Part shown: one piece after another, positions 1 to 36,416 of the stretch | Position numbering within the stretch: the stretch's first letter is position 1 | Layout: each line of letters opens with the position of its first letter | Origin: a virus | Length of the DNA stretch: 36,416 nucleotides | UHGV virus genome: UHGV-1512937 | Reading direction: 5' to 3' (one strand) | The notes under the pieces: model-generated | Told to the model about the DNA's origin: nothing | Seen by the model: the letters and a program-made list of their open reading frames with translations, nothing else | Database searches by the model: none | Position numbers and translations under genes: made by a program

Positions 1-94
1 CCCCTCCAGAAATATGTGACTTATCCTTTACGCTGGCAGTATAACGGGAAAGGCCATGCTAATACGTGATGACATCACATTTAAGCATGGCAAA

Positions 95-249
<155 letters not shown>

Positions 250-258
250 TTGCAGATA

Positions 259-648
259 TTACTCTTTTTTCTCCGTATCTGCATCGGGTTCATCAGCAAA
301 TAGCTTGCCCTGCATCCGATCCAGTTCTTCTTTTCTTACCCGCTTAACCACGCTGTAGACCCACTGAAGCGAAACACCAAATTTGCGGGCCAGTTCGTGG
401 TGGTTGCGTCCGTTAAACTCCCTGAAGATTTCCCGGTCGCGCTGACTGACCTTCCATACCATGCCCATTGGGAAATAAACGTTTTGCCCGCCCCAGACCT
501 GCATCATTCGGTTCGCGACAGCCTGACCAATCTGGTCGGCAATTGCGGGCTCAATATCAATAATCTCGCGAACGGTCTCAGAGGTATGCTGTGCCAGTTC
601 CACCAGGAGTTCCGGCCCTTTACTTCGAAACTGATTCAGGTCGCTCAT
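259..648 (-). CDS. Mor/C-family transcriptional activator (middle/late gene activator)
   Basis: 129 aa ORF at the distal end of the minus-strand early operon; C-terminal HTH-like segment (EIFREFNGRNHHELARKFGVSLQWVYSVVK) resembles the Mu Mor/C family; GGGAG Shine-Dalgarno 6 nt upstream of the ATG. Family call from memory, not searched. Confidence 0.6.
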   Translation of the reverse strand: MSDLNQFRSKGPELLVELAQHTSETVREIIDIEPAIADQIGQAVANRMMQVWGGQNVYFPMGMVWKVSQRDREIFREFNGRNHHELARKFGVSLQWVYSVVKRVRKEELDRMQGKLFADEPDADTEKKE

Positions 649-1072
649 GTTTTACTCCCGCAGCTCTGCGCTGCCACTTCTTCAGTTTCTCAATAACACT
701 GCTTGCCTGTTCAGTATTGAGCCAGCGCAGGGCGCTGATGCCCGTTTCCCGCTTGATCCACCGCGCTAATGCATTTTCTGAACGGTCACGAACAATGCCG
801 GCAGCAGCCATTTCAATCCATAGCGCACGGATTTTCCTGGACTGCGGATGGTTATCCAGCGGTAAACCGGAGCTGGCTTTTCCGGCAGGCTTAACGCGAA
901 AGCCTTTCCTTTTCATGGATTCCAGCACGCAGTTTAGTTGTGTGGTATCCATTCCTTTGGTTGAGGCTTTACCGGTCAGCCCCTGTAACATCTGGCGGTA
1001 GGTGTCTTCATCCATACCCAGTTCATTACGGGCAATATGAATGAGCTGGATAAGACGTTGTTTAGTCATCAT
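620..1072 (-). CDS. GemA-like early protein (Mu gp16 family)
   Basis: ORF 620..1111; start placed at the ATG ATG pair at 1072 (MMTKQRLIQLIHIARNELGMDEDTYRQ) preceded by GGAG; N-terminal motif resembles the Mu GemA/gp16 family; 3' end overlaps the Mor-like gene by 29 nt. Confidence 0.55.
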   Translation of the reverse strand: MMTKQRLIQLIHIARNELGMDEDTYRQMLQGLTGKASTKGMDTTQLNCVLESMKRKGFRVKPAGKASSGLPLDNHPQSRKIRALWIEMAAAGIVRDRSENALARWIKRETGISALRWLNTEQASSVIEKLKKWQRRAAGVKHERPESVSK

Positions 1073-1277
1073 CGTTGCTCCTTTTACCTGCGCCACCGAT
1101 ATAATCGACATATAAAGGAAGCGCCACAGGCCAGCACAGGAACATCACCGACCAGCTAATCCAGTAGCCGGCACCACTGTAACGTGAATAAAACCCTGAA
1201 CGGCGGTGCAGTTCAGCAGTACACCAACCGACAAAACAATACCAGAACATGGCACATACAACAGATTCAGCAGTCAT
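1062..1277 (-). CDS. small hydrophobic protein (putative membrane protein), function unknown
   Basis: Internal ATG at 1277 of ORF 1062..1433 gives a ~71 aa product with two hydrophobic stretches (MTAESVVCAMFWYCFVGW..., WISWSVMFLCWPVALPLYV); a G-run lies upstream. Weak call. Confidence 0.3.
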   Translation of the reverse strand: MTAESVVCAMFWYCFVGWCTAELHRRSGFYSRYSGAGYWISWSVMFLCWPVALPLYVDYIGGAGKRSNDDD

Positions 1278-1497
1278 TCTGAATATCCCCCCAACTGATA
1301 TGAATATTACGGGCAGCAATGACAGGGTCGTTATTCCACCATGCACCTGACATGTATTTTTCAACCTGTTCGCGTCCGGCAATAACACCAATTGTGATCC
1401 CCGGCCTGACGTTCTTAAAAAAGGCGCGGGCAAAAAGGTATCTGGCAGATATTCGGCAGGCTTTTAATTTCCGGCTGTTACCTGATAGCGTAATCAT
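1267..1497 (-). CDS. hypothetical early protein
   Basis: 76 aa ORF whose ATG overlaps the stop of the upstream gene (ATGA coupling at 1494-1497); GGAGG 4-5 nt upstream. Confidence 0.4.
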   Translation of the reverse strand: MITLSGNSRKLKACRISARYLFARAFFKNVRPGITIGVIAGREQVEKYMSGAWWNNDPVIAARNIHISWGDIQNDC

Positions 1498-2174
1498 CTG
1501 GCCTCCAGTTTCTGTTGTTCCTGCCCACTGACCGGGCGGTGCAGTCTGACGTTCTGCCCTTCACGAAACCCCGCATAGCGCGAGGCGCCGCCATTGCGGC
1601 TTCTTCCTTTACGCGCCCTGGTGGTTTGCGTTTGCGGGTATTTATGTTCCAGCCACTGCTGCATCAGTTCACGTTCGTCATCGGTCAGGGCGAAGGACTG
1701 TATTTCACTGATAACGGCCAGCACCCAGCCTTCAGCAAACTGGTCACCACGGCTGGTACGGGTGGCAGTTTTTATTCTTTTGTTCTGTGCGCTGATATAT
1801 TGCTGACGCGCCTTTTTCAGCTGGCGGGCCAGCACTTCCCAGGTGTACGCAGCCAGTGCAGCCCGTTCCCGGTTGCCGTAGAACCCCACACCCGGATATG
1901 TGCCGGGGTGAATGATGGAGTTAACACCAAATGCCTCGCGGATGATGTTCATCAGGCCCAGCATGTAGCGCGGTGGACGGAGGCTGCCTGTCGGCCAGTA
2001 GTGACTGATGGTTTCATCAATATCACTCATGGCGATGTCGGAATGTGTGATGCCGTGAACATCCATCAGTTTACGGGCACGGCGCAGTGCCAGAGCGGCC
2101 TCGTGAGGGTTGCCGGATGCGGCCAGCGCCAGCAACTTTTTCAGTTTCTCAATGTGTTTATCCTGGTCTGTCAT
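1494..2174 (-). CDS. conserved early protein, DUF2786-like N-terminus; function unknown
   Basis: 226 aa ORF; N-terminal KIEKLKKLLALAASGNPHEAALALRRARKLM resembles the DUF2786 signature as I remember it; ATGA-coupled to neighbours on both sides. Confidence 0.55.
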   Translation of the reverse strand: MTDQDKHIEKLKKLLALAASGNPHEAALALRRARKLMDVHGITHSDIAMSDIDETISHYWPTGSLRPPRYMLGLMNIIREAFGVNSIIHPGTYPGVGFYGNRERAALAAYTWEVLARQLKKARQQYISAQNKRIKTATRTSRGDQFAEGWVLAVISEIQSFALTDDERELMQQWLEHKYPQTQTTRARKGRSRNGGASRYAGFREGQNVRLHRPVSGQEQQKLEAR

Positions 2175-2476
2175 TGTTCAGTATCTCCGGTGTACATGAC
2201 GCCCAGCCGTGCGGCAAGGCGTTCCAGTTTTTTCTGTTTGTGGAAGTCAATCAGCCGGTCCATCCCCTGAAGGCGCAGCTGCTCTGTCATGATTTCCACG
2301 TCTGCCAGCTCTGCCGCGAGGTCACTTTCGCTGCCCTGTCCGTTCAGGTTGCGGGCGGCACTGGCCGCCAGTTCGGCGGCCTCTTCTGTCAGTTTCAGGG
2401 CCTGTGCATCCGGCCCGAAACGCTGCAGAGCCAGACGGTAGAGGGCGGTGCGGGTGAGTTCGGTGTTTCGTGTCAT
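2171..2476 (-). CDS. putative MazG/HisE-like all-alpha NTP pyrophosphohydrolase
   Basis: 101 aa ORF; acidic helix pattern LKLTEEAAELAASAAR ... AAELADVEIMTEQLRL resembles the EExxE/ExxD metal-binding helices of small MazG-like proteins. Motif-level only. Confidence 0.4.
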   Translation of the reverse strand: MTRNTELTRTALYRLALQRFGPDAQALKLTEEAAELAASAARNLNGQGSESDLAAELADVEIMTEQLRLQGMDRLIDFHKQKKLERLAARLGVMYTGDTEQ

Positions 2477-2485
2477 GTCGCGCCC

Positions 2486-2758
2486 TCAGTGCTTCCGGTC
2501 GACGGTGATGTGCAGGCCGCCTTCTGCAGTAGTTTCCATCCGGTACGGCACCTCATGCTCTGCCGTGTGGGTGAGTGTGTTCACCAGTACCTGCAGGGCA
2601 GCCTCCTTTCCGTTGGTCGCCACAATAGCCTGCGCGGCCATGCTGATTAATTTGGTTAATACCAGCCGGATATGGTTGGGGGTTTTACAACCACATTCAC
2701 GGATATATTCCGCGACAATTTCGCGGGTCCGTTTTTCTGCGTCCTGTGGGGTAATCAT
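2486..2758 (-). CDS. hypothetical early protein
   Basis: 90 aa ORF in the same minus-strand operon, protein-like composition; no recognisable motif. Confidence 0.45.
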   Translation of the reverse strand: MITPQDAEKRTREIVAEYIRECGCKTPNHIRLVLTKLISMAAQAIVATNGKEAALQVLVNTLTHTAEHEVPYRMETTAEGGLHITVDRKH

Positions 2759-2949
2759 TGCGCGTCCTCCCTGTCAGGGCGGAAGAATTCCATGACGGGC
2801 ACGTCCGCCGAAAAATGCTGGCTGCAGTACGGACAGACCAGGGTGACACGTACTGCAGGTACGTGGTACTTACCGGACATCACGGCGATGGCGCTGTGAA
2901 AACGCAGGGCTGTTATATCCCTCTCGCACTGAATACATTTAAATATCAT
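2755..2949 (-). CDS. small zinc-ribbon-like protein
   Basis: 64 aa ORF with two Cys pairs (CIQC ... CPYC); ATGA overlap with the downstream gene. Confidence 0.45.
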   Translation of the reverse strand: MIFKCIQCERDITALRFHSAIAVMSGKYHVPAVRVTLVCPYCSQHFSADVPVMEFFRPDREDAQ

Positions 2950-3046
2950 AATTTAATTCTCCTCTGTTTCCGGCGTGCAGAAGCCCACGGCGCTGACGCC
3001 GGAATAAAAAAGAAAATGTTTTTATTAAATAATTAACGTGGTGTGT

Positions 3047-3577
3047 TTACTGCACATCCTGCTCAAAAGGAATTATTGAAAAATCCTCAATATCACTTTT
3101 TATGGTAATACCGGGAATATTTTTCACGGCCTCTTTTTCATTCAGAATGGCATCTTTATTTATTTCCTCTTTTACACGAATAAAGCGCTCAAGCCCCAGA
3201 CGTCTCAGTAGTTCAATAACATTATCCGCTCCACGGATACTGACTGATGGCGGACGGTTTCGCCACTGCACCTCGCCGGTGGTGAGGTTAGCGAACTTCA
3301 CCTTCCCGTTGCCGGTCAGTTCATCACGGTGTGCCTCACACCATGTCTGAATACCGGACTGCAGTTCGGCCATGCGTTTTTTTAGGCTCTCGGTGAGCGG
3401 GGCATAACGTGCGGTGATATCGCCAATGGCGTCATTCATTTCTGTTTCAGCCCTGACCAGTTCACGTTGTGCGTCACCGAGCAGTCTGATTCCCTCAATG
3501 ACCTCTTCGCGTGTCCCCGGTACCCAGAGTGCCGCTGCGGACTTGATACGTTTTGCCCCTTTTGTACTTTTTGCCAT
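3047..3577 (-). CDS. gam: Gam-like host-nuclease inhibitor (Mu Gam family, Ku-like DNA end-binding protein)
   Basis: 176 aa; N-terminal KRIKSAAALWVP, internal ETEMNDAI, WCEAHRDELT and RPPSVSIRG, and C-terminal IEDFSIIPFEQ closely follow the Mu Gam sequence as I remember it. Confidence 0.85.
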   Translation of the reverse strand: MAKSTKGAKRIKSAAALWVPGTREEVIEGIRLLGDAQRELVRAETEMNDAIGDITARYAPLTESLKKRMAELQSGIQTWCEAHRDELTGNGKVKFANLTTGEVQWRNRPPSVSIRGADNVIELLRRLGLERFIRVKEEINKDAILNEKEAVKNIPGITIKSDIEDFSIIPFEQDVQ

Positions 3578-3604
3578 ATCTTATGATTTCTCCAGTTGTG
3601 CTGA

Positions 3605-3874
3605 TTACCACAAAGATTCCGGCCACACGACGCGACAGCCGTGCAGTTCGAAAACGCCCTGACGGAAATATCCCCTGTGGTCATGTCCGGTATACAGATA
3701 ACAGGCCTTTCCCTGCTCAAGCATGCGCATGCAATGCGCACTCCGGGAAACGCGGATGACAGGTTTGTTACCCCTGATGGTGATGCTTTGTACATCCGTG
3801 TTCGTCGCCTTAAGCGCCATAATGGCTGACTGCACTTTGCTGATTTGCTGGTTGATACCTGTGGTGGATTTCAT
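3605..3874 (-). CDS. hypothetical early protein
   Basis: 89 aa ORF between the ATPase and Gam genes on the early strand; no recognisable motif. Confidence 0.45.
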   Translation of the reverse strand: MKSTTGINQQISKVQSAIMALKATNTDVQSITIRGNKPVIRVSRSAHCMRMLEQGKACYLYTGHDHRGYFRQGVFELHGCRVVWPESLW

Positions 3875-3876
3875 TA

Positions 3877-5043
3877 TTAAACCCCTTTGACAACGTCAGC
3901 GTTGACCTGTGGAACCCCGATTTCAGCGGCCAGATTCATGGCGGCTATCACCAGGTTACTGACGGCCAGCGGATACAACAGGCTGACCATATTTTTACGA
4001 TGACTTCCCGGATTGCTCAGGCGGGCACGTATGGCATCCACTGCACTGGCGTCCATAATGTCCGTCAGTTGTTTACCTGCCCGTTGCAGTTTGAACGTCA
4101 GAAACTCTTCAAGGTTATTGTCCAGAGGCAGAAGTTCGACCACCTCACAGCGCTGAACGACTTCACGGACTTCCATATTGCGTTCAGACAGTTTTGTCGC
4201 CAGTTCCGGCTGGCCAATCAGCACGATGGACAGCAGTTTTTTGAAACCGGACTCCAGCTCAAAAAAGCGTTTGAGGTGTTTCAGTGTCGGAATGGGCAGA
4301 CTGTGGGCCTCCTCAATCACCAGAACGTGGCTGAACCCCGCCTGGCTGCTGTCTTTCAGGACGCGATGCAACTGGCGAAAGCGGGCGTCCTGACTGCGTC
4401 TGATGCTTTCCAGTGGTGCGATGGTACTGATAATGGCTTCGGCAATAGCTGCTGCCTTCAGGGTTTTCCCTTTCACATCGTTGTCTTCCATAGCGATGAT
4501 GTATGGCTCGATAACAATTACCGGCGCATTCTCGCGGTTGATACGTTCAGTCAGGTCGCGGCGCAGCGTGGATTTACCCGCACCGGACTCACCGATGACG
4601 GCCATAAACCCACCATGACGGGCTGTCTGGTACAACGCCTCACGCACGTAGCGAATGTCCGGGGTGGTGAACACATCATCAGAACCCTGCATGGCTTCGT
4701 CGGCGAACGGGTCACGGAAAAGACCAAACGCTTTTTTGGTTGCCGGGAATAACACCTGTTTTTTGAGTAACATATTCTCTTCCTCACTGAGGCTCGTTTT
4801 ATCTGTGGTACCCGCTGTACGGGGAGTGGCCGCGCCCTGTACAGCATCAAAACTCTTCGCTGTATCAATCCCCTGACTTTCCAACCAGGACGCAAGACGC
4901 CGGCGCACTTCTCCGGGGCTGGTGCGGGGCCACGCGTTATGATTCACAATCTGGGCCAGCGTGGCCTCAGAAACATCGACAGCTCTCGCCACCACCGCCT
5001 GTGGAATACGGGCCTCTTTCAGTTGCTGCTTCAGTACCAGCAT
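3877..5043 (-). CDS. transposition ATPase / target DNA activator (MuB-like AAA+ protein)
   Basis: Walker A GESGAGKST and Walker B VLVIEEAH in the translation; sits immediately downstream of the transposase. Start set at the internal ATG (MLVLKQQLKE) preceded by GAGGAGG rather than the ORF-track start at 5070. Confidence 0.8.
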   Translation of the reverse strand: MLVLKQQLKEARIPQAVVARAVDVSEATLAQIVNHNAWPRTSPGEVRRRLASWLESQGIDTAKSFDAVQGAATPRTAGTTDKTSLSEEENMLLKKQVLFPATKKAFGLFRDPFADEAMQGSDDVFTTPDIRYVREALYQTARHGGFMAVIGESGAGKSTLRRDLTERINRENAPVIVIEPYIIAMEDNDVKGKTLKAAAIAEAIISTIAPLESIRRSQDARFRQLHRVLKDSSQAGFSHVLVIEEAHSLPIPTLKHLKRFFELESGFKKLLSIVLIGQPELATKLSERNMEVREVVQRCEVVELLPLDNNLEEFLTFKLQRAGKQLTDIMDASAVDAIRARLSNPGSHRKNMVSLLYPLAVSNLVIAAMNLAAEIGVPQVNADVVKGV

Positions 5044-5053
5044 GTTTCCCTCC

Positions 5054-6823
5054 TCAGTTGCCGTTAACAATGCTGATAACGCTGCTGCGGGCCGGCGTGG
5101 TCAGCGTGGCCATTACTTCATCCAGTGCGGCTTCCGGTACGCCGTCCGGGTACTGTGCCGTTAACTGGCGGTAATGTTCCGGCGTCCAGGTAAGGCCGTC
5201 GGCGCTGAACTTATCGCGCAGGGCTTTCGCGGCCTCCACATGAGTCATGGGACGTTGTTCAGTGCGCGGTCTGCGTACATCAGAGACCTGACCGCGCTTC
5301 GGTATACAGGCCGGAAGTGTGGCGTCATCAATATGTTTATACGGGTCAAGCCGCCCGCCGAACGGCAGCGCCTTCGCCTTGCGTGCGGCAGCTGCATCTG
5401 CGGCGTTGTCTGTACCGGTGACCAGCGCTTCGGTTTCTTTTGCCGCCGTCTGTGCCGGTGTTTCCGGCAGGGCTTTGTAACTTTCGCCAAATACCGCCGC
5501 GCCTTCAGCAAAGCCAAACTCGTTCTTTCTGACCTCTTCGACCAGGAAGAACGTCTCGTGGCCGTCCTCACCGGTCAGAACCACCTGTGCCACATCGCTG
5601 CGCCATGGGTTACGGGTAATCATCAGTTTTTCACCAACCAGTACGCCCGGTACCGTTGATACGTCAAATTCAGTGCCCCGGAACGAGACACGAAGTTTTG
5701 GCGTGACTTTGCGGAGTTCTGGTGTCGCCACAGCCAGTTCACGGCATACCTCAACGGAAGGCGCTTTTTTCAGCTGCTCAGCAGTAATCTTCAGCCAGAT
5801 ATCCGTGCGGGTTTTACCGTGGCGGCTGTGAACAGCTGTTGCGTTAAAGTGGCTACGCCATTTCGCGGCCAGCGCGTTGAGTTCTTCCAGACTGTGAACC
5901 GGCCGGAATTTCAGACCCGGCTCCAGCTTGCGTTCGATAATGTCACGCGCCTTTTCCACCTGTCCGGTGGCGCGGGCGTTATGCGGCTTGTGCGCTATCA
6001 GGTCGATGCCCAGTGAGCGGCACATGTTTTTCGTCATACCCGCGGTGTTTGCCGAGCCGGGGTCGAGATAGAGTATTTTCGGCACGCCGTGCAGCACGTC
6101 TGCGCCGCCACGCTCCTGCATGGCGTTGATAAGCACAGAACACAGGTTCTCACCGGATTCCGCACCCGTCACATACTCAACGTAAATCCAGCCGCTGGCA
6201 TGGTCGGTAATCTCGTAACTCCACACGCGGTCACTGGCGATACGGGCAAGGTTAGCGGGTTTATTCTTGTAGAACTTCGCGCTGTCCATCACCTGCAGCC
6301 CTTTGTGTCCATTGCTCAGGTAGTAAAGCGTGCAGAGCGAGGCATCAATCTGCCAGACGTGATTGGGATGCAGACTGGCCACTTCGGTATGCGGCGCAGG
6401 GGCATCCAGTTGTTCCGGGTGCAGGCCATAGTTACGCAAGGCACGACTGATGGCATCTTCGGACAACGGGAAAAACTCACCGGTGGTTTCATCTGTTCTG
6501 CCTGCGGAGATAAAGCCGTTAGCCCGCAGGGTTTCCACTGCATCTGCGATGGAATAGAGACGCTTACCGTTCTTGCGGGTGGCCTCACGCAGTGTGGCAG
6601 ATATCAGCGCGGCTTCGTCGCGGGTCAGGGCGCTGCGCCCGGCATCGGCGCGTTTTTTGCGTTTATCAGTCACAGATACCTCCTTCAGCCTGCGCAGCAG
6701 AGTGGCGCGGGACATGCCAAGTTCAGCACAGGCAGCGTCGTATATTGCACCGCGTTTACCATGCCCCGCGTCACGTGCCGCGCGGGCGACATAAACCAGT
6801 CGTTCAGTCAGGGCAGCATTCAT
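5054..6823 (-). CDS. DDE transposase, integrase-core (rve) fold, of the BcepMu/Tn552-like type
   Basis: 589 aa; candidate catalytic triad in WQIDAS, ITDHASGW and GQVEKA with spacing typical of retroviral-integrase-fold transposases; GGAGG upstream of the ATG. Much shorter than, and not alignable by eye to, canonical Mu MuA. Confidence 0.85.
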   Translation of the reverse strand: MNAALTERLVYVARAARDAGHGKRGAIYDAACAELGMSRATLLRRLKEVSVTDKRKKRADAGRSALTRDEAALISATLREATRKNGKRLYSIADAVETLRANGFISAGRTDETTGEFFPLSEDAISRALRNYGLHPEQLDAPAPHTEVASLHPNHVWQIDASLCTLYYLSNGHKGLQVMDSAKFYKNKPANLARIASDRVWSYEITDHASGWIYVEYVTGAESGENLCSVLINAMQERGGADVLHGVPKILYLDPGSANTAGMTKNMCRSLGIDLIAHKPHNARATGQVEKARDIIERKLEPGLKFRPVHSLEELNALAAKWRSHFNATAVHSRHGKTRTDIWLKITAEQLKKAPSVEVCRELAVATPELRKVTPKLRVSFRGTEFDVSTVPGVLVGEKLMITRNPWRSDVAQVVLTGEDGHETFFLVEEVRKNEFGFAEGAAVFGESYKALPETPAQTAAKETEALVTGTDNAADAAAARKAKALPFGGRLDPYKHIDDATLPACIPKRGQVSDVRRPRTEQRPMTHVEAAKALRDKFSADGLTWTPEHYRQLTAQYPDGVPEAALDEVMATLTTPARSSVISIVNGN

Positions 6824-6826
6824 TGG

Positions 6827-7738
6827 TTATGCCTCCAGCCCGTTAATCTGTGGCGTCGGCTCAGTCAGCCATGAAGGCGCGACATCGCCTGTTGGCTCGT
6901 CCGGCAGGTCAAATGTGGAGCGCAGGCTACGCGCTGTGCTTTCCAGTTGACAGACCAGGCCTGCCATGAAGTCTCTGGGGGTATCAATCATGTTTTCAGC
7001 ACAATATGCGCACAGTGTCTCAAAAGCGCTGGACAGTCGAACGGCGATGGCAGATTCCGCCTCAACCGCTAACGCGGTCACTTCCGCCCGCAGTTTCTTC
7101 ACCTCTTCATCAGGCTCAGGTGGCTGAATACGGGATTTCTTCTCCAGTCTGGTGGAGAGTGAGTCTATTTTTTCATTTTTATCGGCGAGAACACGCTGTT
7201 GTGCTGCGTTGGTTTCGCGCGCTTCACGCAGGGCCTGACGCAATTCACGTACTGACATGCGATCAACATCGTCAAGCGTCATGCCGGCAACTGTGCCGCC
7301 GTCGGCCAGTTCGGCAAGCTCTTCGTCGTCTTCTGTCATTAATTCGAAAAGTTTGGCTTTTCCCAAATGTGCCAACGTTGGCACATTTGGTTTCAGCGCC
7401 GGGGATAAGTATTTTGTCGATGCTTGCATCATTCTCACAGATGTCCGGTATGCCAGCCCCAACTCACTTTCAAGAATCTTTATAAACTCCCCGTGTGGTT
7501 CATTTTCCTTAAGGATTATCAGCCGCTTACCTGCCTCCAGCATGGCCTCAGCGCTCTGTGCCATATAAAAGCGTGCCTCATGGACAACACGATCGCGCTC
7601 ATAGGGCAGACCATCGCCGAACTGTTGCATGATTTCCATGCGATGCTGTGTCATGGCGTTTAGACTGACATTGAGATCATCCGACAGCGGTACCTCGACG
7701 TTCAGTTCAGTGCTAACCGGTGATTTGGTGCGTCCCAT
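6827..7738 (-). CDS. conserved early-region protein, coiled-coil rich; function unknown
   Basis: 303 aa ORF directly upstream of the transposase in the same operon; acidic and helix-rich. Confidence 0.55.
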   Translation of the reverse strand: MGRTKSPVSTELNVEVPLSDDLNVSLNAMTQHRMEIMQQFGDGLPYERDRVVHEARFYMAQSAEAMLEAGKRLIILKENEPHGEFIKILESELGLAYRTSVRMMQASTKYLSPALKPNVPTLAHLGKAKLFELMTEDDEELAELADGGTVAGMTLDDVDRMSVRELRQALREARETNAAQQRVLADKNEKIDSLSTRLEKKSRIQPPEPDEEVKKLRAEVTALAVEAESAIAVRLSSAFETLCAYCAENMIDTPRDFMAGLVCQLESTARSLRSTFDLPDEPTGDVAPSWLTEPTPQINGLEA

Positions 7739-7748
7739 TGATTACTCC

Positions 7749-8057
7749 TTACAAACGACTACCTGAAATAACACGTTGGTTGATTTCGTTAATGCGATCC
7801 TGTGCACGTGCCATCTCGTTACTGTGGGCCATGGCGATCTGCAGCAACTGGATGCCTGGTGCGAAACGCCCGTTTTCCAGTTTCAGGGCTAGTCCCTCTT
7901 CGATAAGGGTATTGAGTGCTCGATTGATGTTCGCCGGGGACTCATCTAGGGCTGATGCCAGTTCACCGTTAGAAACACCGTTCAGAGAGTGACCGCGTAG
8001 AGCTTTGAGTACACGTAGGATGCGGGTCCCGGAACTGGAGATATTTACTTTACTCAT
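7749..8057 (-). CDS. putative winged-helix DNA-binding protein
   Basis: Translation from the internal ATG at 8057 (MSKVNISSSGTRILRVLKALRGHSLNGVSNGELASALDESPANINRALNTLIEEGLA) resembles an IclR/MarR-like winged HTH. The longer start at 8120 would overlap the Ner-like gene; neither start has a strong RBS. Confidence 0.5.
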   Translation of the reverse strand: MSKVNISSSGTRILRVLKALRGHSLNGVSNGELASALDESPANINRALNTLIEEGLALKLENGRFAPGIQLLQIAMAHSNEMARAQDRINEINQRVISGSRL

Positions 8058-8109
8058 GTCACATTTCCATTTTTGCAATATGTGATAACCTGTTGCATAT
8101 ATGGAAAAT

Positions 8110-8298
8110 TTATGCCGCATTTGACGTGGGTTTTAATCCCAGCTTTACGGCAATTTCATGGGCTTTGCCGTAACGAGCTTTGGTCTGTCCATTGAGAACA
8201 CGATAGACCTCATTGCGGCTGTAGCCGTGTTCTTCGGCCCAGCGGGTAAACGTGATACCACGCTGACGGAAGAGAGTTTTAACTTGTTCGGAAGTCAT
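8110..8298 (-). CDS. Ner/Cro-like small DNA-binding regulator, first gene of the early operon
   Basis: 62 aa; HTH-like GYSRNEVYRVLNGQTKARYGKAHEIAVKLGL; AAGGAG 7 nt upstream; divergent from the repressor gene, as ner is from c in Mu. Confidence 0.55.
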   Translation of the reverse strand: MTSEQVKTLFRQRGITFTRWAEEHGYSRNEVYRVLNGQTKARYGKAHEIAVKLGLKPTSNAA

Positions 8299-8384
8299 TG
8301 TTGTCTCCTTTGTTGATGCAATGATGTTTGTTTTATATGTGATAGATTATGAGAACCATTGTTCTCATTGTCAATGAGGTTTAT
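8299..8384. promoter_or_regulatory. divergent early/repressor control region with a 6-4-6 inverted repeat (GAGAAC CATT GTTCTC, 8351-8366); candidate operator
   Basis: AT-rich 86-bp interval between the Ner-like gene and the preferred repressor start; inverted repeat read directly from the sequence. No promoter hexamers were matched. Confidence 0.35.
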
Positions 8385-8810
8385 GTGAATTTTGATTCTC
8401 TTTGCGCGTCGCGGTTCAAAGCTGAGCGTTCGCGGTTATCACTCAAGCAGGCTGAAGTAGCAGCCCTTTGTGGCGTTTCAAGAGAAATGTGGGGGAAATA
8501 TGAACGAGGGGTTGCAGTTCCCGGAGGTGAGTTACTTGCAGCCTTTGCAAGAATTGGGGCCAACGTACAGTTCATTCTTACTGGGGAATCATCAGGTATA
8601 ACTTTATCACGTGATGAAATGGAGTTACTTCAGCACTACCGGCAAGCACCGTTACAAGTCAAAGGTTCAGTTTTGTCGGCATTGACGACTGGCTCCTCCA
8701 GAGAACGGGCGGAACAGGTTATTCATGGAGATGTTCTGGGGAATGTTATCAAAGGTAACGTAACCATAGGAACAGGTGGAATAATGAACAAAAATACAAA
8801 GAGAAAATGA
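8385..8810 (+). CDS. XRE-family HTH repressor (putative prophage lysogeny repressor)
   Basis: HTH LSLKQAEVAALCGVSREMWGKYERG near the N-terminus; GTG at 8385 has GAGG 5 nt upstream, while the in-frame ATG at 8349 lacks an RBS; divergent from the early operon. Confidence 0.6.
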   Translation: MNFDSLCASRFKAERSRLSLKQAEVAALCGVSREMWGKYERGVAVPGGELLAAFARIGANVQFILTGESSGITLSRDEMELLQHYRQAPLQVKGSVLSALTTGSSRERAEQVIHGDVLGNVIKGNVTIGTGGIMNKNTKRK

Positions 8811-9793
8811 GTAAAGAGAAGCAAACAGTTAACGGAGATGTGGGTAACGTTGTCAGCGGTGATGTTACCATTCATAACTATTCTGCTGACATACTTCCCT
8901 CTGCCCAGCAACCAATTTCGTTGCTGCAAAAACGCGATTTACACAGATTGATGGATGAATTGGTTGATCTGGGGGAAAGTAAGCGCGAACTATGGATGAC
9001 GATCCACACGAAACTTAATACCAAAACAGTTAATGAAATGACTGCGGCTGATTATCATGGTGCGGTTGAGATCCTCCAGAGATATGCACAACAGATCCAG
9101 AATATGAAGGACTGTAATCTTCTGGTCAGCAAAATAATGGTGCTTACTGACCCTAGGTATCGTCTTGACCGTGACAGATACTGTCTGAAGCATTTCGGTA
9201 CAACCCATCTTAAAGGCCTGGACAAAGAGCAGTTGCAGGCTGTGTTTGGTTATTTTGATGATCTGCTGAATATTCGTGATGAGAGTAAAACTCTATCACC
9301 TCCATCGGACAGCGGGGCAAAATCAGTCGCGACTGTACCAACCAGAAGCCGGAAGCCTCATGTAGTAGTGTTGGGGGGAGCGTTAGTTCTTGTCGCAATA
9401 TTTTTCGTGGGAATGATTGTGTTCGCTGGTAAATGGGGAAATGCTAAAGCAGTAGCATCTACTGAAACCAGCGTTTTTAACATTAAAACCAACGACAAAA
9501 TAATAGAAGATTCCATCCCAGCATTACGCAGCATGTTTCCAGGGTTAAATAAGTACTCAGATGATTTCCATTCGGTTTCAAGCTACAAGCAAAAATCGGG
9601 CTGGCATACCCTTAAATTCACGGTGTCTACACAGGCAATAATACCTGAATCTTATGGTGTTAAAGGGAAAACTTGTTACATCAACATAAACCCCGATGGT
9701 CGTTATGCCCGTGTTTTGACCGCCCCATGTAGAGCTCTATTACTTGACCAACAAAACACTCCAGATAGTAAATATCGTTATATTTTGAAATAG
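8807..9793 (+). CDS. bitopic membrane protein of unknown function (accessory 'moron' gene A)
   Basis: 328 aa; ATG overlaps the repressor stop (ATGA at 8807-8810); single predicted TM helix (HVVVLGGALVLVAIFFVGMIVFAG) separating a ~185 aa N-terminal domain from a ~120 aa C-terminal domain; visibly AT-richer than flanking phage genes. Confidence 0.6.
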   Translation: MSKEKQTVNGDVGNVVSGDVTIHNYSADILPSAQQPISLLQKRDLHRLMDELVDLGESKRELWMTIHTKLNTKTVNEMTAADYHGAVEILQRYAQQIQNMKDCNLLVSKIMVLTDPRYRLDRDRYCLKHFGTTHLKGLDKEQLQAVFGYFDDLLNIRDESKTLSPPSDSGAKSVATVPTRSRKPHVVVLGGALVLVAIFFVGMIVFAGKWGNAKAVASTETSVFNIKTNDKIIEDSIPALRSMFPGLNKYSDDFHSVSSYKQKSGWHTLKFTVSTQAIIPESYGVKGKTCYININPDGRYARVLTAPCRALLLDQQNTPDSKYRYILK

Positions 9794-9813
9794 AAAATAA
9801 CTGCGAGGCTATT

Positions 9814-10425
9814 ATGGGGCTAATTAAACGATATAGAACAGATTATCCGAACCAAGTACATCAACTTTCTGTTGCTGTTTCAAAGCATTATTATGCGGGA
9901 GTTGATGGATTGCTTAAGTACCAGAAAAAACCATTTGATATAAAACTTAGCAATGCAAGTAAAACTGGAAAAGATCATTTACTAGTCTATTCGTTACGCG
10001 ATCACTACAGTGGTTTGTTTTATATAGAATTGGCATTTCTTTCTACACCACAACCTATAACAGCTTTTTTGGGAAGGGCATGGAGGCCAAAGGAAGATAA
10101 CGTGTTACAGGGTCTTCCTGATATGCTGATGATCCCCAAAACTGTAGAAGATGAGTTCCCTAACGTATGTAATGCCGTTTATAACCAAGGAGTTGATCTT
10201 TTAAAAGTAACCAGCGGTTTTCAGAGTGGAGGGCTTATCGCCATACGAGCGGTAGAGGAAGATCTTAAATTCTACACAAATACTCCTATAGCACGAGTTC
10301 GTGAGGTTGCGGTTAAAACATGCAGATACAATGCTAATGATATCGCCCGAACCAATAAAGAAACAAAGCAAGAGATGTGGTTACGAAACGTCGGTCAGAT
10401 AGATATACCTTCTCCAGATTTTTGA
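9814..10425 (+). CDS. soluble protein of unknown function (accessory 'moron' gene B)
   Basis: 203 aa ORF 20 nt downstream of gene A on the same strand; AT-rich; no recognisable motif. Confidence 0.55.
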   Translation: MGLIKRYRTDYPNQVHQLSVAVSKHYYAGVDGLLKYQKKPFDIKLSNASKTGKDHLLVYSLRDHYSGLFYIELAFLSTPQPITAFLGRAWRPKEDNVLQGLPDMLMIPKTVEDEFPNVCNAVYNQGVDLLKVTSGFQSGGLIAIRAVEEDLKFYTNTPIARVREVAVKTCRYNANDIARTNKETKQEMWLRNVGQIDIPSPDF

Positions 10426-10687
10426 AACCTGAAATCACGGTGTCGACGGTTCATTCTGACGCATCATTTATTCTCGTCAGTTGCCTCATATTCGTGCGTG
10501 CTAGGAAACATCGGCCAGAATATGTCTGGCATGGCGGCGTTTACAACCAATCCATGGAGCGATGGGGAATGTCTGCATTTTCATAATCTGTAACCCTTTT
10601 ATAATTATAAAAAATATGGCAGGCTAGTCTGGTCTCGCGAGACTGACTGAACCTCGGTCGGCTCACAGTGCATTCCTGTGGGGCGAT

Positions 10688-10719
10688 GACCAGCCCGGAG
10701 TTCGGGTACCGGGCTGGTC
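10688..10719. other. perfect 11-bp-stem hairpin (GACCAGCCCGG / CCGGGCTGGTC, 10-nt loop); candidate terminator or structured RNA
   Basis: Inverted repeat read directly from the sequence, followed by GTTCTTTC; lies in a ~400-bp non-coding gap; a 12-bp palindrome GTCTCGCGAGAC sits at 10632-10643. Confidence 0.4.
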
Positions 10720-10834
10720 GTTCTTTCACTGTCAGAGTTCAGAGTGAAGTTTTGAGATACATGATTTCTATTAACGCGATTTACTGGATGCATTACCTAC
10801 GTGCAGTGTTTGTTCGATAAGGATTGTTTTCTGA

Positions 10835-11410
10835 ATGGGAACGTATTACACACTTGATTCCGCTAGTCGTCTGCCTTCGCCTTGTCATGTAATTACCGGA
10901 AAATACGAGCCTGAAATGCCAGAACTGGCCGCTTTTCTTCATCAGATGTATCCCAATGGCCTTTCGAGTCACGGGTATAACTATCTCTATAACCCCGGCC
11001 CTAAAATGGAAGATGACAGTGGAATCAGCAGAAGTCTGCTGGTCGGTCTGGTGTTTGAGTTAGTTCGCCGTAGCCATTTTCCTGATAAACCTTCCCGCTA
11101 TCAGTCACTGTTTGCCTGTCAGCATCTGAGTGAAGTCAGGAAGTTCAGGGAATTACTGGCTGATGAGAGAGGCGAAGACGAAATAAGAACGGCACCGATA
11201 TATGAAGTCATCACAAATGAGCAGGTGCATCGCGGAGATATGAGGTTATTGAACAGTGATTGCCCGGTGCTGGAACTGTATCACCGTGCTTGGCTTTACT
11301 GGTCGGGTGAAGCAGCCCCAGTTAAGACTGGTGAGGACGAACCGTTCTGGGAACTGCTGATTCCGCTTCCAGTATTCGTTGGTCGAAGGATAACTGAATC
11401 GCAGGATTAG
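10835..11410 (+). CDS. hypothetical protein
   Basis: 191 aa ORF with AAGGA upstream of the ATG; its 3' end overlaps a convergent minus-strand ORF by 89 bp. Confidence 0.4.
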   Translation: MGTYYTLDSASRLPSPCHVITGKYEPEMPELAAFLHQMYPNGLSSHGYNYLYNPGPKMEDDSGISRSLLVGLVFELVRRSHFPDKPSRYQSLFACQHLSEVRKFRELLADERGEDEIRTAPIYEVITNEQVHRGDMRLLNSDCPVLELYHRAWLYWSGEAAPVKTGEDEPFWELLIPLPVFVGRRITESQD

Positions 11411-11645
11411 GTGCGGTTTTATATCGTGATGTCGCCGCCACATCGCCAATTAGCATGACGTTGTTTTCTCCGCTGGCGAAATGACTTCTTCTCTCTTCAA
11501 GTGCAACCAGAACGTTTTTCAGCTCTATAATCGCTTCGGTTGGACAACATGCATCCAAGCTTAGCGTGTAAGTTTTATTCTGCTCTCCGATTCTGCTCCC
11601 AAAGAGGAACCCTTTTTTAATACCAGACTGTTTCGGTTCAGTCAT
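11322..11645 (-). CDS. hypothetical protein with strong RBS
   Basis: Internal ATG at 11645 (MTEPKQSGIKKGFLFG...) is preceded by GGGGAGG at optimal spacing; ~107 aa; divergent from the late operon. Confidence 0.5.
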   Translation of the reverse strand: MTEPKQSGIKKGFLFGSRIGEQNKTYTLSLDACCPTEAIIELKNVLVALEERRSHFASGENNVMLIGDVAATSRYKTAPNPAIQLSFDQRILEAESAVPRTVRPHQS

Positions 11646-11775
11646 TGTGCTTGCCTCCCCTATGTTTTGTGTGCGACCATTCTGGTCGCTTCCCTCTGCG
11701 AACACTTATAACGCGCTTTAAAATCCGTATCCCGCCACATTTGTGATGCTGTCTCCACCAAACAAGGAGACACAC

Positions 11776-12126
11776 ATGAAAAGCCTGAAAAAATTCATTC
11801 CCCCTGTTAAAAAACCTCGCCTCAGCGGCTGGCTGCTGACCTCAGTGCTGTTGCTGGGCACCATCGCTCTGGTCTCGCCACAGCAGTTGCCTGTTGTGAT
11901 CTACAAGCTGGCACTCATCACGCTGGCAGCAGTGCTGGGTTACTGGCTTGACCGTTCGCTCTTCCCCAAAGCCCGTCCCGGTCAGTACCTGAAACATGAA
12001 GACAGGCTGATGGCTGAAGGGCGTTTCCCTGTGCAGACCGGCCTTCACCTTGTATTTTCTGCTGCGTTAATCCGCCGTGCACTGATTGTTGCAGCGGTCT
12101 GTCTGGCTGTGGCAACAGGACTGTGA
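11776..12126 (+). CDS. putative holin / small membrane lysis protein
   Basis: ATG at 11776 preceded by AAGGAGA; ~116 aa with hydrophobic helices (LSGWLLTSVLLLGTIALV, LALITLAAVLGYWL, IVAAVCLAVATGL); immediately upstream of the transglycosylase gene. Confidence 0.5.
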   Translation: MKSLKKFIPPVKKPRLSGWLLTSVLLLGTIALVSPQQLPVVIYKLALITLAAVLGYWLDRSLFPKARPGQYLKHEDRLMAEGRFPVQTGLHLVFSAALIRRALIVAAVCLAVATGL

Positions 12127-12128
12127 CC

Positions 12129-12857
12129 ATGAACTGGCCTCAAATCACCCTCATTATTCTGTTCGCCTTTGGTCTGGGCGTAACCGCCATCAGACACGGC
12201 GAACCACGTAACGATAAATACAGCTTCTGGTGGCAGCTTGCTGGCAACCTGGTGATTGTCTGGCTGCTCTGGTGTGGTGGCTTCTTCAGTCAGGCCCGCG
12301 CAGCGCAGCCTCCGCAGGCTGCGCTGCAGTATCGCGATGATGTGATCCGTAATGCCCGGCTTGAATGGGGACTGTCTGCGCCGGTGGCAGATTTCGCCGC
12401 GCAACTGCATCAGGAAAGCGGCTGGCGACCTGATGCGGTCTCGCCGGCTGGTGCTCAGGGACTGGCGCAGTTCATGCCTGCCACTGCCGACTGGATAAGT
12501 CAGCTGATGCCGGGACTTAACAGCCGTGAGCCGTTTAATCCGGCATGGGCCATCCGGGCGCTGGTCAGCTATGACCGCTGGCTGTGGCAGCGCGTCAGCG
12601 CCGCCAACGACTGCGAGCGTATGGCCATGACACTGTCAGGCTATAACGGTGGTCTGGGCTGGGTACAACGGGACAGGCGGCTTGCATCACAGAAAGGTCT
12701 GGACAGCACCCGCTGGTTCGGACATGTCGCCACGGTGAATGCCGGACGCAATGCGGCCAGCTGGCGGGAGAACCGCCATTATCCGCAGCGCATCCTGCGC
12801 GAACTGGCACCGCGATATCTCACATGGGGAGGCAGCAGTTGTGTGGCATCTGGTTAA
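12129..12857 (+). CDS. lytic transglycosylase (SLT-domain endolysin) with N-terminal membrane/signal-anchor region
   Basis: SLT-like catalytic motif LHQESGWRPDAVSPAGAQGLAQFMP; hydrophobic N-terminus (ITLIILFAFGLGVTAI, LVIVWLLWCGGFF). In-frame GTG at 12123 is an alternative start. Confidence 0.8.
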   Translation: MNWPQITLIILFAFGLGVTAIRHGEPRNDKYSFWWQLAGNLVIVWLLWCGGFFSQARAAQPPQAALQYRDDVIRNARLEWGLSAPVADFAAQLHQESGWRPDAVSPAGAQGLAQFMPATADWISQLMPGLNSREPFNPAWAIRALVSYDRWLWQRVSAANDCERMAMTLSGYNGGLGWVQRDRRLASQKGLDSTRWFGHVATVNAGRNAASWRENRHYPQRILRELAPRYLTWGGSSCVASG

Positions 12858-13491
12858 AAAGCTGCCGTGGCGCGGCATTCTGCTGGCCATTCTTATCAAT
12901 GCCTTTCTGATCGGCCTGTATGCCATGGGATACAGAAGTGGTCATGACTCTGCAAAGCGTGACGGTAATACCGCGCTCAGTCAGTTGCAGTCAGCATTTG
13001 ACGCGTACAAAACGGCGCAGGCAACGCTTGAGAATGCTGCGCTGCGGGCTTGGGCCAGACGGTATCAGGAGCAGGTGGCCGCCGGGCAGCGGGCTGAAGC
13101 CGGTTATCTTGAGCAGATTGCTCAACTGGAGAGCCGGAACAAACAACTACAGGGGCAAATTAACGATGTCACACAGCGCTGGATTGATGAAAAAGGTAAG
13201 AGTCATCCCATTGAGTGCGTGTTTACTCGCGGTTTCGTGCGCCAGTACAACGCCGCACTCGGATATGACAACGCATCCGTCGACACCGGTCATTCAGACT
13301 CAGTTGCCGCCACTGGCACCCGCTCTGGCACAGCGACCGGGCAACCTGAAACCACTGACACCCGGTTACGCGATTCGGGTGTCTCCCAGCGTGACGTTCT
13401 CGCCAACATCATCGACAACGCATGGCAATGTCGTCGCTGGCGGAACCAGATAAACGCGCTGCTGGATGAACGGGAAGGATTACAGAAATGA
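12841..13491 (+). CDS. Rz-like i-spanin
   Basis: GTG start with GGGAGG upstream; N-terminal TM (WRGILLAILINAFLIGLYAMG) followed by a coiled-coil-like region; position after the endolysin. Confidence 0.6.
   Translation: MWHLVKKLPWRGILLAILINAFLIGLYAMGYRSGHDSAKRDGNTALSQLQSAFDAYKTAQATLENAALRAWARRYQEQVAAGQRAEAGYLEQIAQLESRNKQLQGQINDVTQRWIDEKGKSHPIECVFTRGFVRQYNAALGYDNASVDTGHSDSVAATGTRSGTATGQPETTDTRLRDSGVSQRDVLANIIDNAWQCRRWRNQINALLDEREGLQK
13181..13453 (+). CDS. Rz1-like o-spanin lipoprotein embedded in the +1 frame of the Rz-like gene
   Basis: MKKVRVIPLSAC with lipobox-like LSAC, followed by a proline-rich mature region (PSTPVIQTQLPPLAPALAQRPGNLKPLTPG); wholly inside the Rz-like ORF. Confidence 0.6.
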   Translation, partial: GLMKKVRVIPLSACLLAVSCASTTPHSDMTTHPSTPVIQTQLPPLAPALAQRPGNLKPLTPGYAIRVSPSVTFSPTSSTTHGNVVAGGTR

Positions 13492-13814
13492 CACTGCAGG
13501 TTGAATTCTGGACGGTGGTGAGTTTTCTGCTCACCTTCATGGGGTTTGTGGGAGGGCTCGCCAAATGGTTGTTCAGTAAAACAGAAGAACGCCAGGCGGC
13601 ACGATTCGCCTCCCTTGAACAGGCCCTGCAACAATCCGCCTCCAACTGGGGCGAGCTGGAAAAAGAATTTATGCGATTTAAAGCGGATTTACCGCTGAAT
13701 TATGTCCGTCGAGAGGATTATATCCGTGGCCAGACAGTCATTGAGGCCAAACTGGACGCGCTTTATAACAAACTGGAAGTGGTACAGCAGTACCGCAATA
13801 CCGGAGGTCAATAA
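13488..13814 (+). CDS. small membrane protein, function unknown
   Basis: 108 aa with one N-terminal TM helix (FWTVVSFLLTFMGFVGGLAKWLF); ATGA-coupled to the Rz-like gene. Confidence 0.5.
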   Translation: MTLQVEFWTVVSFLLTFMGFVGGLAKWLFSKTEERQAARFASLEQALQQSASNWGELEKEFMRFKADLPLNYVRREDYIRGQTVIEAKLDALYNKLEVVQQYRNTGGQ

Positions 13815-14125
13815 TGGTCGATATTACCCGAGTACGCCGCGAATCCCTGCGCTGGAGTCTGCTGGTTGCCCTGAACAAGACCCGCCCTTACACCGCCAGC
13901 GAGACGCTGCTGCTGGATGTGTCCCGTGCCATCTACCCGGACACCACACCGCTGGAGCTGCGCCGCGAACTGGATTATCTGGCTGACCGTAAAATGGTTG
14001 AGCTGGAGAAAAAACCTTCTGGTGACTGGTTTGCTGACCTGACCCGCCTCGGCGTAGACCTGGTGGAATACACCGTGGAATGTGGTCCGGGTATTGCCCG
14101 CCCGGAAAAGTACTGGAGTGAATAA
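13814..14125 (+). CDS. hypothetical protein
   Basis: 103 aa ORF tightly packed between the lysis and packaging genes. Confidence 0.5.
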   Translation: MVDITRVRRESLRWSLLVALNKTRPYTASETLLLDVSRAIYPDTTPLELRRELDYLADRKMVELEKKPSGDWFADLTRLGVDLVEYTVECGPGIARPEKYWSE

Positions 14126-14670
14126 TGGCCAGACGCAGCACAATAGAAAAGCTGCCGGAAGACGTGCGCCGCTGGCTTGAACGGGCGCTGACTGAATCCG
14201 GCTTCAGCGGGTATAACGAGCTGGAGTCCCTGCTGCGTGAGCGGGGATACGTCATCAGCAAATCCGCTATCCATCGCTATGGACAGAAGATTGAGCGCCG
14301 CTATGGTGCTATCCGTGCGGCGACAGAAGCGGCCCGCATGCTGACCGAAGGCGCAGCAGACGATCAGGATGCGCGTTCGGAGGCTGTGATAGCCCTTATT
14401 CAGACCGAGCTGTTCGAGAGTATTGTCCAGTTGCAGGAGGCGGAAGAAGGCGAAGTCGATCCTAAAGAACGCGTGGCCCTGCTGTCGAAGGTGGCGAAGA
14501 ATGTGGCTACGCTGTCACGCGCGTCCGTCAACCTCAAAAAGTTCCAGTCTGAAGTGCGGGCCAGAGCGCAGCAGGCAGCCAGCAACGCAGAGAAAATTGC
14601 CCGTAAGGGCGGACTGTCAAGCGACGCAGTACAGGCGCTTCGTCGCGAGATTCTGGGGATTGCCACATGA
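14125..14670 (+). CDS. Mu gp27-like protein (DUF3486; proposed small terminase subunit)
   Basis: 181 aa immediately upstream of, and ATGA-coupled to, the large terminase gene; the N-terminal region resembles Mu gp27-family proteins as remembered. Confidence 0.55.
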   Translation: MARRSTIEKLPEDVRRWLERALTESGFSGYNELESLLRERGYVISKSAIHRYGQKIERRYGAIRAATEAARMLTEGAADDQDARSEAVIALIQTELFESIVQLQEAEEGEVDPKERVALLSKVAKNVATLSRASVNLKKFQSEVRARAQQAASNAEKIARKGGLSSDAVQALRREILGIAT

Positions 14671-16262
14671 CAAAATCATCCGGAGTGATTTTAAACGCCG
14701 CTGGCGGCGGCCCCGAAGGGATGAGTCCCATGGACGGGAGGAATAACCTTGCTCCCGTTTTGCCTGATACCTCGGCGCTGGATGCCCCTCCCGTTCTGTT
14801 GCCTTACCAGCAGCGCTGGGTGGCAGACACCTCTCCGCTTAAGGTGATAGAAAAGAGCCGTCGTACCGGTATTACATGGGCTGAGGCATCCGATAACGTA
14901 CTGACCGCCGCCTCTTCTGCGCCAGCAGGCGGGATGAATGTGTATTACATCGCTTATAACCAGGACATGACCGTCGAATACATTCAGGCGTGTGCGATGT
15001 GGGCACGGGCATTCAACTATGCGGCCAGTGAAATTGAAGAAGGATTCTGGGAAGAGGACGACGACGACAAACACATCAGGACTTACACCATCAAATTTCC
15101 TGACTCCGGCTTTCGTATTGTTGCGCTCTCCAGCCGCCCGTCTAACCTGCGTGGCCGTCAGGGTATTATTGTTATCGACGAAGCGGCGTTCCATGAGCAA
15201 CTGGACGAACTGCTGAAAGCGGCGCTGGCGATGCTTATCTGGGGGGGGAAGGTACACGTTATCTCCACCCATAACGGTGACGACAATCCGTTCAATACGC
15301 TTATCGGGGATATCCGTGCCGGACGTCAGGGAGGCAGCATACATCGCATCACTTTCCGGGAAGCCGTATCTGAGGGGCTGTTCCGGCGCGTCTGTCTGCG
15401 CACCGGGAAGGAATGGTCGGAGGCCTCCGAGCAGGCCTGGATGGCATCGGTGTACAAATTCTACGGTGCCGGCGCATCCGAAGAGCTTGACTGTATTCCG
15501 GCCAACGGTGGCGGTGCCTGGCTGTCCCGTGCCCTGATAGAGTCCCGCATGTCCGCTGATACGCCGGTATTGCGTCTGACCTGCAAGGAAGGTTATGAAC
15601 TGCTGTCTGATGAGGTTCGCTTCCGCGAGACGCAGGACTGGCTTGATGAGTATCTGAAACCATTGCTGGAGGCACTCCCCACTGATGCCCGCTCTTTCCT
15701 GGGGCGCGACTTTGGCCGTAGCGGTGATTTGTCGGTGGACTATCCCCTGCTGCAGGAGAAGAACCTGGTACGACGCGTGCCATTCGTACTGGAGCTGCGT
15801 AACGTGCCGTTCAGACAGCAGGAGCAAATCACCTGGTATCTGATGGATGGCCTGCCCGGTCTGCTGGGTGCAGCGTTTGATGCCCGTGGTAATGGTGCCT
15901 ATCTGGCTGAATACGCCATGCAGCGCTACGGCTCCAGCCGGATTCAGCAGGTGATGCCAACCGAAGGCTGGTACAGGGAGCATATGCCTCCGGTCAAAGC
16001 TGCACTGGAAGACGGTAACCTGGTGGACTTACCAAAGGATGAAGACACACTGGATGACCTGCGGGCCGTTCAGGTGGTGAACGGTGTCCCCCGCGTACCG
16101 GAGCAACGCTCAAAAGCAAAGGCTGACGGTGGTAAACGCCACGGGGATTCAGCCATCGCACTGGCGCTGGCGTATTTCGCCAGCCGTGAAATTAACAAAG
16201 GGCCGGTGAAGGCAAGCTCACGCCGTCGTCGTCAGGCGGCCCGTATGCTGGAGGGATTCTGA
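14667..16262 (+). CDS. terminase large subunit (Mu gp28 family)
   Basis: 531 aa; position and size; acidic patches typical of terminase ATPase/nuclease domains (GIIVIDEAAFHEQ). Confidence 0.8.
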   Translation: MTKSSGVILNAAGGGPEGMSPMDGRNNLAPVLPDTSALDAPPVLLPYQQRWVADTSPLKVIEKSRRTGITWAEASDNVLTAASSAPAGGMNVYYIAYNQDMTVEYIQACAMWARAFNYAASEIEEGFWEEDDDDKHIRTYTIKFPDSGFRIVALSSRPSNLRGRQGIIVIDEAAFHEQLDELLKAALAMLIWGGKVHVISTHNGDDNPFNTLIGDIRAGRQGGSIHRITFREAVSEGLFRRVCLRTGKEWSEASEQAWMASVYKFYGAGASEELDCIPANGGGAWLSRALIESRMSADTPVLRLTCKEGYELLSDEVRFRETQDWLDEYLKPLLEALPTDARSFLGRDFGRSGDLSVDYPLLQEKNLVRRVPFVLELRNVPFRQQEQITWYLMDGLPGLLGAAFDARGNGAYLAEYAMQRYGSSRIQQVMPTEGWYREHMPPVKAALEDGNLVDLPKDEDTLDDLRAVQVVNGVPRVPEQRSKAKADGGKRHGDSAIALALAYFASREINKGPVKASSRRRRQAARMLEGF

Positions 16263-17755
16263 TGGCGAGGGGTATCTGGGTTTCACCCGATGAATTTGTT
16301 GCTTTTTCTGAGCCTCAGAAATCACTGACCGCGCAGATTGCCTCCCGCAGCCGCGCGATCGACTTTTACGGACTGGGCATGTATCTGCCCAATCCTGATC
16401 CCATTCTCAAGGCTCAGGGACGGGATATCCGTATCTACCGCGAACTGCGCACCGACCCGCTGGTCGGAGGCTGTATCCGCAGACGTAAAGCAGCGCTCAA
16501 ATCGCTGGAGCGTGGACTGGAGCGCGGTCACGCTTCTGCCCGGGTCTTCCGTTTCATCCGCGACATGCTCGACGATCTGGATCTGTCCCGCATCATCGGT
16601 GAGATGAGCGATGCCGTGCTCTACGGGTATCAGCCCTGTGAAATCATGTGGGGCCGTTCGGTCAGGGCGTGGGCGGTGACGGATATTGTCGGCAAACCGC
16701 CTGAGTGGTTTCAGTTTGATACGGACAACTGCCTGCGCTTCCGGGCGCGTGATGCGGGTGTGGAGGGTGAGCTGCTGTCACCGTCAAAATTCGTGGTGCC
16801 GGCACAGGATGCCTCGTATGACAATCCTTACGGTTTCCCGGACCTGTCCATGTGCTTCTGGCCGGTCGCCTTCAAGAAAGGCGGGATGAAATTCTGGCTC
16901 CGCTTTGCCGAAAAGTTTGGCTCCCCGTGGGTGATCGGTAAGCACCCGAGGGGTGCAAATGATGCAGAGATTGAAAAACTGCTGGACTCCATGGAGCAGA
17001 TGGTGGAGGACGCTGTGGCCGCCATCCCCGATGACAGCAGCATTGAACTCAAAGCCGCGGATGGCAAGGCGGACAGCAGCGAGGTATTCCGCGAGCTGAT
17101 CACGCTGTCACGCAGTGAGATCTCCATTGCATTACTCGGTCAGAATCAGACCACGGAAGCGAACAGTAACAAGGCCTCTGCACAGGCCGGGCTGGAGGTG
17201 ACGGCTGATATCCGCGATGCGGATGCGGACATCATTCAGGCGGCAGTGAATCAGGTCATCAGAACGGTGGTCACCCTGAACTTCGGCGATGTGCCGTGTC
17301 CGGTCTGGGCCATGTGGGAACAGGAGGCCATTGATGACACCCGTGCCACCCGCGACGAAAAACTCACCCGCGCGGGACTACGCCTGACCCCGCAGTACTT
17401 CATGCGGGAGTACCAGCTGCAGGAGGGGGATATTGACCTCTCTGATGCACCGGTTGCGGACGGGGCAGTGCCTGCGGAGTTTGCCGAGGCGATAAGCGCC
17501 GATCATGATGCACAACAGCAGCTTGACGACGCGCTGGACATTCTGATGAACGGAGGTGTGTTAAATGGCACGCTGGAACCCGTCCTGGCACCTCTGTTCA
17601 GGCGGGTCGAAAACGGGGTTAACCCGTCTGAGCTGCTGGGCGAACTGGCGGAGCTCTACCCTCAGATGAACACGGACGATCTGCAGGAGCGGCTGGCCCG
17701 CATTCTCTTTGTGGCAAATATCTGGGGGCGTCTGCATGAGCGTGACAACGGCTGA
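16262..17755 (+). CDS. portal protein (Mu gp29 / DUF935 family)
   Basis: 497 aa; start overlaps the terminase stop; order terminase-portal-F. Confidence 0.8.
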   Translation: MARGIWVSPDEFVAFSEPQKSLTAQIASRSRAIDFYGLGMYLPNPDPILKAQGRDIRIYRELRTDPLVGGCIRRRKAALKSLERGLERGHASARVFRFIRDMLDDLDLSRIIGEMSDAVLYGYQPCEIMWGRSVRAWAVTDIVGKPPEWFQFDTDNCLRFRARDAGVEGELLSPSKFVVPAQDASYDNPYGFPDLSMCFWPVAFKKGGMKFWLRFAEKFGSPWVIGKHPRGANDAEIEKLLDSMEQMVEDAVAAIPDDSSIELKAADGKADSSEVFRELITLSRSEISIALLGQNQTTEANSNKASAQAGLEVTADIRDADADIIQAAVNQVIRTVVTLNFGDVPCPVWAMWEQEAIDDTRATRDEKLTRAGLRLTPQYFMREYQLQEGDIDLSDAPVADGAVPAEFAEAISADHDAQQQLDDALDILMNGGVLNGTLEPVLAPLFRRVENGVNPSELLGELAELYPQMNTDDLQERLARILFVANIWGRLHERDNG

Positions 17756-18557
17756 ACTGGCGTACTGCATGACGCTTCCCCCGAAGCGGGCAGTCAGCTA
17801 CCTGAAGTCCAAAGGGTATCAGATTACCTGGGACTGGGAGGAGATGTGGCAGGAAGCCCATGCCCGCGCCTTTACCGTCGCTAAAGTGACCCGCCTGGAT
17901 ATCCTGGAAGATATTCGCGGGGCACTGCAGCAGGCTGTCGATGAAGGAAAAACCGATCGCTGGTTCCGGCAGGCGCTGGAGCCGGTGCTGAAGCGTAAGG
18001 GATGGTGGGGACCACGTGACACGACTGACCCGGTAACGGGTGAGCCGGTCACCATTCAGCAGGGCAGTCCGTGGCGGCTCGATACCATCTTTCGCACCAA
18101 TATGTCCGTACTCTACAGCGCCGGTCGTTGGGCGGAGCAGATGGAAAACGTCGACGACAGGCCGTACTGGATGTATACCGGCATCAACGACAGCCATACC
18201 CGCAGGAGCCATCTGGCGCTGCATGGTCTGGTGCTGCGCTGGGATGACCCGTTCTGGCAGGCATTTTACCCGCCGAACGGCTGGCGCTGCCGCTGTAGTG
18301 TGATTGCCCTGAGTGCGGCGGATGTACGTGCCCGTGGCCTGAAGGTTATCAGCTCCGGCTCTGTCATGGGCCAGGAACTGAAACTGGTCTCAGAGAAAAC
18401 CGGCGAAATGCGGAACGTGGCCACCTTTAATACCGGCACCACGAAGGTGACCACCGACGTCGGCTGGTCTTATGCACCGGGGGCAGCATACCGTCCCGAC
18501 CTGGCCCGCTATCAGGGTACGTTTCAGCCACTGGCACAACAGGAACTGAGAGGATAA
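17736..18557 (+). CDS. head morphogenesis protein (Mu F / SPP1 gp7 family)
   Basis: Start moved to the ATG at 17736 (MSVTTAEL); the WRCRCSV and HTRRSHLALHG region resembles the Mu F family. Confidence 0.8.
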   Translation: MSVTTAELAYCMTLPPKRAVSYLKSKGYQITWDWEEMWQEAHARAFTVAKVTRLDILEDIRGALQQAVDEGKTDRWFRQALEPVLKRKGWWGPRDTTDPVTGEPVTIQQGSPWRLDTIFRTNMSVLYSAGRWAEQMENVDDRPYWMYTGINDSHTRRSHLALHGLVLRWDDPFWQAFYPPNGWRCRCSVIALSAADVRARGLKVISSGSVMGQELKLVSEKTGEMRNVATFNTGTTKVTTDVGWSYAPGAAYRPDLARYQGTFQPLAQQELRG

Positions 18558-18559
18558 CA

Positions 18560-19018
18560 ATGGCTTCCGATAACCTGGTCAGTATCACCATTAACGATAA
18601 ATCCCTGCGCCGGAGCCTCCGTGCGCTGGATCTTGCTGCCACAGACCTGGAGCCCGCGATGCGCAAAATCGCCGGAACCCTGCTGGCGGAAACACAGTTT
18701 AACTTTCTTGATGAGGGGCGTCCGGGGTGGATGCCCTCGCTGGCAGCGGAAGAACGTGACGGGCAGACACTGCAGGATACCGGGCGTCTGATGGGGTCAG
18801 TATCAACCGACCATGACGACCGGCAGGCTGTTGTGGGGACCAACGTTGTTTACGGTGCCATTCACCAGTTCGGGGGTAAAACGGGGCGTAATGAGTCTGT
18901 TGAACTTCCGGCCCGCCCGTTCCTGCCGGTGACGGGGGATGGAGAACTACAGCCTGAAGTGGTAATCCCCATCCTCGATACCATTGTCCGCCATCTTGAA
19001 TCAGCGGCCCGTCGCTGA
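18560..19018 (+). CDS. virion morphogenesis protein (Mu G-like)
   Basis: 152 aa directly after the F-like gene, as in Mu. Confidence 0.55.
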   Translation: MASDNLVSITINDKSLRRSLRALDLAATDLEPAMRKIAGTLLAETQFNFLDEGRPGWMPSLAAEERDGQTLQDTGRLMGSVSTDHDDRQAVVGTNVVYGAIHQFGGKTGRNESVELPARPFLPVTGDGELQPEVVIPILDTIVRHLESAARR

Positions 19019-19060
19019 GTTTTCTCTCTTCAGGCGGGTGATTTATCATTGCCAGCGAAT

Positions 19061-19108
19061 GAGGGGCTGTATTACCTTTATAAAGGCTTTACAGCCTCTG
19101 TTTTATAA
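19061..19108 (+). terminator. candidate intrinsic terminator after the G-like gene
   Basis: Stem GGCTGTA ... TACAGCC enclosing the palindrome CCTTTATAAAGG, followed by TGTTTTAT; lies in the 214-bp gap before the protease/scaffold gene. Confidence 0.35.
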
Positions 19109-19232
19109 CCGCTTCCGGTTCACCGCATTGCTTTCCCTGTCCTTCTCCCCTGATGTTTTCTAAAGCAGATTAAAATCGCCGGGCCTGCATTTCTCACAAA
19201 CTGTCTCCGACAACATAACGCGGGACAGCAAA

Positions 19233-20348
19233 ATGTCAGCCATTCACATTTTTAAAGCCGGTACTCATACCGATATGCACGGCAAAAAACTGCCGTTCAC
19301 GCCAGACGATCTTGCCGCCTGCGTGAAAGCCTATGACCCGTCCGTCCATGAAGCACCACTCGTGATTGGTCATCCCAGAACGGAAGACCCGGCGTGGGGC
19401 TGGGTGAAAGCCCTGTCGCTCAGCGGCGTCGATCTGATGGCAGAGCCTGCCCAGTTGGACCCGCAGTTTGCTGAGATGGTCACCGACGGACGATTCAAAA
19501 AAGTGTCCGCCTCTTTCTACCTCCCGGATTCACCGTCCAATCCGAAGCCCGGCGTGCTCTACCTGCGCCATGTGGGCTTTCTCGGGGCACAGCCACCTTC
19601 CGTCAAGGGGCTGAAACAGGTGTCCTTCAGTGAGCAGGAAGAAGGTGTGGTGGAGTTCGCCGACTGGCAGGCCATCACGAATGCCTCCCTGTGGGGAAAG
19701 CTGCGCGATTTTCTGATCGCCCGCTTCAGTCTGGACGAAGCAGAAAAAGTCCTGCCGGAATGGCAGCTCAACAATCTGCGCGAAGAGGCGTACCGCGACA
19801 CACCGTCGCAGGATGCAGCAGGTGCACAATTCAGTGAGACAGGCCAGGTGCCGTCTTCCGCAAGTAACGAGGAATCATCGATGACAAAAGAAGAGATTGA
19901 AGCCCTTCAGGAGGAGAACCGCCGCCTGAAGCAGCAGGCTGCTGATCGCGATGCGCGTGATGCACAGGCCAGACAGGAGCAACTGCATAAGGACAATGTG
20001 GCCTTTGCAGAAAAACTGGTCGCAGAGGGGCGTCTGGCTCCCCGCGCCTCCTCCGTGGTGGTTGCCCTGCTGGATGCCGTCGCCGGTGGCGACAAGCCGG
20101 TGGAGTTTGCTGAGGGGGAAAGCCGCACGCCGCTGGCCACCGCCTTCCGTTCATTGCTCTCCGACGGGGAGCCGGTGATGAATTTCGCCGAACAGGCCAC
20201 AAAGGAGCGTGTCGGCGACACGGTGAAGGTGGATGTGGCGGAGTTTGCGGAAGCCGATCCTGAGCGTCTGGCCCTGCATCAGAAAGCAGTGGCCCTGTCC
20301 AAAAAAGAAGGCATCAGCTATGAGGCTGCTGTCGCACGCTGCCTGTAA
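19233..20348 (+). CDS. head protease/scaffold protein (Mu I-like)
   Basis: 371 aa; acidic coiled-coil C-terminal half (EEIEALQEENRRLKQQAADRDARDAQARQEQL) typical of scaffold domains; precedes the major capsid gene. Confidence 0.7.
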   Translation: MSAIHIFKAGTHTDMHGKKLPFTPDDLAACVKAYDPSVHEAPLVIGHPRTEDPAWGWVKALSLSGVDLMAEPAQLDPQFAEMVTDGRFKKVSASFYLPDSPSNPKPGVLYLRHVGFLGAQPPSVKGLKQVSFSEQEEGVVEFADWQAITNASLWGKLRDFLIARFSLDEAEKVLPEWQLNNLREEAYRDTPSQDAAGAQFSETGQVPSSASNEESSMTKEEIEALQEENRRLKQQAADRDARDAQARQEQLHKDNVAFAEKLVAEGRLAPRASSVVVALLDAVAGGDKPVEFAEGESRTPLATAFRSLLSDGEPVMNFAEQATKERVGDTVKVDVAEFAEADPERLALHQKAVALSKKEGISYEAAVARCL

Positions 20349-20362
20349 TTTAAGGAGAAATC

Positions 20363-21316
20363 ATGTCTGATTACTTAAAAGGTAAACGTGTCGTTGATCC
20401 GGTACTGACCAGTATCGCCCGAGGCTATAAAAATGCCGCATTCATTGGCGAACGTATTTTCCCCGTCGTGCTGACGGACAAGGAAGGCGTGCGTGTGCCG
20501 ACCTTCGGGAAAACCGCCTTTGTGGAATATGACACTGAGCGTGCCGTCGGGGCGGACAGCAATGTTCTGGTCCGTGAGAAAACCGGCACGCTTGATCTGG
20601 TGCTGGGTGAGCACGATCTGGCTGCGCCGGTGGACTATCGCGAGCAGGCGGAGTCCATGTTTAACGAGGAGAGCAAGGCCATCCGTCGCGCCACGAATGG
20701 CGTGAATCTGCGCCGTGAACTTATCGCCGCCCGTCTGGCTCAGGATGAAAAGGTCTACCGTACCGGGCACGTTAAAAAACTGACAGCCAGTGATCGCTGG
20801 GCCGGTGGTAAGGGGGACCCCATCGGGGTGATTGAAGCCGGTATGGAAGCGGTCCGTACGGCCACGGGGCTGCGTCCTAACCTGATGACCATGGGTGCCA
20901 GCGTGATGGCGCTGCTGAAGTTCCACCCGGCGATTCAGGCTGCCATCGGAGCCAACGAACGCAAGCGCATCACTACGGAGATCCTGCAGGACCTCTTTCA
21001 GATCGAAGAGATCGTCATCGGTGCCCCTGTCTCCCTGCCATCCATGAAAGCGGCAATGGATAGGGACAGCGTGCCGGCGGATATCTGGGGAGACAACCTG
21101 ATGCTGCACTACGTCGGCAAGCCGCAGCCGGGGGCGGACAGCGCGGACGAGAACGAGCCGTCCTTCGGCTACACCCTGCGCCGTAAGGGGATGCCTGTTG
21201 CAGACAAATACGACGGTGCCGGTGGCAAGGTGAAGTACTGCCGTTATACCGATATCTACAAAGTCGCCGTGGTTGGTGGCGATGCCGGGTATCTCATCAC
21301 CGGTATCAGTAAATAA
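20363..21316 (+). CDS. major capsid protein (Mu T-like)
   Basis: 317 aa; AAGGAGA RBS; position after the I-like gene. Confidence 0.8.
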   Translation: MSDYLKGKRVVDPVLTSIARGYKNAAFIGERIFPVVLTDKEGVRVPTFGKTAFVEYDTERAVGADSNVLVREKTGTLDLVLGEHDLAAPVDYREQAESMFNEESKAIRRATNGVNLRRELIAARLAQDEKVYRTGHVKKLTASDRWAGGKGDPIGVIEAGMEAVRTATGLRPNLMTMGASVMALLKFHPAIQAAIGANERKRITTEILQDLFQIEEIVIGAPVSLPSMKAAMDRDSVPADIWGDNLMLHYVGKPQPGADSADENEPSFGYTLRRKGMPVADKYDGAGGKVKYCRYTDIYKVAVVGGDAGYLITGISK

Positions 21317-21325
21317 GGAGGCGTT

Positions 21326-21664
21326 ATGGGAACCACTCAGCAGGTCATTCTGATTACAACCGTAACGGCAGGGGCAGAACTGGCACAGCAGCGTTTTGTC
21401 GGGGCAGATAATACCCCCTGTAAAGCCGGTGCCGCAGCGCTCGGGGTTGCCGAAGTGGATGCTGTTACCGGCGACAGCACGCCGGTGAGCGTTCTGGGCA
21501 TTATTGCTGTTGAGGCCGGTGCTGCGGTCAGCCGTGGTGTGGCTGTTCAGTCAGATGCTCAGGCCAGAGCCGTGCCGCAGTCCGGCGACGGTAAATCCTG
21601 TGGTATTGCACTTGATGAAGCCGGGGGTGAAGGCGACGTCATTCGTATCCTGCGCGGGGTGTGA
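21326..21664 (+). CDS. small Gly/Ala/Val-rich head-associated protein, function unknown
   Basis: 112 aa; AGGAGG RBS; stop overlaps the next start (GTGTGACATG). Confidence 0.5.
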   Translation: MGTTQQVILITTVTAGAELAQQRFVGADNTPCKAGAAALGVAEVDAVTGDSTPVSVLGIIAVEAGAAVSRGVAVQSDAQARAVPQSGDGKSCGIALDEAGGEGDVIRILRGV

Positions 21665-21665
21665 C

Positions 21666-22112
21666 ATGTACTGCACCCTGGAGGATTTGCTTGAGCAGGT
21701 GCCGGAACGAACGCTGATCGAGCTCACCAGTGAAGAGATGGACTTCGACTCGCCTGCGACAGTGAATACCCGTGTGGTGGAGAGCTGTATCCGCTATGCC
21801 GACGAGCTGATTGATGCCCATCTGCGCGGACGCTATATCCTGCCGCTGGCGGAGATACCGACCGTTCTGCGGGACATTGCCATCACGCTGGTCCGTTACC
21901 GGCTCTACGCCCGCCGCCCGGAAGGTGACCTCCCGGATACGGTGAAGGATGACCACAAAGAAGCGCTGCGGCAACTGAAGGAGTTACGTGATAACAGGCT
22001 TACGCTGGGGCTGCCGTCCACTCAGAAAGATATGCCTGAGCCAGGAGAGTTTCGTGTACGCAGCCGCCCGGCCACTTTCGGCGGTCGTGACGGCTTACTG
22101 GAGAAATACTGA
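21666..22112 (+). CDS. Mu gp36-like protein (DUF1320)
   Basis: Start at the ATG at 21666 immediately after the preceding stop; ~148 aa; conserved position between capsid and tail genes. Confidence 0.55.
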   Translation: MYCTLEDLLEQVPERTLIELTSEEMDFDSPATVNTRVVESCIRYADELIDAHLRGRYILPLAEIPTVLRDIAITLVRYRLYARRPEGDLPDTVKDDHKEALRQLKELRDNRLTLGLPSTQKDMPEPGEFRVRSRPATFGGRDGLLEKY

Positions 22113-22576
22113 TGAATGTTCTGCCCGTCCTTGATGCGGTGCTGGCCCGGTTGCGCGAGAAGCTGCCTCAGCTGCAGGTTGAGTACTTCCCGGAAAAGCC
22201 GTCCGAATACCGCCTCAATCATTCTGTCGGGGCGTTGCTGCTGAGCTATGCAGGATCGCGTTTCGACAGGCCGGATGATACCGGTGCGGTGATCCAGCCT
22301 CAGACTATCCAGCTCTGCGTCACGGTGGTCTTCCGACAGCTCAACGGTAAAAAAGGGGCGATTAATGTCCTGGATGCTGTCCGCCGCATTCTTGGTGGCT
22401 ACACCCCGCCCGGGTGCCGCCGCCGTATCTGGCTGACCCGCGAGGTGTTTATCGGTGAAGTCAGGGGGCTGTGGCAGTACGCCCTCGACTTCGCGACTGA
22501 AAGCGTCTTTATCGAAGACAGCGATTTACCGTCCGGCCCGCTGTTAACTGAAGTGAACTATGAGGAAAGCGAGTGA
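22112..22576 (+). CDS. Mu gp37-like protein (DUF1834)
   Basis: 154 aa; start overlaps the upstream stop. Confidence 0.55.
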   Translation: MNVLPVLDAVLARLREKLPQLQVEYFPEKPSEYRLNHSVGALLLSYAGSRFDRPDDTGAVIQPQTIQLCVTVVFRQLNGKKGAINVLDAVRRILGGYTPPGCRRRIWLTREVFIGEVRGLWQYALDFATESVFIEDSDLPSGPLLTEVNYEESE

Positions 22577-22827
22577 TGAAAGAATACCGCTATTCCGGCC
22601 CGGCCAGCGGCGTCACGCTGTCGGACGGAACCGAAATCCTGCTCTGGCCGGGGAAGACTGTTTCCCTGCCGGAGGAGCATGACTACGTGAAGGTACTGGT
22701 GGCGCTGAAGCATCTGACGCCGGTATCTGAAGAAATTAAACCCGCCGGCACACCGGCTGTGCAGTCACCAAAGCGCAGGAACGGCGGTGACAGCGAGGTG
22801 AAAACGGAGGACGCCCATGTCAGCTAA
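22576..22827 (+). CDS. hypothetical small protein
   Basis: ~83 aa; ATG overlaps the gp37-like stop; ends overlapping the sheath start. Confidence 0.45.
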   Translation: MKEYRYSGPASGVTLSDGTEILLWPGKTVSLPEEHDYVKVLVALKHLTPVSEEIKPAGTPAVQSPKRRNGGDSEVKTEDAHVS

Positions 22828-24244
22828 CTATCTGCATGGTCCGGAAACCATTGAAGTGGAAAACGGTGCCCGCCCGGTTAAAACGGTGAAATCTGCCGTT
22901 ATTGGCCTGATTGGTACCGCACCAATGGGGGATGTCAATACGCTGGTACAGTGCCTGTCTGAGAAAGACGCTGCGGCATTTGGCAGCCAGTTCACCGGCT
23001 TTACCATTCCACAGGCGCTGGATGCGATTTATGACCATGGTGCAGGCACCGTTCTGGTCATTAACGTACTCGATCCGTCTGTGCATAAAACCGCTGTGGT
23101 CAGTGAGAATGTGTCGTTCGACAAGGCGACAGGCAGAGCCCGGCTGGCTAATCCGGTGGTCGCGCAGCTGGTACTGAAACCGGACAGCGACGGTCAGCCT
23201 TATGTTGAAGGTCAGGACTACTCGCTTGATGCACAGACCGGGGTGATTACTAACCTGGGTAAAAGCATTGCTGCAGATGCAACGGTGAAGGCCAGCTATA
23301 ACTATGCTGATCCGACCAAAGTCACCCCGGCTGATATCATCGGTACCGTTAACGCTGCAGGCAACCGTACCGGCATGAAGCTGCTTAACGACAGTTTTAA
23401 CCTGTTTGGCTACTTCGCCAAAATCCTGATTGCTCCGGTATTCTGCACCCAGAACAGCGTCTCGGTTGAGCTTATCGCCATGGCTGAGAAACTGGGAGCA
23501 GTAACCTATATTGATGCGCCGGTTGGTACCACTTTTGCGCAGGCTCTGGCGGGACGAGGCCCGGAAGGCACCATTAACTTTAATACCAGCTCTGACCGTG
23601 TCCGCCTGTGCTACCCGCATGTGAAGGTATATGACCCGGTGACGAACACGGAACGTCTGGAGCCACTGAGCCAGCGTGCGGCGGGCCTGCGTGCCAAAGT
23701 CGACCTGGACAAAGGGTACTGGTGGTCATCCTCAAATCAGGAAATTCTGGGGATCACCGGCGTGGAGCGCCAGCTGTCGGCAATGATTGACGATCCGCAG
23801 AGCGAGGTGAACCTGCTTAACGAACAGGGGATCACCACGGTATTCAGCAGTTACGGCAGCGGCCTTCGTCTGTGGGGTAACCGGACGGCAGCATGGCCAA
23901 CGGTCACCCATATGCGTAACTTTGAGAACGTTCGCCGCACCGGTGATGTGATCAATGAGTCCATTCGTTACTTCAGCCAGCAGTACATCGACATGCCGAT
24001 TACTCAGGCGCTGATTGATGCACTGACGGAGTCGGTCAACGCCTACGGTCGCAAAATGACTGGTGATGGCGCGGTACTGGGCTTCCGTTGCTGGTTTGAT
24101 CCGGCCCGCAATCCGGAAACGGAGCTGGCCGCCGGGCACCTGTTGCTGAGCTACAAATATACGCCACCACCGCCGCTGGAGCGACTGACGTTTGAGACTG
24201 AGATCACCTCGGAATACCTGTTAACCCTGAAAGGGGGCAACTGA
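22817..24244 (+). CDS. tail sheath protein
   Basis: 475 aa; N-terminal MSANYLHGPETIEVENGARPVKTVKSAVIGLIGTAP and the GLRLWGNRT region are typical of contractile-tail sheath proteins; followed by the tube gene. Confidence 0.85.
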   Translation: MSANYLHGPETIEVENGARPVKTVKSAVIGLIGTAPMGDVNTLVQCLSEKDAAAFGSQFTGFTIPQALDAIYDHGAGTVLVINVLDPSVHKTAVVSENVSFDKATGRARLANPVVAQLVLKPDSDGQPYVEGQDYSLDAQTGVITNLGKSIAADATVKASYNYADPTKVTPADIIGTVNAAGNRTGMKLLNDSFNLFGYFAKILIAPVFCTQNSVSVELIAMAEKLGAVTYIDAPVGTTFAQALAGRGPEGTINFNTSSDRVRLCYPHVKVYDPVTNTERLEPLSQRAAGLRAKVDLDKGYWWSSSNQEILGITGVERQLSAMIDDPQSEVNLLNEQGITTVFSSYGSGLRLWGNRTAAWPTVTHMRNFENVRRTGDVINESIRYFSQQYIDMPITQALIDALTESVNAYGRKMTGDGAVLGFRCWFDPARNPETELAAGHLLLSYKYTPPPPLERLTFETEITSEYLLTLKGGN

Positions 24245-24765
24245 TGTCAAAGATTGAGATAAACCGAATCACGAATGCCAACATCTATCTGGATGGTACT
24301 AACCTGCTGGGACGGGCTGAGGAGGTTAAACTCCCCGATGTCTCCATGATTATGCAGGAACACAAGGCACTGGGGATGGTGGGTAAGGTGGAACTCCCGG
24401 CTGGTTTTGACAAACTGGAAGGCGAAATCAAATGGAACAGCTTTTACCGCGATGCGATGCTGTCTGCCGCGAACCCGTACAAGTCGCTGGCGCTGCAGTG
24501 TCGCTCCAGCGTCCAGCGCTACAGCTCGCAGGGGCTGATCGACGAAATCCCGCTGGTCACCTTCCTGACAATTATGTTCAAGAAGAACCCGCTGGGGACG
24601 TTTAAACAGCACGAGAACGCCGAGTTCTCCAGTAGCTTCACCTGCACGTATATCAGACAGGTACTGGATGGTGAAGAGTTGCTGCAACTGGACTATCTGG
24701 CCAACATCTTCCGCGTCGGTGGCGTTGATCAACTGACTGACTATCGGATCAATATCGGGGGCTGA
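24244..24765 (+). CDS. tail tube protein
   Basis: 173 aa; start overlaps the sheath stop (ATGA); size and position. Confidence 0.75.
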   Translation: MSKIEINRITNANIYLDGTNLLGRAEEVKLPDVSMIMQEHKALGMVGKVELPAGFDKLEGEIKWNSFYRDAMLSAANPYKSLALQCRSSVQRYSSQGLIDEIPLVTFLTIMFKKNPLGTFKQHENAEFSSSFTCTYIRQVLDGEELLQLDYLANIFRVGGVDQLTDYRINIGG

Positions 24766-24767
24766 CG

Positions 24768-25049
24768 GTGAGTGTTGAACTGACTGACAAAGGAGGGCGA
24801 TGTGCGTCACTGGGCATGTCAAATGGTACGTGGTTTACCCTCCTTGATATTCCGGGGGTGGAAACCCTTTTTAATACCCGTAAAACCAATGACCCGATTG
24901 ACTGCACACGTTCAAAGGCCCGCAAACTGGCCGATTTGATTGAAGCATGGGAGCCGCCCGACCACTGGTTCTCCGGCATCGGCAAATCTGAGGGAAAGGC
25001 GCTTCTCATCGCTTTCCTGCGTAACTGCAAGGGTTTTCGCACTTGCTGA
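24768..25049 (+). CDS. hypothetical protein (GTG start)
   Basis: 93 aa ORF filling the gap between the tube and chaperone genes; no RBS examined. Confidence 0.35.
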   Translation: MSVELTDKGGRCASLGMSNGTWFTLLDIPGVETLFNTRKTNDPIDCTRSKARKLADLIEAWEPPDHWFSGIGKSEGKALLIAFLRNCKGFRTC

Positions 25050-25140
25050 CATCACAGGGGCTCCGGCCCCTTCTTCTTAATCTCCTTTAATATCCGTCAC
25101 GTCCACCGCCAGACATACTGCTCTGAATTTACAAAGGAGT

Positions 25141-25482
25141 ATGATCATGTCACAGACCCAGTCCGATACTTTTACGCTGTCTTATCCTTTCACCACTGCT
25201 GCAGGTACCAGAATTGAACAGATTGAACTGAAACGCCTGACAGTAAAAGACCTGAAGCAGGTGCGCAAAATCAACAAAGACCCGGCAGACTGGGACGAAC
25301 CACTGATTGCCCGTAGCACCGGTATCCTCCCGGAAGACCTCGATAACATGGATCTTGCCGACTATATGGAGCTGCAGAAACGATTTCAGAAAATCACTGG
25401 GCTGGGCAAGAGCGACAAAAACACTGATGCAGGCGCAGGGCCTGCTGGCGAGATGGTTCAGGTTTCAGCCGGGGGAGATTGA
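25141..25482 (+). CDS. tail assembly chaperone (P2 gpE-like)
   Basis: 113 aa acidic protein immediately upstream of the tape measure gene; AAAGGAG RBS. Confidence 0.65.
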   Translation: MIMSQTQSDTFTLSYPFTTAAGTRIEQIELKRLTVKDLKQVRKINKDPADWDEPLIARSTGILPEDLDNMDLADYMELQKRFQKITGLGKSDKNTDAGAGPAGEMVQVSAGGD

Positions 25483-25564
25483 TGCCCTCGATACTGACGA
25501 TCTGGAGATGTGGCTGGAGCAGGCTGAAGAGCAAATCAAAAGCGAGTTCGGCGACAATCAGTAA
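25470..25564 (+). other. candidate programmed-frameshift extension of the tail chaperone (+1 or -2 frame)
   Basis: A run of five G (25471-25475) sits 2 codons before the chaperone stop; the +1 frame continues with an acidic, protein-like tail (EIDALDTDDLEMWLEQAEEQIKSEFGDNQ) to 25564. Confidence 0.4.
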
Positions 25565-25656
25565 CAACGTATCACTTAACAGCCGCCAGTCGCGGCTGTT
25601 CTGCATGGGGTTCAGACACTTCCCTTCCGTTTTTTTGCTTTCAGAGGATAGCCACC

Positions 25657-28122
25657 GTGGCCAGTGAATTTTCAGTCGGCGTCATTATTGGCGGCATTGT
25701 CGGGAGCAGCTTCCGCTCAGCCGTCAGTGGCACCCGACGCGCCCTTGATTCCCTTGGTGATACCTCCCGCCGTCTGCAGGAACGCCAGAATGCCTTAACC
25801 CGGGCAACAGAACGTTATGGTCAACTGGGTTCTTCCCGGATGCAGCATCTCAACAGCGAGTTGCTGCGGGTAAGCCGCACCATGGAGCAAATTGAACGTC
25901 AGCAGCGCCGTCTGTCAGCAGTATCAGCCACCGGTGATGCGTTGAAGGCTAACCGCCTGGCGCTCTATGGTCAGGGTGCAGAAACCTATGCTATTGGCAG
26001 AACGCTGGGCGCACCGGTCATGGCCTCGGTTAAACAATATGCCTCGTTTGAATCACAGTTGCGGGATATCAGTGTCACAGGAGACCTGGATGCAAAACAG
26101 GAACGTGCAATTGGCCTGGCTATCAGACAGGCCTCGCTGAAGGTTAACCAACTGCAGGAGTCTCTGTTAGGGGGAGTCGGACAATTAGTTGCTGATGGTA
26201 TGGCCCCCGAACGGGCAGCAACGTTTGCAGAGATGCTTGGAAAGACCGCTACAGCAACCAAAGCCGATATGACCGACCTTGCCAAAATGACTTATGCCTT
26301 CAGCGATGCACTCAGAATCACTGATGCGAAAGAACTTGAACAGGCGTTTGGCATTGCGGCAACAGGAGCCAAACTTGGGTCATTTGAGCTGAAGGATATG
26401 GCAAAAGCATTACCCGGTATGGCGAAAGCCTTCGCTGCTCGTGGTATTTATGGAAAAGATGCGATTACCCAGATTGTTGCCAGTCTGGAGGTCGGTAAAG
26501 GTAGTGGCTCTGCAGAGGAAGCGGTCACCAATATGTCCAACTGGCTGGCAGCAATGGGCCGCGGAGATACCATCCAGAAATATGCTAAAGCCGGGGTGGA
26601 TTACCAGGGGTCAATGCAGAATTACGTCGCTCAGGGTTTTTCGCAGTACGAAGCTTCACTGATGATTGCCAACCGTTTTATCGACAGTAAAGGCAAAGCG
26701 TTTTTGCAGCAATGGAAAGCTGCAGGAGCAAGAGGCGATCAGGAAGGTCAGCAGAAACTCATGGAGTCATTTGGTCTGGCTGAGGTCTTTACCGATATTC
26801 AGACTGTCAACCATTTACTGTCAATGCGACAGGGCTGGGATAAATACCTTTCCAGTAAGCAGGAAATGAATGCTCCGGCTGCAATGTCTACCCTGGATAA
26901 GGATGCTGCAAAGCAGAATGATACGCTTGAAGGTCGCTGGCGCAGAATGCAGATCGGCTTTAATGATTCTGCTATCAGCATCGGGCAATCCTTGCGTCCG
27001 GCTTTGCTCCAGTTGGGTGAAACATTTATTCCTTTAATGGACAGCGTCGGCAAATGGATAGCGGCAAATCCGCAGCTCGTCAGCAGCACCATAAAGGTTG
27101 TGGGCGCATTACTCGCTTTCAGGATGGCCACTATCGGTCTCAAGTTTGGGCTGAATCTCCTTATTTCCCCCTTTGTAAGCGTCTGGAAAAATGCTGTTTT
27201 ACTTCGGGCCAACTGGCTTCGTCTGATGCTCGCACTGGGGGAAGGCGGTAAACTCCGCTGGCTGGTGACAGGCTTTGGTGCCGTCGCCAGAGGAACCAGA
27301 ACACTGGGGGGTGTGCTCTCAGGGGGGCTGGTTCGCGGAATTATGAGCGCCGGGCGTGCCGTTCTCTGGATTGGCCGGGCGCTGCTGATGAATCCCATCG
27401 GTCTCGTTATCACCGCCGTCGCGGCAGCAGCTTACCTTATCTACCGCAACTGGGGCGCTGTCAGTAGCTGGTTTAAACAGCGCTGGGCTGACATTCAGGA
27501 AGCCTTTAACGGCGGCATCGCGGGAATTGGTAAACTGCTGGTTAACTGGTCTCCGGCAGGTCTGCTTTATAAAGCCTTTGCGGCTGCGCTGAAATATCTC
27601 GGCGTTGATTTGCCGGCGAAATTCACCGACTTCGGTGGTCATCTTATTGACGGGCTGATAAATGGCATCAGAAACAAATGGGCGTCACTGAAAACCAGCA
27701 TAACCGGAATGGGTGACAGCATCAGTGACTGGTTCAGCGAAAAGCTGGGCATCCATTCACCGAGTCGCGTGTTTATAGGCTTTGGTGACAATATCGCGCA
27801 GGGTGCCGCCATTGGCCTGCAACGGACCACTCCGCTTGCTGCACTGGCCGGGCAGCGCCTGGCCGCTGAAATGACACCGGATGTTCCCCGTATCCCGTCG
27901 CCGGAAATCATGGCTGCCGGATATTCAGGCCGTGGCGCAACTGCAACCGGCGGTGGAGCGTCTGGCGGTATCCAGGTCAGCTTTAATCCTCAGTTTTTCC
28001 TCAATGGTAAGGAAACCGCAGCGCCTGCCGGGCTGGCTGGTGCCCTGAATATGAGCCTGCATGAGCTGGAAAAAATGCTGGAGCGTCTGCTGGCTCAGAA
28101 ACAACGTAAGGAGTACAGCTGA
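25657..28122 (+). CDS. tail tape measure protein
   Basis: 821 aa (GTG start); long helical N-terminal part, hydrophobic Gly-rich central segment, position after the chaperone pair. Confidence 0.8.
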   Translation: MASEFSVGVIIGGIVGSSFRSAVSGTRRALDSLGDTSRRLQERQNALTRATERYGQLGSSRMQHLNSELLRVSRTMEQIERQQRRLSAVSATGDALKANRLALYGQGAETYAIGRTLGAPVMASVKQYASFESQLRDISVTGDLDAKQERAIGLAIRQASLKVNQLQESLLGGVGQLVADGMAPERAATFAEMLGKTATATKADMTDLAKMTYAFSDALRITDAKELEQAFGIAATGAKLGSFELKDMAKALPGMAKAFAARGIYGKDAITQIVASLEVGKGSGSAEEAVTNMSNWLAAMGRGDTIQKYAKAGVDYQGSMQNYVAQGFSQYEASLMIANRFIDSKGKAFLQQWKAAGARGDQEGQQKLMESFGLAEVFTDIQTVNHLLSMRQGWDKYLSSKQEMNAPAAMSTLDKDAAKQNDTLEGRWRRMQIGFNDSAISIGQSLRPALLQLGETFIPLMDSVGKWIAANPQLVSSTIKVVGALLAFRMATIGLKFGLNLLISPFVSVWKNAVLLRANWLRLMLALGEGGKLRWLVTGFGAVARGTRTLGGVLSGGLVRGIMSAGRAVLWIGRALLMNPIGLVITAVAAAAYLIYRNWGAVSSWFKQRWADIQEAFNGGIAGIGKLLVNWSPAGLLYKAFAAALKYLGVDLPAKFTDFGGHLIDGLINGIRNKWASLKTSITGMGDSISDWFSEKLGIHSPSRVFIGFGDNIAQGAAIGLQRTTPLAALAGQRLAAEMTPDVPRIPSPEIMAAGYSGRGATATGGGASGGIQVSFNPQFFLNGKETAAPAGLAGALNMSLHELEKMLERLLAQKQRKEYS

Positions 28123-29006
28123 TGTTTGCCGTACTGGGTGATATTGAGTTTGAACTGATTACCTACTGGGACGGCTTCGAGGCCACGTTTGGCGTCGATT
28201 ATGCGGAGCATGCCCGCATCGAGGGTAAACCCGGCCTGCAGTTCGTCGGCGACAGGCTGGACGAAATCCAGATAAGCCTGGTCTTCCATCAGCATTATTG
28301 TGTGCCCGACGTGGAGCTGGCGAGAGTGCGAACAGCCATGAAGGCCCATCAGGCACTGGCGCTGGTCTTCGGCAACGGTGACTATCGCGGCTGGTTCGTG
28401 ATTACCGATGTGACCGCAACCAGCGAGCAGACAGACAGCACCGGTAACGTGCTGGCTGTCAGTGCCACCGTGTCTCTCCGGGAATACACCGGTGACCCGA
28501 AAAATCCTCTGCAACCGCCGGCAATACGCAGGCAGGTTCCCGGTGCCGGGGCCATATCTGGTGCTGTTCCATCGCCTTGCGGGGTGGCGCAGTTCGTCCG
28601 TAACGGCGTCAACTATGCGAAACAGGCGCAGTCTGTACTCCAGACCACCATCAGTGCCGTTCGGGTGGCGCAGAAAATGAAGGGTAACCCCGTTGTCGCG
28701 CTGACCCGTGTGCCGGGACTGATGAGCGGACTGGGTAATATATCCGGCGCTCTGGGGAAAAGTATTCCGGCGTTTAATGTACTCTCTGAATCCATGCCCG
28801 ATGCCATCAGTCTGGCCAGAACAGCCAGTGAGGCAGCCACGTATGTACAGCAGGCGCAGTCGGCGCTGAGTGGTGTGGACAAAAGAAATATTGCAGGTGC
28901 TCTGGATACCGTTTCCGGGCAGCTTAACGCCGCCGGCACAGCATTCAACCGCATGTCTCCGGGATTAAGTGCAATGGTCGCCAGAATACTGACGAGGAGT
29001 GTGTGA
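28122..29006 (+). CDS. tail protein with P2 gpU-like N-terminal domain and Ala/Ser-rich C-terminal extension
   Basis: Start overlaps the tape measure stop; the first ~130 aa (MFAVLGDIEFELITYW...) follow the gpU-family pattern as remembered. Confidence 0.5.
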   Translation: MFAVLGDIEFELITYWDGFEATFGVDYAEHARIEGKPGLQFVGDRLDEIQISLVFHQHYCVPDVELARVRTAMKAHQALALVFGNGDYRGWFVITDVTATSEQTDSTGNVLAVSATVSLREYTGDPKNPLQPPAIRRQVPGAGAISGAVPSPCGVAQFVRNGVNYAKQAQSVLQTTISAVRVAQKMKGNPVVALTRVPGLMSGLGNISGALGKSIPAFNVLSESMPDAISLARTASEAATYVQQAQSALSGVDKRNIAGALDTVSGQLNAAGTAFNRMSPGLSAMVARILTRSV

Positions 29007-29218
29007 TGTTTCTTGAACATATTACCCGTGACGGAGAGCGCTGGGATTCGCTGGCATGGCAGTACTACGGTGACCCGCTGGGCTATCCCCGGATTATTGC
29101 AGCCAATCCGCACGTGGCCATTACGCCAGTGCTGCCCTCCGGGTTGTTGTTACTGATCCCGGTTATTGAGGCTGAAGATGCCCGTACAGAAGAGGATATT
29201 GCCCCATGGCTGAGATAA
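29006..29218 (+). CDS. tail protein X-like (P2 gpX family)
   Basis: ~70 aa; GAGGAG RBS; WDSLAWQYYGDP motif typical of the Tail_X family. Confidence 0.6.
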   Translation: MFLEHITRDGERWDSLAWQYYGDPLGYPRIIAANPHVAITPVLPSGLLLLIPVIEAEDARTEEDIAPWLR

Positions 29219-30360
29219 ACAGTACTGCGCAAGCCACATCAGCGTTAACCGGCGTCAGCGATGTGCTGACGCCGGTATTCACTCTGTGGTATTTGCAGAA
29301 AAACATCACCTCTGATATCGCGCCTTATGTCACCCGTGTGGTCTGGAGCGATAACATCAAAAATGAGTCCGATACCATTGAGGTGGAGCTGGACGACACC
29401 GATGGCCGCTGGCTGGATAAGTGGTATCCGGGCAAGGGTGACACGCTGACGCTGAAAATGGGTTATCAGGGCGAGAAACTGCTGTCCTACGGTACATTCT
29501 CAATAGACGAGATCGAAGTGAGTTCGCCCGCGTCCGTTGTCGCTATCCGTGGGGTGGCCACCTCGGTTAACAGTGCTCTGCGGACTAAATCCAGCCGTGG
29601 TTTTGAGAACACCACGCTGGCAGCTGTTGCGGGTCGGATTGCCAGAAAGCACCGGCTGAAACTGGTGGGCAGCATTGAGTCCATCAGAATCGACCGGGTG
29701 ACCCAGTATGCTGAAACCGACGTGGGTTTTCTGCGCCGGCTGGCCAGCGAGTATGGTTATGCAGTGAAAGTGGTCAGTGACCAGTTGATTTTTTCTCATC
29801 TGGCCACATTGCGCAGTCAGGAGCCGGTCAGGCAGTTAAAACCGCAGGATGTGGCCCACTTTTCCCTGCGTGACACCATCAACCGGGTCTATAAATCTGC
29901 AAAGGTAAAACACCAGAAAAGCAGCAGTAAAAAACTGATCGTCTACGAAGCTGATGGTGGTACCCGTGAAAGCGACAAAAAGCTCAAAGGCGGTAAGGTT
30001 ACCAGCGCTGACTCACTTAAAGTTAACAGCCGCGTCAGCGACCCGGACAGTGCCCGGATTAAAGCGGATTCAGCACTGGCCAGACATAACGAATACCAGC
30101 AGAACGGCTCCCTGACGCTGACGGGAACGCCTCAACTGACAGCAGGCAACAAAATTGAACTGGTGGGCTTTGGACAATTATCCGGTCCATGGCTGATAAT
30201 CACTGCCCGCCATGCGTTTGAGCGTAACAGCGGCTACACCACAGAGCTGGAAGTGGCACGGGGGCCAGTCACAAGAGGGAAAAAACAAAAAACTCAGAAA
30301 CTCACGGTTTATCACCCGGATGGCAGTACATCGACGGTGATTAAGGAGAAGAAAAAATGA
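29206..30360 (+). CDS. baseplate hub / late control gene D-like protein (P2 gpD, Mu gp44 family)
   Basis: 384 aa; size and order after the tape measure and U/X genes. Confidence 0.75.
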   Translation: MAEINSTAQATSALTGVSDVLTPVFTLWYLQKNITSDIAPYVTRVVWSDNIKNESDTIEVELDDTDGRWLDKWYPGKGDTLTLKMGYQGEKLLSYGTFSIDEIEVSSPASVVAIRGVATSVNSALRTKSSRGFENTTLAAVAGRIARKHRLKLVGSIESIRIDRVTQYAETDVGFLRRLASEYGYAVKVVSDQLIFSHLATLRSQEPVRQLKPQDVAHFSLRDTINRVYKSAKVKHQKSSSKKLIVYEADGGTRESDKKLKGGKVTSADSLKVNSRVSDPDSARIKADSALARHNEYQQNGSLTLTGTPQLTAGNKIELVGFGQLSGPWLIITARHAFERNSGYTTELEVARGPVTRGKKQKTQKLTVYHPDGSTSTVIKEKKK

Positions 30361-30869
30361 CTGGTGTCACCCGCCAGGTCGGTACGGTCAGTGCCGTTGA
30401 TGCCGACAGGGTTCAGGCCCGCGTTCGTCTGCCTGAATGCGATAATCTGCGCACAAACTGGCTTAACGTGCTGCAGCGCAATACCCAGGATAACAAGGAT
30501 TACTGGCTCCCTGACGTGGGGGAGCAGGTTGAGGTGCTGCTCGATGCCAACGGCGAGGATGGTGTTATTCTGGGCGCGGTGTACTCAGACGTCGATAAAC
30601 CGCCGTTCGGTGATAAAAACGTCCGGGGCACGAAGTACGCTGATGGCGCGGAGTTCAGTTATGACCGCGCGACCCATACGCTGACGGTCAAAGGAGGTAT
30701 CGAGCATGTGGTGATCGAGGTTGCAGTGGGTATTAGTCTGAAAGGGAAAACCATTGATTTGACAGCTGACACTATCATGGTGAACGGCAATCTTGAAATC
30801 AAAGGGAGTACCCATGCGACTGGTAACATATTTGCAGATGGACAGAATTCCAATCATCACTCTCACTAA
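30357..30869 (+). CDS. baseplate spike protein (gpV-like)
   Basis: 170 aa; ATGA-coupled to the gpD-like gene; size and position. Confidence 0.7.
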   Translation: MTGVTRQVGTVSAVDADRVQARVRLPECDNLRTNWLNVLQRNTQDNKDYWLPDVGEQVEVLLDANGEDGVILGAVYSDVDKPPFGDKNVRGTKYADGAEFSYDRATHTLTVKGGIEHVVIEVAVGISLKGKTIDLTADTIMVNGNLEIKGSTHATGNIFADGQNSNHHSH

Positions 30870-30882
30870 TTTTTCAAGTATG

Positions 30883-30917
30883 TGACTCCATTTCCTCTCC
30901 CGCGGATATGATAGAAT
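30883..30917 (+). promoter_or_regulatory. candidate sigma70-type promoter for the inserted gene (TGACTC, 18-nt spacer, TATGAT)
   Basis: Hexamers read from the AT-rich 81-bp gap between the gpV-like gene and the inserted gene; GGGGA RBS 6 nt before the ATG at 30951. Confidence 0.25.
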
Positions 30918-30950
30918 TTTTTAATTAACACTAATTTGGCGGGGACTTAA

Positions 30951-31826
30951 ATGCGGTTATCAAGATCCTTATGTAAAGTAGTTGGCGATGTCATTGCTAA
31001 CTCAGGCTCTCATGCAGCTTTAGATACGTTATTTCTTACTTCGGGAGCACCAGGAAACCCTCCGGCAGGATCTCATAGTACAAAATGGAAAGACTGGTTA
31101 TTTCTTGCAGGGCAAGATCCAGATACAGATAGTCTGGCAGTTCTGGGCGGAGTAATTGAGGAGTTTATGGATTTACCTCCAAAAGAAGGTACTCCCGAAT
31201 ATGCAGAATGGAAGGAAAAACGAGACAGAATTGAAGCTGTGTTACAAGAGAATGGACTTAGATATTATCGTTTTGGTCGAGTGTTGCCTGAAGGCCACAT
31301 CCCGTCACACAATATGGATTACCCAGAGACCATAATTACTTATCAACAGCCAGTAATGCCAGAAAAAGTTGAGAACTTACTGGAAAGGCTGGTCAAAGGC
31401 TTACAGCGAGCAATGCATCCACTTACTCATAGGCGAAAAGGAAGCCAGTCATTATCTTTTAGCAATGAATATGACGTGCAAGACCTTCTCCATGCATTGC
31501 TCAGACCATGGGTTCAGGACATCCGCCCAGAAGAGTTTACTCCAAGTTACGCTGGTTCAAGTACTCGAATGGATTTTTTGTTACCTGCGCATAAATTAGT
31601 ACTGGAAACCAAAATTGTTCGTGATCGTTCTCATGCAAAGAAAATCGGCGATGAACTTATTATCGATATAGAGCATTATCGTCGGCACTCTGATTGCAAA
31701 AATCTCTGGTGTGTCATCTACGATCCGAACCAGCTTATTACTAATTCTGAGGGGCTGAAATCTGATCTTGAGGGGAAGAGAGTCTCTAAAGACGGAGAAC
31801 TTATCGTCAAGGTTTTCGTAATTTAA
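30951..31826 (+). CDS. AT-rich inserted gene; protein with C-terminal PD-(D/E)xK-like motif (putative nuclease, candidate defence/abortive-infection gene)
   Basis: 291 aa; much lower GC by eye than flanking baseplate genes; C-terminal EYDVQDLLHALL ... RMDFLLPAHKLVLETKIV matches the E ... D ... ExK layout of restriction-endonuclease-fold nucleases. Confidence 0.55.
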   Translation: MRLSRSLCKVVGDVIANSGSHAALDTLFLTSGAPGNPPAGSHSTKWKDWLFLAGQDPDTDSLAVLGGVIEEFMDLPPKEGTPEYAEWKEKRDRIEAVLQENGLRYYRFGRVLPEGHIPSHNMDYPETIITYQQPVMPEKVENLLERLVKGLQRAMHPLTHRRKGSQSLSFSNEYDVQDLLHALLRPWVQDIRPEEFTPSYAGSSTRMDFLLPAHKLVLETKIVRDRSHAKKIGDELIIDIEHYRRHSDCKNLWCVIYDPNQLITNSEGLKSDLEGKRVSKDGELIVKVFVI

Positions 31827-31897
31827 CAAACGTATCAATAACTCCTTTTTAAATCCCTTTAATATCGTTCTTTTCTTACTGGGGCAATACTGCCCCC

Positions 31898-32245
31898 ATG
31901 AAAACGACCTCAGTATTCTGGCAACCGGCTCTGCAGGCTCCCGGCGAAATCGTCCGGGGGCTGGATGATATCCAGCAGTCCATCCAGATCATCCTGCGGA
32001 CTCCCCGCGGCAGCGACCCGCATCGCCCAGAGTTCGGCAGCAATCTGCACCTTTATATCGACTGGCCTGTCGACCGGGCCATTCCGCATGTGGTTCGCGA
32101 ATCCGTCGATGCCATCAGGCGCTGGGAACCCCGCTGCCAGCTTATGTCGGTTAAACCCGCCGTCGACGGCGAACATCTTACGCTCCGGGTGAGCTGGAAA
32201 GGCTCAGACGGACAACCCCGTACTCAGGAACTGCTATGGCGCTGA
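31898..32245 (+). CDS. baseplate wedge protein (gpW / gp25-like)
   Basis: 115 aa; size and position before the gpJ-like gene; ATG sits in a GGGGCA-ATAC-TGCCCC hairpin and has no obvious Shine-Dalgarno. Confidence 0.65.
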   Translation: MKTTSVFWQPALQAPGEIVRGLDDIQQSIQIILRTPRGSDPHRPEFGSNLHLYIDWPVDRAIPHVVRESVDAIRRWEPRCQLMSVKPAVDGEHLTLRVSWKGSDGQPRTQELLWR

Positions 32246-33339
32246 CAGAACCCGATTTTATTGAACTCGATGCCGATAAAATCACGGCAGAAATGATTGC
32301 GAAATATGAAGCGGATACCGGCAAAACGTTGTACCCGGCACAGGCAGAACGTCTGCTGATAGATCTGTGGGCCTATCGCGAAATGCTGGTCAGGGTGGCG
32401 GTACAGGAGGCGGCGAAGCTGAATCTGGTCGCCTTTTCCCGGGAGCCGATGATTGATTACCTCGGAGAACTGGTTGGTGTATACCGCCTTCCCGCGCAGC
32501 CTGCCACCACCACACTTCAGTTCTCTGTGGATGAGGCACTGGCCATTGATGTGCTGATCCCGGCAGGCACCCGCGTCAGCGCTTCCGACAGCGTGATTTT
32601 TGCCACCGATACAGATGTAGTGCTGAAGGCCGGTTTGCAACTGGTCAATGCCCCTGCCACCTGTACTGAGCCGGGTACCTCTGGCAACGGCTGGCAACCG
32701 GCTCAGGTCAGTCAGCTGCTTGATGAGATTGATAACGTTGACCTGCTGGTGACCAATCTGACGGCCAGCACTGGCGGTTCAGAGCAGGAAGACAATGACC
32801 GACTCCGGGAGCGTATCAGGCTGGCCCCGGAGTCATTCACCAATGCCGGAAGCCGTGGTGCATACCGTTTTCATGCCATGGGGGCGCATCCCAGTATTGT
32901 CGACGTCGCTGTTCTTTCTCCCGTTCCCGGTACTGTCGAGCTGTATCCACTGCTCAGCACTGGTCTGCCAGACAGCAGTATCCTCACTCTGGTAGAGAGT
33001 TTCTGTTCTGACGAAAAAGTCAGACCACTCACTGATACCGTGCGGGCTAAAACACCTGTTCAGGTGGATTACACCATTGAAGCCAGGATTACGATCTATC
33101 GTGATCAGGATGCAATGTCGGTAAAGGACAACGCTAACAGCGCCATACAGAACTGGGTGGCATCACGTGCCGCCACGCTGGGACGCGATATTGTCCCCAG
33201 CCAGATTATCAGTGCATTGTCCGTTTCCGGGGTGTACCAGGTTGAACTGGTGACACCGGCACTGCGGGTGGTTGCAGAAAACGAATGGGCAAACTGTACG
33301 GCAATCACTCTTAACGTGACAGGGGTGTCCGATGGCTGA
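32236..33339 (+). CDS. baseplate protein J-like
   Basis: 367 aa; overlaps gpW-like end; order W-J-I-fibre. Confidence 0.75.
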   Translation: MALTEPDFIELDADKITAEMIAKYEADTGKTLYPAQAERLLIDLWAYREMLVRVAVQEAAKLNLVAFSREPMIDYLGELVGVYRLPAQPATTTLQFSVDEALAIDVLIPAGTRVSASDSVIFATDTDVVLKAGLQLVNAPATCTEPGTSGNGWQPAQVSQLLDEIDNVDLLVTNLTASTGGSEQEDNDRLRERIRLAPESFTNAGSRGAYRFHAMGAHPSIVDVAVLSPVPGTVELYPLLSTGLPDSSILTLVESFCSDEKVRPLTDTVRAKTPVQVDYTIEARITIYRDQDAMSVKDNANSAIQNWVASRAATLGRDIVPSQIISALSVSGVYQVELVTPALRVVAENEWANCTAITLNVTGVSDG

Positions 33340-33910
33340 GGCGCTACGACTACCGCCACCGCTTGAGGGTGATATCAGTCTCAAAACGCTGGGAAGACTG
33401 GCCGAACGGCTGGATAACATCGACCTGAGCGTACTGATGGTCTGTCTCGTCGATATCGTCGACAGTTCCGCGCTGCCATGGCTGGGCGAGCAGTTCTCGT
33501 TGTTCGGCGATGGCTGGGAACTGGCGGAATCGGACGATGTACGCCGCATGCTTATCAAATCCGCTATCGAGCTACACCGCTATAAAGGAACGCCGTGGTC
33601 AATCCGGGAAATTATCCGCCGTTTTGGCTTTGGCGAAGTAGAGCTGATAGAAGGTACGGGGCAGATCGGCTACGACGGTAAACACAGTTACAACGGACTT
33701 TTCGTCCATGGCGATGCACAAGCCTGGGCAGTCTATCGGGTCATCCTTCAACAGCCCATCACTAATGATCAGGCAGCGCTGTTACGTCAGACGCTCGCTG
33801 CCTTTGCTCCGGCTCGCTGCCATCTGGCAAGCCTGGAATATCAGTCTGTCGCCATTCGATACAACAGTACTACCCGTTATGACGGTAGTTACAACCACGG
33901 GAGCAGTTAA
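33332..33910 (+). CDS. tail protein I-like (baseplate / fibre attachment)
   Basis: 192 aa; overlaps the gpJ-like end; precedes the fibre gene. Confidence 0.65.
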   Translation: MAEALRLPPPLEGDISLKTLGRLAERLDNIDLSVLMVCLVDIVDSSALPWLGEQFSLFGDGWELAESDDVRRMLIKSAIELHRYKGTPWSIREIIRRFGFGEVELIEGTGQIGYDGKHSYNGLFVHGDAQAWAVYRVILQQPITNDQAALLRQTLAAFAPARCHLASLEYQSVAIRYNSTTRYDGSYNHGSS

Positions 33911-33912
33911 TT

Positions 33913-34866
33913 ATGGCAAATCTACCTGAAACCCCACAGTGGGAAGACGGCATCTACCAGATTGAGGTCTCTGACCCCGTTCTGGGCGGGCCTGACGGAA
34001 TTTCTAACCGTCAGGGTAAACAACTGGCCAGCCGCACGCTGTACCTGAAGCAACAGGTTGAAAAAGGCGGGGCTGACCTTGCGAAACACATCGCGGCAGC
34101 AGACCCGCATGCCCAGTATGCACCGAAAGCCAGTCCGGCATTCACCGGCACACCAACAGCACCTACACCTGCAAATGGCGATAACAGCAAAAAGCTGGCG
34201 ACGACGGAGTTTGTGGCCAAAGCACTTGCGGCGCTTGCAGGCAGCGCCCCTGAGACACTGGATACGCTTAAAGAGCTGGCTGACGCTCTCGGTAATGATC
34301 CAAACTTTGCGACTACGGTACTGAACAAGCTGGCGGAAAAGCTGGCTAAAGACCAGAACGGCGCAGATATTCCTGATCCTGCGCTGTTTGTCAAAAACCT
34401 TGGTTTGGGGGAAGGCTCTGCACTGCCCGTTGGTGTGCCCGTTCCGTGGCCCTCAGCAACACCGCCAACGGGCTGGCTGAAATGTAACGGCGCAGCATTT
34501 TCTTCTGAAATGTACCCCAGGCTGGCAAAGGCTTATCCGACCAATAAATTACCGGATTTACGGGGCGAATTTATCCGTGGCTGGGATGACGGACGAGGTA
34601 TTGATGCAGGACGAGAGATACTTTCATTTCAGGAAGGCACTATCGTCTCCGGTTTTGATGATAATGATACTGGGGATATCAGTTCACTCAGCTCAACACA
34701 ATACGGATTTGGTGACACTTTAACCTCTAATCAATGGGGGGCCATAAATGGCAAAAAGTGGATATTTGATGCATCCAGTAAAGGTGCCAAAAAATATGAC
34801 TGGTGGGCTTATGTATCAGCTCGTCCGCGTAATATTGCATTTAATTACATCGTAAGAGCGGCATAG
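33913..34866 (+). CDS. tail fibre protein with lambda Stf / P2 H-like C-terminal receptor-binding domain (cassette V1 fused to the constant part)
   Basis: 317 aa; TLDTLKELADALGNDPNFATT resembles the conserved fibre repeat of P2 H and lambda Stf; the C-terminal part (GEGSALPVGVPVPWPS ... LPDLRGEFIRGWDDGRG ... NIAFNYIVRAA) resembles the lambda Stf C-terminus and tail-collar domain. Confidence 0.85.
   Translation: MANLPETPQWEDGIYQIEVSDPVLGGPDGISNRQGKQLASRTLYLKQQVEKGGADLAKHIAAADPHAQYAPKASPAFTGTPTAPTPANGDNSKKLATTEFVAKALAALAGSAPETLDTLKELADALGNDPNFATTVLNKLAEKLAKDQNGADIPDPALFVKNLGLGEGSALPVGVPVPWPSATPPTGWLKCNGAAFSSEMYPRLAKAYPTNKLPDLRGEFIRGWDDGRGIDAGREILSFQEGTIVSGFDDNDTGDISSLSSTQYGFGDTLTSNQWGAINGKKWIFDASSKGAKKYDWWAYVSARPRNIAFNYIVRAA
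34388..34413. promoter_or_regulatory. Hin/Gin-family (serine invertase) crossover site inside the tail fibre ORF
   Basis: TTGTCAAAAACCTTGGTTTGGGGGAA matches the remembered hixL sequence (TTATCAAAAACCTTGGTTTTCAAGAA) at about 21 of 26 positions and Mu gixL similarly; it lies exactly where the fibre constant part meets the variable C-terminus. Confidence 0.6.
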
Positions 34867-34870
34867 AAAC

Positions 34871-35305
34871 GTTGGTTTGGGGGAAGGCTCTGCACTGCCC
34901 GTTGGTGTGCCTGTTCCGTGGCCCTCAGCCACACCGCCAACAGGCTGGCTGAAATGTAACGGTGCAGTATTTTCTGCTGGGAAGTACCCCAAACTGGCAC
35001 AGGCTTACCCCACCAATAAATTACCGGATTTACGGGGCGAATTTATTCGTGGCTGGGATGATGGACGTGGAGTGGACAATGGGCGAGCATTATTAAGCAG
35101 GCAGGAGGCTACAAATTTTTCTTATTACGGAGGTAATTTCGATATTGGGTCTGGTCATTCAATCAATAACTATGACCAAATCGTTGACAACCAACCTGGA
35201 TTCTCCCGTTTTTCATTTGCAGGTCCTTCGCGAGGCGATGGGGTTAATTTTGTGACCATTCGTCCTCGTAATATTGCGTTTAATTACATCGTAAGGGCAG
35301 CATGA
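34871..35305 (+). other. promoterless alternative tail-fibre C-terminal cassette V2
   Basis: Open frame beginning with the same ~200-bp conserved 5' module as V1 (GEGSALPVGVPVPWPS ... RGWDDGRG) and ending with the same conserved C-terminus (RPRNIAFNYIVRAA), with a divergent central region; no ATG start or RBS. Confidence 0.6.
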
Positions 35306-35309
35306 AAAC

Positions 35310-35792
35310 GTTGGTTTGGGGGAAGGCTCTGCGCTGCCCGTTGGTGTGCCCGTTCCGTGGCCCTCAGCAACACCACCAGCAGGGTGGCTGAAATGTAACG
35401 GCGCAGCATTTTCTTCTGAAATGTACCCCAGGCTGGCAAAGGCTTATCCGACCAATAAATTACCGGATTTACGGGGCGAATTTATCCGTGGCTGGGATGA
35501 CGGGCGAGGGATTGATGCAGGACGTGCTTTATTGAGCTTTCAAACTGGGATGCTGGAAAAACACCGCCATATTGTTGTAGCTAACGATGGGTATGACACA
35601 AAGGATGAATGGGAGTTGGCCACAATTTTCAAAAAAACATATTCACAAGGCCGGGGACTTGATGCTGCAAATACAGGAGGGAGTTTGATTCCATCACCAA
35701 CGCTTCATTCACGAGGAAGTATTGGTAACACTGGTGGTAGTGAAACTCGCCCCCGCAATATTGCATTTAACTATATCGTGAGGGCGGCTTAA
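35310..35792 (+). other. promoterless alternative tail-fibre C-terminal cassette V3
   Basis: Same architecture as V2: conserved 5' module nearly identical to V1, distinct central region, conserved end (RPRNIAFNYIVRAA). Confidence 0.6.
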
Positions 35793-35798
35793 TTATAC

Positions 35799-36416
35799 TC
35801 AACTGGCTGCTGCCAGAGGCATTTCCGGCCAGTTGATATCCGGTGCAGTGCTGATGTCAGTCGCATTAAGCGCATCTATGAAATCAAGCACGGCGTTTAG
35901 TTTTTCCGTCTCCTGGGGCGTCAATCGGCGTCCGGCTCGTAGTTTGAGATTAATAAGCTCAACAGATGCCATTGCCTGTTCCTCAAGTTGCTGACGATGC
36001 GCTCCGGCAGCTTCCAGTTCTGCTGCGTGCTGTCGTCTCGTATCTGTCACCCAGGTCTCACCATCCCAGACATCATAGATGGTAGCTGGCTGTTTCACCG
36101 TCGTATCTGAAGGGTAATCTCCCGGCTGTGTGATTTGCACAGCGTTACCATTCTCTGTGCTGTAAACCGTTTCGCCTCTGTGGTCTGGAACATATTTCCA
36201 GATGTTCTGGTCGGTATCACGACAGACAGCGAAGCCGGGGCGTTTTTCTGGTGGCGCGTCAATGCATGAGTGAGCCGGAATTCCAACACCATAAGCGAGA
36301 TATTCAACAGTGGCAGAGAGATATTCACGGTTTTCAGCATCGTAGTTATAAACGGTAATATCGCCTGCAGTTATAGCGATACCATTCTGATCAAGTACTG
36401 CAGCAGCATTATTCAT
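35799..36416 (-). CDS. tail fibre assembly protein (lambda Tfa / Mu U family), convergent with the fibre cassettes
   Basis: 205 aa; DHRGETVYSTENG and TDISTAPDINWPEMP resemble lambda Tfa (DHRGKTVY ..., VDTSTAPDIEWPAVP). The ATG coincides with the last three bases of the window, so the start cannot be confirmed from upstream sequence. Confidence 0.8.
   Translation of the reverse strand: MNNAAAVLDQNGIAITAGDITVYNYDAENREYLSATVEYLAYGVGIPAHSCIDAPPEKRPGFAVCRDTDQNIWKYVPDHRGETVYSTENGNAVQITQPGDYPSDTTVKQPATIYDVWDGETWVTDTRRQHAAELEAAGAHRQQLEEQAMASVELINLKLRAGRRLTPQETEKLNAVLDFIDALNATDISTAPDINWPEMPLAAAS

Follow-up and report, generated by a model that had tools for sequence, protein, structure and literature searches.

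A repressor-paired Flk_N membrane protein and a stand-alone transposase-core homologue in the lysogeny arm of a BcepMu-like prophage

The locus considered in this study lies in virus genome UHGV-1512937, of which the whole analysed stretch of 36,416 nucleotides is referred to as the window. The source is a BcepMu-like prophage of E. coli: the gene order is BcepMu-type, chromosomal prophages of E. coli B7A and others match the region at 100% identity, and related records are classified as Bcepmuvirus. As the sequence-only reading of this DNA had proposed, a prophage repressor (annotated in RefSeq as an HTH protein) is followed by two accessory genes (Table 1). The repressor TGA overlaps the ATG of ORF328 in an ATGA at 8807-8810, as read from the sequence and the list of open reading frames, and the 203-aa gene starts 20 nt past the 328-aa gene (spacer 9794-9813). 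The description of the two products and of their base composition was likewise borne out: the 328-aa protein is bitopic, with a single hydrophobic span (KD19 2.9), the 203-aa protein is soluble (hydropathy maximum 1.18, zero hydrophobic spans), and both genes (GC 0.426 for ORF328 and 0.389 for ORF203) are richer in AT than the remaining prophage (0.55-0.57; early operon 0.548, late genes 0.566), with the repressor gene at 0.45. Since terminator-like sites are absent from the + strand before 10699, co-transcription of ORF328 and ORF203 with the prophage repressor appears plausible. Rfam families were found nowhere in the window, and a repeat search over 8000-11800 returned nothing meaningful. 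Each of the two genes occurs on at least 1000 contigs, annotated only as "hypothetical".

Table 1. Features of the lysogeny arm and of the divergent early region, with positions in the window
Feature	Position	Strand	Basis or remark
Prophage's active-type transposase, 589 aa, paralogue of ORF203	5054..6823	-	D160/D254/E290, DD35E spacing
Sigma-70-like early promoter, TTGACA-17-CATAAT (predicted)	8346..8374	-	consensus scan, 11/12 matches
XRE-type prophage repressor, annotated 153 aa	8349..8810	+	Pfam HTH_31 E 4.7e-7; PHROG repressor/regulator families
Perfect palindrome TGAGAACcattGTTCTCA, candidate repressor operator	8350..8367	.	inside early-promoter spacer
Repressor C-terminal tail motif GDVLGNVIKGNVTI, then Lys/Arg-rich end	8727..8768	+	
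ORF328, bitopic inner-membrane protein, tail-anchored Flk_N protein fused to periplasmic domain	8807..9793	+	
ORF328 N-terminal motif GDVGNVVSGDVTI, copy of repressor tail motif	8834..8872	+	
Flk_N helical domain, cytoplasmic, residues ~30-160	8894..9286	+	
Single transmembrane helix, residues ~186-208	9362..9430	+	hydropathy calculation
Orphan periplasmic alpha/beta domain, residues ~215-328	9449..9790	+	pLDDT ~81-95
ORF203 cassette, ~0.7 kb, GC 0.40	9805..10503	.	blastn vs L012, L003, L002
ORF203, stand-alone BcepMu-type transposase core, RNase H-like / rve fold	9814..10425	+	

The repressor consists of an HTH, a conserved helix and a C-terminal tail, without an S24 domain. Its homologues are 130-143 aa long and begin at M-NFD, and the true start is probably the GTG at 8385, giving 141 aa, rather than the annotated ATG at 8349. 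One of two tail classes is present in 52 of the 73 homologues; in one protein of the same HTH type (P0296), a Peptidase_S24 domain takes the place of the tail. The predicted early promoter serves the divergent Ner-like/IclR-HTH/transposase operon and lies upstream of the 62-aa Ner-like ORF (8110-8298). The palindrome, of which the window holds no other perfect copy, may be the operator of the repressor.

Neither product had been expected to match a recognisable family, and this expectation failed for both: ORF203 is homologous to a transposase core, as discussed below, and ORF328 contains Flk_N (PF27202) and matches phrog_10002 and phrog_5825. The PF27202 assignment comes from a precomputed match on P0051, the 95%-identical representative of the ORF328 cluster, and the NCBIfam Flk model aligns to ORF328 residues 19-147 with E 1.6e-11 (2.1e-10 to 2e-15 for relatives). 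In Salmonella and E. coli, Flk (also known as Fluke or RflH) is an inhibitor of the flagellar export specificity switch, with a cytoplasmic domain that one helix anchors in the inner membrane (PMC13344023). ORF328 shares with Flk the domain and the one-helix anchor. It differs in having a single Flk_N copy, where the bona fide Flk-like proteins P0167 and P0170 match in two stretches, in the addition of an N-terminal peptide resembling the repressor tail and of a periplasmic domain, and in being encoded in a prophage immunity region instead of the flk locus. Its score against the Flk equivalog NF007987 (44.1 bits) is below the curated cut-off of 353 bits.

Only 114 relatives of ORF328 came out of a profile search over 1.84 billion protein representatives; they divide into tail-anchored proteins with the N-domain only and proteins with the C-domain only, several of the latter with lipoprotein signals. 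The relatives of about 200 aa stop at the transmembrane helix, as a tail anchor. The periplasmic domain, which has two invariant cysteines (C290 and C308), also occurs alone, in lipoproteins with lipobox signal peptides; in the phage KP12 this form directly follows the repressor. The two domains are fused in the window, in IAI39 and in Serratia, are encoded by adjacent separate genes, Flk_N first, at two further loci (L013, L014), and in P0118 a periplasmic domain of the ORF328 type is joined to Ltp superinfection-exclusion repeats. ORF328 itself has no PF07553 (Ltp repeat) match, and what anchors it is a membrane helix instead of a lipobox. Searches for a PDB fold similar to the periplasmic domain came back empty, and at the sequence level profiles A1, A2 and A3 reached no PDB entry with E under 0.3. 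Among isolated phage genomes, tblastn with ORF328 and P0088 found only KP12, Phi06_2974 B and phage 520873, and scans of viral contigs with P0092 and P0084 gave no finds. Likeness to antirepressors is slight: Pfam and PHROGs yielded no antirepressor-family match for ORF328 itself, and those of its relatives were weak (phrog_245, E 4.5e-4 to 1e-3; phrog_2127, E 7.6e-4; Pfam ORF6C, E 0.0095, below cut-off), and the resemblance of Flk_N to antirepressor, ORF6C and Red-beta C-terminal domains stays below family thresholds throughout.

The feature that ties ORF328 to the repressor is the peptide common to both. Alignment of the repressor tail with the ORF328 N-terminus scores 55 against a shuffle mean of 21, with none of 2000 shuffles reaching 55, and cognate alignments exceed 2000 shuffles in six of seven motif types. 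Cognate pairing outperforms random pairing (17/5040 permutations overall and 17/720 within one class); specificity within a class is modest, and some cognate pairs are not the best match. Tails of the NRVAGRDF class are paired with NRVAGRDF N-termini in 10 of 10 cases. At one locus (L022), an HTH of the window type (59% identity) carries the other tail class, and its partner is of that other class too. A repressor-type HTH gene precedes the Flk_N gene, at a spacing of -4 to +66 nt, in 16 of the 20 loci scanned, the remainder comprising three (L021, L027, L029) where the script found no upstream ORF and one (L031) where the upstream gene is a different one and no HTH gene stands before the Flk_N relative. 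The pairing spans two prophage types, BcepMu-like and integrase-type. Because the tail-coding region is only ~80 nt from the Flk_N start, linkage alone accounts for co-inheritance, and what calls for selection is therefore only the mutual resemblance of the peptides. Recent DNA duplication or gene conversion was rejected as their source, since the codons of the identical residues are themselves identical in only about half of the positions. These comparisons show that the shared peptide is kept at the protein level, across phages and in co-occurring motif variants. A repressor-ORF328 fusion made by programmed frameshift, readthrough or bypass was rejected in view of the range of gene spacings, over which the relative frame varies, and HTH-Flk_N fusion proteins are absent among the 73 close repressor homologues (0/73), the only, indirect hint being that phrog_17822 matches the repressor HTH and also a Flk_N segment. 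In AlphaFold2 models, the N-terminal motif is disordered (residues 1-30, pLDDT below 50) and the peptide is not docked onto the Flk_N domain.

ORF203 is predicted with high confidence (pLDDT 91.8) to have the fold of an RNase H-like catalytic core. It has no match in Pfam (rve included), PHROGs, PADLOC or NCBIfam; its profile (A1) aligns with the transposase of the window by hhalign (Prob 96%, E 4.5e-9) and, run as an HMM against a small database of 2586 ORFs, finds BcepMu-type transposases with E between 7e-10 and 1.9e-17. The aligned part corresponds to residues 148-362 of the 589 in the transposase, at about 24% identity, so that ORF203 is without the DNA-end-binding N-terminal domain(s) and the C-terminal domain(s). 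A generic rve fragment was rejected as a description because the profile finds BcepMu-type transposases and leaves IS3 OrfB undetected. In the transposase, D160, D254 and E290 are invariant (alignment A6), with the 35-residue spacing counted from the sequence. Their counterparts in ORF203 are S19, in a column that varies, P108, conserved to at least 90%, and G139, the last assignment being less certain than those of the two aspartates on account of indels around the catalytic glutamate. Judged by these replacements, ORF203 is catalytically dead. The sole invariant aspartate of its family is D63, in a beta2-beta3 hairpin motif. As to a phage housekeeping origin for both proteins, ORF203 does fall into the transposase family, but as an inactivated paralogue. 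Its own family is uniform in length (193-238 aa) and has 15 invariant columns in 43 sequences, down to 36% identity. The gene comes with its own GAGG Shine-Dalgarno (9805-9808), 5 nt before the ATG. Relatives of ORF203 have as neighbours ParE, HipA, RhuM, Mrr, SNF2, DndB, toxin-antitoxin, ICE and terminase genes. The distant ones are mostly located outside Mu-like elements, from which it follows that regulation of its own phage cannot be the general role of the family.

To judge from their distribution, the two genes only look like one system: an immunity gene and a moron have come to lie side by side by chance. ORF328 is present, with a nucleotide identity of at least 93.6%, in 127 E. coli genomes, of which 27 have a megablast match to ORF203 and 100 have none, the latter matching only to ~10 nt beyond the ORF328 stop. 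IAI39, the one ORF203-free genome that was inspected, holds different cargo in the slot: its blastn similarity to the window covers 7001-9804 and starts again from 11709, and that of KP12 resumes at 10504, which sets the limits of the ORF203 cassette at 9804/9805 and 10503/10504. The proposed check for other cargo at this site thus had a positive outcome in related BcepMu-like phages, the slot being variable. Co-occurrence of the pair outside prophages was not seen; outside enteric BcepMu-like prophages, ORF203 relatives never accompany Flk_N proteins, and ORF328 tracks the repressor. This bears directly on the interpretation first offered, of ORF328 and ORF203 as a single Rex-like system in the repressor operon; in such a system, whether for exclusion or for abortive infection, the soluble protein would be the sensor and the membrane protein the effector. 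The common orientation, the ATGA overlap, the short gap without a terminator-like site, the AT-richness of both genes and the island-like setting of ORF203 relatives near toxin-antitoxin, Mrr, SNF2 and DndB genes would all suit it, and the pair is adjacent in Serratia prophages too, despite a diverged ORF328-type protein. The arrangement resembles lambda cI-rexA-rexB in that accessory genes for one membrane and one soluble product lie downstream of a lysogeny repressor and are probably co-transcribed with it. RexB, however, is a four-helix membrane channel protein, in contrast to the one membrane helix and the large cytoplasmic and periplasmic domains of ORF328, a sequence or model match to Rex is lacking, and the pair is not obligate. 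No PADLOC-DB model matches either protein at E ≤ 1, although Rex models may be absent from that database. With ORF203 unmatched in most ORF328 genomes, its relatives among unrelated neighbours, and ORF328 co-varying with the repressor rather than with ORF203, a Rex-like system is regarded as highly improbable. What stands of the original proposal is the recognition that both accessory genes of the lysogeny arm are AT-rich, lack annotation and follow the repressor, probably within its transcript; the Rex-like membrane-plus-soluble pair does not stand.

Taken singly, each gene allows further explanations. ORF328 could be a classical superinfection-exclusion or lysogenic-conversion envelope protein, whose periplasmic domain prevents DNA from entering or hides a receptor and whose shared peptide is a non-interacting relic of an old local duplication. 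Its place immediately after the repressor is one where exclusion genes are frequent, as exemplified by the Pseudomonas phage Fc02, a transposable phage with the repressor divergent from a ner-led early operon, in which the small accessory genes olg1 and gene 10 of the repressor transcript exclude superinfecting phages (PMC9936078). The comparison with Fc02 concerns the arrangement alone, homology being unseen, and there the exclusion genes, whose products are small, are located upstream of the repressor. Like Ltp of the Streptococcus phage TP-J34, ORF328 is envelope-exposed and encoded beside a temperate-phage repressor, and P0118, with its PF07553 repeats (phrog_15667 and phrog_4980, "superinfection exclusion"), links the two; unlike Ltp, ORF328 has a periplasmic domain without recognisable fold or family and lacks the repeat. 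The lone lipoprotein filling the same slot in KP12, the invariant cysteines and the fast-evolving, AT-rich, orphan character of the sequence also agree with an exclusion role. Most of the repressor-paired Flk_N proteins are, however, tail-anchored without any periplasmic domain, which places the conserved function in the cytoplasm, and a relic duplication would not hold two diverging motif classes matched despite diverged codons, so that this explanation, while a serious contender, is considered doubtful. Flk-like action of ORF328, by which the flagellar type III export switch, motility or the sensitivity to flagellotropic phages is modulated, draws on the Flk_N homology and on the topology of a cytoplasmic domain with membrane anchor (PMC13344023); it is improbable, given the large shortfall from the equivalog cut-off, the two or more Flk_N repeats of true Flk, which is without the N-terminal peptide, and the fact that repressor linkage and shared tail are left unexplained. 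ORF203, for its part, could be a repurposed RNase H-like module, serving for instance as a nucleic-acid-binding sensor or effector in general defence or addiction, or else a functionless, decaying transposase fragment. The contexts of its distant relatives (toxin-antitoxin, RhuM, Mrr, ICE or terminase genes, not Mu-like elements) and the position of several invariant residues, Y7, S23, Q37 and K39 among them, outside the motifs shared with the transposase speak for repurposing. The loss of the acidic residues that are catalytic in the RNase H fold, the sequence similarity specific to BcepMu-type transposases as opposed to rve proteins generally, and the lack of a match in defence and domain databases speak against it, and the uniform length, invariant columns and confident model make decay unlikely; overall, we see neither version as a likely account of the protein.

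The explanation we favour, at a probability of roughly 45%, is that the lysogeny arm comprises two independent units of inferred function, an immunity pair and a separately mobile moron. In the immunity pair (8385-9793), composed of the short, S24-less XRE repressor and ORF328, ORF328 would serve the repressor as a partner anchored in the membrane, and the two proteins would co-assemble by way of the peptide they share. Alternatively, the ORF328 peptide and the repressor tail might be rivals for binding to the Flk_N domain. Both versions would imply that free repressor is titrated or brought to the membrane, and the periplasmic domain could give an envelope-side function, be it exclusion of incoming phage or reception of an envelope signal. 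Non-cleavable repressors have antirepressors, such as those of the P22 Ant type and of Gifsy, and membrane sequestration of a repressor is known for Mlc by PtsG. A repressor without the S24 autocleavage domain needs a protein partner for inactivation; the present one resembles in this respect the targets of Ant-type and Gifsy antirepressors, PHROGs of the Ant type and ORF6C being also the ones that Flk_N weakly matches. Unlike those antirepressors, ORF328 is probably co-expressed with the repressor and not under LexA or lytic control, and we know of no described antirepressor that has a peptide in common with its repressor. Counting against the immunity pair is that a constitutively co-expressed repressor binder requires one more regulatory assumption.

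In the mobile moron (9805-10503), ORF203 may act as a dominant-negative transposase poison, with the 589-aa transposase as its proposed target: Mu-type transpososomes would be trapped in inactive mixed assemblies, whereby the lysogen would be protected from heteroimmune transposable phages or leaky transposition would be damped. There exist precedents in the Tn5 Inh protein and the P-element KP repressor, truncated transposases without the end-binding N-terminus that are made beside the active transposase and form inactive mixed multimers. ORF203 appears analogous as a non-catalytic transposase derivative lacking the N-terminus and accompanied by an active transposase, the mixed-multimer mode being proposed by this analogy. 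It is distinct from both in constituting a separate, old gene family with all DDE residues replaced, carried on its own 0.7-kb cassette and found also outside transposable phages; and, unlike Tn5 Inh, it is not made from the transposase gene as a second product but has a gene of its own, ~3 kb away on the opposite strand.

A broader generalisation, which we put forward as speculative and rather unlikely in its entirety, combines a peptide-matched membrane switch acting on S24-less repressors with a circulating dead-transposase decoy against Mu-type phages. Prophage repressors with a short Gly-rich tail and a Lys-rich terminus in place of an S24 domain would be widespread in enterobacteria, and a co-transcribed, membrane-anchored Flk_N protein displaying the same tail would sequester the repressor at the membrane and so make lysogeny respond to the condition of the cell envelope, the switch being in the present case fused directly to a periplasmic domain. 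In addition, a transposase core devoid of catalytic activity would be passed around among bacteria and prophages and would block transposable phages of the Mu type.

Lastly, the study has importance in that prophage immunity regions have a proven record of yielding genes for exclusion and regulation. Our literature search found no description of ORF328 or ORF203 and no paper on prophage Flk-like proteins, repressor-tail mimicry or dead-transposase defence. If the shared peptide marks a physical interaction, it would represent a new mode of control for non-cleavable phage repressors and provide the first functional handle on Flk_N beyond flagellar biology. If ORF203 is a dominant-negative decoy, it would constitute a simple, single-gene immunity against transposable phages, a principle absent from current defence catalogues, and could become a tool to inhibit Mu-type or TnsB-type transposases. 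These functions aside, BcepMu-like phages turn out to have a modular cargo site between the repressor and the holin.

Immediately downstream of the prophage repressor, the local gene arrangement is as the sequence-only reading described it. The stop codon of the repressor's helix-turn-helix (HTH) reading frame overlaps the ATG of the gene for the 328-aa membrane protein (ORF328), and the 203-aa gene (ORF203) is preceded by a 20-nt spacer carrying a GAGG Shine–Dalgarno motif. Hydropathy gives ORF328 one hydrophobic helix (residues about 186–208), as expected of a bitopic protein, and gives ORF203 none, as for a soluble one; GC contents of 0.45 (repressor), 0.43 (ORF328) and 0.39 (ORF203), against 0.55–0.57 in the early and late regions, bear out the AT-richness. 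A scan of the plus strand up to position 10699 found no terminator-like site. What the comparisons do not sustain is the proposal that ORF328 and ORF203 form one Rex-like exclusion or defence module. On megablast of 8807–10425, only 27 of 127 E. coli genomes carry both genes; in the remaining 100 the match is limited to query positions 1–998 (ORF328 and some 10 nt beyond), with an identity of about 93.6%. Similarity to E. coli IAI39 (blastn) extends over 7001–9804 and is found again from 11709, and that to the Klebsiella phage clone KP12 picks up again at 10504. These breaks and the ORF328-only genomes place ORF203 on a cassette of its own, roughly 0.7 kb long (9805–10503), its own Shine–Dalgarno motif included. 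The likeness to lambda Rex is limited to gene arrangement.

The 3.5 kb surrounding the three genes match chromosomal prophages of E. coli B7A, 3-72 and other strains at 100% identity, and portions of the region are present in 635 of 5426 complete E. coli genomes. In B7A, RefSeq annotates a Mu-type gene order whose early region is inverted (see table). The closest isolated phages are Escherichia phage PhiKM, classified in Bcepmuvirus, and the KP12 clone. Between repressor and holin the relatives differ in cargo. At the position of ORF203, after repressor and ORF328, IAI39 has a gene for a 193-aa membrane protein (phrog_12025) and a minus-strand 158-aa gene; other relatives have a Dam methylase or other genes. 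The DUF2441 gene and about 330 nt of upstream non-coding DNA, about 90% identical to KP12 and missing from IAI39, form a separate module, the third independent cargo unit of the slot. The IAI39 alternative occupies 5078–6173 of the compared locus; its 193-aa protein has a hydrophobic, Gly-rich stretch and a membrane helix at its C-terminus, and its 158-aa gene is annotated 'ABC transporter ATPase'. Three integrase-type Serratia prophages have different cargo at the equivalent slot, a VasI-family gene (PF11319, T6SS-associated; 4778–5422) between the repressor-partner pair and the integrase. Whereas related phages have the Dam methylase in the repressor–holin slot, the window has in its tail module, between baseplate genes, an AT-rich ORF with the look of a solitary restriction endonuclease moron of the GATC type.

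Features of the window, gene order in the B7A prophage and motif pairs of repressors and their partners
Feature	Position	Strand	Detail
Annotated repressor HTH ORF	8349-8810		TGA within ATGA at 8807-8810
Perfect 18-nt palindrome TGAGAACcattGTTCTCA	8350-8367		candidate repressor operator, from sequence; in spacer of minus-strand early promoter-like site (8346-8374); overlaps annotated repressor ATG (8349)
28-nt imperfect inverted repeat	8789-8816 and 8048-8075		75% complementary, 713 nt apart; repressor/ORF328 junction and IclR-type gene start region
ORF203	9814-10425		
DUF2441 module	10504-11708		
DUF2441 gene	10835-11410		PF10386, E 1.7e-7; phrog_5663
Baseplate spike gene	30357-30869		
REase_DpnII-MboI ORF, 291 aa	30951-31826	+	PF18742, E 4e-47; GC about 0.44
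gp25-like wedge gene	31898-32245		
B7A early genes (RefSeq)		-	Mor, gp16-family, Gam, ExeA-family, 589-aa 'integrase catalytic domain' transposase, DUF3102, IclR-type HTH protein, Ner-like DNA-binding protein
B7A divergent genes (RefSeq)		+	HTH protein, two hypothetical proteins, DUF2441, holin, SLT lysin, then Mu-type head and tail genes
Motif pair, window			repressor tail VIHGDVLGNVIKGNVTI; ORF328 N-terminus TVNGDVGNVVSGDVTI
Motif pair, L019			repressor tail GNRVAGRDFNENK; Flk_N protein N-terminus QNRVAGRDFNENK
Motif pair, L013 (Pectobacterium)			repressor tail IFNGDISGQFAGNQIIN; Flk_N protein N-terminus EFNGTAQGQFSSRDIIN
Motif pair, L030			repressor tail QQFNGPVGSVTSGDIVN; Flk_N protein N-terminus QQFHGRIDQVAAGDIRN

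The repressor itself likelier starts at GTG 8385 than at the annotated ATG, because its homologues begin with M-NFD and have lengths of about 130–143 aa, and because this GTG has GAGG upstream. The inverted repeat shared by the repressor/ORF328 junction and the IclR-type gene is probably due to chance.

The full length of ORF328 is matched by phrog_10002, and its N-terminal half by phrog_5825 and NCBIfam Flk; the 95%-identical representative of its cluster carries the Flk_N domain (PF27202). Among 1.84 billion protein representatives, a profile search returned only 114 relatives, in two sets: proteins of about 190–220 aa having the N-terminal domain and, at the C-terminus, a tail anchor, together with true Flk proteins with repeated domains; and proteins of about 130–370 aa having only the C-terminal domain, several with lipoprotein signal peptides. 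The AlphaFold2 model shows a confident helical domain (39–159) and a confident alpha/beta domain (231–313), with residues 1–30, the linker and the membrane region disordered. Since the Flk_N protein and the periplasmic-domain protein are encoded by separate adjacent genes in Pectobacterium and Pseudomonas japonica prophages, ORF328 is a gene fusion, and the joining of the two parts in one gene argues that they work together. In KP12 only a lipoprotein form of the periplasmic domain follows the repressor, and in the metagenomic relative P0118 this domain is fused to Ltp-type superinfection-exclusion repeats.

A 126–153-aa XRE-type HTH gene, divergent from the early operon, precedes the Flk_N gene in nearly all loci examined, with −4 to +66 nt between the two. 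The arrangement recurs in prophages of two types: BcepMu-like ones in E. coli, Serratia, Pectobacterium and Pseudomonas, and integrase-type ones in Serratia, Yersinia, Mixta, Rosenbergiella, Izhakiella, Enterobacter, Hafnia and others. One exception (L031) has a non-HTH gene upstream; three further loci (L021, L027, L029) are exceptions by the automated scan, which gave no ORF upstream of the Flk_N gene. One short motif is shared by the C-terminal tail of the repressor and the N-terminus of the Flk_N protein. Cognate similarity exceeded 2000 shuffles in six of seven motif types, and cognate assignment was better than random assignment except in 17 of 5040 permutations or, within the GDV class, 17 of 720; all ten NRVAGRDF tails had NRVAGRDF N-termini as partners. 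Because only about half of the identical motif residues share identical codons, the match is maintained at the protein level. Linkage explains the co-inheritance of tail and partner; it does not explain their resemblance in both diverged classes. The L022 repressor combines a window-type HTH (59% identity) with the other tail class, and its Flk_N partner is likewise of the other class, with 74% identity to that of L019 versus 25% to ORF328. Of 73 repressor homologues, 52 have a tail of one or the other class, and these tails have Lys/Arg-rich termini. In metagenomic P0296 (238 aa), a Peptidase_S24 (LexA-like) domain joined to the window-type HTH replaces the Gly-rich tail, which suggests two alternative modules for C-terminal control, the S24 domain and the tail plus Flk_N.

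ORF203 had no match in the family libraries (Pfam, PHROGs, PADLOC, NCBIfam). A homologue search gave 50 proteins, down to 36% identity and nearly all of 190–240 aa; the family alignment has 15 invariant columns, and the AlphaFold2 model of ORF203 has a pLDDT of 91.8. Profile–profile alignment with the window's transposase (Prob 96%, E 4.5e-9) covers transposase residues 148–362; the family HMM matches BcepMu-type transposases (7e-10 for the window copy, 1.9e-17 for the Pseudomonas japonica prophage copy, E-values from a small database of only 2586 ORFs), and the family profile did not detect an IS3 OrfB. Both groups have PNxV(W/H)Q, (T/R)DHxSG, G(V/L)P and a C-terminal Trp. Transposase D160, D254 and E290, invariant in the transposase alignment and in exact DD35E spacing as counted from sequence, align to S19 (a variable column), P108 and G139 of ORF203, which is therefore predicted to be a catalytically dead, conserved and folded core without end-binding or C-terminal domains. 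The strong conservation makes a decaying transposase fragment unlikely. Close relatives occur in enteric BcepMu-like prophages, in Serratia directly after an ORF328-type gene. Distant relatives neighbour ParDE, an unknown 382-aa gene, RhuM, HipBA in a conjugative element, an Mrr/CoiA/methylase island or a phage terminase, with no constant partner gene among the loci examined. The only apparent translational coupling of such a relative to a specific upstream gene is in L006 (6979–8684), by a 4-nt overlap with the stop of a RhuM-family (PF13310) gene.

The structural facts, namely arrangement, separability, the makeup of ORF203 and ORF328, and the repressor link, are shown; the functions that follow are inferred. 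Repressor and ORF328 (8385–9793) may constitute an immunity pair, with ORF328 as membrane-held partner of a non-cleavable repressor; the peptide they share would serve either for co-assembly or for competition at the Flk_N domain. Weak matches to antirepressors, ORF6C and phrog_17822 and a Red-beta-like bundle are compatible with such a pair but are no proof of it. Exclusion or envelope sensing may be a contribution of the periplasmic domain. By analogy with truncated-transposase inhibitors, ORF203 could be a decoy that acts dominant-negatively on Mu-type transposases. Because the family also occurs outside Mu-like elements, such a role would be aimed at invading elements, not self-regulation.

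Rex, Flk proper, active DDE transposases, Ltp and Tn5-Inh-type inhibitors each have at least one defining feature that the window's proteins lack. Flk is an inhibitor of the flagellar export switch (PMC13344023), and the transposable Pseudomonas phage Fc02 provides a precedent for exclusion genes in the repressor transcript (PMC9936078). Neither the databases nor the searchable literature yielded an account of prophage Flk_N proteins, a repressor tail copied in its partner or a DDE-less transposase core family; every database name found for the two proteins was 'hypothetical protein'. ORF328 and ORF203 belong to a known kind, the accessory genes of the prophage immunity arm; the repressor-linked pair and the dead transposase core offer a real chance of something mechanistically new.

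Follow-up and report, generated by a model that had tools for sequence, protein, structure and literature searches.

Why does a phage repressor carry, close to its C-terminus, almost the same short peptide with which the product of the next gene begins? This question is raised by a viral genome of 36,416 nt (UHGV-1512937), the whole of which is referred to here as the window and which is a BcepMu-like transposable prophage of Escherichia coli. An initial annotation had offered two explanations, an internal duplication spanning the gene junction and a shared interaction module connecting the repressor with a downstream effector. Comparison of the two proteins with their relatives suggests that repressor and partner dock onto each other, which would connect the control of lysogeny with the cell membrane.

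The two genes and their shared motif

The upstream gene (8349-8810, + strand; longest ORF 153 aa) encodes an XRE-family protein with HTH_31/HTH_3 similarity, which belongs to a PHROG transcriptional regulator/repressor family. Its true start is probably the GTG at 8385, giving a protein of 141 aa, because homologs begin with MNFDSL and a predicted promoter overlaps 8349-8384. The helix-turn-helix DNA-binding domain (aa 22-68; 8412-8552, + strand) was detected by Pfam models PF13560 (E = 4.7e-7) and PF01381 (E = 8.5e-5), and the closest solved structure by sequence is the N-terminal domain of the P22 C2 repressor (E = 9e-5). No LexA-like self-cleaving domain is evident. The gene is divergent from an early operon on the opposite strand that contains Ner-like, wHTH, DUF3102, and DDE-transposase genes. 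Between the Ner-like gene (8110-8298, - strand) and the repressor gene lies a predicted leftward early promoter overlapped by an inverted repeat (8342-8375, - strand). The promoter reads TTGACA-17-CATAAT (11/12 matches, - strand, 8374->8346), and the arms of the repeat, a candidate operator, occupy 8342-8356 and 8361-8375; the position of these elements points to promoter/operator function. Both the placement of the gene and these elements are as in the immunity region of a temperate phage, and the homologs in BcepMu and KS10 have been annotated or regarded as repressors. Based on position, family, and these annotations, the XRE protein is most likely the lysogeny repressor.

The stop codon of the repressor gene overlaps the start codon of the partner gene (ATGA, 8807-8810, + strand), and in related loci the two genes are as a rule separated by -4 to +35 nt. 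Thus, they may be co-transcribed and probably translationally coupled. We also considered a programmed -1 frameshift that would fuse both ORFs. The partner reading frame opens no earlier than 8759, and inspection by eye of the A-rich stretch at 8787-8806 found no canonical X XXY YYZ heptamer; the idea was set aside.

The partner gene (8807-9793, + strand), which matches phrog_10002 over its full length, encodes a 328-aa bitopic inner-membrane protein. It contains a single hydrophobic segment at aa 186-206 (9362-9424, + strand; Kyte-Doolittle hydropathy 2.92), for which AlphaFold2 (AF2) predicted a helix at 187-206, and its earlier description as a membrane protein was therefore correct. A basic stretch, RSRKPH, is located on the N-terminal side of this helix, so that an N-in/C-out topology is expected from the positive-inside rule. 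The C-terminal alpha/beta domain (aa 222-328; 9470-9790, + strand), a large and well-folded part of the AF2 model, is presumably periplasmic, and aa 1-31 are unstructured in the AF2 monomer (pLDDT about 40).

The cytoplasmic part of the partner is a helical Flk_N/ORF6C-like domain (aa 35-160; 8909-9286, + strand). The partner has 22 homologs in Enterobacterales, and homologs are assigned to the precomputed Pfam family PF27202 (Flk_N); the window partner itself had no match in the local Pfam copy. The domain is similar to Flk in NCBIfam (E = 1.6e-11), aa 28-152 match K-12 Flk by BLASTP (E = 1e-5), and homology of the helical domain is also apparent from relatives annotated as ORF6C. The Flk equivalog PRK10715 scored 44.1 bits against a curated cut-off of 353 bits and matched only aa 19-147. 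By these comparisons, the partner is a protein with a Flk_N domain and not an ortholog of Flk. As in Flk, the cytoplasmic N-terminus and the homologous helical domain are followed by a membrane anchor toward the C-terminus; however, the N-terminus of Flk is Pro/Gly/Gln-rich without the strand motif described below, Flk has no periplasmic domain, and the context of the partner is a prophage rather than a flagellar system.

The stretches in question, RAEQVIHGDVLGNVIKGNVTI in the repressor tail and KEKQTVNGDV-GNVVSGDVTI at the partner N-terminus, align with a BLOSUM62 local score of 55 and one single-residue gap. This score was reached by 1/2000 shuffles of the whole proteins, and the segment score by 2/20000 shuffles restricted to the two Gly/Val/Asn-rich segments; thus, composition alone is insufficient to explain the match. 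The underlying DNA, which had also been described as similar, aligns with a score of 28 (shuffles, 14.2 +/- 2.2), so that both the protein and the DNA comparison exceeded shuffled sequences. The aligned repressor copy (QVIHGDVLGNVIKGNVTIGTGG, Q123-G144) lies at 8715-8780 (+ strand). The motif had been placed at the very end of the repressor, and this holds for its position but not strictly for the end, since nine residues, IMNKNTKRK, follow it (8781-8807, + strand). This basic end is 94% conserved, and a Lys/Arg cluster closes almost every motif-bearing repressor tail of all motif types; it might be a solubilizing gatekeeper, a degron, or a contact with lipid or DNA. The partner copy (QTVNGDVGNVVSGDVTIHNY, Q6-Y25; 8822-8881, + strand) comes directly after MSKEK, and the partner does open with the motif as first reported. 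A six-frame search of the window revealed no third copy. Hexapeptide, pentapeptide, and bactofilin repeat folds were considered as well and gave no Pfam match at E <= 0.01.

Conservation and co-variation across loci

The motif is the most conserved segment in both protein families. In type-A repressor homologs its column identity is 90%, compared with 54% for the HTH region, and in 21 partner sequences, otherwise 44-80% identical, ten motif positions are invariant (G10, G13, N14, V15, V16, S17, G18, V20, I22, and Y25). A motif-bearing pair is encoded by the cultured phages BcepMu (gp17/gp18), Ps59 (gp17/gp18), and KS10 (gp13/gp12), which infect Burkholderia and Pseudomonas, and likewise by prophages in E. 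coli, Serratia, Pectobacterium, Francisella, Pasteurellaceae, and other hosts. In a sibling prophage of E. coli ST131 with the same early region, both the repressor tail and the partner are absent.

We then compared 60 non-redundant relatives, whose loci were collected via the repressor family. In 19/22 cases, a G/N/V/Q-rich repressor tail recurred at the N-terminus of the following gene product, with a motif type specific to the locus; examples of tail and next-gene pairs are ISVSGKGNRVAGRDFNENKK with STGGQNRVAGRDFNENK, QIFNGNIDGQVSAENIYNI with QHFNHTVGQVAANNIYNI, GKGHRFALGDYHE with GQEHRIALGDYYE, and AAGGVQVGYVGGSV with GSGGVQVGKVDGDV. A matching partner was thus associated with 19/22 tails whose composition resembles that of BASS amyloid motifs, compared with 4/38 other tails (Fisher p = 5e-9). 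The remaining three of the 22 motif-like tails have no matching neighbor, one of them being at a contig end. Among 19 strong non-redundant pairs, the mean aligned length is 19.4 aa and the within-pair identity 52%. Summed scores of cognate pairs were 1482, compared with 880 +/- 39 in 20000 re-pairings, and the cognate effect was still significant inside motif classes. Within the GNRVAGRDY subtype of Enterobacterales, the top score seldom belongs to the cognate partner alone. On these scores, the match is specific for motif types. Different types occur in E. coli (type A in the window, type B in locus L121), which argues against recognition by one common host factor.

Partners differ considerably in architecture and include Flk_N proteins with a tail anchor, Zn-ribbon proteins with two transmembrane (TM) segments, small 2-TM proteins, and a few soluble proteins. 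Most have membrane segments, and all that they have in common is the N-terminal motif, which therefore behaves like an adaptor. Some partners keep the G-rich motif while their repressor has a helical C-terminal domain and no tail, suggesting that the partner also uses the motif independently of the repressor, probably for self-association. Whether such repressors mirror the N-terminal helix of their partners was also considered, but the idea was dropped because the similarity proved weak and lacked cognate specificity (p from 0.015 to 0.8).

These results favor the shared interaction module that had been proposed: its sequence is the best conserved in both proteins and changes in concert across many loci, tail and partner co-occur, and single-chain relatives join both halves covalently (see below). 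The duplication proposal did not survive as a recent event. Identical residues of the two copies in the window use the same codon at 5/11 positions (3.8 expected from codon usage), and pooling of 19 loci gave 84/187 (72.9 expected, p = 0.057). Codons agree no more than codon usage predicts and synonymous sites are randomized, by which recent DNA duplication or gene conversion was rejected; the DNA similarity of the motifs thus merely follows from selection that acts on the peptide. It is plausible that the fission of a one-piece repressor went along with an ancient duplication.

A proposed split repressor and its one-piece relatives

Some Mu-like phages encode single-chain relatives of about 263 aa (for example, P0157 and P0173 in metagenomic Mu-like contigs), in which an XRE-HTH domain, a G-rich motif, and the same helical domain are combined. 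These proteins occupy the position of the Mu c repressor, beside Ner, MuA-type transposase, MuB-like ATPase, and Gam genes. Alignment of the partner family with the one-piece proteins by hhalign gave a probability of 96.1% (E = 3e-9; partner 8-150, fused protein 102-270) and begins within the motif. Similar to the window, the one-piece repressors are divergent from Ner, transposase, and MuB-like ATPase genes, have the same HTH class, and carry the motif directly upstream of the homologous helical domain. Unlike the window, which has two polypeptides with one motif copy each, they are single polypeptides with one copy, no TM helix, and no periplasmic domain. They may be regarded as fusion ("Rosetta stone") evidence for the pair. 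In AF2 models of both the window partner and a one-piece protein, the motif is the sole low-confidence segment between well-folded domains, as expected of a segment that folds on assembly; the one-piece model has a weak beta-hairpin at this site.

Considering these data, we judge it fairly probable that the pair is a split repressor, joined by cognate homotypic docking motifs, in which repression is coupled to a membrane-anchored partner. Both stretches would be cognate copies of a strand-forming docking motif of about 20 aa, rich in Gly, Asn, Val, Ile, and Gln. The c-type repressor would be made as two pieces, the first being the XRE DNA-binding protein with the motif on a flexible C-terminal tail. 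The second, produced from the overlapping next gene, would present the motif at its cytoplasmic N-terminus, followed by the Flk_N/ORF6C-like helical domain, one TM helix, and the periplasmic domain. If the motifs bind each other by pairing as beta-strands, in a beta-zipper or a small cross-beta assembly, they would rebuild non-covalently the HTH - motif - helical domain chain of the related Mu-like phages. Repressor activity, and with it prophage maintenance or induction, would then be coupled to the partner, which would probably supply oligomerization and signal input and could either aid or antagonize repression. Partners of the Zn-ribbon or small 2-TM type, which lack a Flk_N-like domain, do not fit the idea of a missing C-terminal domain and could be effectors.

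Known regulators offer partial parallels. ToxR, CadC, and TcpP are membrane-bound, and Mlc is held by PtsG. The assembled complex would likewise have a cytoplasmic DNA-binding domain, one TM helix, and a sensor domain outside, as in ToxR/CadC/TcpP; alternatively, the repressor might be held at the membrane by its partner, as in Mlc/PtsG. In contrast to all of these, the DNA-binding part would be a separate polypeptide attached via a duplicated short motif, and Pfam comparison revealed no homology to the ToxR/CadC/TcpP or Mlc families. The Mu repressor c has a regulatory C-terminal tail and is inactivated in a ClpXP-dependent manner, and lambda cI is co-expressed with rexA and rexB. The window resembles Mu in that a transposable-phage repressor may use its C-terminal tail as a regulatory element, and lambda in that a membrane protein gene appears to be co-transcribed with the repressor in the lysogen. 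However, the DNA-binding domain of Mu c is not of the XRE type and is not known to have a matching partner motif, and RexA and RexB are not known to share a motif with cI.

Competing readings

A different possibility is that the motifs act as an amyloid switch. On a trigger, the N-terminal motifs of clustered partner molecules would template the repressor tails into a cross-beta fold, and the repressor would be polymerized and inactivated (or relocated) in a cooperative, self-propagating manner, so that the prophage is induced or some other all-or-none response follows. HET-s/NWD2 and Bab/Agp work by this logic; here, the protein to be converted would be a transcription factor. The resemblance to amyloid motif pairs of fungi and bacteria (HET-s/NWD2; BASS1-10 with Bell/NLR; E. 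coli Bab/Agp with BASS11) is considerable. These also consist of G/N/Q/V/I-rich motifs of about 20 aa with about 50% within-pair identity, located C-terminally in the first and N-terminally in the second product of two adjacent genes, with many motif families matched per locus. Amyloid signaling is known at work in E. coli prophage defense islands, and pairs of this kind are found in E. coli prophages. The composition of our motifs (G 14%; N, V, I, Q, and H increased; L, P, W, and C decreased) follows that of 175 published BASS instances (PMC8086366 supplement; log-enrichment r = 0.91). Best pairwise scores to these instances were 35.8, compared with 31.2 for composition-matched shuffles (p = 6e-7) and 26.5 for natural control segments. 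Several pairs contain a G-phi-Q-phi-G core, the RHIM/PP/BASS3 signature: GGVQVG in both proteins of locus L094, GVVQIG/SIQIG in L088, and ITQVG/IIQVA in KS10. The disorder of the motif in AF2 monomer models is also compatible with such a switch.

On the other hand, profiles of BASS1-6 and BASS9, which are small-sample HMMs that we built from the published instances and not the authors' models (BASS7, 8, and 10 have too few instances), gave at most 12.4 bits on repressor tails and partner N-termini. Scores of at least 8 bits were obtained with 5% of real, 0.6% of shuffled, and 0.5% of natural control segments; membership in these families was rejected in view of this weak enrichment without a significant match. 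Amyloid motif pairs join NLR/STAND, TPR, or other immune receptors to effectors such as Bell/HeLo, TIR, or CHAT proteins, whereas here the protein with the C-terminal motif is a DNA-binding repressor and that with the N-terminal motif is membrane-anchored and Flk_N/ORF6C-like. Searches of Pfam, PADLOC, and NCBIfam for immune receptors and cell-death or enzymatic effectors gave only XRE-HTH and Flk_N/ORF6C-like matches, so that neither protein belongs to the NLR/STAND receptors, the Bell/HeLo-type executioners, or the enzyme effectors. The amyloid-motif literature that we searched does not mention HTH, repressor, or transcription. In addition, one-piece homologs have a single motif in a linker and need no templating partner, and the conserved Lys/Arg cluster after the repressor motif, together with the Asp inside the motif, might disfavor fibril growth. 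Prion-like templating by a prophage transmembrane sensor onto the master repressor via matching terminal motifs is therefore a tentative alternative. If true, it would be the first amyloid signaling that controls a transcription factor and a lysis-lysogeny switch, and would offer an induction route for Mu-like phages, whose XRE-type repressors in this comparison have no LexA-like self-cleaving domain.

It appears unlikely that the pair works as an antitoxin and effector, in a Rex- or abortive-infection-like manner. Here, a latent toxic or exclusion membrane effector would self-assemble by means of its N-terminal motif when the repressor, whose tail serves as a capping decoy, is lost or titrated at induction or upon attack by another phage. 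Gene order and overlap are like those of type II toxin-antitoxin systems, with the XRE protein first and bearing an unstructured C-terminal tail; several partner types are small two-TM proteins with no recognizable regulatory domain; and the motif occurs in partners of motif-less repressors, where self-association is probably its primary role. The module, like other accessory genes, lies in the interval that separates the immunity region from the lysis genes, and it is presumably expressed together with the repressor in the manner of lambda rexAB. However, the cytoplasmic domain of the window partner has its homolog in the C-terminal domain of one-piece repressors, which lack a membrane segment, and the partner's large, well-folded periplasmic domain is more sensor-like. 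PADLOC defense models matched neither the partner nor the next two genes, and Pfam, PADLOC, and NCBIfam revealed no toxin family for the partner. The term "effector" used in the initial annotation is thus not established; given the homology to single-chain repressors, the partner looks more like a repressor subunit or a sensor.

It is highly improbable that the two proteins make no direct contact, either sharing a tag that some further molecule recognizes (for example, a protease, a chaperone, or a membrane-targeting factor of the host) or matching by chance, low complexity, or as a neutral remnant of duplication: the motif is short and compositionally biased, and the basic tail ends recall C-terminal degrons (MuA and the Mu repressor are ClpX substrates), but chance likeness of Gly/Val-rich segments was ruled out by composition-matched shuffles and by co-variation across loci, motif types are radically unlike between phages of one host species yet matched per locus, which a common host factor would not produce, and synonymous sites are randomized while the peptide is invariant, so the motif is not a neutral remnant.

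Exit from lysogeny is poorly understood in Mu-like and BcepMu-like phages, because their repressors apparently do not undergo lambda-type self-cleavage. Our literature searches (BASS, amyloid and phage repressor, BcepMu repressor, ORF6C, and Flk) found no description of the repressor/partner pair. The split, membrane-tethered repressor that we favor points to a concrete, testable physical link from a repressor to a membrane protein whose C-terminal domain is presumably periplasmic, and would extend the principle of matching terminal motifs of neighboring genes from amyloid immune signaling to the control of transcription. Its motifs of about 20 residues would also supply docking peptides that are natural, can be swapped, and are specific for a motif type. 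Amyloid-like pairing would add a new function to those of functional amyloids, and a simple beta-zipper would still be a new way to build a split, membrane-tethered repressor.

The immunity region of the prophage

Over the region compared (8300-9850), the 36-kb window is 100% identical to an E. coli chromosomal prophage, whose insertion site adjoins ybjD and whose gene layout is of the BcepMu type. The early operon is on the minus strand; it comprises a Ner-like HTH gene (8110-8298) and genes for winged-HTH, DUF3102, DDE transposase, ExeA/MuB-like ATPase, Gam, and Mor proteins. An XRE-family gene (8349-8810) and the 328-aa ORF overlapping it by ATGA (8807-9793, hereafter the partner) are on the plus strand. 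Downstream of the partner on this strand come two further small genes, followed by those for holin, lysis, and head functions. The divergent genes are separated by an inverted repeat (8342-8356/8361-8375) and a leftward sigma-70 promoter close to consensus (TTGACA-17-CATAAT, 8374->8346), which places the XRE gene at the c-repressor position. Among solved structures, the P22 C2 N-domain is closest to its HTH, and its homologues in BcepMu and KS10 have been annotated or treated as lysogeny repressors. The annotated ATG (8349) falls within the leftward promoter and inverted repeat; because repressor homologues start with MNFDSL, translation probably begins at GTG 8385 instead, for a product of 141 aa.

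Two accessory genes are located between the immunity module and holin: A 203-aa ORF (9814-10425) with no match in Pfam, PHROGs, NCBIfam, or PADLOC, and a gene for a DUF2441 protein (10835-11410, phrog_5663). Between them are a promoter-like site (10578-10605) and a terminator-like hairpin (10699-10715).

A matching motif in the repressor and partner

Alignment of repressor R120-I140 (RAEQVIHGDVLGNVIKGNVTI) with partner K3-I22 (KEKQTVNGDV-GNVVSGDVTI) gave a BLOSUM62 local score of 55, which was reached by just 1 of 2000 whole-partner shuffles; when shuffling was restricted to the two Gly/Val/Asn-rich segments, just 2 of 20000 reached the segment score. The similarity reported in the initial annotation is thus beyond that expected for short Gly/Val-rich segments. 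Both proteins do share the motif, but it is not strictly the repressor end, as nine residues (IMNKNTKRK) come after it. No third copy was detected in any of the six frames of the window.

In both proteins, the motif is the segment under the strongest constraint. Partner residues G10, G13, N14, V15, V16, S17, G18, V20, I22, and Y25 are invariant in 21 homologues (Escherichia, Salmonella, Morganella, Yersinia, and Serratia; 44-80% identical overall). Ten repressor homologues that share the window's tail type agree with its residues at 90% in the motif and at 94% in the basic end, versus 54% in the HTH and 69% in the linker. The likeness of the underlying DNA was also confirmed by DNA alignment. 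Within the window, the same codon is used at 5 of 11 residues identical between the copies (3.8 expected), and over 19 loci at 84 of 187 (72.9 expected; p = 0.057). Such near-expectation agreement indicates that the likeness is kept on the peptide, and disfavours gene conversion or a recent form of the duplication across the gene junction that had been proposed.

The C-terminal tails of more distant repressor homologues differ strongly. Comparison of tails with next-gene N-termini in loci collected with the repressor alignment (37 genomic and 75 viral) revealed that the tail type is mirrored in the next gene, locus by locus, as in Izhakiella (ISVSGKGNRVAGRDFNENKK and STGGQNRVAGRDFNENK), Pectobacterium (QIFNGDISGQFAGNQIIN and QEFNGTAQGQFSSRDIIN), Francisella (QKFHGNTIGQVVDGDIKN and QLFQHSQIGQVAAGDIIN), and loci L069 (QIFNGNIDGQVSAENIYNI and QHFNHTVGQVAANNIYNI), L078 (GKGHRFALGDYHE and GQEHRIALGDYYE), and L094 (AAGGVQVGYVGGSV and GSGGVQVGKVDGDV). 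Cultured phages BcepMu (gp17 QEQVFHGSVGQAVKVEGN and gp18 KQEFNKPVGQAIQAGEAN), Ps59, and KS10 also have a motif pair. The cognate N-terminus scored highest against its tail in 19 of 47 nonredundant pairs, and the summed cognate score was 1482 versus 880 +/- 39 in 20000 random re-pairings. When motif-like tails were defined by an independent scale, based on the composition of published bacterial amyloid signalling sequences (BASS), a matching neighbour was present for 19 of 22 such tails versus 4 of 38 others (Fisher p = 5e-9). Co-variation was still significant within the two main motif classes (p < 2e-5). Among enterobacterial loci of the GNRVAGRDY subtype, the cognate is not the single best match, which means that the motif type, rather than the individual locus, sets the specificity. 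Motifs of this type are nearly interchangeable between prophages (L010, L011, L055, L057, L058, L062, L064, L066, and L121), and cross-talk among co-resident prophages through such tails is conceivable.

In seven loci (L032, L035, L106, L109, L111, L005, and L015), the repressors have a helical C-terminal domain (…NVVELIRRVA), and the partners begin with an amphipathic helix (MEDKKQKLVSLVREAA), the G-rich motif occurring only further in; here end-to-start likeness was weak and without statistical support.

A sibling E. coli ST131 prophage (strain 4224) has the early region and a 51-nt promoter segment in common with the window; it encodes a 118-aa XRE repressor lacking the tail, and a Dam methylase gene is in place of the partner gene. 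In this one inspected sibling, the difference is immunity-module mosaicism on one phage backbone. The 51-nt segment (8300-8351) is the sole shared part in ~446 of 573 matching E. coli genomes.

The partner family and its one-piece relatives

Residues 19-147 of the partner match the Flk family model (E = 1.6e-11) with a score far below its equivalog cut-off, and a direct match to E. coli K-12 Flk was detected (E = 1e-5). Partner homologues carry Pfam PF27202 (named Flk_N), a BFVD search returned an ORF6C protein, and a profile of diverse partners recovered relatives annotated as ORF6C. The strand motif is absent from the Flk N-terminus. As initially annotated, the partner is a membrane protein, with a single helix of high hydrophobicity (aa 186-206). 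Given the family alignment, AlphaFold2 modelled an unstructured N-terminus (aa 1-31, pLDDT ~40), a confident helical domain (aa 35-105, pLDDT ~90), the transmembrane (TM) helix, and a C-terminal alpha/beta domain with two conserved cysteines (aa 222-328, 9470-9790; pLDDT ~93), a plan that fits an N-in, C-out bitopic protein. The C-terminal domain has no recognisable relative among solved structures and may be a new periplasmic sensor fold. In locus L050, a related domain follows a different N-terminal motif.

A search of 1.84 billion proteins yielded additional family representatives; each of the 44 inspected follows a plan of variable G-rich N-terminal motif, helical domain, and usually C-terminal anchor, as in the partner. 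Other motif-bearing partners are Zn-ribbon proteins with two TM regions, small 2-TM proteins, or short soluble proteins; the motif behaves as a portable adaptor. In L010, L055, L062, and L025, the motif-bearing partner is a protein of ~120-140 aa that has, in place of the Flk_N-like domain, two TM regions and a zinc ribbon (CxxC…CxxC).

The same profile recovered one-piece proteins (~263 aa) that combine an XRE-HTH, a G-rich motif (GVSFSGENNGNVIGVINGGTIHQINT), and a partner-type helical domain, in that order, and have no TM region. Their genes are exactly where Mu has c, with Ner-like, MuA-type transposase, MuB-like, and Gam genes as neighbours. The window's two genes thus correspond to a one-piece repressor in two halves, each of which has kept the motif. 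Two database proteins, P0155 (a one-piece HTH-motif-ORF6C-like protein with an extra C-terminal QQFNAPIIGGNFAGRDINIGKEKT tail) and P0165 (two different G-rich motifs in tandem at the N-terminus), hint that such motifs could link three or more proteins into chains.

A proposed split repressor and its alternatives

The best-supported model is a split, membrane-tethered repressor, in which the homotypic strand motif would join two halves, one DNA-binding and the other Flk_N/ORF6C-like, membrane-anchored, and carrying a periplasmic domain. Locus-wise co-variation and the fusion proteins support the earlier suggestion of a shared interaction module; direct binding, strand pairing, and topology are inferred. 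The main rivals are a genuine amyloid-templating switch and antitoxin-like capping of a membrane effector by the repressor. Fusion homology favours a co-repressor or sensor role for the partner rather than that of an anti-repressor.

An attractive possibility is that the two proteins work like an amyloid signalling pair. Their layout, in which the motif is C-terminal in the upstream product and N-terminal in the downstream one and comes in many families, is that of HET-s/NWD2, of the Bell/NLR pairs with BASS1-10, and of Bab/Agp (BASS11), an abortive-infection system of E. coli. Compared with 175 published BASS instances, our motifs are closely similar in composition (r = 0.91) and exceed composition-matched shuffles in pairwise similarity, and several pairs contain G-phi-Q-phi-G. 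However, HMMs of BASS1-6 and BASS9 missed them (maximum 12 bits), which argues against membership in these families, and both proteins are outside the receptor and effector classes described for BASS systems. Chance is disfavoured by the shuffling and re-pairing results, and a tag read by a single host factor by the presence in E. coli of both module types, A (window) and B (L121, an integrase-type prophage).

Literature searches covering Flk, ORF6C, BcepMu-like phages, and amyloid signalling returned no account of this pair. The lysogeny switch is a new functional context for the principle of matching terminal motifs on adjacent genes, and the repressor/partner pair is widespread and experimentally easy to test.

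Follow-up and report, generated by a model that had tools for sequence, protein, structure and literature searches.

The systems described so far that lie closest to the locus reported here are small antisense RNAs and structured RNAs of phages, mobile elements and methylase genes. The P22 sar RNA is an antisense regulator of ant in the imm I operon and overlaps the ant ribosome-binding site. Restriction-modification genes of EcoRI are controlled by the small antisense transcripts Rna0 and Rna1, in gut metagenomes the D12-methyl motif precedes methylase genes on their sense strand, and the small RNAs VpdS (phage VP882) and StxS (Stx phages) act in trans on mRNAs. Orphan Dam methylases encoded by phages alter host epigenetics, mismatch repair and restriction evasion; outside Mu mom, we know of little that has been established about how phage Dam expression is controlled.

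Here we describe a module that, judged by comparison of related sequences, is a conserved, previously uncatalogued small structured RNA gene, positioned head-to-head with dam in hundreds of phages. In kind it would be a phage-encoded structured antisense small RNA outside any Rfam 15 family, with a layout like that of P22 sar, IS10 RNA-OUT and lambda OOP, and its support from comparative data is unusually strong. Much like sar, the predicted product is a small phage RNA that would run against the direction of the operon. Its promoter would lie close to where the regulated gene begins, and the transcript would span the intercistronic region as far as a hairpin terminator. Unlike sar, it would begin upstream of the dam ribosome-binding site; the module has no sequence or Rfam relation to sar, carries three conserved stem-loops and is found in many phage types. 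With IS10/Tn10 RNA-OUT/RNA-IN it would share head-to-head promoters, a structured antisense RNA that would limit a potentially harmful DNA-acting enzyme, and a thematic tie to Dam methylation. RNA-OUT differs in being a single stem-loop that is complementary to the start codon region, with its promoter inside the coding region, and the two are not homologous. Rna0 and Rna1 of EcoRI lie inside coding regions and have no known conserved multi-stem structure, whereas the module accompanies an orphan phage Dam. Mu com-mom is comparable in that a late DNA-modification gene is placed under several layers of control, and a subset of dam cassettes does carry a Com-like gene beside the module; in Mu, however, Com binds a regulatory hairpin located on the sense mRNA, while the selected structure of the module is on the opposite strand. 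In BcepMu-like prophages the arrangement also recalls lambda 6S/StxS (PR′-tR′), with a putative promoter, a short structured RNA and a terminator-like stem placed co-directionally and immediately before lysis and late genes. Unlike in that system, the late genes would have their own Mor-type promoter past the terminator-like stem, the phage encodes a Mor activator and not a Q antiterminator, and in phiE125, KS9, VP882 and B3 the orientation of the module is opposite to that of the late genes.

The window, by which we mean the whole stretch of 36,416 nucleotides analyzed (UHGV virus genome UHGV-1512937), had no match in Rfam 15 at gathering threshold, and neither had 12 relatives, so that the Rfam search proposed with the original prediction turned up no family. 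This includes the c4 antisense RNA (P1/P7) and the D12-methyl motif, both of them phage- or methylase-associated structured RNAs. A search of 10400-10900 at E<=10 gave one chance miRNA match (15.9 bits, against a threshold of 90), and a tRNA and tmRNA search of the window gave none. The literature on BcepMu, on VP882 sRNA and on antisense RNA with methylases, taken apart from the VP882 small-RNA study, yielded no description of the module RNA.

The window represents an E. coli prophage of the transposable, BcepMu-like kind, and the region of interest is 100% identical in B7A and 15 other genomes. Leftward early genes (- strand) encode an HTH regulator, a DUF3102 protein, an rve transposase and an AAA ATPase, with a Mor-family activator (259-648) last in the operon. 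Table 1 lists the HTH repressor and the two accessory ORFs found 5′ of the gap; 3′ of it follow, in order, DUF2441, holin, SLT lysin and structural genes. PADLOC returned no match for ORFs 8807-9793 and 9814-10425 or for DUF2441, and Pfam and PHROG gave nothing informative for these or for the unannotated ORF 11322-11645. The interval between the two sets of genes had been described as a ~400-bp non-coding gap. Its short overlapping ORFs are non-coding, with relatives differing by loop-length indels and paired compensatory changes, and the gap itself proved to be a composite of a dam stub, a structured module and a copy of a late-promoter motif.

Table 1. Features of the dam stub, the structured module and the flanking genes (positions in the window).
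Feature	Position	Strand	Sequence or note	Evidence
HTH repressor	8349-8810	+		
Two accessory ORFs, no assigned function	8807-9793, 9814-10425	+		
dam (DNA adenine methylase) stub	10501-10584	-	27 codons + stop, MKMQTFPIAPWIGCKRRHARHILADVS*	megablast, blastn, translation
Putative RNA gene promoter region	10585-10625	+	on the opposite strand, once the ribosome-binding region of dam	promoter scan, relatives
Stem-loop 2	10626-10648	+	AGTC-TG-GTCTCG/CGAGAC-T-GACT, apex is the 12-bp palindrome	covariation
Single-stranded linker	10649-10656	+	GAACCTCG; (A/G)GCCUUGG in most relatives	alignments A4, A5
Stem-loop 3	10657-10687	+	GGTCGGCTCACAG / loop TGCATTC / CTGTGGGGCGAT, 12-pair G·U-rich helix	covariation, folding
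Stem-loop 4 and U-rich tail	10688-10727	+	hairpin 10688-10719, tail GTTCTTTC	covariation, terminator scan
Mor-type late-promoter motif, copy 1	10769-10790	+	TTAACGCGATTTA at 10771-10783, 45-60 bp before DUF2441	motif search
DUF2441 gene (PF10386)	10835-11410	+	absent in HN68	Pfam
Late-promoter motif, copy 2, and holin leader	11706-11775	+	ATAACGCGCTTTA at 11708-11720; holin ATG at 11776	motif search

Three elements had been singled out in the gap, namely a hairpin, a palindrome and an AT-rich stretch, and all three are where they were said to be. The 11-bp hairpin has arms GACCAGCCCGG (10688-10698) and CCGGGCTGGTC (10709-10719) that are 100% complementary around a 10-nt loop, the 12-bp palindrome GTCTCGCGAGAC occupies 10632-10643, and the AT-rich stretch contains TATAAT at 10600-10605, itself within a 16-bp perfect palindrome, TTTTATAATTATAAAA (10597-10612). 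The window contains 4 sites with a perfect stem of 11 bp or more and a loop of no more than 12 nt, compared with 0.14 in dinucleotide shuffles, and therefore the hairpin is not random. Perfect 12-bp palindromes, on the other hand, are as frequent as expected (9 in the window versus 9.5); taken singly the palindrome is unremarkable, and it gains meaning only because it forms the apex of a stem-loop that is conserved among relatives. The 171-nt region is more stable than its shuffles on both strands (z of -2.5 on the + strand and -3.8 on the - strand). Together the hairpin, the palindrome and the AT-rich stretch are parts of one conserved module of ~140 bp (10585-10728).

The sequence from 10504 to 10728 matches the 5′ end of dam and its upstream region in ~530 other E. 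coli genomes, in PhiKM and in Klebsiella phage KP12, at 80-93% identity to these dam loci, and a full dam stands at the equivalent site in ~530 other E. coli prophages. Among relatives, the 145 bp 5′ of dam are better conserved than the dam coding sequence. In the window the remainder of dam has been replaced by the + strand accessory ORFs (8807-10425), and with dam cut to a 27-codon stub the RNA gene would be orphaned here. Neither the dam remnant nor the link to dam had been part of the original prediction. Comparison with HN68, the closest dam-bearing relative, shows that stub and module have fared differently: 17 of 81 positions differ in the stub, in which the conserved GGK motif is altered, whereas the module differs at 5 of 144 (Fisher p = 7e-5), corresponding to identities of 79% and 96.5%. 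Two dam-bearing phages compared with each other show no such contrast (3/81 versus 9/141). The module has thus stayed under constraint after dam was lost.

The association of the module with dam was followed in both directions. Upstream regions of 80 dam-anchored loci, one genome per species, were aligned and used to build a covariance model (R1), which finds the module in ~75 of the 80 loci across Gamma- and Betaproteobacteria. Matches include Enterobacterales (Trabulsiella, Erwinia, Photorhabdus, Xenorhabdus, Serratia), Iodobacter, Chromobacterium, Methylophaga, Nitrosomonas and Burkholderia, and at these dam-anchored loci every one is opposite the strand of dam and adjoins the dam start codon. 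The module is also present in Vibrio phage VP882 (61.6 bits), in Burkholderia phages phiE125 and KS9 and in Pseudomonas phage B3. For B3 and seven genome loci, it adjoins a Mu Com-like gene that precedes dam (B3 ORF47; loci L029, L036, L046, L057, L059, L069 and L079); the E. coli dam cassettes, like most cassettes, have no com. In the reverse test, the stem-loop 3 pattern led to 80 viral contigs, 73 of them with true elements, and 69 of these 73 have dam on the opposite strand at a distance of 64-119 nt. The other four elements (contigs L121/L164, L126 and L165) are without dam, and in L121/L164 the module adjoins the start of an opposite-strand gene resembling a tail-fibre gene. Linkage to dam or com holds in at least five unrelated phage architectures. 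In phiE125, KS9, VP882 and B3 the module, in antisense, takes up the whole space that separates a co-directional late gene (Rz, gpD or a tail chaperone) from dam or com, with no gene 5′ of it on its own strand and no repressor operon nearby. Comparison across related prophages, which had been suggested as a check, was decisive.

Conservation of the module is a conservation of structure. In alignment A4 (60 sequences), 89.5% of cells are paired compared with 74.4% after shuffling and 27-47% in slid controls; 30 of 38 pairs are changed on both sides, and compensatory cells number 325 versus 99 when shuffled. Alignment A5, consisting of 62 distinct sequences that were not used in building the model, has 92.6% of cells paired versus 78.1% shuffled, figures to be read with the bias of covariance-model alignments toward the structure of the model itself. 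Unguided RNAalifold recovers stem-loops 3 and 4, including stem-loop 3 on A5. The helix of stem-loop 3 is 93.6% paired in A4, where 8 of its 12 pairs have changes on both sides. For stem-loop 4, all 11 of 11 pairs are changed on both sides in A4 and in A5, 92-95% of cells are paired, and a loop motif, UGUU...GCA, is conserved. The linker between stem-loops 2 and 3 has no pairing partner backed by covariation and may serve as a pairing seed. Reading the linker as an anti-Shine-Dalgarno sequence for dam (AGCCUU with AAGGCU) was dropped, as no covariation was found in the E. coli subgroup, and a helix P1 around stem-loop 1 was set aside because its covariation was unconvincing.

The strand on which this structure is selected can be read from its G·U pairs. 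Stem-loop 3 has 203 G·U pairs on the + strand of the window and 1 on the other, and it folds with -14.6 kcal/mol on the + strand compared with -7.5 kcal/mol on the - strand, the + strand being better in 59 of 60 sequences. For the whole core the values are -51.6 and -42.1 kcal/mol, with the + strand better in 54 of 60 sequences. The selected molecule is therefore a + strand RNA, antisense to dam, and not a dam leader. This bears directly on the possibility that the module acts within the dam mRNA itself, for example as a translational operator of the Com type as in Mu com-mom. In some relatives a Mu Com-like gene does separate the module from dam, and the region of the window also folds well on the - strand. 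On the dam-sense strand, however, the G·U pairs turn into A·C mismatches, stem-loop 3 loses half of its stability there (59/60 sequences), and most cassettes, those of E. coli included, are without com. We rejected a sense-strand dam leader or Com operator on the strand test of stem-loop 3 (G·U pairs and folding) and regard it as extremely improbable.

Stem-loop 2 is maintained in a different manner. Its hairpin is kept through compensatory changes (GTCTCGCGAGAC, GTTCTCGAGAAC, GTCATCGATGAC, CCGTAGCTACGG, GCCGCGTCGACGTGGC and others), and the apex is, with few exceptions, a perfect palindrome that differs in sequence between phages but keeps its symmetry (TCGCGA, GTCGAC, ACCGGT, GTGCAC and others). 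A perfect-palindrome apex, without an unpaired loop and with little strand bias, is unusual for an RNA loop and would suit a signal read in DNA, either as the operator of a dimeric protein or, with the stem-loops folding in single-stranded DNA, as a priming or recombination signal. The palindrome is also located at about +1 to +25 relative to the putative promoter, where operators are typically found. A function at the DNA level is nonetheless very unlikely: half-site sequences vary from phage to phage, no second copy of the palindrome exists in the window (allowing up to 3 mismatches gives 13 matches versus 14.2 expected), and the one-strand G·U bias of stem-loop 3 and the U-rich tail after stem-loop 4 point to RNA. 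The protein-binding site that had been offered as one explanation of the element found no support in the palindrome, which has no other copy in the phage and its sequence varies freely while its symmetry is kept; a repeated repressor operator was rejected because the window contains no second copy.

Promoter-like signals lie just 5′ of the structure. A family-wide extended -10 (TGnTAnnnT) reads TGG-CAGGCT in the window (10617-10625). The hexamer TAnnnT is found 5′ of stem-loop 2 in 78 of 99 distinct relatives, 40 of which also have TGn, and it is mostly located 11-15 nt before the centre of stem-loop 2. Its A and T are invariant, with the variants TAGGCT, TAGAAT, TAGACT, TAAGCT, TACACT and TATATT. 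A closing helix around stem-loop 2 (AGGCT/AGCCT) was considered and showed no convincing covariation; ‘AGGCT’ is better read as part of a -10, because it varies (TAGAAT, TAGACT, TACACT) without compensation. Additionally, the promoter scan gave a promoter-like TTTTCA-N16-TATAAT on the + strand (10578-10605, with TTTTCA at 10578-10583) that is specific to the E. coli subgroup, and the counterpart of the AT palindrome (10597-10612) in relatives is TTTTCA-N5-TGAAAA. Transcription would start near 10631-10633, or at ~10612 if it proceeds from TATAAT. A start ~7 nt past the -10 falls inside stem-loop 2, and its covarying outer pairs would then be outside the RNA. No conserved - strand promoter for dam was seen between stem-loop 4 and the Mor motif, where a divergent Mor-dependent promoter was sought.

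At the other end of the module, stem-loop 4 has terminator-like features. It consists of 11 perfect pairs, 9 of them G-C, with 14 pairs possible in the RNA fold, and its tail GTTCTTTC has 5 T in 8. The terminator scan flags the + strand only, and no T-run follows the stem on the - strand as read from the sequence. Tails of relatives are C/U-rich, some with 6-8 U a few nt further 3′. Termination may be inefficient in the window, as the U-tract is interrupted (5 T in 8). The predicted RNA would be ~95-115 nt long with its 3′ end near 10724-10728.

One possible hypothesis is that termination is the whole function, with stem-loop 4 halting + strand transcription, here that of the repressor-side operon, before the late promoter and lysis genes and the upstream stem-loops merely stabilising the 3′ end. 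The terminator scan found stem-loop 4 to be the only terminator-like + strand site between ORF 9814-10425 and the late genes, and in BcepMu-like phages the module is placed 35-50 bp before a Mor-type promoter. The HN68 prophage has no space for a terminator after its last repressor-side gene, which overlaps dam at the 3′ end, so that read-through would run antisense through dam to stem-loop 4. In phiE125, KS9, VP882 and B3, however, there is no same-strand upstream gene, and the module is oriented against the late genes on either side. Conservation of stem-loops 2 and 3, of the linker and of the loop motif also equals that of the terminator stem, and a conserved extended -10 is found just 5′ of the structure. 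We consider termination as the whole function improbable. The related proposal that the element is the terminator of the repressor operon stands in part: the hairpin is a + strand terminator-like stem and the first after the repressor-side genes, but the link to the repressor is not conserved. Since the copies in phiE125, KS9, VP882 and B3 have no repressor operon, the conserved role is tied to dam.

From these observations, the option of a small regulatory RNA that had been listed among the explanations is the best supported: the structure covaries, its G·U pairs favour one strand, an extended -10 is conserved at the 5′ end and the 3′ end resembles a terminator. As the most likely reading, held with moderate confidence, we propose that the module is a + strand RNA gene of ~100 nt whose product normally acts in antisense on the leader of dam or com-dam and keeps methylase synthesis in check, and that in this prophage it is orphaned and doubles as an insulator. 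Transcription would begin from the extended -10 (TGG-CAGGCT) and pass through stem-loop 2, the linker and stem-loop 3 to stem-loop 4 with its U-rich tail. Because the module is head-to-head with the start of dam, any dam mRNA begun further upstream carries the exact complement of the RNA, and the position of the module in the gaps of phiE125, KS9, VP882 and B3 means that a read-through dam mRNA must carry this complement as well. The RNA would pair with the dam leader and may also collide with dam transcription, with duplex formation, RNase III cleavage or promoter collision as possible routes, and methylase synthesis would be held low until late transcription is strong. In this prophage, stem-loop 4 would have the additional role of a + strand terminator, the only one that separates the accessory genes on the repressor side from the Mor-dependent late promoter, which is expected to drive DUF2441 and the lysis genes.

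Two observations concern the proposed target. The predicted RNA spares the dam ribosome-binding site and start codon, unlike classic antisense repressors, which speaks against repression of dam. For BcepMu-like phages, in which no dam promoter was located, the two transcripts are assumed to overlap.

The persistence of the module where dam is gone has to be accommodated by any explanation. Retention of the module without dam, here and in four viral contigs, argues that regulation of dam cannot be its sole function. An alternative is that the RNA has its main job outside dam, acting in trans on host or phage mRNAs like VpdS and StxS, and that its association with dam reflects a shared mobile cassette. 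It would account for a module that is intact here (96.5% versus 79% identity for the stub) and for the true elements without dam in L121/L164, L126 and L165. The linker and the UGUU...GCA loop are conserved in sequence, as would be expected of a seed or a protein contact, and the ribosome-binding site of dam is not covered by the predicted RNA. Against it stand the very tight linkage, of fixed geometry, to the start of dam or com (69/73 viral elements, ~75/80 genomes) and its persistence across at least five unrelated phage architectures. In L121/L164 the module again adjoins the start of an opposite-strand gene, and no trans target was identified. We judge a main role in trans to be rather unlikely.

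Returning to an antisense partner of dam, a broader form of this proposal, which we find plausible though somewhat short of probable, is that the module is the first known member of an undescribed family of phage sRNAs that forms one mobile unit with dam and com-dam cassettes, times the methylase and has a second, dam-independent role. If so, the unit would span Mu-like, BcepMu-like, lambda-like (phiE125, KS9) and linear-plasmid (VP882) phages of Beta- and Gammaproteobacteria, and the second role, whether insulation of the lysis genes or action in trans, would explain why the module is intact after loss of dam. A conserved RNA partner would amount to a general mechanism of control for dam cassettes and would bring a widespread RNA family of phages into the catalogue. 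VP882, B3, phiE125 and the E. coli prophages offer tractable systems for experiments. For annotation, three defined features would take the place of a structured gap, namely the pseudogene stub of dam, the RNA gene and the late promoter of Mor type.

Among BcepMu-like relatives, the motif TTAACGCnnTTTA(AAAT) is conserved 3′ of the module tail, with its dyad ~42 bp 5′ of a plausible start. By analogy with Mu Pm and the Mu late promoters, on which this reading is based, the motif is probably a Mor-dependent late promoter. In HN68 the holin follows directly after the RNA module and the motif is directly before the holin. The second copy of the motif in the window, together with the holin leader, is nearly identical to positions 3757-3828 of HN68 (L005). 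As the two copies of the motif bracket DUF2441, this gene is an inserted accessory gene.

Not every copy of the RNA module, a predicted conserved structured small-RNA gene, is adjoined by dam, the DNA adenine methylase gene. A Mu Com-like zinc-finger ORF (M..IRCGHCGR..) lies between the module and dam in phage B3 (L087) and in comparison sequences L029, L036, L046, L057, L059, L069 and L079. In these com-type cassettes the start of com adjoins the RNA module, which is the same arrangement as that of the dam start in other cassettes. A true copy of the module with no dam is found in L121/L164, where it is antisense between two tail-fibre-like genes of the same direction and a distance of 43 nt separates it from the downstream gene's start. 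Conversely, the dam loci of Yersinia pekkanenii (L045) and Pantoea (L066) are without the RNA module, and in its place have clusters of GATC sites immediately upstream of dam. These clusters suggest that dam is there under control of another, methylation-based kind.

Cargo in the repressor-dam slot differs from relative to relative. For example, HN68, the closest dam-bearing relative, carries a nucleoid-associated protein and a 401-aa ORF, while the window has two ORFs in place of dam. The larger of these matches phrog_10002, a PHROG of unknown function, and searches of Pfam and PADLOC gave no match for either ORF.

Two copies of a putative Mor-type late-promoter motif, TTAACGCnnTTTA, flank the DUF2441 gene in the window, whereas HN68 has one copy, immediately upstream of the holin. 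DUF2441 therefore looks inserted, and by this comparison it resembles an accessory gene acquired by recombination at the promoter. An unannotated ORF overlaps its 3′ end convergently, with a strong Shine-Dalgarno sequence (GGGGAGG) 8 nt upstream of the ATG. This ORF had no match in Pfam or PHROG and is absent from the PGAP gene calls of E. coli B7A. In the B7A copy of the prophage (L086) an IS2 element has inserted into the baseplate region; as the window is without this IS2, it derives from a host strain other than B7A.

The window also contains a 28-bp perfect palindrome, CCAAATGTGCCAACGTTGGCACATTTGG, within the DUF3102 gene; perfect stems as long as its own are expected by chance about 0.14 times per window. 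Two further perfect hairpins, with 12-13 bp stems, lie within coding regions, one in the gene for the SLT lysin and the other in a late gene.

Coordinates of features, in the window unless another sequence is named
Feature	Coordinates	Strand	Remark
DUF3102 gene	6827-7738	-	
Perfect palindrome	7363-7390		
Two ORFs in repressor-dam slot	8807-10425	+	328 aa and 203 aa
Putative Mor-type motif copies	10771-10783; 11708-11720		
Unannotated ORF	11322-11645	-	107 aa; ATG at 11645
Perfect hairpins	12300-12327; 29248-29276		
com-type cassette, phage B3	2194-2345		
RNA module, L121/L164	4848-4981		window orientation
IS2 insertion, B7A (L086)	32759-33987

Follow-up and report, generated by a model that had tools for sequence, protein, structure and literature searches.

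The DNA analysed here (the window: the whole stretch of 36,416 nucleotides of the virus genome UHGV-1512937) is a Mu-like, BcepMu-type prophage of E. coli. Its early genes lie on the minus strand and encode, besides Mor, the proteins GemA and Gam, a B-like ATPase, the transposase, a DUF3102 protein and an HTH protein. The plus strand carries, in this order, an HTH repressor-like gene, a Flk-like gene, a gene for a 203-aa protein and a gene of the DUF2441 family (Table 1). The Flk-like product is weakly similar at its N-terminus to Flk, a regulator of flagella, and is predicted to have a membrane segment. The DUF2441 gene is met tail to tail by a minus-strand ORF, the product of which is called Y below, and the frame that contains Y stays open across 11322-11705; beyond the Y start codon, on the plus strand, follow the holin gene (ATG at 11776), an SLT endolysin gene and the late genes. 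The two ORFs, the GGGGAGG sequence in front of the minus-strand one and the extent of their overlap had been described exactly in the original prediction.

Table 1. Genes and sequence features of the locus, with positions in the window
Feature	Position	Strand or side	Remarks
Mor	259-648	minus	early genes
HTH repressor-like gene	8349-8810	plus	
Flk-like accessory gene	8807-9793	repressor side	328 aa, matches phrog_10002
203-aa accessory gene	9814-10425	repressor side	no family match
DUF2441 upstream region	10504-10834	plus	conserved; presumed functional
DUF2441 / BC2332-like gene	10835-11410	plus	191 aa, ATG start, ART-type fold
Y ORF	11645-11322	minus	107 aa from ATG at 11645
Y core, codons 1-76	11418-11645	minus	conserved; terminates in motif IG.V.ATSRYK
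Y tail, 31 codons and stop	11322-11417	minus	lineage-specific; source of overlap
3' overlap of DUF2441 and Y ORFs	11322-11410	both	89 bp
Y Shine-Dalgarno GGGGAGG	11655-11661 (reverse complement)	minus	8 nt before ATG
Y-holin divergent control region	11646-11775		nearly invariant; putative promoter

The locus is also present in the Klebsiella phage KP12 (90% identity over the region, both ORFs intact) and in 33 complete E. coli genomes (coverage of at least 80%). The KP12 record annotates only the plus ORF of the pair, and RefSeq names a "DUF2441 domain-containing protein" and a "putative holin" in the 33 genomes and leaves Y unannotated.

Products of the two convergent genes

The product of the plus-strand gene scores 31.8 bits on the Pfam family DUF2441 (PF10386; E=1.7e-7, gathering score 25 bits) and matches phrog_5663 among the PHROGs (2e-65). 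PF10386 was recognized in all 27 homologues found (27/27), the lowest identity being 33%. The AlphaFold model, which is confident (pLDDT 89.5), depicts a globular alpha/beta protein with the same fold as the founding structure 2aua, the ART core fold being present. Pfam has assigned DUF2441 to the ART clan (PMC7955679), and 2aua has been reported to match a template of the catalytic site of diphtheria toxin (PMC3024214). Conservation of six polar residues (E75, R78, S87, R88, D135, and Y155) extends to 2aua; H46 and E124 are conserved within the enterobacterial clade, and E124 aligns with a lysine in 2aua. Among the conserved residues, neither an H-Y-E nor an R-S-E catalytic motif of the canonical kind could be made out. 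The protein of known structure, BC2332 of Bacillus cereus, is the founder of Pfam DUF2441 and of the SCOP 'BC2332-like' ART family; its identity to the window protein is only ~20%, E124 is not conserved in it, and it has neither a known function nor a known partner. Our literature search found no functional study for DUF2441, PF10386, BC2332 or 2AUA. The differential-expression table of PMC9867438 includes STM14_RS06850, a Salmonella Typhimurium gene named for a DUF2441 domain-containing protein, among the transcripts that change modestly in a yhjC mutant; a member of the family is therefore expressed in uninduced cells.

The C-terminal end of the DUF2441 protein, through the overlap, is according to the model a structural part of the protein: the overlap encodes the strands 172-177 and 180-185, both of which belong to the fold, and the residues invariant among the 27 homologues include E173, L175, P177, L178, and P179, all within the overlap. 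Codons 1-160 have a pN/pS of 0.10. Homologues of the plus-strand ORF ending before the overlap, which would have spoken against the original prediction, were not seen; this ORF always reaches its C-terminus with the five invariant residues, and the gene that ends before the overlap in other Y lineages is the minus-strand one. In Erwinia tracheiphila (L020, 4239-6027) an insertion of ~1.2 kb splits DUF2441 into two pieces (residues 154-191 at 4239-4352, residues 1-155 at 5563-6027) and leaves Y intact. Two loci of insect symbionts (L005 and L023) hold decayed or truncated copies.

Y has 16 homologues, and an exhaustive profile search of 1.84 billion proteins recovered a family of 19 cluster representatives; judged by sequence, Y is the founder of a tiny, previously unnamed family. 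It matched nothing in Pfam, PHROGs, NCBIfam or PADLOC (Pfam and PADLOC at E<=0.1), and a sequence-profile search of the PDB returned nothing below E=0.05. A fold search with its model, which is poor (pLDDT 54), gave no match. Viral contigs searched with the proteins P0045 and P0057 gave no match either. The homology and structure searches that had been proposed for both products thus yielded a family and an ART-type fold for DUF2441 and no match for Y, and the statement that neither product resembles a Mu function agrees with the lack of any such match in Pfam, PHROGs and NCBIfam. The position of Y after mor in some phages had suggested a Mor/C-type activator; this candidate was rejected, there being no match to Pfam Mor (PF08765).

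The sequence of the Y core carries the signature of a protein-coding gene. In six E. coli-type loci, pN/pS over codons 1-76 is 0.30 in its own frame and 0.9-2.0 in the other frames, with the exception of the antisense frame that shares third positions with Y, which scores 0.32 but is not open. The start codon and the ribosome-binding site of Y are conserved: GGGGAGG is kept in 10/11 aligned type A loci carrying Y, and L006 has AGAGGAGG. Stand-alone relatives of Y (71-85 aa) stop 1-6 residues past the motif IG.V.ATSRYK. The Y core is under purifying selection as a protein, and both ORFs are genuine protein-coding genes.

A mosaic Y gene was observed in Enterobacter cloacae (L002 5001-5252). Its residues 1-29 are identical to the type A form of KP12/L001 and the rest corresponds to a second Y subtype (like P0051 and P0055), a subtype that pairs with DUF2441 in L037, L038, and L042. 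The mosaic gene itself adjoins a gene of 258 aa, with IS3-type transposases nearby.

The overlap and the flanking control regions

The 89-bp overlap is a product of the Y tail, which is missing in four Y clades and in most Y relatives. The Y core terminates 7 nt beyond the stop codon of DUF2441, and the overlap exists because no stop codon occurs in this 7-nt gap; with no stop just past the core, translation of Y continues on the strand opposite the 3' end of DUF2441. When DUF2441 was resampled synonymously, a stop-free antisense tail of at least 31 codons arose in 13% of the trials (P=0.13); the length of the Y tail is within chance. Among the 19 ungapped codons compared in the overlap, the DUF2441 frame shows 2 nonsynonymous and 28 synonymous changes, and the Y frame 24 nonsynonymous and 0 synonymous changes. 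As far as the substitutions tell, the tail evolves without protein-level constraint, and it is probably disordered (AF2 models it at pLDDT <50).

The spacing between the two genes varies by clade, with overlaps of 107, 89, 86, 80, 77, and 11 bp (the 11-bp overlap only in one clade) and gaps of 4, 8, 9, and 20 bp, the gaps occurring in four clades. What is conserved is therefore that the two genes are neighbours and converge; the ORF overlap is not, and it looks like an incidental, neutral by-product of a lost stop codon. The convergent overlapping pair of the original prediction thus stands as far as linkage is concerned (25/37 loci, r=0.83, see below), but the 89 bp do not stand as a conserved feature (overlaps of up to 107 bp, gaps of up to 20 bp).

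The region between Y and the holin gene (11646-11775) is nearly invariant across 11 type A loci in an alignment of 12 loci, and the flanking genes differ by 10-25%. It contains the perfect dyad GCGACCAttcTGGTCGC at 11673-11689, the sole occurrence of this sequence in the window, TTATAA/TAAAAT boxes at 11706-11724, and a hairpin, GTCTCC (11751-11756)-N9-GGAGAC (11766-11771), which covers the holin Shine-Dalgarno sequence. A promoter scan found no sigma-70 consensus promoter within it. By its sequence features, this region is probably the promoter of the late or lysis genes, with a site for an activator and a hairpin that controls translation.

Type A loci share ~82% identity over the region 10504-10834 upstream of DUF2441, and this holds also when the gene in front of the region is another one (a dam methylase gene in KP12 and in other E. 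coli). The promoter scan located a sigma-70-like promoter at 10578-10605 (10/12 matches). A 14-bp hairpin at ~10684-10721 is followed by a weak T-tract and could be an attenuator or a terminator of the repressor-side operon; for the whole DUF2441 leader, folding gave z=-1.98. In the other phage type, Y starts ~40-60 bp after mor, and the search for a promoter motif shared upstream of Y by the two phage types detected weak similarity, nothing more. Scanning and folding gave neither a convincing intrinsic terminator nor an unusually stable structure at the gene junctions (z -1.8 to +0.8), and Rfam and tRNA scans of 10300-11900 gave no credible RNA family. Since the gaps are no longer than 20 bp and a convincing terminator is lacking, the 3' ends of the DUF2441 and Y mRNAs must overlap in every clade, and transcription of either gene should therefore depress the other. 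The placement of the control regions suggests that Y is made in lytic development and DUF2441 independently of it.

Linkage of DUF2441 and Y across loci

A census of 37 IMG/VR viral loci, retrieved by DUF2441 alignment, revealed a Y-like ORF in convergent orientation directly 3' of DUF2441 in 25 loci, 19 of them with strong and six with remote similarity. All 19 loci with a DUF2441 identity of at least 59% carry Y. In the six remote loci, where DUF2441 identity is 37-38%, the small ORF is a remote Y homologue (hhalign 89%, E=2e-6), and Y homologues in the same position reach as low as ~21% identity. The 12 most distant viral DUF2441 loci are without Y. An initial hypothesis drawn from L002, L006, and L011 had taken Y for a conserved core gene of the phage and DUF2441 for cargo that can be exchanged; it was demoted after this census.

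The pair was found in seven clades and in no fewer than four genomic contexts, and it is convergent in every locus examined. In the first context it adjoins the holin/SLT lysis genes (the window, L001, and L013-L020), relatives of the window being found in Klebsiella, Apirhabdus, Buttiauxella, and Erwinia. In the second, the pair follows gemA-mor with Y in the same direction as mor (L005, L009, L021, and L022), at the prophage end that adjoins host envZ/ompR/greB in Arsenophonus, Symbiopectobacterium, and Pantoea symbionts. The third places it beside an Xre-like gene (L026) and the fourth in a phage that carries a LexA-like repressor (L027). In Salmonella (L024) the Y core is fused to another domain, as the C-terminal part of a protein of 243 aa. 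From the sequences of these loci, a tail-to-tail two-gene cassette is conserved in Enterobacterales prophages. In pairwise comparisons the identities of DUF2441 and of Y rise and fall together (r=0.83, Mantel p<=2e-4, 25 unique pairs), a co-divergence that simple linkage would be expected to produce as well.

Either gene can be found without the other, which speaks against an effector-antagonist reading of the pair. In L006/L007 and L002-L004 another gene converges on Y, and DUF2441 without Y is also found in L011/L012 and L008.

Salmonella BcepMu-like prophages hold a modular gene family in the slot upstream of the holin gene (234 proteins of 168-370 aa; L011 4627-4923, L024 4001-4732, and P0060-P0181). 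Its N-terminal domain, a unit of ~98 residues with a Walker-A-like GPTGSGKS, is constant, and its C-terminal modules are highly variable, the Y core being one of them.

Interpretation and comparison with known systems

We lean slightly towards reading the pair as a mobile two-gene accessory cassette of prophages, in which an ART-like effector and a small partner or antagonist would be transcribed convergently. Such a cassette would be an accessory (moron) module: DUF2441 would act as an NAD-using or toxin-like effector, expressed from its own promoter on the repressor side, and Y would be the partner that neutralises or controls it. Y would be transcribed from the opposite direction, in one phage type from the end of the gemA-mor early operon and in the window from the invariant region common to the lysis promoter, and convergent transcription would add reciprocal expression of the two genes. 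The toxin/antitoxin-like relation raised in the original prediction gains plausibility because DUF2441 is modelled with an ART-type fold. A bolder version, which we regard as possible but rather doubtful, is that the pair represents a new convergent prophage toxin-antitoxin or anti-phage defence system on an uncharacterised ART branch, with an effector in the lysogen and an opposing gene in the lytic phase. Lytic transcription of Y would then shut the effector down, through colliding transcription or through pairing of antisense RNA, and Y might also be a protein inhibitor, the prophage being spared its own weapon.

The idea that the two genes are independent neighbours, with Y as a regulatory or early gene of the phage, DUF2441 as an unrelated moron in a cargo hot spot and nothing but linkage between them, appears unlikely to us. 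It draws on the N-terminal 29 residues of Y and the control region, which are almost unchanged beside other neighbours (L006/L007 and L002-L004), on the modular family of the Salmonella slot with its variable C-termini, only some members of which include Y, and on L016, a clear recombinant with its breakpoint exactly at the end of the Y core. However, the same convergent position of Y recurs in 25/37 DUF2441 loci, the pair persists at 37-38% DUF2441 identity and is found in non-Mu contexts that have neither holin nor mor (L026 and L027), and the Y family is tiny and occurs almost only beside DUF2441. Little credence can be given, by analogy with other phage enzymes, to DUF2441 as a counter-defence or host-takeover ADP-ribosyltransferase with Y as its chaperone, specificity factor or timing regulator; in the window the gene belongs to the accessory region on the repressor side and points the same way as the repressor-like gene, a placement typical of morons expressed during lysogeny.

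A function of the overlap itself, in which the shared 89 bp would be kept for type I-like antisense pairing of the mRNAs or for a protein function of the Y tail, would be in keeping with the overlaps of 77-107 bp in the type A clades and type B and with the missing terminator between the genes. We nevertheless consider it improbable, given the gaps of 4-20 bp in four clades and the overlap of 11 bp in another, the changes there that are almost all silent for DUF2441 and all amino-acid-changing for Y, a tail that is predicted to be disordered and no longer than chance allows, and the purifying selection on Y as a protein, which does not fit a non-coding antisense RNA. That one of the two ORFs is spurious, as the original prediction had offered as an alternative, is almost certainly wrong. 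The annotation of DUF2441 and the holin alone in KP12 and the 33 E. coli RefSeq genomes would agree with it, but the selection is frame-specific, the start codon and ribosome-binding site of Y are conserved, homologues of ~21% identity lie in the same position, and the Y core is contained in fusion proteins.

The favoured effector-antagonist reading has parallels of similar logic in the ART-fold toxin-antitoxin or immunity pairs DarT-DarG, ParT-ParS, MbcT-MbcA, RES-Xre, and Tre/Tri. The known ART toxin-antitoxin pairs are co-directional operons; the DUF2441-Y pair, in contrast, is convergent, Y is neither a macrodomain nor an Xre/ParS-type protein, and in DUF2441, unlike in the ART-fold toxins, a catalytic motif is not identifiable. 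The models of PADLOC-DB v2.0.0 gave no match for DUF2441 or Y at E<=0.1. As in type II toxin-antitoxin systems, two adjacent genes are co-inherited, but they do not form the co-directional bicistronic operon of that type. Type I systems have a non-coding antisense antitoxin and a small hydrophobic or membrane peptide, whereas Y is protein-coding and DUF2441 is a soluble, enzyme-like protein. Among type I loci, txpA/RatA and bsrG/SR4 of B. subtilis have convergent, 3'-overlapping prophage transcripts, and DUF2441-Y resembles them in its tail-to-tail arrangement, in its location in a prophage accessory region and in its overlapping 3' transcript ends, but differs in that its ORF overlap is variable. 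The phage ADP-ribosyltransferases Alt, ModA, and ModB of T4 and AcrIF11 are similar to DUF2441 at the fold level only, and we know of no counterpart among them of the repressor-side location or of the conserved convergent partner.

DUF2441 is a branch of the ART proteins that has been structurally solved (2aua crystal structure, 2005) and has no known function. The analysis shows that DUF2441 has, in many Enterobacterales prophages, a specific small partner gene, which RefSeq annotation missed in the 33 E. coli genomes checked that have the locus. The locus also calls for caution, since the striking 89-bp overlap appears to be a neutral by-product and the meaningful signal is the conserved adjacency. 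The pairing of Y with DUF2441 offers a testable handle on the function of the DUF2441 family, and the pair is a candidate for a convergent effector-antagonist architecture among ART-based conflict systems.

Follow-up and report, generated by a model that had tools for sequence, protein, structure and literature searches.

The window, meaning the whole 36,416-nt stretch of virus genome UHGV-1512937 that was analysed, carries a short open reading frame on its given (plus) strand at nt 25141–25482, closing with ...GCC GGG GGA GAT TGA. Its end, and a GGGGG run at nt 25471–25475, lie where the first-pass annotation had placed them. Two in-frame ATGs open the frame (nt 25141–25149), giving a product of 113 aa counted from nt 25141 or 111 aa from nt 25147. 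The Shine‒Dalgarno sequence AAGGAG, as read at nt 25134–25139, is spaced 1 nt from the first ATG and 7 nt from the second, which makes ATG 25147 the likelier start; the CDS annotated by PGAP begins at the equivalent of this position. The product belongs to Pfam family Phage_TAC_7 (PF10109; E = 1.5e-22, 79.8 bits against a cut-off of 25, hence above the gathering threshold) and also matches phrog_166 ('tail protein', 2.9e-32). Judged by homology and gene position, the ORF is a genuine tail assembly chaperone gene of the P2 gpE / Mu gp41 type, read in the zero frame (nt 25147–25482).

The genes for the tail sheath (nt 22817–24244) and tail tube (nt 24244–24765; Phage_tube, 2e-53) both lie 5' of the chaperone, and directly downstream of the chaperone region is the tape measure gene (nt 25657–28122; Pfam PhageMin_Tail, 2.2e-15; PGAP 'phage tail tape measure protein'), which is followed on its 3' side by genes for P2-type gpU, gpX and gpD. 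The chaperone pair thus sits between the tube and tape measure genes, with one small intervening ORF (nt 24768–25049) that specifies a 93-aa protein matching phrog_1239 (5e-48) and falling just under the cut-off for Pfam DUF7739. As P2 and BcepMu have no gene at that position, this ORF may be an inserted 'moron'. A terminator-like hairpin with a T-rich tail (nt 25056–25071) lies 3' of it. Another hairpin (nt 25580–25598; CAGCCGC, 5-nt loop, GCGGCTG), without a T-rich tail, is found between the end of the overlapping +1 ORF described below and the start of the tape measure gene; its arms are kept and its loop is variable in phages PhiKM, KP12 and Phi06.

The closest phage records are PhiKM (classified as a Bcepmuvirus), KP12 and Phi06_2974 B, and of 5426 complete E. 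coli genomes examined, 637 carry the same 600 bases. In E. coli, PGAP names the chaperone 'phage tail assembly protein' and in some genomes also calls a separate 45-aa 'GpE family phage tail protein' (nt 25427–25564); the two ORFs are annotated as separate genes, with no ribosomal slippage. The best explanation of the locus is a gpE / gpE+E' (lambda G/GT-type) chaperone pair of a BcepMu-like prophage with a P2-like contractile tail.

A conserved chaperone frameshift 5' of the tape measure gene is a textbook feature. The acidic continuation EIDALDTDDLEMWLEQAEEQIKSEFGDNQ, which the first-pass annotation had assigned by coordinate arithmetic to the +1 frame, is indeed in that frame relative to the chaperone, and the frame is open from nt 25307 to nt 25564. 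Its predicted contribution to a fusion protein is an extension of 58 codons plus TAA (nt 25388–25564), RKSLGWARATKTLMQAQGLLARWFRFQPGEIDALDTDDLEMWLEQAEEQIKSEFGDNQ, delimited by translation, by +1-frame selection that is clear from about nt 25412, and by a conserved Trp. Searched alone against Phage_P2_GpE (PF06528), the +1 product falls below threshold (14.5 bits against 23, E = 0.025), and the same family is matched by 7 of 14 diverse members of the clade, the best at 3.3e-9. A profile-profile alignment (hhalign) of the +1 extensions of the clade with P2-type E' gave 99.3% probability (E = 2.6e-20) across extension residues 11–57, and the +1 product also matches phrog_8286 (3.2e-32). The domain homologous to P2 E' (GpE) occupies nt 25418–25558, so that homology begins at extension residue 11 (nt 25418), 53 nt upstream of the GGGGG run. 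An NCBIfam scan of the chaperone, the 45-aa +1 ORF and the −1 ORF returned zero matches, and a PDB sequence search with the predicted fusion returned nothing at E up to 1.

Related loci (195) were gathered from a genome collection, IMG/VR and annotated phages, and 192 of them had a significant GpE-like domain match. Of these, 180 encode the GpE domain in the +1 frame, 10 loci of the P2, Pasteurella and Vibrio types use the −1 frame for it, and two carry an in-frame fusion. The 180 come from enterobacterial, Burkholderia, Pseudomonas and Ralstonia phages. A large clade, which takes in Enterobacterales, Burkholderia (BcepMu, phiE255), Pseudomonas and Ralstonia, thus has the +1 arrangement as a conserved property. 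Alignment of homologous chaperone pairs had been proposed at the outset as a way of finding the frame conserved at the protein level; these counts, and the purifying selection on the +1 frame described below, point to the same one.

The −1 direction is the common one for such genes and is used by P2, and the −1 frame of the window is open for 79 codons (nt 25428–25667), reaching into the start of the tape measure gene. The first-pass annotation had recorded this open stretch and taken it for out-of-frame sequence, a view the comparisons bear out: its product matched no family in Pfam, NCBIfam or PHROG, substitutions in this frame among 71 close relatives are almost all non-synonymous and so reveal no constraint, and a −1-frame stop stands at nt 25425–27 in 71/71 relatives. 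With no −1 heptamer at the locus and the GpE homologue in the +1 frame, a usual −1 frameshift has a negligible probability. Homology and substitution pattern thus support a functional continuation of the chaperone in the +1 frame, not the −1 frame.

Substitution pair counts over 71 unique close relatives show how coding constraint passes from one frame to the other. Between nt 25430 and 25460, the +1 frame accumulated 4552 synonymous against 538 non-synonymous differences, and the zero frame 201 synonymous against 4279 non-synonymous. Zero-frame Gly, Ala and Val codons in the same interval hardly ever change at their four-fold-degenerate third base, only one such position being variable. Purifying selection on the zero frame extends to about nt 25410, and +1-frame constraint is seen from about nt 25412, some 60 nt upstream of GGGGG. 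The +1-frame residues of nt 25388–25399 are freely variable among these relatives, and selection analysis alone places the switch only within about nt 25384–25412.

The second ORF therefore overlaps the 3' end of the chaperone gene in another frame and is conserved as protein, and it has no conserved start of its own. This last point bears on the reading implied by the PGAP annotation and by several phage records, in which the +1 ORF is a separate small gene of 45 aa translated from its own ATG at nt 25427 with no frameshift at all. That in-frame ATG is present in the window, and phrog_8286 is a family of just such small ORFs. Among the 71 close relatives, however, Met is kept at this position in only 39, the ATG becoming ACG, ATT, ATA or AAA elsewhere. 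Across the 126 unique +1 loci, an ATG, GTG or TTG with a Shine‒Dalgarno-like motif precedes the GpE domain in only 18, and in 18 a start codon ahead of the domain is wholly absent. Moreover, +1-frame selection and the conserved Trp reach upstream of nt 25427, and the homologous E' of P2 is made only as an E+E' frameshift fusion, according to the annotation of the P2 record. Independent initiation is accordingly considered quite unlikely, if somewhat less so than a −1 shift.

The position of the zero-frame stop differs among relatives, giving chaperones of 92, 106, 108, 111 or 113 aa, and the +1 ORF is intact throughout. This mobility weighs heavily on the site named in the first-pass annotation, where ribosomes would slip +1 or −2 on GGGGG two codons before the chaperone stop, to give a product reading ...VSAG(G)EIDALD... 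with the peptide ...VSAG(G)EIDALDTDDLEMWLEQAEEQIK. The run would permit re-pairing either way (GGG to GGG for +1, GGA to GGG for −2), GGA is a low-usage codon, and Mu, whose chaperone belongs to the same Pfam family, likewise has a G5 run (CGG GGG CGA) as its verified −2 site. The zero-frame stop nevertheless lies upstream of the GGGGG position in 72 of the 126 unique +1 loci, including 40 of the 64 close ones, and in these a shift at the position of the run is therefore impossible; the close relative KP12, for example, has GTT TAG in place of GTT CAG. Of the 64 unique close relatives, 16 lack the run, as do all 62 of the more distant +1-type relatives (78/126 in total), with its codons swapped for CCT GGG, CCA GGG, CCT GTG, CCG GGT, CCG AGT, CCG TCC and others, changes that are often synonymous in the +1 frame and otherwise conservative.

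A shift at nt 25471–75 would, furthermore, join the two frames downstream of the conserved LLARWFRFQP half of the GpE domain, so that this half, which is under strong +1-frame selection, would be lost. RNA folding 3' of GGGGG (nt 25476–25570) gave z = +0.26 and supports no stimulatory structure. A Mu-type −2 shift would call for a G5 run that is conserved and lies inside the zero/+1 overlap in relatives, and the run of the window has neither property in the set compared. Runs of at least five G occur 33 times on the given strand of the window, and this one is explained by the +1 codons CCG GGG GAG (Pro-Gly-Glu), the equivalent of the GpE 'PSE' motif; it is thus unremarkable. The comparative data exclude GGGGG as a conserved shift site and suggest that the run is extension coding sequence only; a shift there in the window itself is regarded as very improbable. 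What stands of the frameshift originally proposed is its direction, upheld by the E' homology and purifying selection of the +1 extension, but not its site, given the many relatives that lack the run or stop before it and the earlier onset of both +1 selection and E' homology.

Public assemblies, mostly from Logan, contain 'fused' chaperones of 135–144 aa (P0010, P0011, P0015, P0068, P0076 and P0077), and these were considered as possible junction evidence and rejected. They carry 1-nt indels in different homopolymers (G5, A5, GGG), and some of them enter the −1 frame. The 138-aa Logan 'fusions' joined at GGGGG arise from 1-nt homopolymer deletions and, since similar deletions hit other homopolymers, are read as sequencing errors; the group as a whole probably represents sequencing or assembly errors that could be mistaken for junction evidence. 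Two loci in which chaperone and GpE are in one frame were likewise set aside as natural in-frame fusions, both looking degenerate or mis-sequenced. One, from Erwinia tracheiphila (L017), differs from a near-identical locus (L106) by a 1-nt deletion in the G run, and in the other, from Apirhabdus apintestini (L021), the fusion results from a 1-nt deletion inside the chaperone domain. Both copies are likely to be decaying prophages or assembly errors.

For each locus, the allowed shift window extends from the last +1-frame stop to the zero-frame stop. The stretch common to these windows over the 126 unique +1 loci measures only 26 nt and spans −8 to +18 around the codon for Phe82 of the chaperone. 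Inside this common segment lies UUU_C (nt 25384–25387), approximately 88 nt upstream of GGGGG, in the context CGA_UUU_CAG (nt 25381..25389), which is the predicted +1 slip site on the basis of its conservation, suppressed synonymous change and the common overlap window. The Phe82 codon is TTT in 121 of the 126 loci, TTG in five and TTC in none, and the base following TTT is C in 121/121. All 27 loci with a GC content of at least 0.60 have TTT here, against a background TTT share of 0.18 among their Phe codons; the high-GC hosts that keep it range from 60 to 68% GC. As a control, Phe17 of the same genes is encoded by TTC in 69 and TTT in 21, and usage is likewise mixed at each of five Asp codons and at one Tyr codon.

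Synonymous change is also suppressed around the site. Among close relatives, the minor-codon fractions at the successive codons CAG, CGA, TTT and CAG are 0.06, 0.01, 0.00 and 0.03, compared with 0.25 on average for the gene, and the rare Arg codon CGA before Phe82 is fixed in 70 of 71. In 114 of the 126 loci a Trp occurs 3–6 codons past Phe82 in the +1 frame (within the first seven extension codons), and the zero-frame residues over it vary, which argues that the +1 frame is read from right after the Phe codon. Contexts of the predicted slip codon in the clade include CGA_UUU_CAG of the window, TCC_TTT_CGC in Burkholderia and GTG_TTT_CGG in Pseudomonas. A conserved slippery sequence within the overlap is thus found in 121 of 126 loci, and its placement suggests that ribosomes slip at UUU_C. 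In bacteria, UUU_Ynn sequences have been described as sites where +1 frameshifting is particularly likely, and the +1 cassette of influenza A PA-X is UCC_UUU_CGU (PMC5009743).

A little further downstream, GGG_N (nt 25399–25402, ACT GGG CTG) offers another possible +1 site, at which tRNA-Gly would move from GGG to GGC to give ...FQKITG/WARATK.... Full re-pairing is possible there in 70 of the 71 close relatives, the codon is GGG in 70 of 71 although other Gly codons of the gene vary, and the site lies directly upstream of the visible +1 selection and of the invariant +1 Trp. The conservation of GGG can, however, also be explained by +1-frame selection on Gly-Trp after an upstream shift. GGG_N is also missing at the equivalent place in five distant +1-type loci from Salmonella, Ralstonia, Burkholderia and Pseudomonas (L112, L113, L109, L114 and L115), all of which keep UUU_C, and it lies right at the limit of the overlap window common to the clade, as set by a locus (L191) whose zero-frame stop is 18 nt past the Phe codon. 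A shift at GGG_N is on balance improbable, while deserving more credence than separate initiation at ATG 25427.

Three other motifs were examined and rejected. An RF2-like GAGGTG GTT TAG is the majority form in relatives, but +1 selection starts about 45 nt further upstream and the window has CAG, not TAG. The possible −2 motifs AG_AGC (nt 25409-13) and GC_GCA (nt 25433-37) occur in 54/71 and 52/71 close relatives, respectively, and neither is universal.

Several observations temper the case for UUU_C. Five related Pseudomonas-type viral contigs (L159, L165, L168, L171 and L193) have GTG_TTG_CGG at the slip codon and an intact +1 GpE ORF; this sequence cannot re-pair in +1 and so counts against the UUU_C model, and no alternative slippery motif is evident in these five. 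Because the loci are related, the counts given above overstate their independence; grouping at 60% identity gives seven clusters, six of them all TTT, and counting each of the six once brings the probability to only about 1e-3. In the enteric branch, UUU is followed in the zero-frame A site by CAG, a codon that is not rare, and no Shine‒Dalgarno-like stimulator was found upstream of UUU_C. Folding of the RNA 3' of UUU_C (nt 25388–25480) gave z = −1.59, supporting no stimulatory structure. In view of the common A-site codon and of these two negative results, slippage at UUU_C could be of low efficiency.

The model considered probable is a +1 slip of tRNA-Phe at UUU_C (CGA_UUU_CAG, nt 25381-89) that would yield a chaperone-GpE fusion of about 138 aa. 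Most ribosomes would keep to the zero frame and produce the ~111-aa chaperone; a minority would enter the +1 frame as the chaperone domain ends, most likely at Phe82, where P-site tRNA-Phe on UUU (nt 25384-86) would re-pair with UUC (nt 25385-87), leaving AGA (nt 25388-90) as the next codon. The shifted ribosomes would then decode 58 +1-frame codons as far as the TAA at nt 25562-64. Counted from ATG 25147, the predicted fusion has 138 aa and reads ...ELQKRF followed by RKSLGWARATKTLMQAQGLLARWFRFQPGEIDALDTDDLEMWLEQAEEQIKSEFGDNQ, its C-terminal part being the GpE (E') domain. If lambda gpG/gpGT and P2 E/E+E' are a guide, the N-terminal part common to both products would serve to bind the tape measure protein and the extension to bring in the tail tube protein (PMC5009743).

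The nearest well-known parallel is P2 gpE / gpE+E', which comprises the same two families (a Phage_TAC_7 chaperone and a GpE extension) in the same slot between tube and tape measure genes (FII and T in P2). In both systems the extension begins at the end of the chaperone domain. The first aligned residue of the extension is number 11 here and number 10 in P2 E', consistent with a shift placed alike with respect to the two domains. In the protein alignment, UUU_C lies three columns upstream of the P2 slip site (GGT TTT TTG). The two differ in direction: P2 enters the E' frame by slipping −1 on a U6G heptamer (T_TTT_TTG), whereas here E' is in the +1 frame and the heptamer is absent. In lambda, the shift is −1 at G_GGA_AAG. 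The likeness to lambda gpG/gpGT is one of arrangement, namely two products with a shared N-terminus, encoded 5' of the tape measure gene, the longer one arising by recoding (PMC5009743).

For Mu gp41, a −2 frameshift has been verified (Xu, Hendrix & Duda 2004, PMID 15469818, as cited in the Mu record and in PMC5009743). Mu and the window have the Pfam chaperone family ('E, or 41 or 14') in common, and in both the extension is in the +1/−2 frame and a G5 run lies near the ORF end. They part company in how the frame is entered. A +1-frame stop just upstream forces the Mu shift onto G5, whereas here G5 is dispensable and the shift would occur about 88 nt upstream; the mechanism in Mu is −2, and the one proposed here is +1 at UUU_C.

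As at the UUU_Y sites of E. coli and PA-X, the P-site tRNA-Phe of the window could move from UUU to UUC (PMC5009743). The PA-X sequence UCC_UUU_CGU and the TCC_TTT_CGC of the Burkholderia branch differ at the last base only. The window itself departs from these precedents in that the following codon is CAG and not a rare Arg codon, and its function as a slip site is suggested by conservation only.

BcepMu gp41/gp42 represents the same module with the same +1 relation, and gp42 contains the GpE-like LKIQPSEIAELD.... TCC_TTT_CGC is found at the aligned Phe, and the BcepMu chaperone is 28% identical to that of the window. In this region (locus L109, from NC_005882; 1489–2250) the public record assigns slippage to gp42/gp43 as a lambda G/T-like pair, not to gp41/gp42. 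By homology, gp41 (TAC_7) and gp42 (GpE-like, +1) are the real pair, and gp43 looks like GC-rich out-of-frame sequence overlapping the start of the tape measure gene.

Tail chaperones of tailed phages have been reported to use −1, −2 or +1 shifts (PMC5009743), and forward shifts make up 350 of the 2718 positive slippery-site cases (~13%) on which PRFect was trained, an actinophage set whose cases nearly all lie in tail-chaperone genes (PMC10885494). The first-pass annotation was right to call +1/−2 the less common direction, one already documented by both sources, and a +1-frame chaperone extension is therefore uncommon and not new. The shift site and the gene pairing in the +1 clade appear to be unannotated so far: a literature search for a published +1 site, or for UUU_C, in BcepMu-like chaperones found none among the papers searched, which is not proof of absence. 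The chances are put slightly better than even that UUU_C at the last conserved chaperone Phe is a single +1 recoding signal, ancestral to the whole clade with this P2-like tail module. If so, annotation of the clade would be systematically wrong, both in the separate 'GpE family' CDS and in the BcepMu gp42/gp43 assignment, and the correct model (+1 at UUU_C, fusion of ~138 aa) would mend the annotation of a widespread prophage family.

Shifts of −1, −2 and +1 were already part of the general view of tail-chaperone recoding, and that view is unaltered. If correct, the model would add a natural bacterial example of UUU_Y +1 frameshifting represented by more than 100 distinct sequences. With an ancestral UUU_C, a single chaperone family would employ −1 (P2), −2 (Mu) and +1 (BcepMu-like clade) shifts. 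The comparison also shows that the direction of frameshifting has switched between homologous chaperone/extension pairs in the course of evolution.

Follow-up and report, generated by a model that had tools for sequence, protein, structure and literature searches.

The gene for a 291-residue protein, X-REase, was confirmed to be a compositionally foreign and patchily distributed insertion between the baseplate genes gpV and gpW of a BcepMu-like transposable E. coli prophage. We consider it likely that this cassette is an autonomous, horizontally acquired anti-phage defense gene, the product of which would be a DNase restrained by its N-terminal domain (domain X) and would act by abortive infection. 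The DNA analyzed (UHGV-1512937, 36,416 nucleotides) is referred to in full as the window, and its relevant features are listed in Table 1.

A low-GC cassette separates gpV and gpW

Pfam assignments revealed the gene order gpD-like hub, Phage_base_V, X-REase ORF, GPW_gp25, Baseplate_J and Tail_P2_I, with the 291-aa ORF splitting gpV from gpW as described in the first-pass annotation. When relatives that lack the gene were aligned, the inserted DNA fell after the V stop codon and ahead of a conserved stretch of about 50 bp that precedes W (the pre-W segment). The GC content of the insert was 0.417, compared to 0.562 for the remaining late region (z = -5.9 relative to equally sized windows). A profile across the region fell from about 0.55 to about 0.42 over the X-REase gene, and GC at third codon positions (GC3) was 0.34 compared to 0.58-0.68 in genes D, V, W and J; the GC content was thus far below that of the flanking genes, as had been claimed.

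Table 1. Features of the X-REase cassette and its flanks (positions within the window).
Feature	Position	Strand	Description
Baseplate spike gene gpV (left flank)	30357..30869	+	Pfam Phage_base_V
Inserted low-GC cassette, 979 bp	30870..31848	+	from gpV stop codon to conserved pre-W intergenic segment; by alignment to insert-less relatives
Candidate extended -10 promoter element	30909..30917	+	TGATAGAAT; 33 nt 5' of start codon
Shine-Dalgarno-like GGGGA	30941..30945	+	5 nt before ATG; read from sequence
X-REase ORF, 291 aa	30951..31826	+	WP_001371051.1; ATG start
Domain X, aa 1-115	30951..31295	+	five helices and beta-hairpin; predicted sensor/regulatory (AbiJ-NTD-like) module
Variable linker, aa 116-140	31296..31370	+	low conservation, low pLDDT
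PD-(D/E)xK nuclease domain, aa 141-291 (predicted)	31371..31823	+	Pfam REase_DpnII-MboI
Catalytic core (predicted)	31572..31613	+	D208 31572-31574, E219 31605-31607, K221 31611-31613
Conserved pre-W segment and gpW (right flank)	31849..32245	+	kept in insert-less relatives and Pectobacterium
Stem-loop within pre-W segment	31881-31896		GGGGCA-ATAC-TGCCCC
gpW gene	31898..32245	+	Pfam GPW_gp25

The distribution of the insert was examined in 5426 complete E. coli genomes, 636 of which had the V-W region of a BcepMu-like prophage. The full insert was detected in 12 of these 636 genomes, and a few others had copies disrupted by insertion sequences (IS), such that the junction was occupied in only about 2-3% of the E. 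coli prophages that have it. In genomes without the insert, the V-W span was mostly about 915 bp, with V and W about 55 bp apart. Similarly, of 73 viral contigs from IMG/VR that encode a related W, about 62 had an empty junction (V-W spacer of 57-81 bp). The nearest phage records, Escherichia phage PhiKM (genus Bcepmuvirus) and Klebsiella phage KP12, matched the flanking baseplate genes and lacked the insert, and V and W were adjacent in PhiKM by both its annotation and junction alignment. The adjacency of gpV and gpW that had been expected from other phages was therefore found in PhiKM and in most E. coli relatives, and comparison of the junctions revealed that the gene is far from being common to all relatives. 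Apart from a short T-rich similarity, the two ends of the cassette showed no direct or inverted repeats, such that boundaries of a transposon or att type could not be recognized.

The C-terminal half is a predicted PD-(D/E)xK nuclease

Based on its sequence, the C-terminal half of X-REase is a PD-(D/E)xK nuclease with an apparently intact active site. The Pfam family REase_DpnII-MboI (PF18742) matched aa 143-286 over model positions 2-147 of 150 (E 4e-47; 160 bits compared to a cut-off of 27), and the domain was found to have the alpha/beta restriction-endonuclease core fold that had been proposed for it. Within this match E173, D208, E219 and K221 were invariant across 43 homologues, with E219-T-K221 as the motif; the E...D...ExK arrangement noted at first pass is therefore real. 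Residues D208, E219 and K221 align with D298, E309 and K311 of EcbAgaN (PDB 23wq), the only solved structure detectable by sequence (E 3.6e-7, nuclease part only).

Profile collections provided no further assignment. In PADLOC the X-REase protein matched Aga_Helical-REase models only, over the nuclease part only (from about position 212 onward); taken with the PDB 23wq match, the starting positions were 212-270. The single PHROG match, phrog_29450, was likewise confined to the nuclease part and is not annotated for function, and no NCBIfam model matched the protein. Thus, no model in PADLOC 2.0, NCBIfam or PHROG gave X-REase a function.

Domain X is a conserved module joined to diverse toxic effectors

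The N-terminal 140 aa matched nothing in Pfam, in agreement with the earlier description of this region as unassigned. Domain X itself had no Pfam match even at E<=10, none in NCBIfam or PADLOC, and no PDB sequence match at E<=0.3. When modeled alone from 55 diverse sequences, it was predicted with confidence (pLDDT 93.8, pTM 0.86) to form five helices and a C-terminal beta-hairpin. Pairwise identity among 42 aligned homologues averaged 0.71 over X, 0.79 over the nuclease domain and 0.28 over the linker, of which aa 116-133 had pLDDT below 50. Invariant positions in X include H21, K45, W49 and G66. The homologues aligned to assess X conservation were from several phyla. An average identity of 71% at this breadth is unusually high for a domain that would have to follow rapidly evolving phage proteins; it suggests that X either responds to a conserved cue or has a purely regulatory or assembly role.

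An exhaustive HMMER search detected X in 327 representative clusters. In the 44 longer members sampled, X was always directly upstream of an effector domain, which was Abi_C in 22 of the 44 and in others REase_DpnII-MboI, TIR_2, PNP_UDP_1 or a CAP12/Pycsar TIR; the architectures AbiJ_NTD3-X-TIR and Hsp70-SBD-X-HEPN were rarer. X is thus paired with five kinds of toxic effector, the REase included. The X-HEPN relatives were hit by the PADLOC model for AbiJ, chiefly within their HEPN domain; one (P0213) covered model positions 101-280 of 281.

Structural comparison of X with bacterial CARD/death-like domains (PDB 8ss1 and 9frr) gave modest scores at about 8% identity, and X has five helices and a beta-hairpin instead of the six helices of the gasdermin-type CARD/death-like domains and EAD/bDLD adaptors. 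Based on these properties the relation is treated as a resemblance in predicted fold and not as proven homology; no sequence or profile link to the death, CARD, bDLD or EAD families was detected (Pfam E<=10, PDB E<=0.3). Death-like adaptors of the EAD type occur paired within one locus (PMC8195603). A partner of this kind was sought for X and not found: an X HMM found only the gene itself among 7072 ORFs (the window and loci L001-L036), no second copy of X was within 6-8 kb in any homologue locus, and hhalign of X with the trypsin-like protease of the Pseudomonas locus and with a 234-aa neighbor gave probabilities below 1%. Unlike the systems built on death-like adaptors, the X-REase locus has no second X copy, no STAND/NLR ATPase and no protease partner.

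The cassette appears to carry its own expression signals

The first-pass annotation had assigned the gene its own candidate promoter and ribosome binding site. The latter was supported by the GGGGA motif upstream of the ATG, and purine-rich Shine-Dalgarno equivalents were also found in the remaining enterobacterial contexts. For the promoter the evidence was mixed. The extended -10 element TGATAGAAT was the sole match to TGNTAKAAT within the 36-kb window, and equivalents of the form TGnTA(T/G)AAT (TGTTAGAAT, TGATATAAT and TGGTATAAT) were located 29-34 nt 5' of the gene in Pectobacterium, in an integrase/AlpA element of E. coli and in an Enterobacter island, of which the flanks are otherwise unrelated. 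By contrast, a generic sigma-70 scan detected no promoter in the 81-bp spacer 5' of the X-REase gene and gave a single promoter-like hit inside the gene (31241-31268), fewer than would be expected by chance. Since equivalent -10 elements precede the gene in three unrelated contexts, the cassette appears, as judged from these motifs, to bring its own promoter. No terminator was detected by scanning on either side of the gene, between V and W; thus, late read-through transcription of X-REase is also expected.

Homologues are solitary genes in variable islands

Homologues of X-REase formed 3375 clusters at 90% identity, with the best 120 of the 3375 being 67-100% identical over their full length. 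The hosts included Enterobacterales (E. coli, Salmonella, Yersinia), Pseudomonas, Burkholderiales and others, as well as Acidobacteria, Planctomycetes, Thermodesulfobacteriota and one archaeal metagenome bin. One Pectobacterium colocasium genome has four tail modules, each with a gene for a 78% identical protein between V and W. The four modules have an identical 9.2-kb block in common, and the multiplicity is therefore attributed to duplication or homogenization of whole modules.

Elsewhere, the homologues were solitary genes in small variable islands, defense islands or satellite-like elements. The Permianibacter homologue adjoins a Shedu SduA_C nuclease, that of Sulfuritalea adjoins a RelA_SpoT gene and a PIN7 gene, and that of Enterobacter is beside a YobI-ATPase. 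In Pseudomonas the gene is part of a 4-kb cassette with a trypsin-like protease that occurs in two contexts, and in E. coli a further homologue is within an integrase/AlpA/Rep element. An X-HEPN gene was similarly found beside the integrase of a P2-like phage. The genes upstream and downstream of the homologues in five contexts had no mutual similarity, which argues that there is no hidden conserved partner gene.

The gpV-gpW junction is a hotspot for defense cargo

The junction was also found to be occupied in a distant phage group (L104-L109), the W protein of which is 55% identical. Four different low-GC genes were present between V and W in this group, all on the opposite strand; in a sibling phage, the junction was empty. 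One of the four is a full-length match to the validated defense gene PD-T7-4 (E 6e-62). Based on this alternative low-GC cargo at the same place, the V-W junction is a cargo hotspot that attracts defense genes. As in the P2 old/tin/fun loci and the P4 hotspots, unrelated low-GC cargo alternates at a fixed site in a conserved phage module; here, by contrast, the hotspot is inside the baseplate operon of BcepMu-like phages, and the X-REase cargo is co-oriented with the late genes. A description of a gpV-gpW hotspot in BcepMu-like phages was not found in the searchable literature.

X-REase resembles, and is distinct from, known systems

The closest likeness in overall design is to AbiJ-type proteins. 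Five AbiJ-NTD domains, fused to the AbiJ HEPN or to REase, TIR, kinase and other toxin domains, were described by Anantharaman et al. (2013), who proposed that the NTD recognizes an invader component and restrains the toxin (PMC3710099). X-REase is likewise the product of a single gene of about 280-290 aa in which a non-catalytic N-domain of about 115 aa precedes a toxic nucleic-acid-targeting domain, and the same domain X is fused to the Abi_C HEPN in half of the sampled relatives (22 of 44), with matches to PADLOC AbiJ. By description X fits AbiJ-NTD5, a mostly helical domain of about 115 aa with an E. coli prototype that is found in AbiJ and TIR fusions (PMC3710099). By contrast to AbiJ, the effector of X-REase is predicted to be a PD-(D/E)xK DNase and not a HEPN RNase, and the protein matches neither the Abi_C nor the PADLOC AbiJ model. 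Membership in AbiJ was ruled out, as there is no HEPN domain.

For the nuclease domain, the nearest solved and characterized relative comes from BPAN, a long-B Argonaute system of E. coli whose nuclease is EcbAgaN. The D-EVK motif of EcbAgaN is reported to be essential for its DNase activity, its nuclease domain (residues 221-390) is toxic alone and is auto-inhibited by the N-terminal domain through a flexible linker, and octamer assembly converts the protein to a non-specific DNase (PMC13535254). X-REase has the same layout of N-domain, flexible or variable linker and nuclease, but the N-terminal domains are unrelated in sequence. No Argonaute gene was found in the window or in any homologue locus examined. 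Without an adjacent long-B Argonaute or the AgaN N-terminal (pAgo-binding) domain, membership in BPAN was ruled out, and activation of X-REase cannot depend on a guide-loaded pAgo.

Other systems have only parts in common with X-REase. The same Pfam nuclease family appears as a swappable defense effector, for killing the cell or degrading DNA, in a REase variant of Detocs and, according to the DefensePredictor supplement, in PDP4 and TOXO; these differ in their partners or N-terminal domains. WP_001371051.1 was not found in the part of that supplement that was searched, in which other DpnII-MboI proteins are listed. Assignment to the DpnII/MboI restriction-modification systems was rejected, as no methyltransferase is nearby and only the 150-aa catalytic core matches. 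A free-standing homing endonuclease fits poorly in turn, as the homologues do not have one conserved target site in common.

A single-protein sensor-effector is the favored explanation

The reading of the gene as a defense or abortive-infection nuclease moron, made at first pass, gained support from the nuclease active site, the modular nature of X, the solitary loci and the position of the gene as hotspot cargo. In the mechanism that we favor, the cassette would ride as cargo between gpV and gpW of the BcepMu-like prophage and be transcribed in lysogens under its putative extended -10 promoter. Domain X would hold the C-terminal DNase inactive until infection by another, heterologous phage supplies a cue; the nuclease domains would then come together, probably via oligomerization, and the activated nuclease would degrade DNA, presumably without sequence specificity, such that phage replication stops and the cell is lost. 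A DNase restrained by X is suggested by analogy to EcbAgaN, of which the nuclease domain is homologous, and by the fact that X also precedes four further classes of suicide effector. Two properties speak against a defense function, the high conservation of X noted above and the orientation of the gene: X-REase is co-oriented with the late operon and would be transcribed in the lytic cycle of its own prophage, poor timing for a suicide nuclease if its host phage can trigger it.

This orientation raises the question of whether X-REase instead serves the lytic cycle of its own phage, through late expression of a nuclease that degrades host or competitor DNA, processes DNA or excludes superinfecting relatives with no protection of the lysogen. 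Read-through from the late operon is expected, given the common orientation, the lack of a detectable terminator from V through W and the retention of the pre-W segment. Yet most related phages function without the gene, which is also present outside of prophages in chromosomal islands, is preceded by a promoter-like element of its own in every enterobacterial context and has abortive-infection proteins as its domain relatives; a lytic role is therefore considered highly unlikely. Solitary endonucleases that restrict DNA directly offer another comparison. Type IV enzymes typically are solitary, with an N-terminal DNA-binding domain followed by a C-terminal PD-(D/E)xK domain. The layout of X-REase resembles that of these enzymes, the beta-hairpin that follows helix 5 of the X model could resemble a wing, and the nuclease family is named for DpnII and MboI. 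X-REase might on this basis be a type II-like or modification-dependent type IV-like endonuclease, with X binding DNA and directing non-abortive cleavage to foreign DNA; in one variant, it would be a DpnII/MboI-like enzyme tolerated since E. coli Dam methylates GATC, and the related phage PhiKM does encode a DNA adenine methylase. We regard direct restriction as unlikely, as no methyltransferase is present in the cassette or beside homologues in about 10 contexts, the DpnII N-terminal domain is missing, and X is also joined to enzymes with substrates other than DNA.

The position of a lone low-GC nuclease gene between two conserved phage structural genes is, in addition, classic for a free-standing homing endonuclease or similar selfish mobile gene. 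Such a gene would cut the empty V-W junctions of related phages, be copied into them as the break is repaired by recombination, and bring the host no benefit. The same junction is indeed filled both in E. coli and in the four tail modules of Pectobacterium (78% protein identity), and many database entries for the family are labeled 'transposase'. By contrast, homologues that are 70-83% identical reside in unrelated contexts (the integrase/AlpA element, the Enterobacter island and the Pseudomonas, Permianibacter and Sulfuritalea chromosomes) with no common flanking target and with flanks that do not align. The Pectobacterium copies belong to the identical module block with no gene-sized conversion tract, X is common to effectors that do not act on DNA, and few of the available E. 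coli junctions are occupied. Homing is thus given very little credence, and the autonomous defense gene with an X-restrained DNase remains the explanation that we favor.

Parts of this picture were to be expected: the architecture class was predicted in 2013, and defense cargo in prophages is known. In the searchable literature the X-REase family is uncharacterized, and domain X is uncatalogued; the resemblance of X to the death fold and the gpV-gpW hotspot also appear to be undescribed. A literature search returned no paper that cites WP_001371051 and none that ties AbiJ NTDs to the death fold. The family is very large, is spread across diverse bacteria and is without functional annotation, with X missing from Pfam. 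If X-REase defends its host, it would add a common single-gene system to the immunity of E. coli prophages and provide a tractable model (291 aa, an E. coli host and clear catalytic residues) for how AbiJ-type NTDs control interchangeable toxins.

A bolder proposal, which we hold to be tentative and rather doubtful, is that X truly belongs to the death fold, as a prokaryotic CARD-like module acting without an NLR/STAND or protease partner. In stand-alone proteins, it would hold a toxic effector (DNase, HEPN RNase, TIR or ATP nucleosidase) inactive and then polymerize homotypically on a conserved infection cue to activate the effector by induced proximity, with the gpV-gpW junction serving as a previously unrecognized defense hotspot. 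If true, this would link the 30-year-old AbiJ class to death-domain signaling in the form of a minimal, one-protein 'signalosome'. Both the likeness of X to the death fold and the cargo hotspot at the V-W junction lend themselves to direct testing.

Database labels and IS elements

X-REase entries in databases are often labeled 'transposase'. This identity was rejected, as there is no transposase domain and the Pectobacterium copies derive from the identical 9.2-kb tail module. The labels are probably a legacy misannotation, perhaps tied to IS elements inside the gene: IS2, IS100 and ISCro1 were found to disrupt X-REase in different strains by three independent insertions. Such disruption fits a gene that is costly to its host, or may just reflect a preference of the IS elements for AT-rich targets.

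Identical modules that carry the X-REase gene

The X-REase gene was found within two modules that recur, nearly or wholly unchanged, at different chromosomal sites (see table). In Pectobacterium colocasium, a 9.2-kb baseplate and tail-fibre block that spans gpU to the tail-fibre assembly gene was 99.8-100% identical across four chromosomal sites. Because the tail genes upstream of these four blocks were divergent (75-93% identity) or missing, this level of identity points to a module that was homogenised or duplicated recently; the four copies are possibly an assembly artefact. In Pseudomonas aeruginosa, a cassette of 4013 bp recurred with 100% identity in two distinct chromosomal contexts, its four genes encoding a 234-aa unknown protein, a 483-aa trypsin-like protease, X-REase and a 104-aa unknown protein. 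By structural modelling, the closest predicted matches of X, the N-terminal domain of X-REase, were the CARD domains of trypsin-like proteases. An X-like region was sought in the 483-aa protease of the cassette, and none was detectable.

Disruption of the gene and relatives of its domains

The 876-bp X-REase gene was found to be broken by three independent IS insertions, each in a different ETEC strain. Selection against a gene that is costly could account for these insertions, as could a preference of IS elements for AT-rich DNA; the insertions may also be the source of the 'transposase' mislabel that is widespread in the family.

Each half of the protein was also found in other settings. X fused to an AbiJ-type HEPN domain (X-HEPN) was encoded by an 'abortive infection family protein' gene of the P2-like Escherichia phage ESSI2_ev040, directly downstream of the phage integrase, which is where the old-type defence hotspot of P2 lies. 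A protein sharing only the nuclease domain with X-REase (aa 133-289, 42-46% identity), and differing from it in the N-terminus, was encoded by 319 plasmid records (matches H41-H63), chiefly of E. coli, Klebsiella and Enterobacter; of the 321 plasmids that matched, 224 were predicted to be conjugative. This protein, frequently labelled 'malate dehydrogenase', is probably another REase_DpnII-MboI effector that has been misannotated.

Additional low-GC cargo and the gpW start

In a distant phage group (IMG/VR contigs), the gap between gpV and gpW was found to hold three further low-GC cargo genes, the products of which were 267, 228 and 217 aa, the latter two with hydrophobic N-termini. No significant Pfam match and no PADLOC match whatever was obtained for the three, which are candidates for novel defence genes. 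A second block of low GC (0.38-0.47 vs ~0.57) was located in the window at the prophage's early/immunity end. Pfam and PADLOC searches of its 328-aa and 203-aa ORFs gave no match, and the block may represent more accessory or defence cargo.

No obvious Shine-Dalgarno sequence was seen at the gpW start, the codon of which lies 1 nt beyond the end of a perfect stem-loop (GGGGCA-ATAC-TGCCCC). The stem-loop is kept in relatives that lack the insert and in Pectobacterium, and may act in the translational control of gpW.

Positions of the features described (L, comparison locus)
Feature	Position	Location
Baseplate and tail-fibre block	4558-13740	P. colocasium (L017-L020)
Protease and X-REase cassette	5314-9326	P. 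aeruginosa (L022, L024)
IS2	~31668 (window)	E. coli B7A (L030)
IS100 (plus IS2)	~31386 (window)	strain 503025 (L111)
ISCro1	~31098 (window)	ATCC 43896 (L112)
X-HEPN gene	3992-4810	NC_049393.1 (L113)
gpV-gpW gap with cargo (minus strand)	~2572-3500	L104-L107
Plasmid nuclease-domain gene, example	22653-23126	NZ_CP059838.1
Second low-GC block	8000-11400	window
HTH_31 repressor-like ORF	8349-8810	second low-GC block
ORF, 328 aa	8807-9793	second low-GC block
ORF, 203 aa	9814-10425	second low-GC block
DUF2441 ORF	10835-11410	second low-GC block
Stem-loop	31881-31896	window

Follow-up and report, generated by a model that had tools for sequence, protein, structure and literature searches.

The tail fibre module of the stretch of DNA analysed here (36,416 nucleotides of the UHGV virus genome UHGV-1512937, hereafter the window) immediately follows the baseplate genes W, J and I at the right end of a Mu-type genome and comprises a fibre gene, several tail-collar cassettes, a tail fibre assembly (chaperone) gene, tfa, and four copies of a 26-bp site, the last of which falls beyond the right edge of the window (Table 1). 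Three chromosome assemblies of Escherichia coli 8178, a mouse isolate from Zurich, match the window at 100% identity, and coordinates beyond the edge were read from this strain (L001) and converted to window-equivalent numbering. The carrier is a Mu-like transposable prophage of about 37.5 kb, with genes for Mor, GemA, Gam, a MuB-like ATPase and a DDE transposase. Its insertion interrupts the host gene yehQ in the mouse strains and falls at other chromosomal loci in other strains; the similarity between strains ends at the same prophage end. A plasmid prophage of the P1/p15B type, considered as an alternative carrier, is ruled out by this set of transposition genes and by the differing chromosomal loci. 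The prophage is widespread in E. coli, with relatives in Salmonella (including Typhi), Klebsiella, Enterobacter, Citrobacter and Serratia. A search of the phage collection reveals no close relative of the module as a whole, the best match being a P1-like phage with 82% identity over 37% of the query; a P1-like phage with the same sites was detected, and related modules with DNA identity of 80-90% are present on about 200 plasmids in PLSDB, nearly all of them non-mobilizable and about 95 kb in size.

Table 1. Features of the fibre module, listed from the fibre gene to the predicted invertase gene (window numbering unless L001 is given)
Feature	Position	Strand	Size	Description
Tail fibre gene as assembled (Sc + Sv1)	33913-34866	+	317 aa	annotated as phage tail protein WP_074157625.1; directly after J and I
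Constant part Sc	33913-34400	+		ends at the crossover centre; linked to gene I in 8/8 genomes compared
Crossover site s1	34388-34413	+		TTGTCAAAAACC TT GGTTTGGGGGAA; junction of Sc to Sv1, Sv2 or Sv3 in different genomes
Invertible unit A	34401-34872		472 bp	holds cassette Sv1
Crossover site s2	34860-34885	+		GGCATAGAAACG TT GGTTTGGGGGAA; Sv1 stop codon TAG within the left half
Invertible unit B	34873-35311		439 bp	holds silent cassette Sv2
Silent cassette Sv2	34877-35305 (coding)	+		without a start codon of its own; headed by s2
Crossover site s3	35299-35324	+		AGCATGAAAACG TT GGTTTGGGGGAA; Sv2 stop codon TGA within the left half
Invertible unit C	35312-36416 (left 1105 of 1612 bp)		1612 bp	runs off the window and ends at s4; holds Sv3, opposed tfa and opposed Sv4
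Silent cassette Sv3	35316-35792	+	157 codons after the site	without a start codon of its own; headed by s3
Tail fibre assembly (chaperone) gene tfa	35799-36416	-	205 aa	complete; Pfam Caudo_TAP, E = 2e-26
Cassette Sv4	just past the window edge	-		starts at s4; upstream of tfa
Crossover site s4	L001 11012-11037 = window-equivalent 36911-36936	-		inverted copy, core TT
Predicted serine invertase gene	L001 11092-11664 = window-equivalent 36991-37563		190 aa	WP_001165549.1; starts 575 bases past the edge

The first site, s1 (uninterrupted, TTGTCAAAAACCTTGGTTTGGGGGAA), is embedded in the fibre open reading frame at codons ~159-167 (..FVKNLGLGE..), where a unique N-terminal part meets the Phage Tail Collar domain (PF07484, residues 174-221). 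A preliminary description, prepared from the letters of the window, had placed it at the boundary between a constant and a variable fibre region, and this placement stands: the Tail Collar domain starts just downstream, and among genomes Sc is kept and the part that follows it changes. The same description had put the match to the sites of Hin and Gin at roughly 21 of 26 positions. This figure is accurate: compared with the Din-family target sites tabulated in PMC3241671 (Table 3), and with the gix, cix and enhancer features annotated for Mu and P1 in GenBank, s1 gives 21/26 for hixL and 20/26 for gixL/R (also 20/26 for gixL as taken from the Mu record AF083977, TTATCCAAAACCTCGGTTTACAGGAA), along with 20/26 for cixR, 22/26 for each of pixL and pixR, and 21/26 for mixQ''R'. 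The dix consensus is a 26-bp imperfect palindrome of two 12-bp half-sites, TTC---AAAC- / -GTTT---GAA, around a 2-bp core (PMC3241671); s1, the reverse complement of which reads TTCCCCCAAACC AA GGTTTTTGACAA, fits it at all specified positions except one (CAA for GAA) and by this measure is a genuine Din-family recombination site. The 25 codons around s1 show 68% identity to residues 150-174 of Mu S, the region where gixL lies, so that the proposed correspondence to the position of gix in Mu S is borne out as well; and the window contains three occurrences of the 19-base core AAACNTTGGTTTGGGGGAA, where shuffled sequences lead one to expect 0.02. Because of this identity and the recurrence of the core, the likeness of s1 to the Din sites is taken to reflect homology, not chance. 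Elsewhere in the fibre, a BLASTP search detects no likeness to Mu S beyond the 25 residues around the site, that is, no broad homology of Sc.

Two additional sites, s2 and s3, lie inside the window as well, although they are absent from the preliminary description. The half-site GGTTTGGGGGAA and the TT core are common to all four sites, which are in the orientations +++-; with the cassette-side half written first, each of them reads TTCCCCCAAACC AA followed by a variable half. Of the p15B mix sites, three (Mr''N', O''P' and P''Q') agree with s2 at 24/26 positions and four agree with s3 at 23/26, and mixMI''L' agrees with s4 at 25/26. Relaxed searches of the window identify neither an inverted partner site nor an invertase gene, the latter in agreement with the preliminary description, which had predicted an invertase just beyond the right edge and an inverted copy of the site within a few kb downstream. 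Both predictions came true: s4 is a minus-strand copy located 495-520 bases past the edge, 2.5 kb from s1, and it is followed by a serine invertase gene.

The sites delimit three units, A, B and C, which carry four alternative fibre ends. The cassettes Sv1, Sv2 and Sv3 are tail-collar sequences with a nearly identical head (90-97% identity over ~215 bp) and a conserved 14-codon end, and differ only in the middle. The single tfa gene is the sole assembly gene for the four tips, and its ATG overlaps the stop codon of Sv4 (TAATG). An NCBIfam search yields nothing for either the fibre or tfa. Under the rule of half-site polarity, the module is predicted to have exactly 12 isomers, all reachable by inversions alone, with four fibre C-termini. 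All four fusions exist in public data: an exact look-up of the four predicted proteins, chosen because short chimeric junction queries would not tell the similar cassette heads apart, retrieves Sc-Sv1 from 20 contigs, Sc-Sv2 (306 aa) from 224, Sc-Sv3 (322 aa) from 28 and Sc-Sv4 from 10, and across Enterobacterales Sc is found fused to many different C-termini. A scan of the module for promoters and terminators gives fewer hits than shuffled sequence and lends no support to an internal tfa promoter or to terminators between the cassettes.

The invertase encoded next to s4 contains the Resolvase and HTH_7 domains, and its motif RVSTNDQ includes the catalytic Ser9. Its identity to both Gin of Mu and Cin is 74%; the best PDB matches are the Gin structures 4m6f and 3uj3 (E ~1e-90), and an NCBIfam search gives only sub-threshold hits, to generic serine recombinases. 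It also resembles the recombinase of an IncY P1-like plasmid (95% identity) and, at the DNA level, the counterpart in a Punavirus phage (~90%); the closeness to Min was judged from this IncY plasmid homologue and from the published mix sites, rather than from the p15B Min protein (X62121) itself. A 98.5% homologue of Min is said to be encoded by pJIE250-3 (MN510445). The start codon of the invertase is 67 bp from the centre of s4, a spacing shared by gixR and gin of Mu. In the P1 record, nucleotides 19-90 of cin are annotated as the Cin enhancer, and the homologous stretch of the present gene is identical to it at 58/72 positions, without indels; the G-N13-C 15-mers are found at nucleotides 22 and 71 of the invertase gene, as in gin. 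Fis-dependent invertases are distinguished by Q-x-x-R-L in the first DNA-binding helix and by a basic helix B (PMC3798978), and an alignment indicates that the present protein retains both the Q-x-x-R-L residues and the basic residues of helix B. By homology, these features suggest that the enzyme probably depends on Fis and on a putative enhancer in the 5' part of its own gene.

The comparison covered eight genomes in which the parts are identical or near-identical. With the prophage in yehQ, the arrangement of the units is A B C in 8178 (Zurich), A B C' in FEA3 (Harbin), A C' B' in DEF10 (Harbin) and 3-72 (Guangzhou), and B C' A' in DEF2 (Harbin); with the prophage at other insertion sites, it is A C' B' in GABEEC10 and C A' B' in CFIAFB20190167, and the diverged A31 (93-99% identity) has five cassettes and five sites. 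Across 5.9 kb of flanking sequence, no mismatches separate the five yehQ strains, yet they have four arrangements; in total, five arrangements are found among the isolates, each of them one of the 12 allowed isomers. The two orientations of the segment, which the preliminary description had proposed to look for in a lysogen population, are both present among natural isolates according to genome comparison, and further arrangements are present along with them. Unit A is in the plus orientation next to Sc in 8178, FEA3 and DEF10 but inverted and distal in DEF2 and CFIAFB20190167, and the whole of unit C has the inverted orientation in FEA3, DEF10, 3-72, DEF2 and GABEEC10. The Sc-Sv2 fusion is arranged in DEF2 and the Sc-Sv3 fusion in CFIAFB20190167. 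The four left half-sites keep their upstream context, whereas polymorphisms starting 8-15 bp past the site travel with the cassette bodies. When the 8178 sequence was cut in silico between site positions 13 and 14 and the intervening segments were inverted, the sequences of FEA3, DEF10, 3-72 and DEF2 were obtained with no mismatches over 5,743 bp. As read from these genome comparisons, conservative reciprocal inversion between the sites is documented, with s2 and s3 used as well as s1 and s4.

This observation bears directly on the simplest reading of the locus, a two-state switch of the Mu G type in which only s1 and s4 would recombine, and s2 and s3 would be inert by-products of cassette duplication. 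The layout of the invertase and the distal site does copy that of Mu, and the half-sites of s1 are the most symmetrical of the four (8/12 versus 5/12 for s2, s3 and s4). However, the arrangements ABC', AC'B' and BC'A' need exchange at s2 and s3; the right flank of s2 is exchanged in DEF10, 3-72 and GABEEC10; flanks are swapped between s3 and s4 in FEA3 and between s2 and s4 in DEF10; and the agreement of s2 and s3 with functional p15B mix sites reaches 23-24/26. Because the observed isomers require exchange at s2 and s3, the two-state model is refuted, and we regard it as most improbable. Accordingly, the proposal of the preliminary description that the fibre C-terminus is switched by a serine invertase is sustained by the invertase gene, the inverted s4 and the isomers, but the likeness to the Mu G segment does not extend to a two-state switch, given the four sites, three units and four C-termini.

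The inversions could, in principle, have been produced by RecA-type homologous recombination between the inverted cassette heads, in which case the likeness to hix and gix would be inherited coding sequence. The heads are long and similar enough for homologous exchange, and the variation in cassette number (five in A31) may reflect such events. Against this, in each of the at least four independent events, polymorphisms lying 8-15 bp downstream of the site remain joined to the cassette body and position 12 of s1 remains joined to Sc, which confines the exchange to 21-30 bp of the ~240 bp of homology; furthermore, an intact invertase of the Gin/Min class adjoins the distal site in every genome examined. 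The exchange can be placed only within the identity of the partner sites, ~21-30 bp around the core, and the same products would result from homologous recombination restricted to this interval. Altogether, we consider homologous recombination a highly improbable source of the isomers.

A third possibility is that an ancestral system worked but is now frozen in 8178. The three sequenced isolates of this strain share one arrangement, as expected for a relic. The recombinase reading frame, however, is intact and identical (WP_001165549.1) in sister strains that differ only by inversions, and the presence of these inversions among sister strains with zero substitutions in 5.7 kb implies that they are recent, so we give the frozen state very little credence. 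The uniformity of the three isolates suggests, instead, that switching in the 8178 lysogen may be slow.

Taken together, these observations make it very probable, as far as sequence comparison goes, that s1 is the fibre-proximal crossover site of a multiple inversion system of the Min type, similar to that of p15B, in a Mu-like prophage. By analogy with the established behaviour of Hin, Gin and Cin, from which the chemistry, synapsis and topology outlined here are taken over, dimers of the invertase would bind the crossover sites, and any two sites in inverted orientation could be recombined. Synapsis would occur on supercoiled DNA together with the Fis-bound enhancer in the 5' end of the invertase gene, after which the strands would be cut 2 bp apart at the central TT, exchanged by subunit rotation and religated. 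On topological grounds, inversion would be favoured over deletion between the three direct sites, and successive inversions would permute units A, B and C into the 12 isomers. The cassette adjoining s1 would be read in frame with Sc, so that the fibre would gain one of four receptor-binding tips. Given the preference for inversion over deletion, Sv2 and Sv3 should reach the expression position only by multi-step paths; from the state found in the window, each of them is two inversions away. The enzyme chemistry and the effect on host range are both predictions of this scheme.

The presence of a single tfa in unit C adds a further consideration. The tfa gene is co-oriented with the fibre and the late operon in 6/12 isomers, and never when Sv3 is the expressed cassette. 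Given this arrangement, inversion might set both the choice of the tip and the supply of the chaperone or, otherwise, three of the four tips fold without a chaperone; we consider this proposal rather unlikely. To our knowledge, neither a hidden layer of chaperone on/off control nor chaperone-free tips have been described for the Din systems. If correct, chaperone gating would be a second on/off layer, and it is the only part of the module with some potential novelty.

The type of host-range switch itself is well known, the mechanism having been known since the 1980s; here it appears in a four-cassette form, in which a shuffler of the p15B type would replace the textbook two-state G segment in a Mu-like prophage. 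With such a shuffler, the virions produced by one lysogen could have as many as four receptor specificities. In annotation, the fragments labelled 'phage tail protein' that follow the fibre gene are to be read as silent cassettes rather than as pseudogenes. Even among clonal strains, assemblies will vary at this module for reasons apart from descent, and the near-clonal mouse strains are a natural series for the measurement of switching. It may be added that a reading of the sequence without any searches recognized the site and correctly foresaw features outside the window.

Comparison with known systems places the module within the Din family, along with Hin/hix, Cin/cix and Pin/pix, and the annotated cin enhancer is homologous to the putative enhancer region described above. 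Unlike the present system, Hin inverts a promoter rather than coding ends, and Cin and Pin are two-site systems. The shufflon of R64 follows the same logic, with several cassettes inverted to change the C-terminus of one adhesin; its recombinase, Rci, is however a tyrosine recombinase that acts on unrelated sfx sites, so that this is a case of analogy rather than homology. Inversion at a near-identical site has been seen in PacBio reads for prophage Phi2 of E. coli EC958 (Forde et al. 2014, PMC4134206). The 3' site of Phi2 shares AAACGTT GGTTTGGGGGAA with the sites described here, and the EC958 segments likewise have a tail-collar variable part and a 26-bp site embedded in a ~200-bp repeat; they differ from the present module in being two-state, in residing in other prophages and in providing each alternative with a downstream gene of its own.

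With the G segment of Mu, the module shares the location at the right end of the genome after the baseplate genes, a site at the same point of the fibre gene, the 67-bp spacing and the 74% identity of the invertase to Gin. Mu, however, has two sites, two states and a separate chaperone (U, U') for each alternative, whereas here there are four cassettes, four sites and one tfa, and the core dinucleotide is GA/TC in Mu as opposed to AA/TT here. Assignment to the Mu G-segment class, with Sv-U and Sv'-U' pairs between two gix sites, is ruled out by the four cassettes, the four sites and the single tfa.

The closest parallel is the Min multiple DNA inversion system of plasmid p15B, with its mix sites, reportedly described by Sandmeier, Iida and Arber in 1990-92. 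As in the present module, p15B has more than two 26-bp sites in both orientations, overlapping invertible units and several alternative 3' gene ends, and the cassette-side half-site TTCCCCCAAACC with the core AA is identical in 3/6 mix sites. The one IncY plasmid that was examined is organized similarly: a long S gene is followed by several tail-collar cassettes, which occur in either orientation, then by one tfa, and the cluster closes with the invertase. The differences lie in scale and setting. There are six sites in p15B, with 240 isomers, versus four sites and 12 isomers here; the constant part of the P1-type S protein comprises ~950 aa, compared to a short N-terminus of 165 aa in the present fibre; and the carrier of Min in p15B is a P1-like plasmid, whereas the system described here resides in a 37.5-kb Mu-like transposable prophage.

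The fibre switch is carried by a Mu-like transposable prophage of ~37.5 kb (the window, L009 and L001, the last being the E. coli 8178 sequence that runs past the window edge), which encodes Mor, GemA, Gam, a MuB-like ATPase and a DDE transposase, with the early and late genes located on opposite strands. In the mouse strains, the prophage interrupts yehQ, and the window begins with ~96 bases of host yehQ sequence; insertions in other strains are listed in the table. An ORF encoding a 291-aa protein is located between the baseplate genes V and W. A REase_DpnII-MboI domain (Pfam E = 4e-47) makes up the C-terminal half of this protein, and this half also matches PADLOC "Aga_Helical-REase" models. 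The ORF adjoins no annotated methyltransferase gene, and in the related prophage of strain A31 (L008), which lacks the insert, V directly adjoins W. Speculatively, this might be a defence-type accessory gene that depends on host Dam methylation.

Positions of features discussed in the text
Feature	Sequence	Position	Strand	Remark
291-aa ORF	window	30951-31826	+	between V and W
Sv1 stop codon (TAG)	window	34863-34865		within left half-site of s2
Sv2 stop codon (TGA)	window	35303-35305		within left half-site of s3
Sv4 stop codon/tfa ATG (TAATG)	L001	10515-10520		overlap
Silent cassette	L006	5966-6406		PGAP label varies
Silent cassette	L013	4007-4441		PGAP label varies
Silent cassette	L008	8076-8513		PGAP label varies
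Prophage insertion	GABEEC10			adjoins aqpZ
Prophage insertion	CFIAFB20190167			pdu region
Prophage insertion	A31			close to yccX

Among the alternative C-terminal cassettes, the overlap of the Sv4 stop codon with the start codon of the chaperone gene tfa suggests that tfa is translationally coupled to Sv4 only. NCBI PGAP labels the silent cassettes either as "phage tail protein", starting at TTG, or as a pseudogene "missing N-terminus", so that identical DNA is annotated inconsistently.

A homologous cassette cluster is also present in IncY P1-like phage-plasmids (L011, NZ_CP023961.1) and in a Punavirus phage (L010, ON470615.2; in this record, "Hin1" and "Hin2" are two pieces of one invertase gene broken by homopolymer errors). 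In these clusters, the invertase is 95% identical, and the invertase-proximal site and its flank are nearly identical, to those of the prophage, suggesting that the module has passed as a whole between P1-like plasmids and Mu-like prophages. The similarity between the fibre and Mu S is limited to a stretch of ~25 codons containing the crossover site (window 34339-34413 versus L004 1406-1480); the recombination-site motif appears to move among otherwise unrelated fibre genes.

A homologue of the fibre, ~78% identical and often wrongly named "Gifsy-2 prophage tail fiber protein", is very common in Salmonella Typhi, on hundreds of contigs (among P0030-P0058). Given that partial cassette proteins are likewise numerous there, S. 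Typhi probably has the same shuffling system. The chromosome of E. coli 8178 itself contains several further loci that carry related tail-collar cassettes (each record is matched at 4-5 places), presumably other prophages, each with its own invertases. The inversion systems within 8178 could act in trans on one another, as has been proposed for E. coli EC958.

Follow-up and report, generated by a model that had tools for sequence, protein, structure and literature searches.

Tandem tail-fibre cassettes of a BcepMu-like prophage of Escherichia coli 8178 as probable parts of a Min-type multiple-inversion system

The multiple-inversion system Min of the plasmid prophage p15B, reportedly described by Sandmeier, Iida, and Arber between 1990 and 1992, offers a natural point of comparison for the tail-fibre locus of E. 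coli 8178 considered here. In both loci a Din-family serine invertase lies beside the invertible segment, several 26-bp sites share one conserved half (TTCCCCCAAACC) and an AA/TT core, and a constant 5' fibre part is accompanied by many 3' tail-collar cassettes ending in ..RPRNIAFNYIVRAA. The 8178 locus departs from p15B, a P1-type plasmid, in residing on a BcepMu-like transposable prophage, in its 163-aa constant part, in the hix-like left half (TTGTCAAAAACC) of the site at the end of that part, and in having four sites, four cassettes, and 12 isomers, whereas p15B has six or more sites. The recombinases were compared through a proxy from the P1-like plasmid pSA186_4, whose invertase shares 95% identity with the one encoded at the 8178 locus; also found on pSA186_4 are an exact mixQ''R' site, eight cassettes in tandem on one strand, a single tfa, and a copy of V1, one of the cassettes described below.

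Several other systems share parts of this layout. Four coexisting variants of the 'shufflon' in a P2-like prophage of EPEC E2348/69 have been demonstrated by sequencing and PCR (Goldberg et al. 2014, PMC4272514), and the homologous three-site locus that we compared in E2348/69 fits the locus of that report. Its V2-type and V3-type cassettes are homologous to those of 8178 (88% and 94% aa identity), but it differs from the 8178 locus in its three sites, three C-termini, and four variants, its P2-like backbone, and its 531-aa fibre protein. The classical two-state segments (G of Mu and D108, C of P1, P of e14, and Phi1, Phi2, and Phi4 of EC958) belong to the same recombinase family (70-74% identity to Gin) and follow the same logic, with the site at the same position in the fibre gene and the C-terminus swapped; they are built from two sites and two cassettes, with one tfa for each cassette, whereas the 8178 locus has four sites, four cassettes, and one tfa, and thus two extra internal sites and three cassettes lacking tfa. 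Between the same outer sites, sister lysogens with an identical constant part and invertase carry a segment of just this two-state kind. Lastly, the R64 shufflon (Rci, pilV) and the bifidophage Rin locus resemble the 8178 locus in undergoing multiple inversions at asymmetric sites by which one C-terminal cassette is chosen, but they employ a tyrosine recombinase on unrelated sites (in R64, Rci on sfx) where the 8178 locus has a serine enzyme, so the likeness is one of logic only; R64, in addition, varies a pilus adhesin and not a phage fibre.

The DNA analysed here (the window, 36,416 nt, UHGV virus genome UHGV-1512937) is 100% identical to E. coli 8178 by sequence comparison (NZ_CP151934.1), its carrier being a BcepMu-like transposable prophage of that strain; a search of the phage collection returned no close full-length match. 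The window closes at 36416 inside the system; immediately past its end in NZ_CP151934.1 come a fourth cassette (V4), an inverted crossover site (site D), and the gene for the invertase. The constant 5' part of the tail-fibre gene, Sc (33913..34401, plus strand, within the ORF 33913-34866), runs to the crossover core; its first 163 aa recur, at an identity of at least 95-99%, in many proteins with different C-terminal cassettes, and residues 137-167 align with the Mu tail fibre S immediately before the Mu crossover point. Sc is fused in the window to cassette V1 (34400..34866, plus), a 155-codon tail-collar tip counted from the core (Pfam Collar, PF07484, E 4e-14), which in other isomers is silent and in either orientation. 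V2 (34872..35305, plus; Collar domain E 3e-15) and V3 (35311..35792, plus; E 5e-15) are silent in the window, and V4 occupies L001 9517-10025 on the minus strand of the source record (NZ_CP151934.1). A sequence-only reading of the window had taken V1, V2, and V3 for three tandem, same-strand 3' cassettes of a tail-fibre gene, each opening with a near-identical ~200-bp module and ending alike around divergent centres; alignment and repeat search both agree, and each cassette begins with a crossover site followed by that module. Repeat search recovered a three-copy direct repeat family of 278 nt at 34349, 34821, and 35260 (75-86% identity) and, at the cassette 3' ends, a three-copy 46-nt family at 34820, 35259, and 35746 (83-87% identity). 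Measured against V1 over the first 197 nt past the core, V3 has 6 differing positions, V4 has 9, and V2 has 17. The tail fibre assembly gene tfa (35799..36416, minus, 205 aa; Pfam Caudo_TAP, E 2e-26; phrog_105) lies downstream of V4, whose stop it overlaps beyond the window end. V4 is the only cassette to have a tfa, and both in the window arrangement and in all Sc-V3 isomers this gene runs antisense to the fibre gene; V3, tfa, and V4 form one invertible unit, with V3 always convergent with tfa-V4 in the loci compared.

The motif AAAC[C/G]TTGGTTTGGGGGAA occurs four times in the locus against 0.00 copies expected by chance, and marks four 26-bp sites with a TT core and the right half GGTTTGGGGGAA. 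Sites A (34388..34413, TTGTCAAAAACC TT GGTTTGGGGGAA), B (34860..34885, GGCATAGAAACG TT GGTTTGGGGGAA), and C (35299..35324, AGCATGAAAACG TT GGTTTGGGGGAA) are on the plus strand and site D (L001 10012-10037 of NZ_CP151934.1, AAGACGAAAACG TT GGTTTGGGGGAA) on the minus strand, the internal sites reversing their orientation after inversion. [quoted passage not shown] Against the p15B mix sites listed in Table 3 of PMC3241671, the four match at about 23-25 of 26 positions: the reverse complement of site B (TTCCCCCAAACC AA CGTTTCTATGCC) at 24-25 and site C at 23-24 against the internal mix sites, and site D at 25 against mixMl''L', while the reverse complement of site A (TTCCCCCAAACC AA GGTTTTTGACAA) fits the Din consensus and has the mix left half in common. 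The E2348/69 prophage has a site identical to site C. The V1/V2 and V2/V3 junctions had been read from the window as retaining the right half of the site beside a degenerate left half; the first part holds, but the left half ..GAAAACG recurs in site D, the functional outer site beside the invertase, and in published p15B mix sites; it is typical of the site family and does not point to decay. In EC958 Phi2, a site ending in ..AAACG TT GGTTTGGGGGAA inverts, as established by PacBio sequencing (PMC4134206).

The invertase gene (L001 10092-10664, plus) starts 67 bp from site D in the source record and encodes a Gin-like serine recombinase of 190 aa with PF00239 (Resolvase, E 4e-51) and PF02796 (HTH_7) domains, whose residues 1-183 match the Gin crystal chains 3UJ3 and 4M6F at E about 1e-90. 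Identity to D108 gin is 74% by tblastn and 70% by global alignment, and that to the invertase of E2348/69 is 94%. In Din-family systems the recombinational enhancer is a Fis-bound element of ~65 bp within the 5'-terminal part of the invertase gene, and ~100 bp separate it from the nearest site. Here two G-N13-C 15-mers (a motif-level match) span +46 to +60 and +94 to +108 of the gene; their centres are separated by 48 bp and stand ~120 bp away from that of site D, and the same positions are occupied in D108 gin, which suggests a candidate Fis enhancer. Likewise, basic residues of helix B that are peculiar to enhancer-dependent invertases, K47/R48/K51 in Hin (PMC3798978), have K46/K47/R50 as their counterparts here, in ..PGLKKLLRTL...

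A four-site inversion model of this locus predicts 12 isomers that obey a simple grammar, namely cassettes in plus orientation followed by the V3/V4 unit and, after it, cassettes in minus orientation. We surveyed 31 loci with identical cassettes, 27 of which also have the invertase gene on the same contig. These 27 loci comprise eight complete isomers and two reduced forms lacking one or two cassettes; a ninth arrangement was seen in part at one contig-end locus, and no arrangement outside the model grammar was found among the 31. Five of the complete isomers occupy a single yehQ insertion site and thus occur within one lysogen lineage. Thirteen of the 14 possible junctions between left context and cassette were seen, among them Sc (site A) joined to V1, V2, and V3, the V1 end (site B) to V2, V3, and V4, and the V2-end context (site C) to V1, V3, and V4. 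Inversion between the sites does take place, with reciprocal junctions at them, a result drawn from the comparison of genomes and not from reads of one culture, and the relatives make it probable that the locus still switches in strain 8178. The earlier suggestion of a multi-segment inversion system resembling Min of p15B, as opposed to a two-state G segment, is borne out by the mix-like sites, by the inverted site and Din-family invertase, by eight to nine of the 12 isomers, and by four fusions. We consider V1-V3 to be three of four alternative 3' cassettes in a Min-type multiple-inversion system together with V4, with a probability of about 0.93.

In such a system the sites would delimit three invertible units (V1, V2, and V3-tfa'-V4'), and the invertase would recombine any two oppositely oriented sites, each event inverting the intervening DNA and exchanging whatever follows the core. 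Successive inversions would generate the 12 isomers, each joining Sc in its reading frame to one of V1, V2, V3, and V4, while the unfused cassettes, having neither promoter nor start codon, would stay silent. The fused cassette alone would supply the receptor-binding tip (a tail-collar domain), such that a population of lysogens could release phage with up to four specificities, the four tips presumably differing in receptor.

Four other accounts of this locus were each rejected or demoted: non-functional tandem duplication, inversion driven by RecA, switching by deletion, and translation of the cassettes on their own. RecA-dependent homologous recombination between the ~200-bp modules, which form inverted repeats when V4 is counted, would leave the invertase uninvolved, and the 91-97% identity of the modules across ~197 nt speaks for it. 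The full 5'-module haplotype is nevertheless kept in 105 of 112 cassette copies, in which all diagnostic bases from +23 on follow the cassette body, thus placing the crossover within the first 22 nt; the base directly 5' of the core (C or G) travels with the left context. Exchange is, in other words, confined in each independent event to ~22 nt of a ~200-nt homology, a stretch that coincides with the 26-bp Din site, and it is these sites that have been mapped by experiment as mix sites. The seven other copies contain short gene-conversion tracts from another cassette (e.g., V1 with V4-type bases from +26 to +74), which indicates that homologous recombination also acts on the repeats; as the source of the inversions themselves it is very improbable.

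Slightly less credible still is a frozen array left behind by duplication or cassette capture, with V2 and V3 as relics that are never used. The three deposited assemblies of 8178 do have the same arrangement at the cassette locus and are identical here, and the V1 body is identical to that of a cassette in the P1-like plasmid pSA186_4, with only the 5' modules differing, a pattern that points towards horizontal acquisition. Against this stand the same cassettes in eight to nine arrangements, five of them in one lysogen lineage, and exact fusion proteins in public assemblies, with Sc-V2 on 224 contigs and Sc-V3 on 28 (Sc-V1 on 20 and Sc-V4 on 10). The Sc-V4 sequence was built in silico prior to the protein look-up, and this fusion is known only by exact protein match, as a chimeric Sc-V4 DNA query matched none of the collection's complete E. 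coli genomes in one piece. V2 and V3 are accordingly joined to the constant part in many genomes, contrary to a fixed arrangement, and the silent cassettes have remained intact, their dN/dS of 0.04-0.21 (0.21 for V2 against its E2348/69 homologue, 0.04-0.08 for V3) marking purifying selection. Successive cassette capture, which the sequence-only reading had offered as another possibility, may describe the origin of the array, given the identical V1 body in pSA186_4, but it fails as an alternative to active shuffling.

No better placed is the proposal that switching proceeds mainly by deletion between the direct sites A, B, and C, joining Sc irreversibly to V2 or V3. Three loci lack cassettes, in lengths that run exactly from one site to another: L032, which shares its yehQ site with 8178, reads Sc-V3 tfa' V4' hin, with a shortfall of 911 bp that corresponds to V1 and V2 together, and in L026 and L027, where V2 is missing, the shortfall is 439 bp. 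Deletion from Sc to V3 thus does occur, as a rare and irreversible side reaction, but of the 27 loci extending as far as the invertase gene, 24 keep all four cassettes, and the Sc-V2 and Sc-V3 loci examined mostly retain V1 and V2 inverted, a product of inversion only. Invertases of this class are, moreover, built to favour inversion (PMC3798978, PMC11850598), and Fis together with the candidate enhancer in the invertase gene would impose inversion over deletion here.

The silence of unfused cassettes in the Min-type reading has also been considered from the side of expression. V2 and V3 had been described as lacking a start codon and as in frame with the junction sequence, and this proved correct: neither has an ATG, the earliest possible start is a TTG within the site, and their frame relative to the core TT equals that at the Sc/V1 junction (AAC CTT GGT TTG versus AAC GTT GGT TTG), the frame being kept at all sites. 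A promoter-like scan of the region gave one site against 5.7 expected, and a scan for promoters and terminators gave nothing above chance in the cassettes, a result that lends weak backing to their predicted silence. That V2 and V3 are separate small genes read from the PGAP-annotated TTG starts, as their RefSeq CDSs of 142 aa and 158 aa ('phage tail protein') propose, is the least probable account of all, since there is no ATG, no Shine-Dalgarno sequence upstream of either TTG, a TTG that belongs to the crossover site, and a frame conserved relative to the site and not to a start codon, and the authors of the EC958 study regard such calls as an artefact of auto-annotation (PMC4134206).

A further, unlikely proposal goes beyond shuffling within the locus: the sites might also be portable cassette boundaries, with single tips moving in integron-like fashion between elements as unrelated as P1-like plasmids, P2-like prophages, and Mu-like prophages by invertase acting in trans, and V1-V3 might fold without a cis-encoded Tfa chaperone. 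Hints of portability are the V1 body shared with pSA186_4 and the cassette losses that are exact from site to site. As for folding, the hints are that only one tfa is present and that it flips with V4; E2348/69 and pSA186_4 likewise carry a single tfa.

In summary, the locus is a clear but ordinary natural example of a known mechanism, for which population data fit the 12-state model almost completely, and the understanding of how such systems work is unchanged; what it adds is a well-documented Min-type tail-fibre system on a transposable-phage backbone. Its recognition is of use in annotation, where silent cassettes are routinely mis-called as separate genes, and helps in interpreting structural variation among otherwise identical E. 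coli genomes and in choosing locked fibre variants for host-range work.

Three units lie head-to-tail at window 34399-35792, where a repeat search of the cassette region returned a direct repeat family of 278 nt in three copies (75-86% identity) and a 46-nt repeat, also in three copies, shared by the unit ends. In a MAFFT alignment, the units (cassettes V1-V3) share a near-identical block of ~200 nt and a conserved 3' end and diverge in the centre; together with the repeat search, this confirms the three same-strand cassettes with conserved 5' and 3' modules proposed by the sequence-only reading. Each unit starts with AAAC[C/G] TT GGTTTGGGGGAA, a 19-mer present in four copies in the locus versus 0.00 expected by chance. 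V1 is the 3' portion of a 317-codon ORF (33913-34866) that begins with the constant part of the tail-fibre gene (Sc); V2 and V3 have no ATG, their first possible start being a TTG within the repeated motif, and their frame relative to that motif is the frame at the Sc/V1 junction, as had likewise been claimed. A Phage Tail Collar domain occurs in V1, V2, V3, and a fourth cassette, V4. Motifs of the form His-x-His, similar to those that bind metal in T4 fibre tips, are found in V3 (..EKHRHIVV.., window 35316-35792) and V4 (..MDHTHYME.., 9517-10025 of L001, the NZ_CP151934.1 region around the window end) and are absent from V1 and V2, which divides the tips into two structural subtypes. In RefSeq/PGAP the silent cassettes (34877-35305 and 35316-35792) are listed as genes of their own, named 'phage tail protein' and begun at the crossover-site TTG, or, in other isomers, as pseudogenes 'missing N-terminus'; these calls are an annotation artefact, of a kind also noted by the authors of the EC958 study (PMC4134206).

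The window matches the chromosome of the Zurich mouse isolate E. coli 8178 at 100% identity. In that strain's record, the window's last gene, the tail fibre assembly gene tfa (window 35799-36416, minus strand), is followed by V4 (L001 9517-10025, minus strand), by a fourth motif copy in inverted orientation (site D), and, 67 bp past site D, by a recombinase gene of 190 aa. The recombinase has resolvase catalytic and HTH_7 domains, matches Gin crystal chains at E about 1e-90, and shares 74% (tblastn) or 70% (global alignment) identity with D108 gin; its identity to the invertases of a P1-like plasmid and of the P2-like prophage in E2348/69 is 94-95%. The helix-B basic residues typical of enhancer-dependent invertases are found in it, and two Fis-like 15-mers at +46 and +94 of the gene, spaced 48 bp apart and placed as they are in D108 gin, are suggestive of an enhancer there.

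In the orientation used in the literature, the four crossover sites read TTCCCCCAAACC AA GGTTTTTGACAA (site A), TTCCCCCAAACC AA CGTTTCTATGCC (B), TTCCCCCAAACC AA CGTTTTCATGCT (C), and TTCCCCCAAACC AA CGTTTTCGTCTT (D); in p15B, site mixMl''L' is TTCCCCCAAACC AA CGTTTTAGTCTT and the three internal sites are TTCCCC[T/C]AAACC AA CGTTTTTATG[CC/TG] (PMC3241671 Table 3). Site D thus has a mapped Min site that it differs from at 1 position, and site B one at 1 or 2. The left half that had been taken for degenerate is really the normal variable half of mix sites, made by the cassette's own 3' end (..GCGGCATAG). Site D has the same ..GAAAACG half as the internal sites and bounds classical two-state segments in sister lysogens; a ..TAAACG TT GGTTTGGGGGAA site inverts in PacBio reads of EC958 prophage Phi2 (PMC4134206).

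V1 and V2 each have a right half-site at the 5' end and a left half-site at the 3' end, and the V3-tfa'-V4' unit (primes marking minus-strand copies) has right half-sites at both ends; in the proposed mechanism, only oppositely oriented sites would recombine. The order would then run from Sc through any plus-oriented V1/V2, the V3/V4 unit in either orientation, and the remaining V1/V2 inverted, to the invertase gene; of the 48 orders and orientations that can be conceived, a breadth-first search allows exactly 12. Loci that share this Sc were gathered from complete E. coli genomes and, through exact protein look-ups, public assemblies, and the count rests on 31 loci whose cassettes are 100% identical to the probes. 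These comprise eight complete isomers, part of a ninth cut off by the end of its contig, and two reduced forms with one or two cassettes missing, and no arrangement among the 31 breaks the model's grammar. The window arrangement, Sc-V1 V2 V3 tfa' V4', is one of the observed isomers, and the three assemblies of 8178 agree on it. As five complete isomers occupy a single yehQ insertion site and the phage transposes randomly, they go back to one ancestral lysogen. Sites, serine invertase, and isomers thus agree on Min-like multi-segment inversion rather than a two-state G segment, and the main line of the sequence-only reading is correct.

All four cassettes appear to be used. Exact-sequence look-up of the four predicted Sc-V fusion proteins in public assemblies matched 20 (Sc-V1), 224 (Sc-V2), 28 (Sc-V3), and 10 (Sc-V4) contigs; as Sc-V4 was absent from every fetched locus, its match was a true prediction. 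In a protein search, the same Sc (at least 95% identity) also preceded many other collar cassettes, in proteins from E. coli, Salmonella, Klebsiella, Enterobacter, Citrobacter, and Serratia. The prospect that V2 and V3 are never joined to the constant region is at odds with these counts, and that of their decay with silent cassettes that are intact in well-assembled genomes and differ from their E2348/69 and pSA186_4 homologues by 29-56 synonymous and 9-25 non-synonymous changes (dN/dS 0.04-0.21).

General recombination between the repeats does not account for the shuffling. Diagnostic differences among the V1-V4 5' modules begin at +23 after the core, and left contexts are distinguished by the base adjoining it; in 105 of 112 cassette copies the haplotype is throughout the one that goes with the cassette body, and left contexts and cassettes occur in 13 of their 14 possible pairings. 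Every exchange therefore fell within about 22 nt of a ~200-nt homology, which indicates a site-specific enzyme. The other seven copies are alleles with short tracts taken from another cassette, which look like gene conversion also acting on the repeats; these 5' modules of V1, V2, and V3 (L010, L011, L018, L019, and L029) include a V1 with V4-type bases from +26 to +74, and one tract-bearing V1 allele is common to several lysogens. The sequence-only reading had raised deletions that would join Sc to V2 or V3, and at three loci the DNA missing corresponds exactly to the distance between two sites: L032, inserted in yehQ like 8178, reads Sc-V3 tfa' V4' and has lost 911 bp (V1 and V2 together), and L026 and L027 lack V2 (439 bp), all with junctions clean at crossover sites. 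Deletion between direct sites thus happens; it is rare and irreversible, and enhancer-dependent invertases are built in favour of inversion (PMC3798978).

Only V4 precedes tfa, with a TAATG stop/start overlap, and tfa inverts together with V4, lying antisense to the fibre gene in the window and in all isomers with Sc-V3. E2348/69 and pSA186_4 likewise combine several cassettes with only one tfa; either V1-V3 fold without the tfa product or they use Tfa supplied otherwise.

The carrier, which takes up the whole window, is a BcepMu-type Mu-like transposable prophage (Mor, GemA, Gam, MuB-like ATPase, and DDE transposase) with a P2-like tail module, inserted in yehQ with ends near window 73-77 and L001 10738-10742. 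These early genes lie at the left on the minus strand, an apparent 5-bp repeat (CATCA) flanks both junctions, and other lysogens carry the prophage in aqpZ, pduP, ppiD, rcsC, gsk, agaD, and elsewhere. A 291-aa gene (30951-31826, plus strand) that lies between baseplate genes V and W was present in all lysogens examined and is a possible defence moron. Its C-terminal half is a restriction-endonuclease domain of the DpnII/MboI type (Pfam PF18742, E 4e-47), PADLOC gives a match to the REase portion of Argonaute-associated 'Helical-REase' proteins (E 2e-30), and the N-terminal 140 aa had no match.

The locus is not a classical G segment and, its recombinase being a serine enzyme, not an R64-type shufflon; it works like Min of p15B and belongs there by its sites and enzyme. 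The P1-like plasmid pSA186_4 has an exact mixQ''R' site, one tfa, a 95% identical invertase, and eight tandem same-strand cassettes, such an array being therefore the usual look of these loci; one cassette has the V1 body with zero differences. The plasmid stretch (L016 5037-5510) differs from window 34400-34866 at 6 positions, all in the 5' module, and the standalone V1 protein is RefSeq WP_001703195 in both the 8178 prophage and pSA186_4. Individual cassettes appear to pass from one phage to another, unrelated one. A further counterpart, in the P2-like prophage of EPEC E2348/69, shares site C exactly, has cassettes of the V2 and V3 types with one tfa, and agrees with the locus of three sites and four variants that Goldberg et al. 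demonstrated experimentally (PMC4272514). In sister lysogens (E. coli 503025, ATCC 43896, WS3294A, and TW14425; L005, L006, L007, and L012), Sc and invertase are identical to those of the present phage, while the same outer sites enclose an ordinary two-state segment that has two tfa genes and unrelated cassettes, so that the invertible segment has been exchanged in its entirety, as one module; ATCC 43896 and WS3294A form a pair of flip isomers. The mechanism is already known, from 1990 on, and a close homologue of the locus has already been shown to shuffle.
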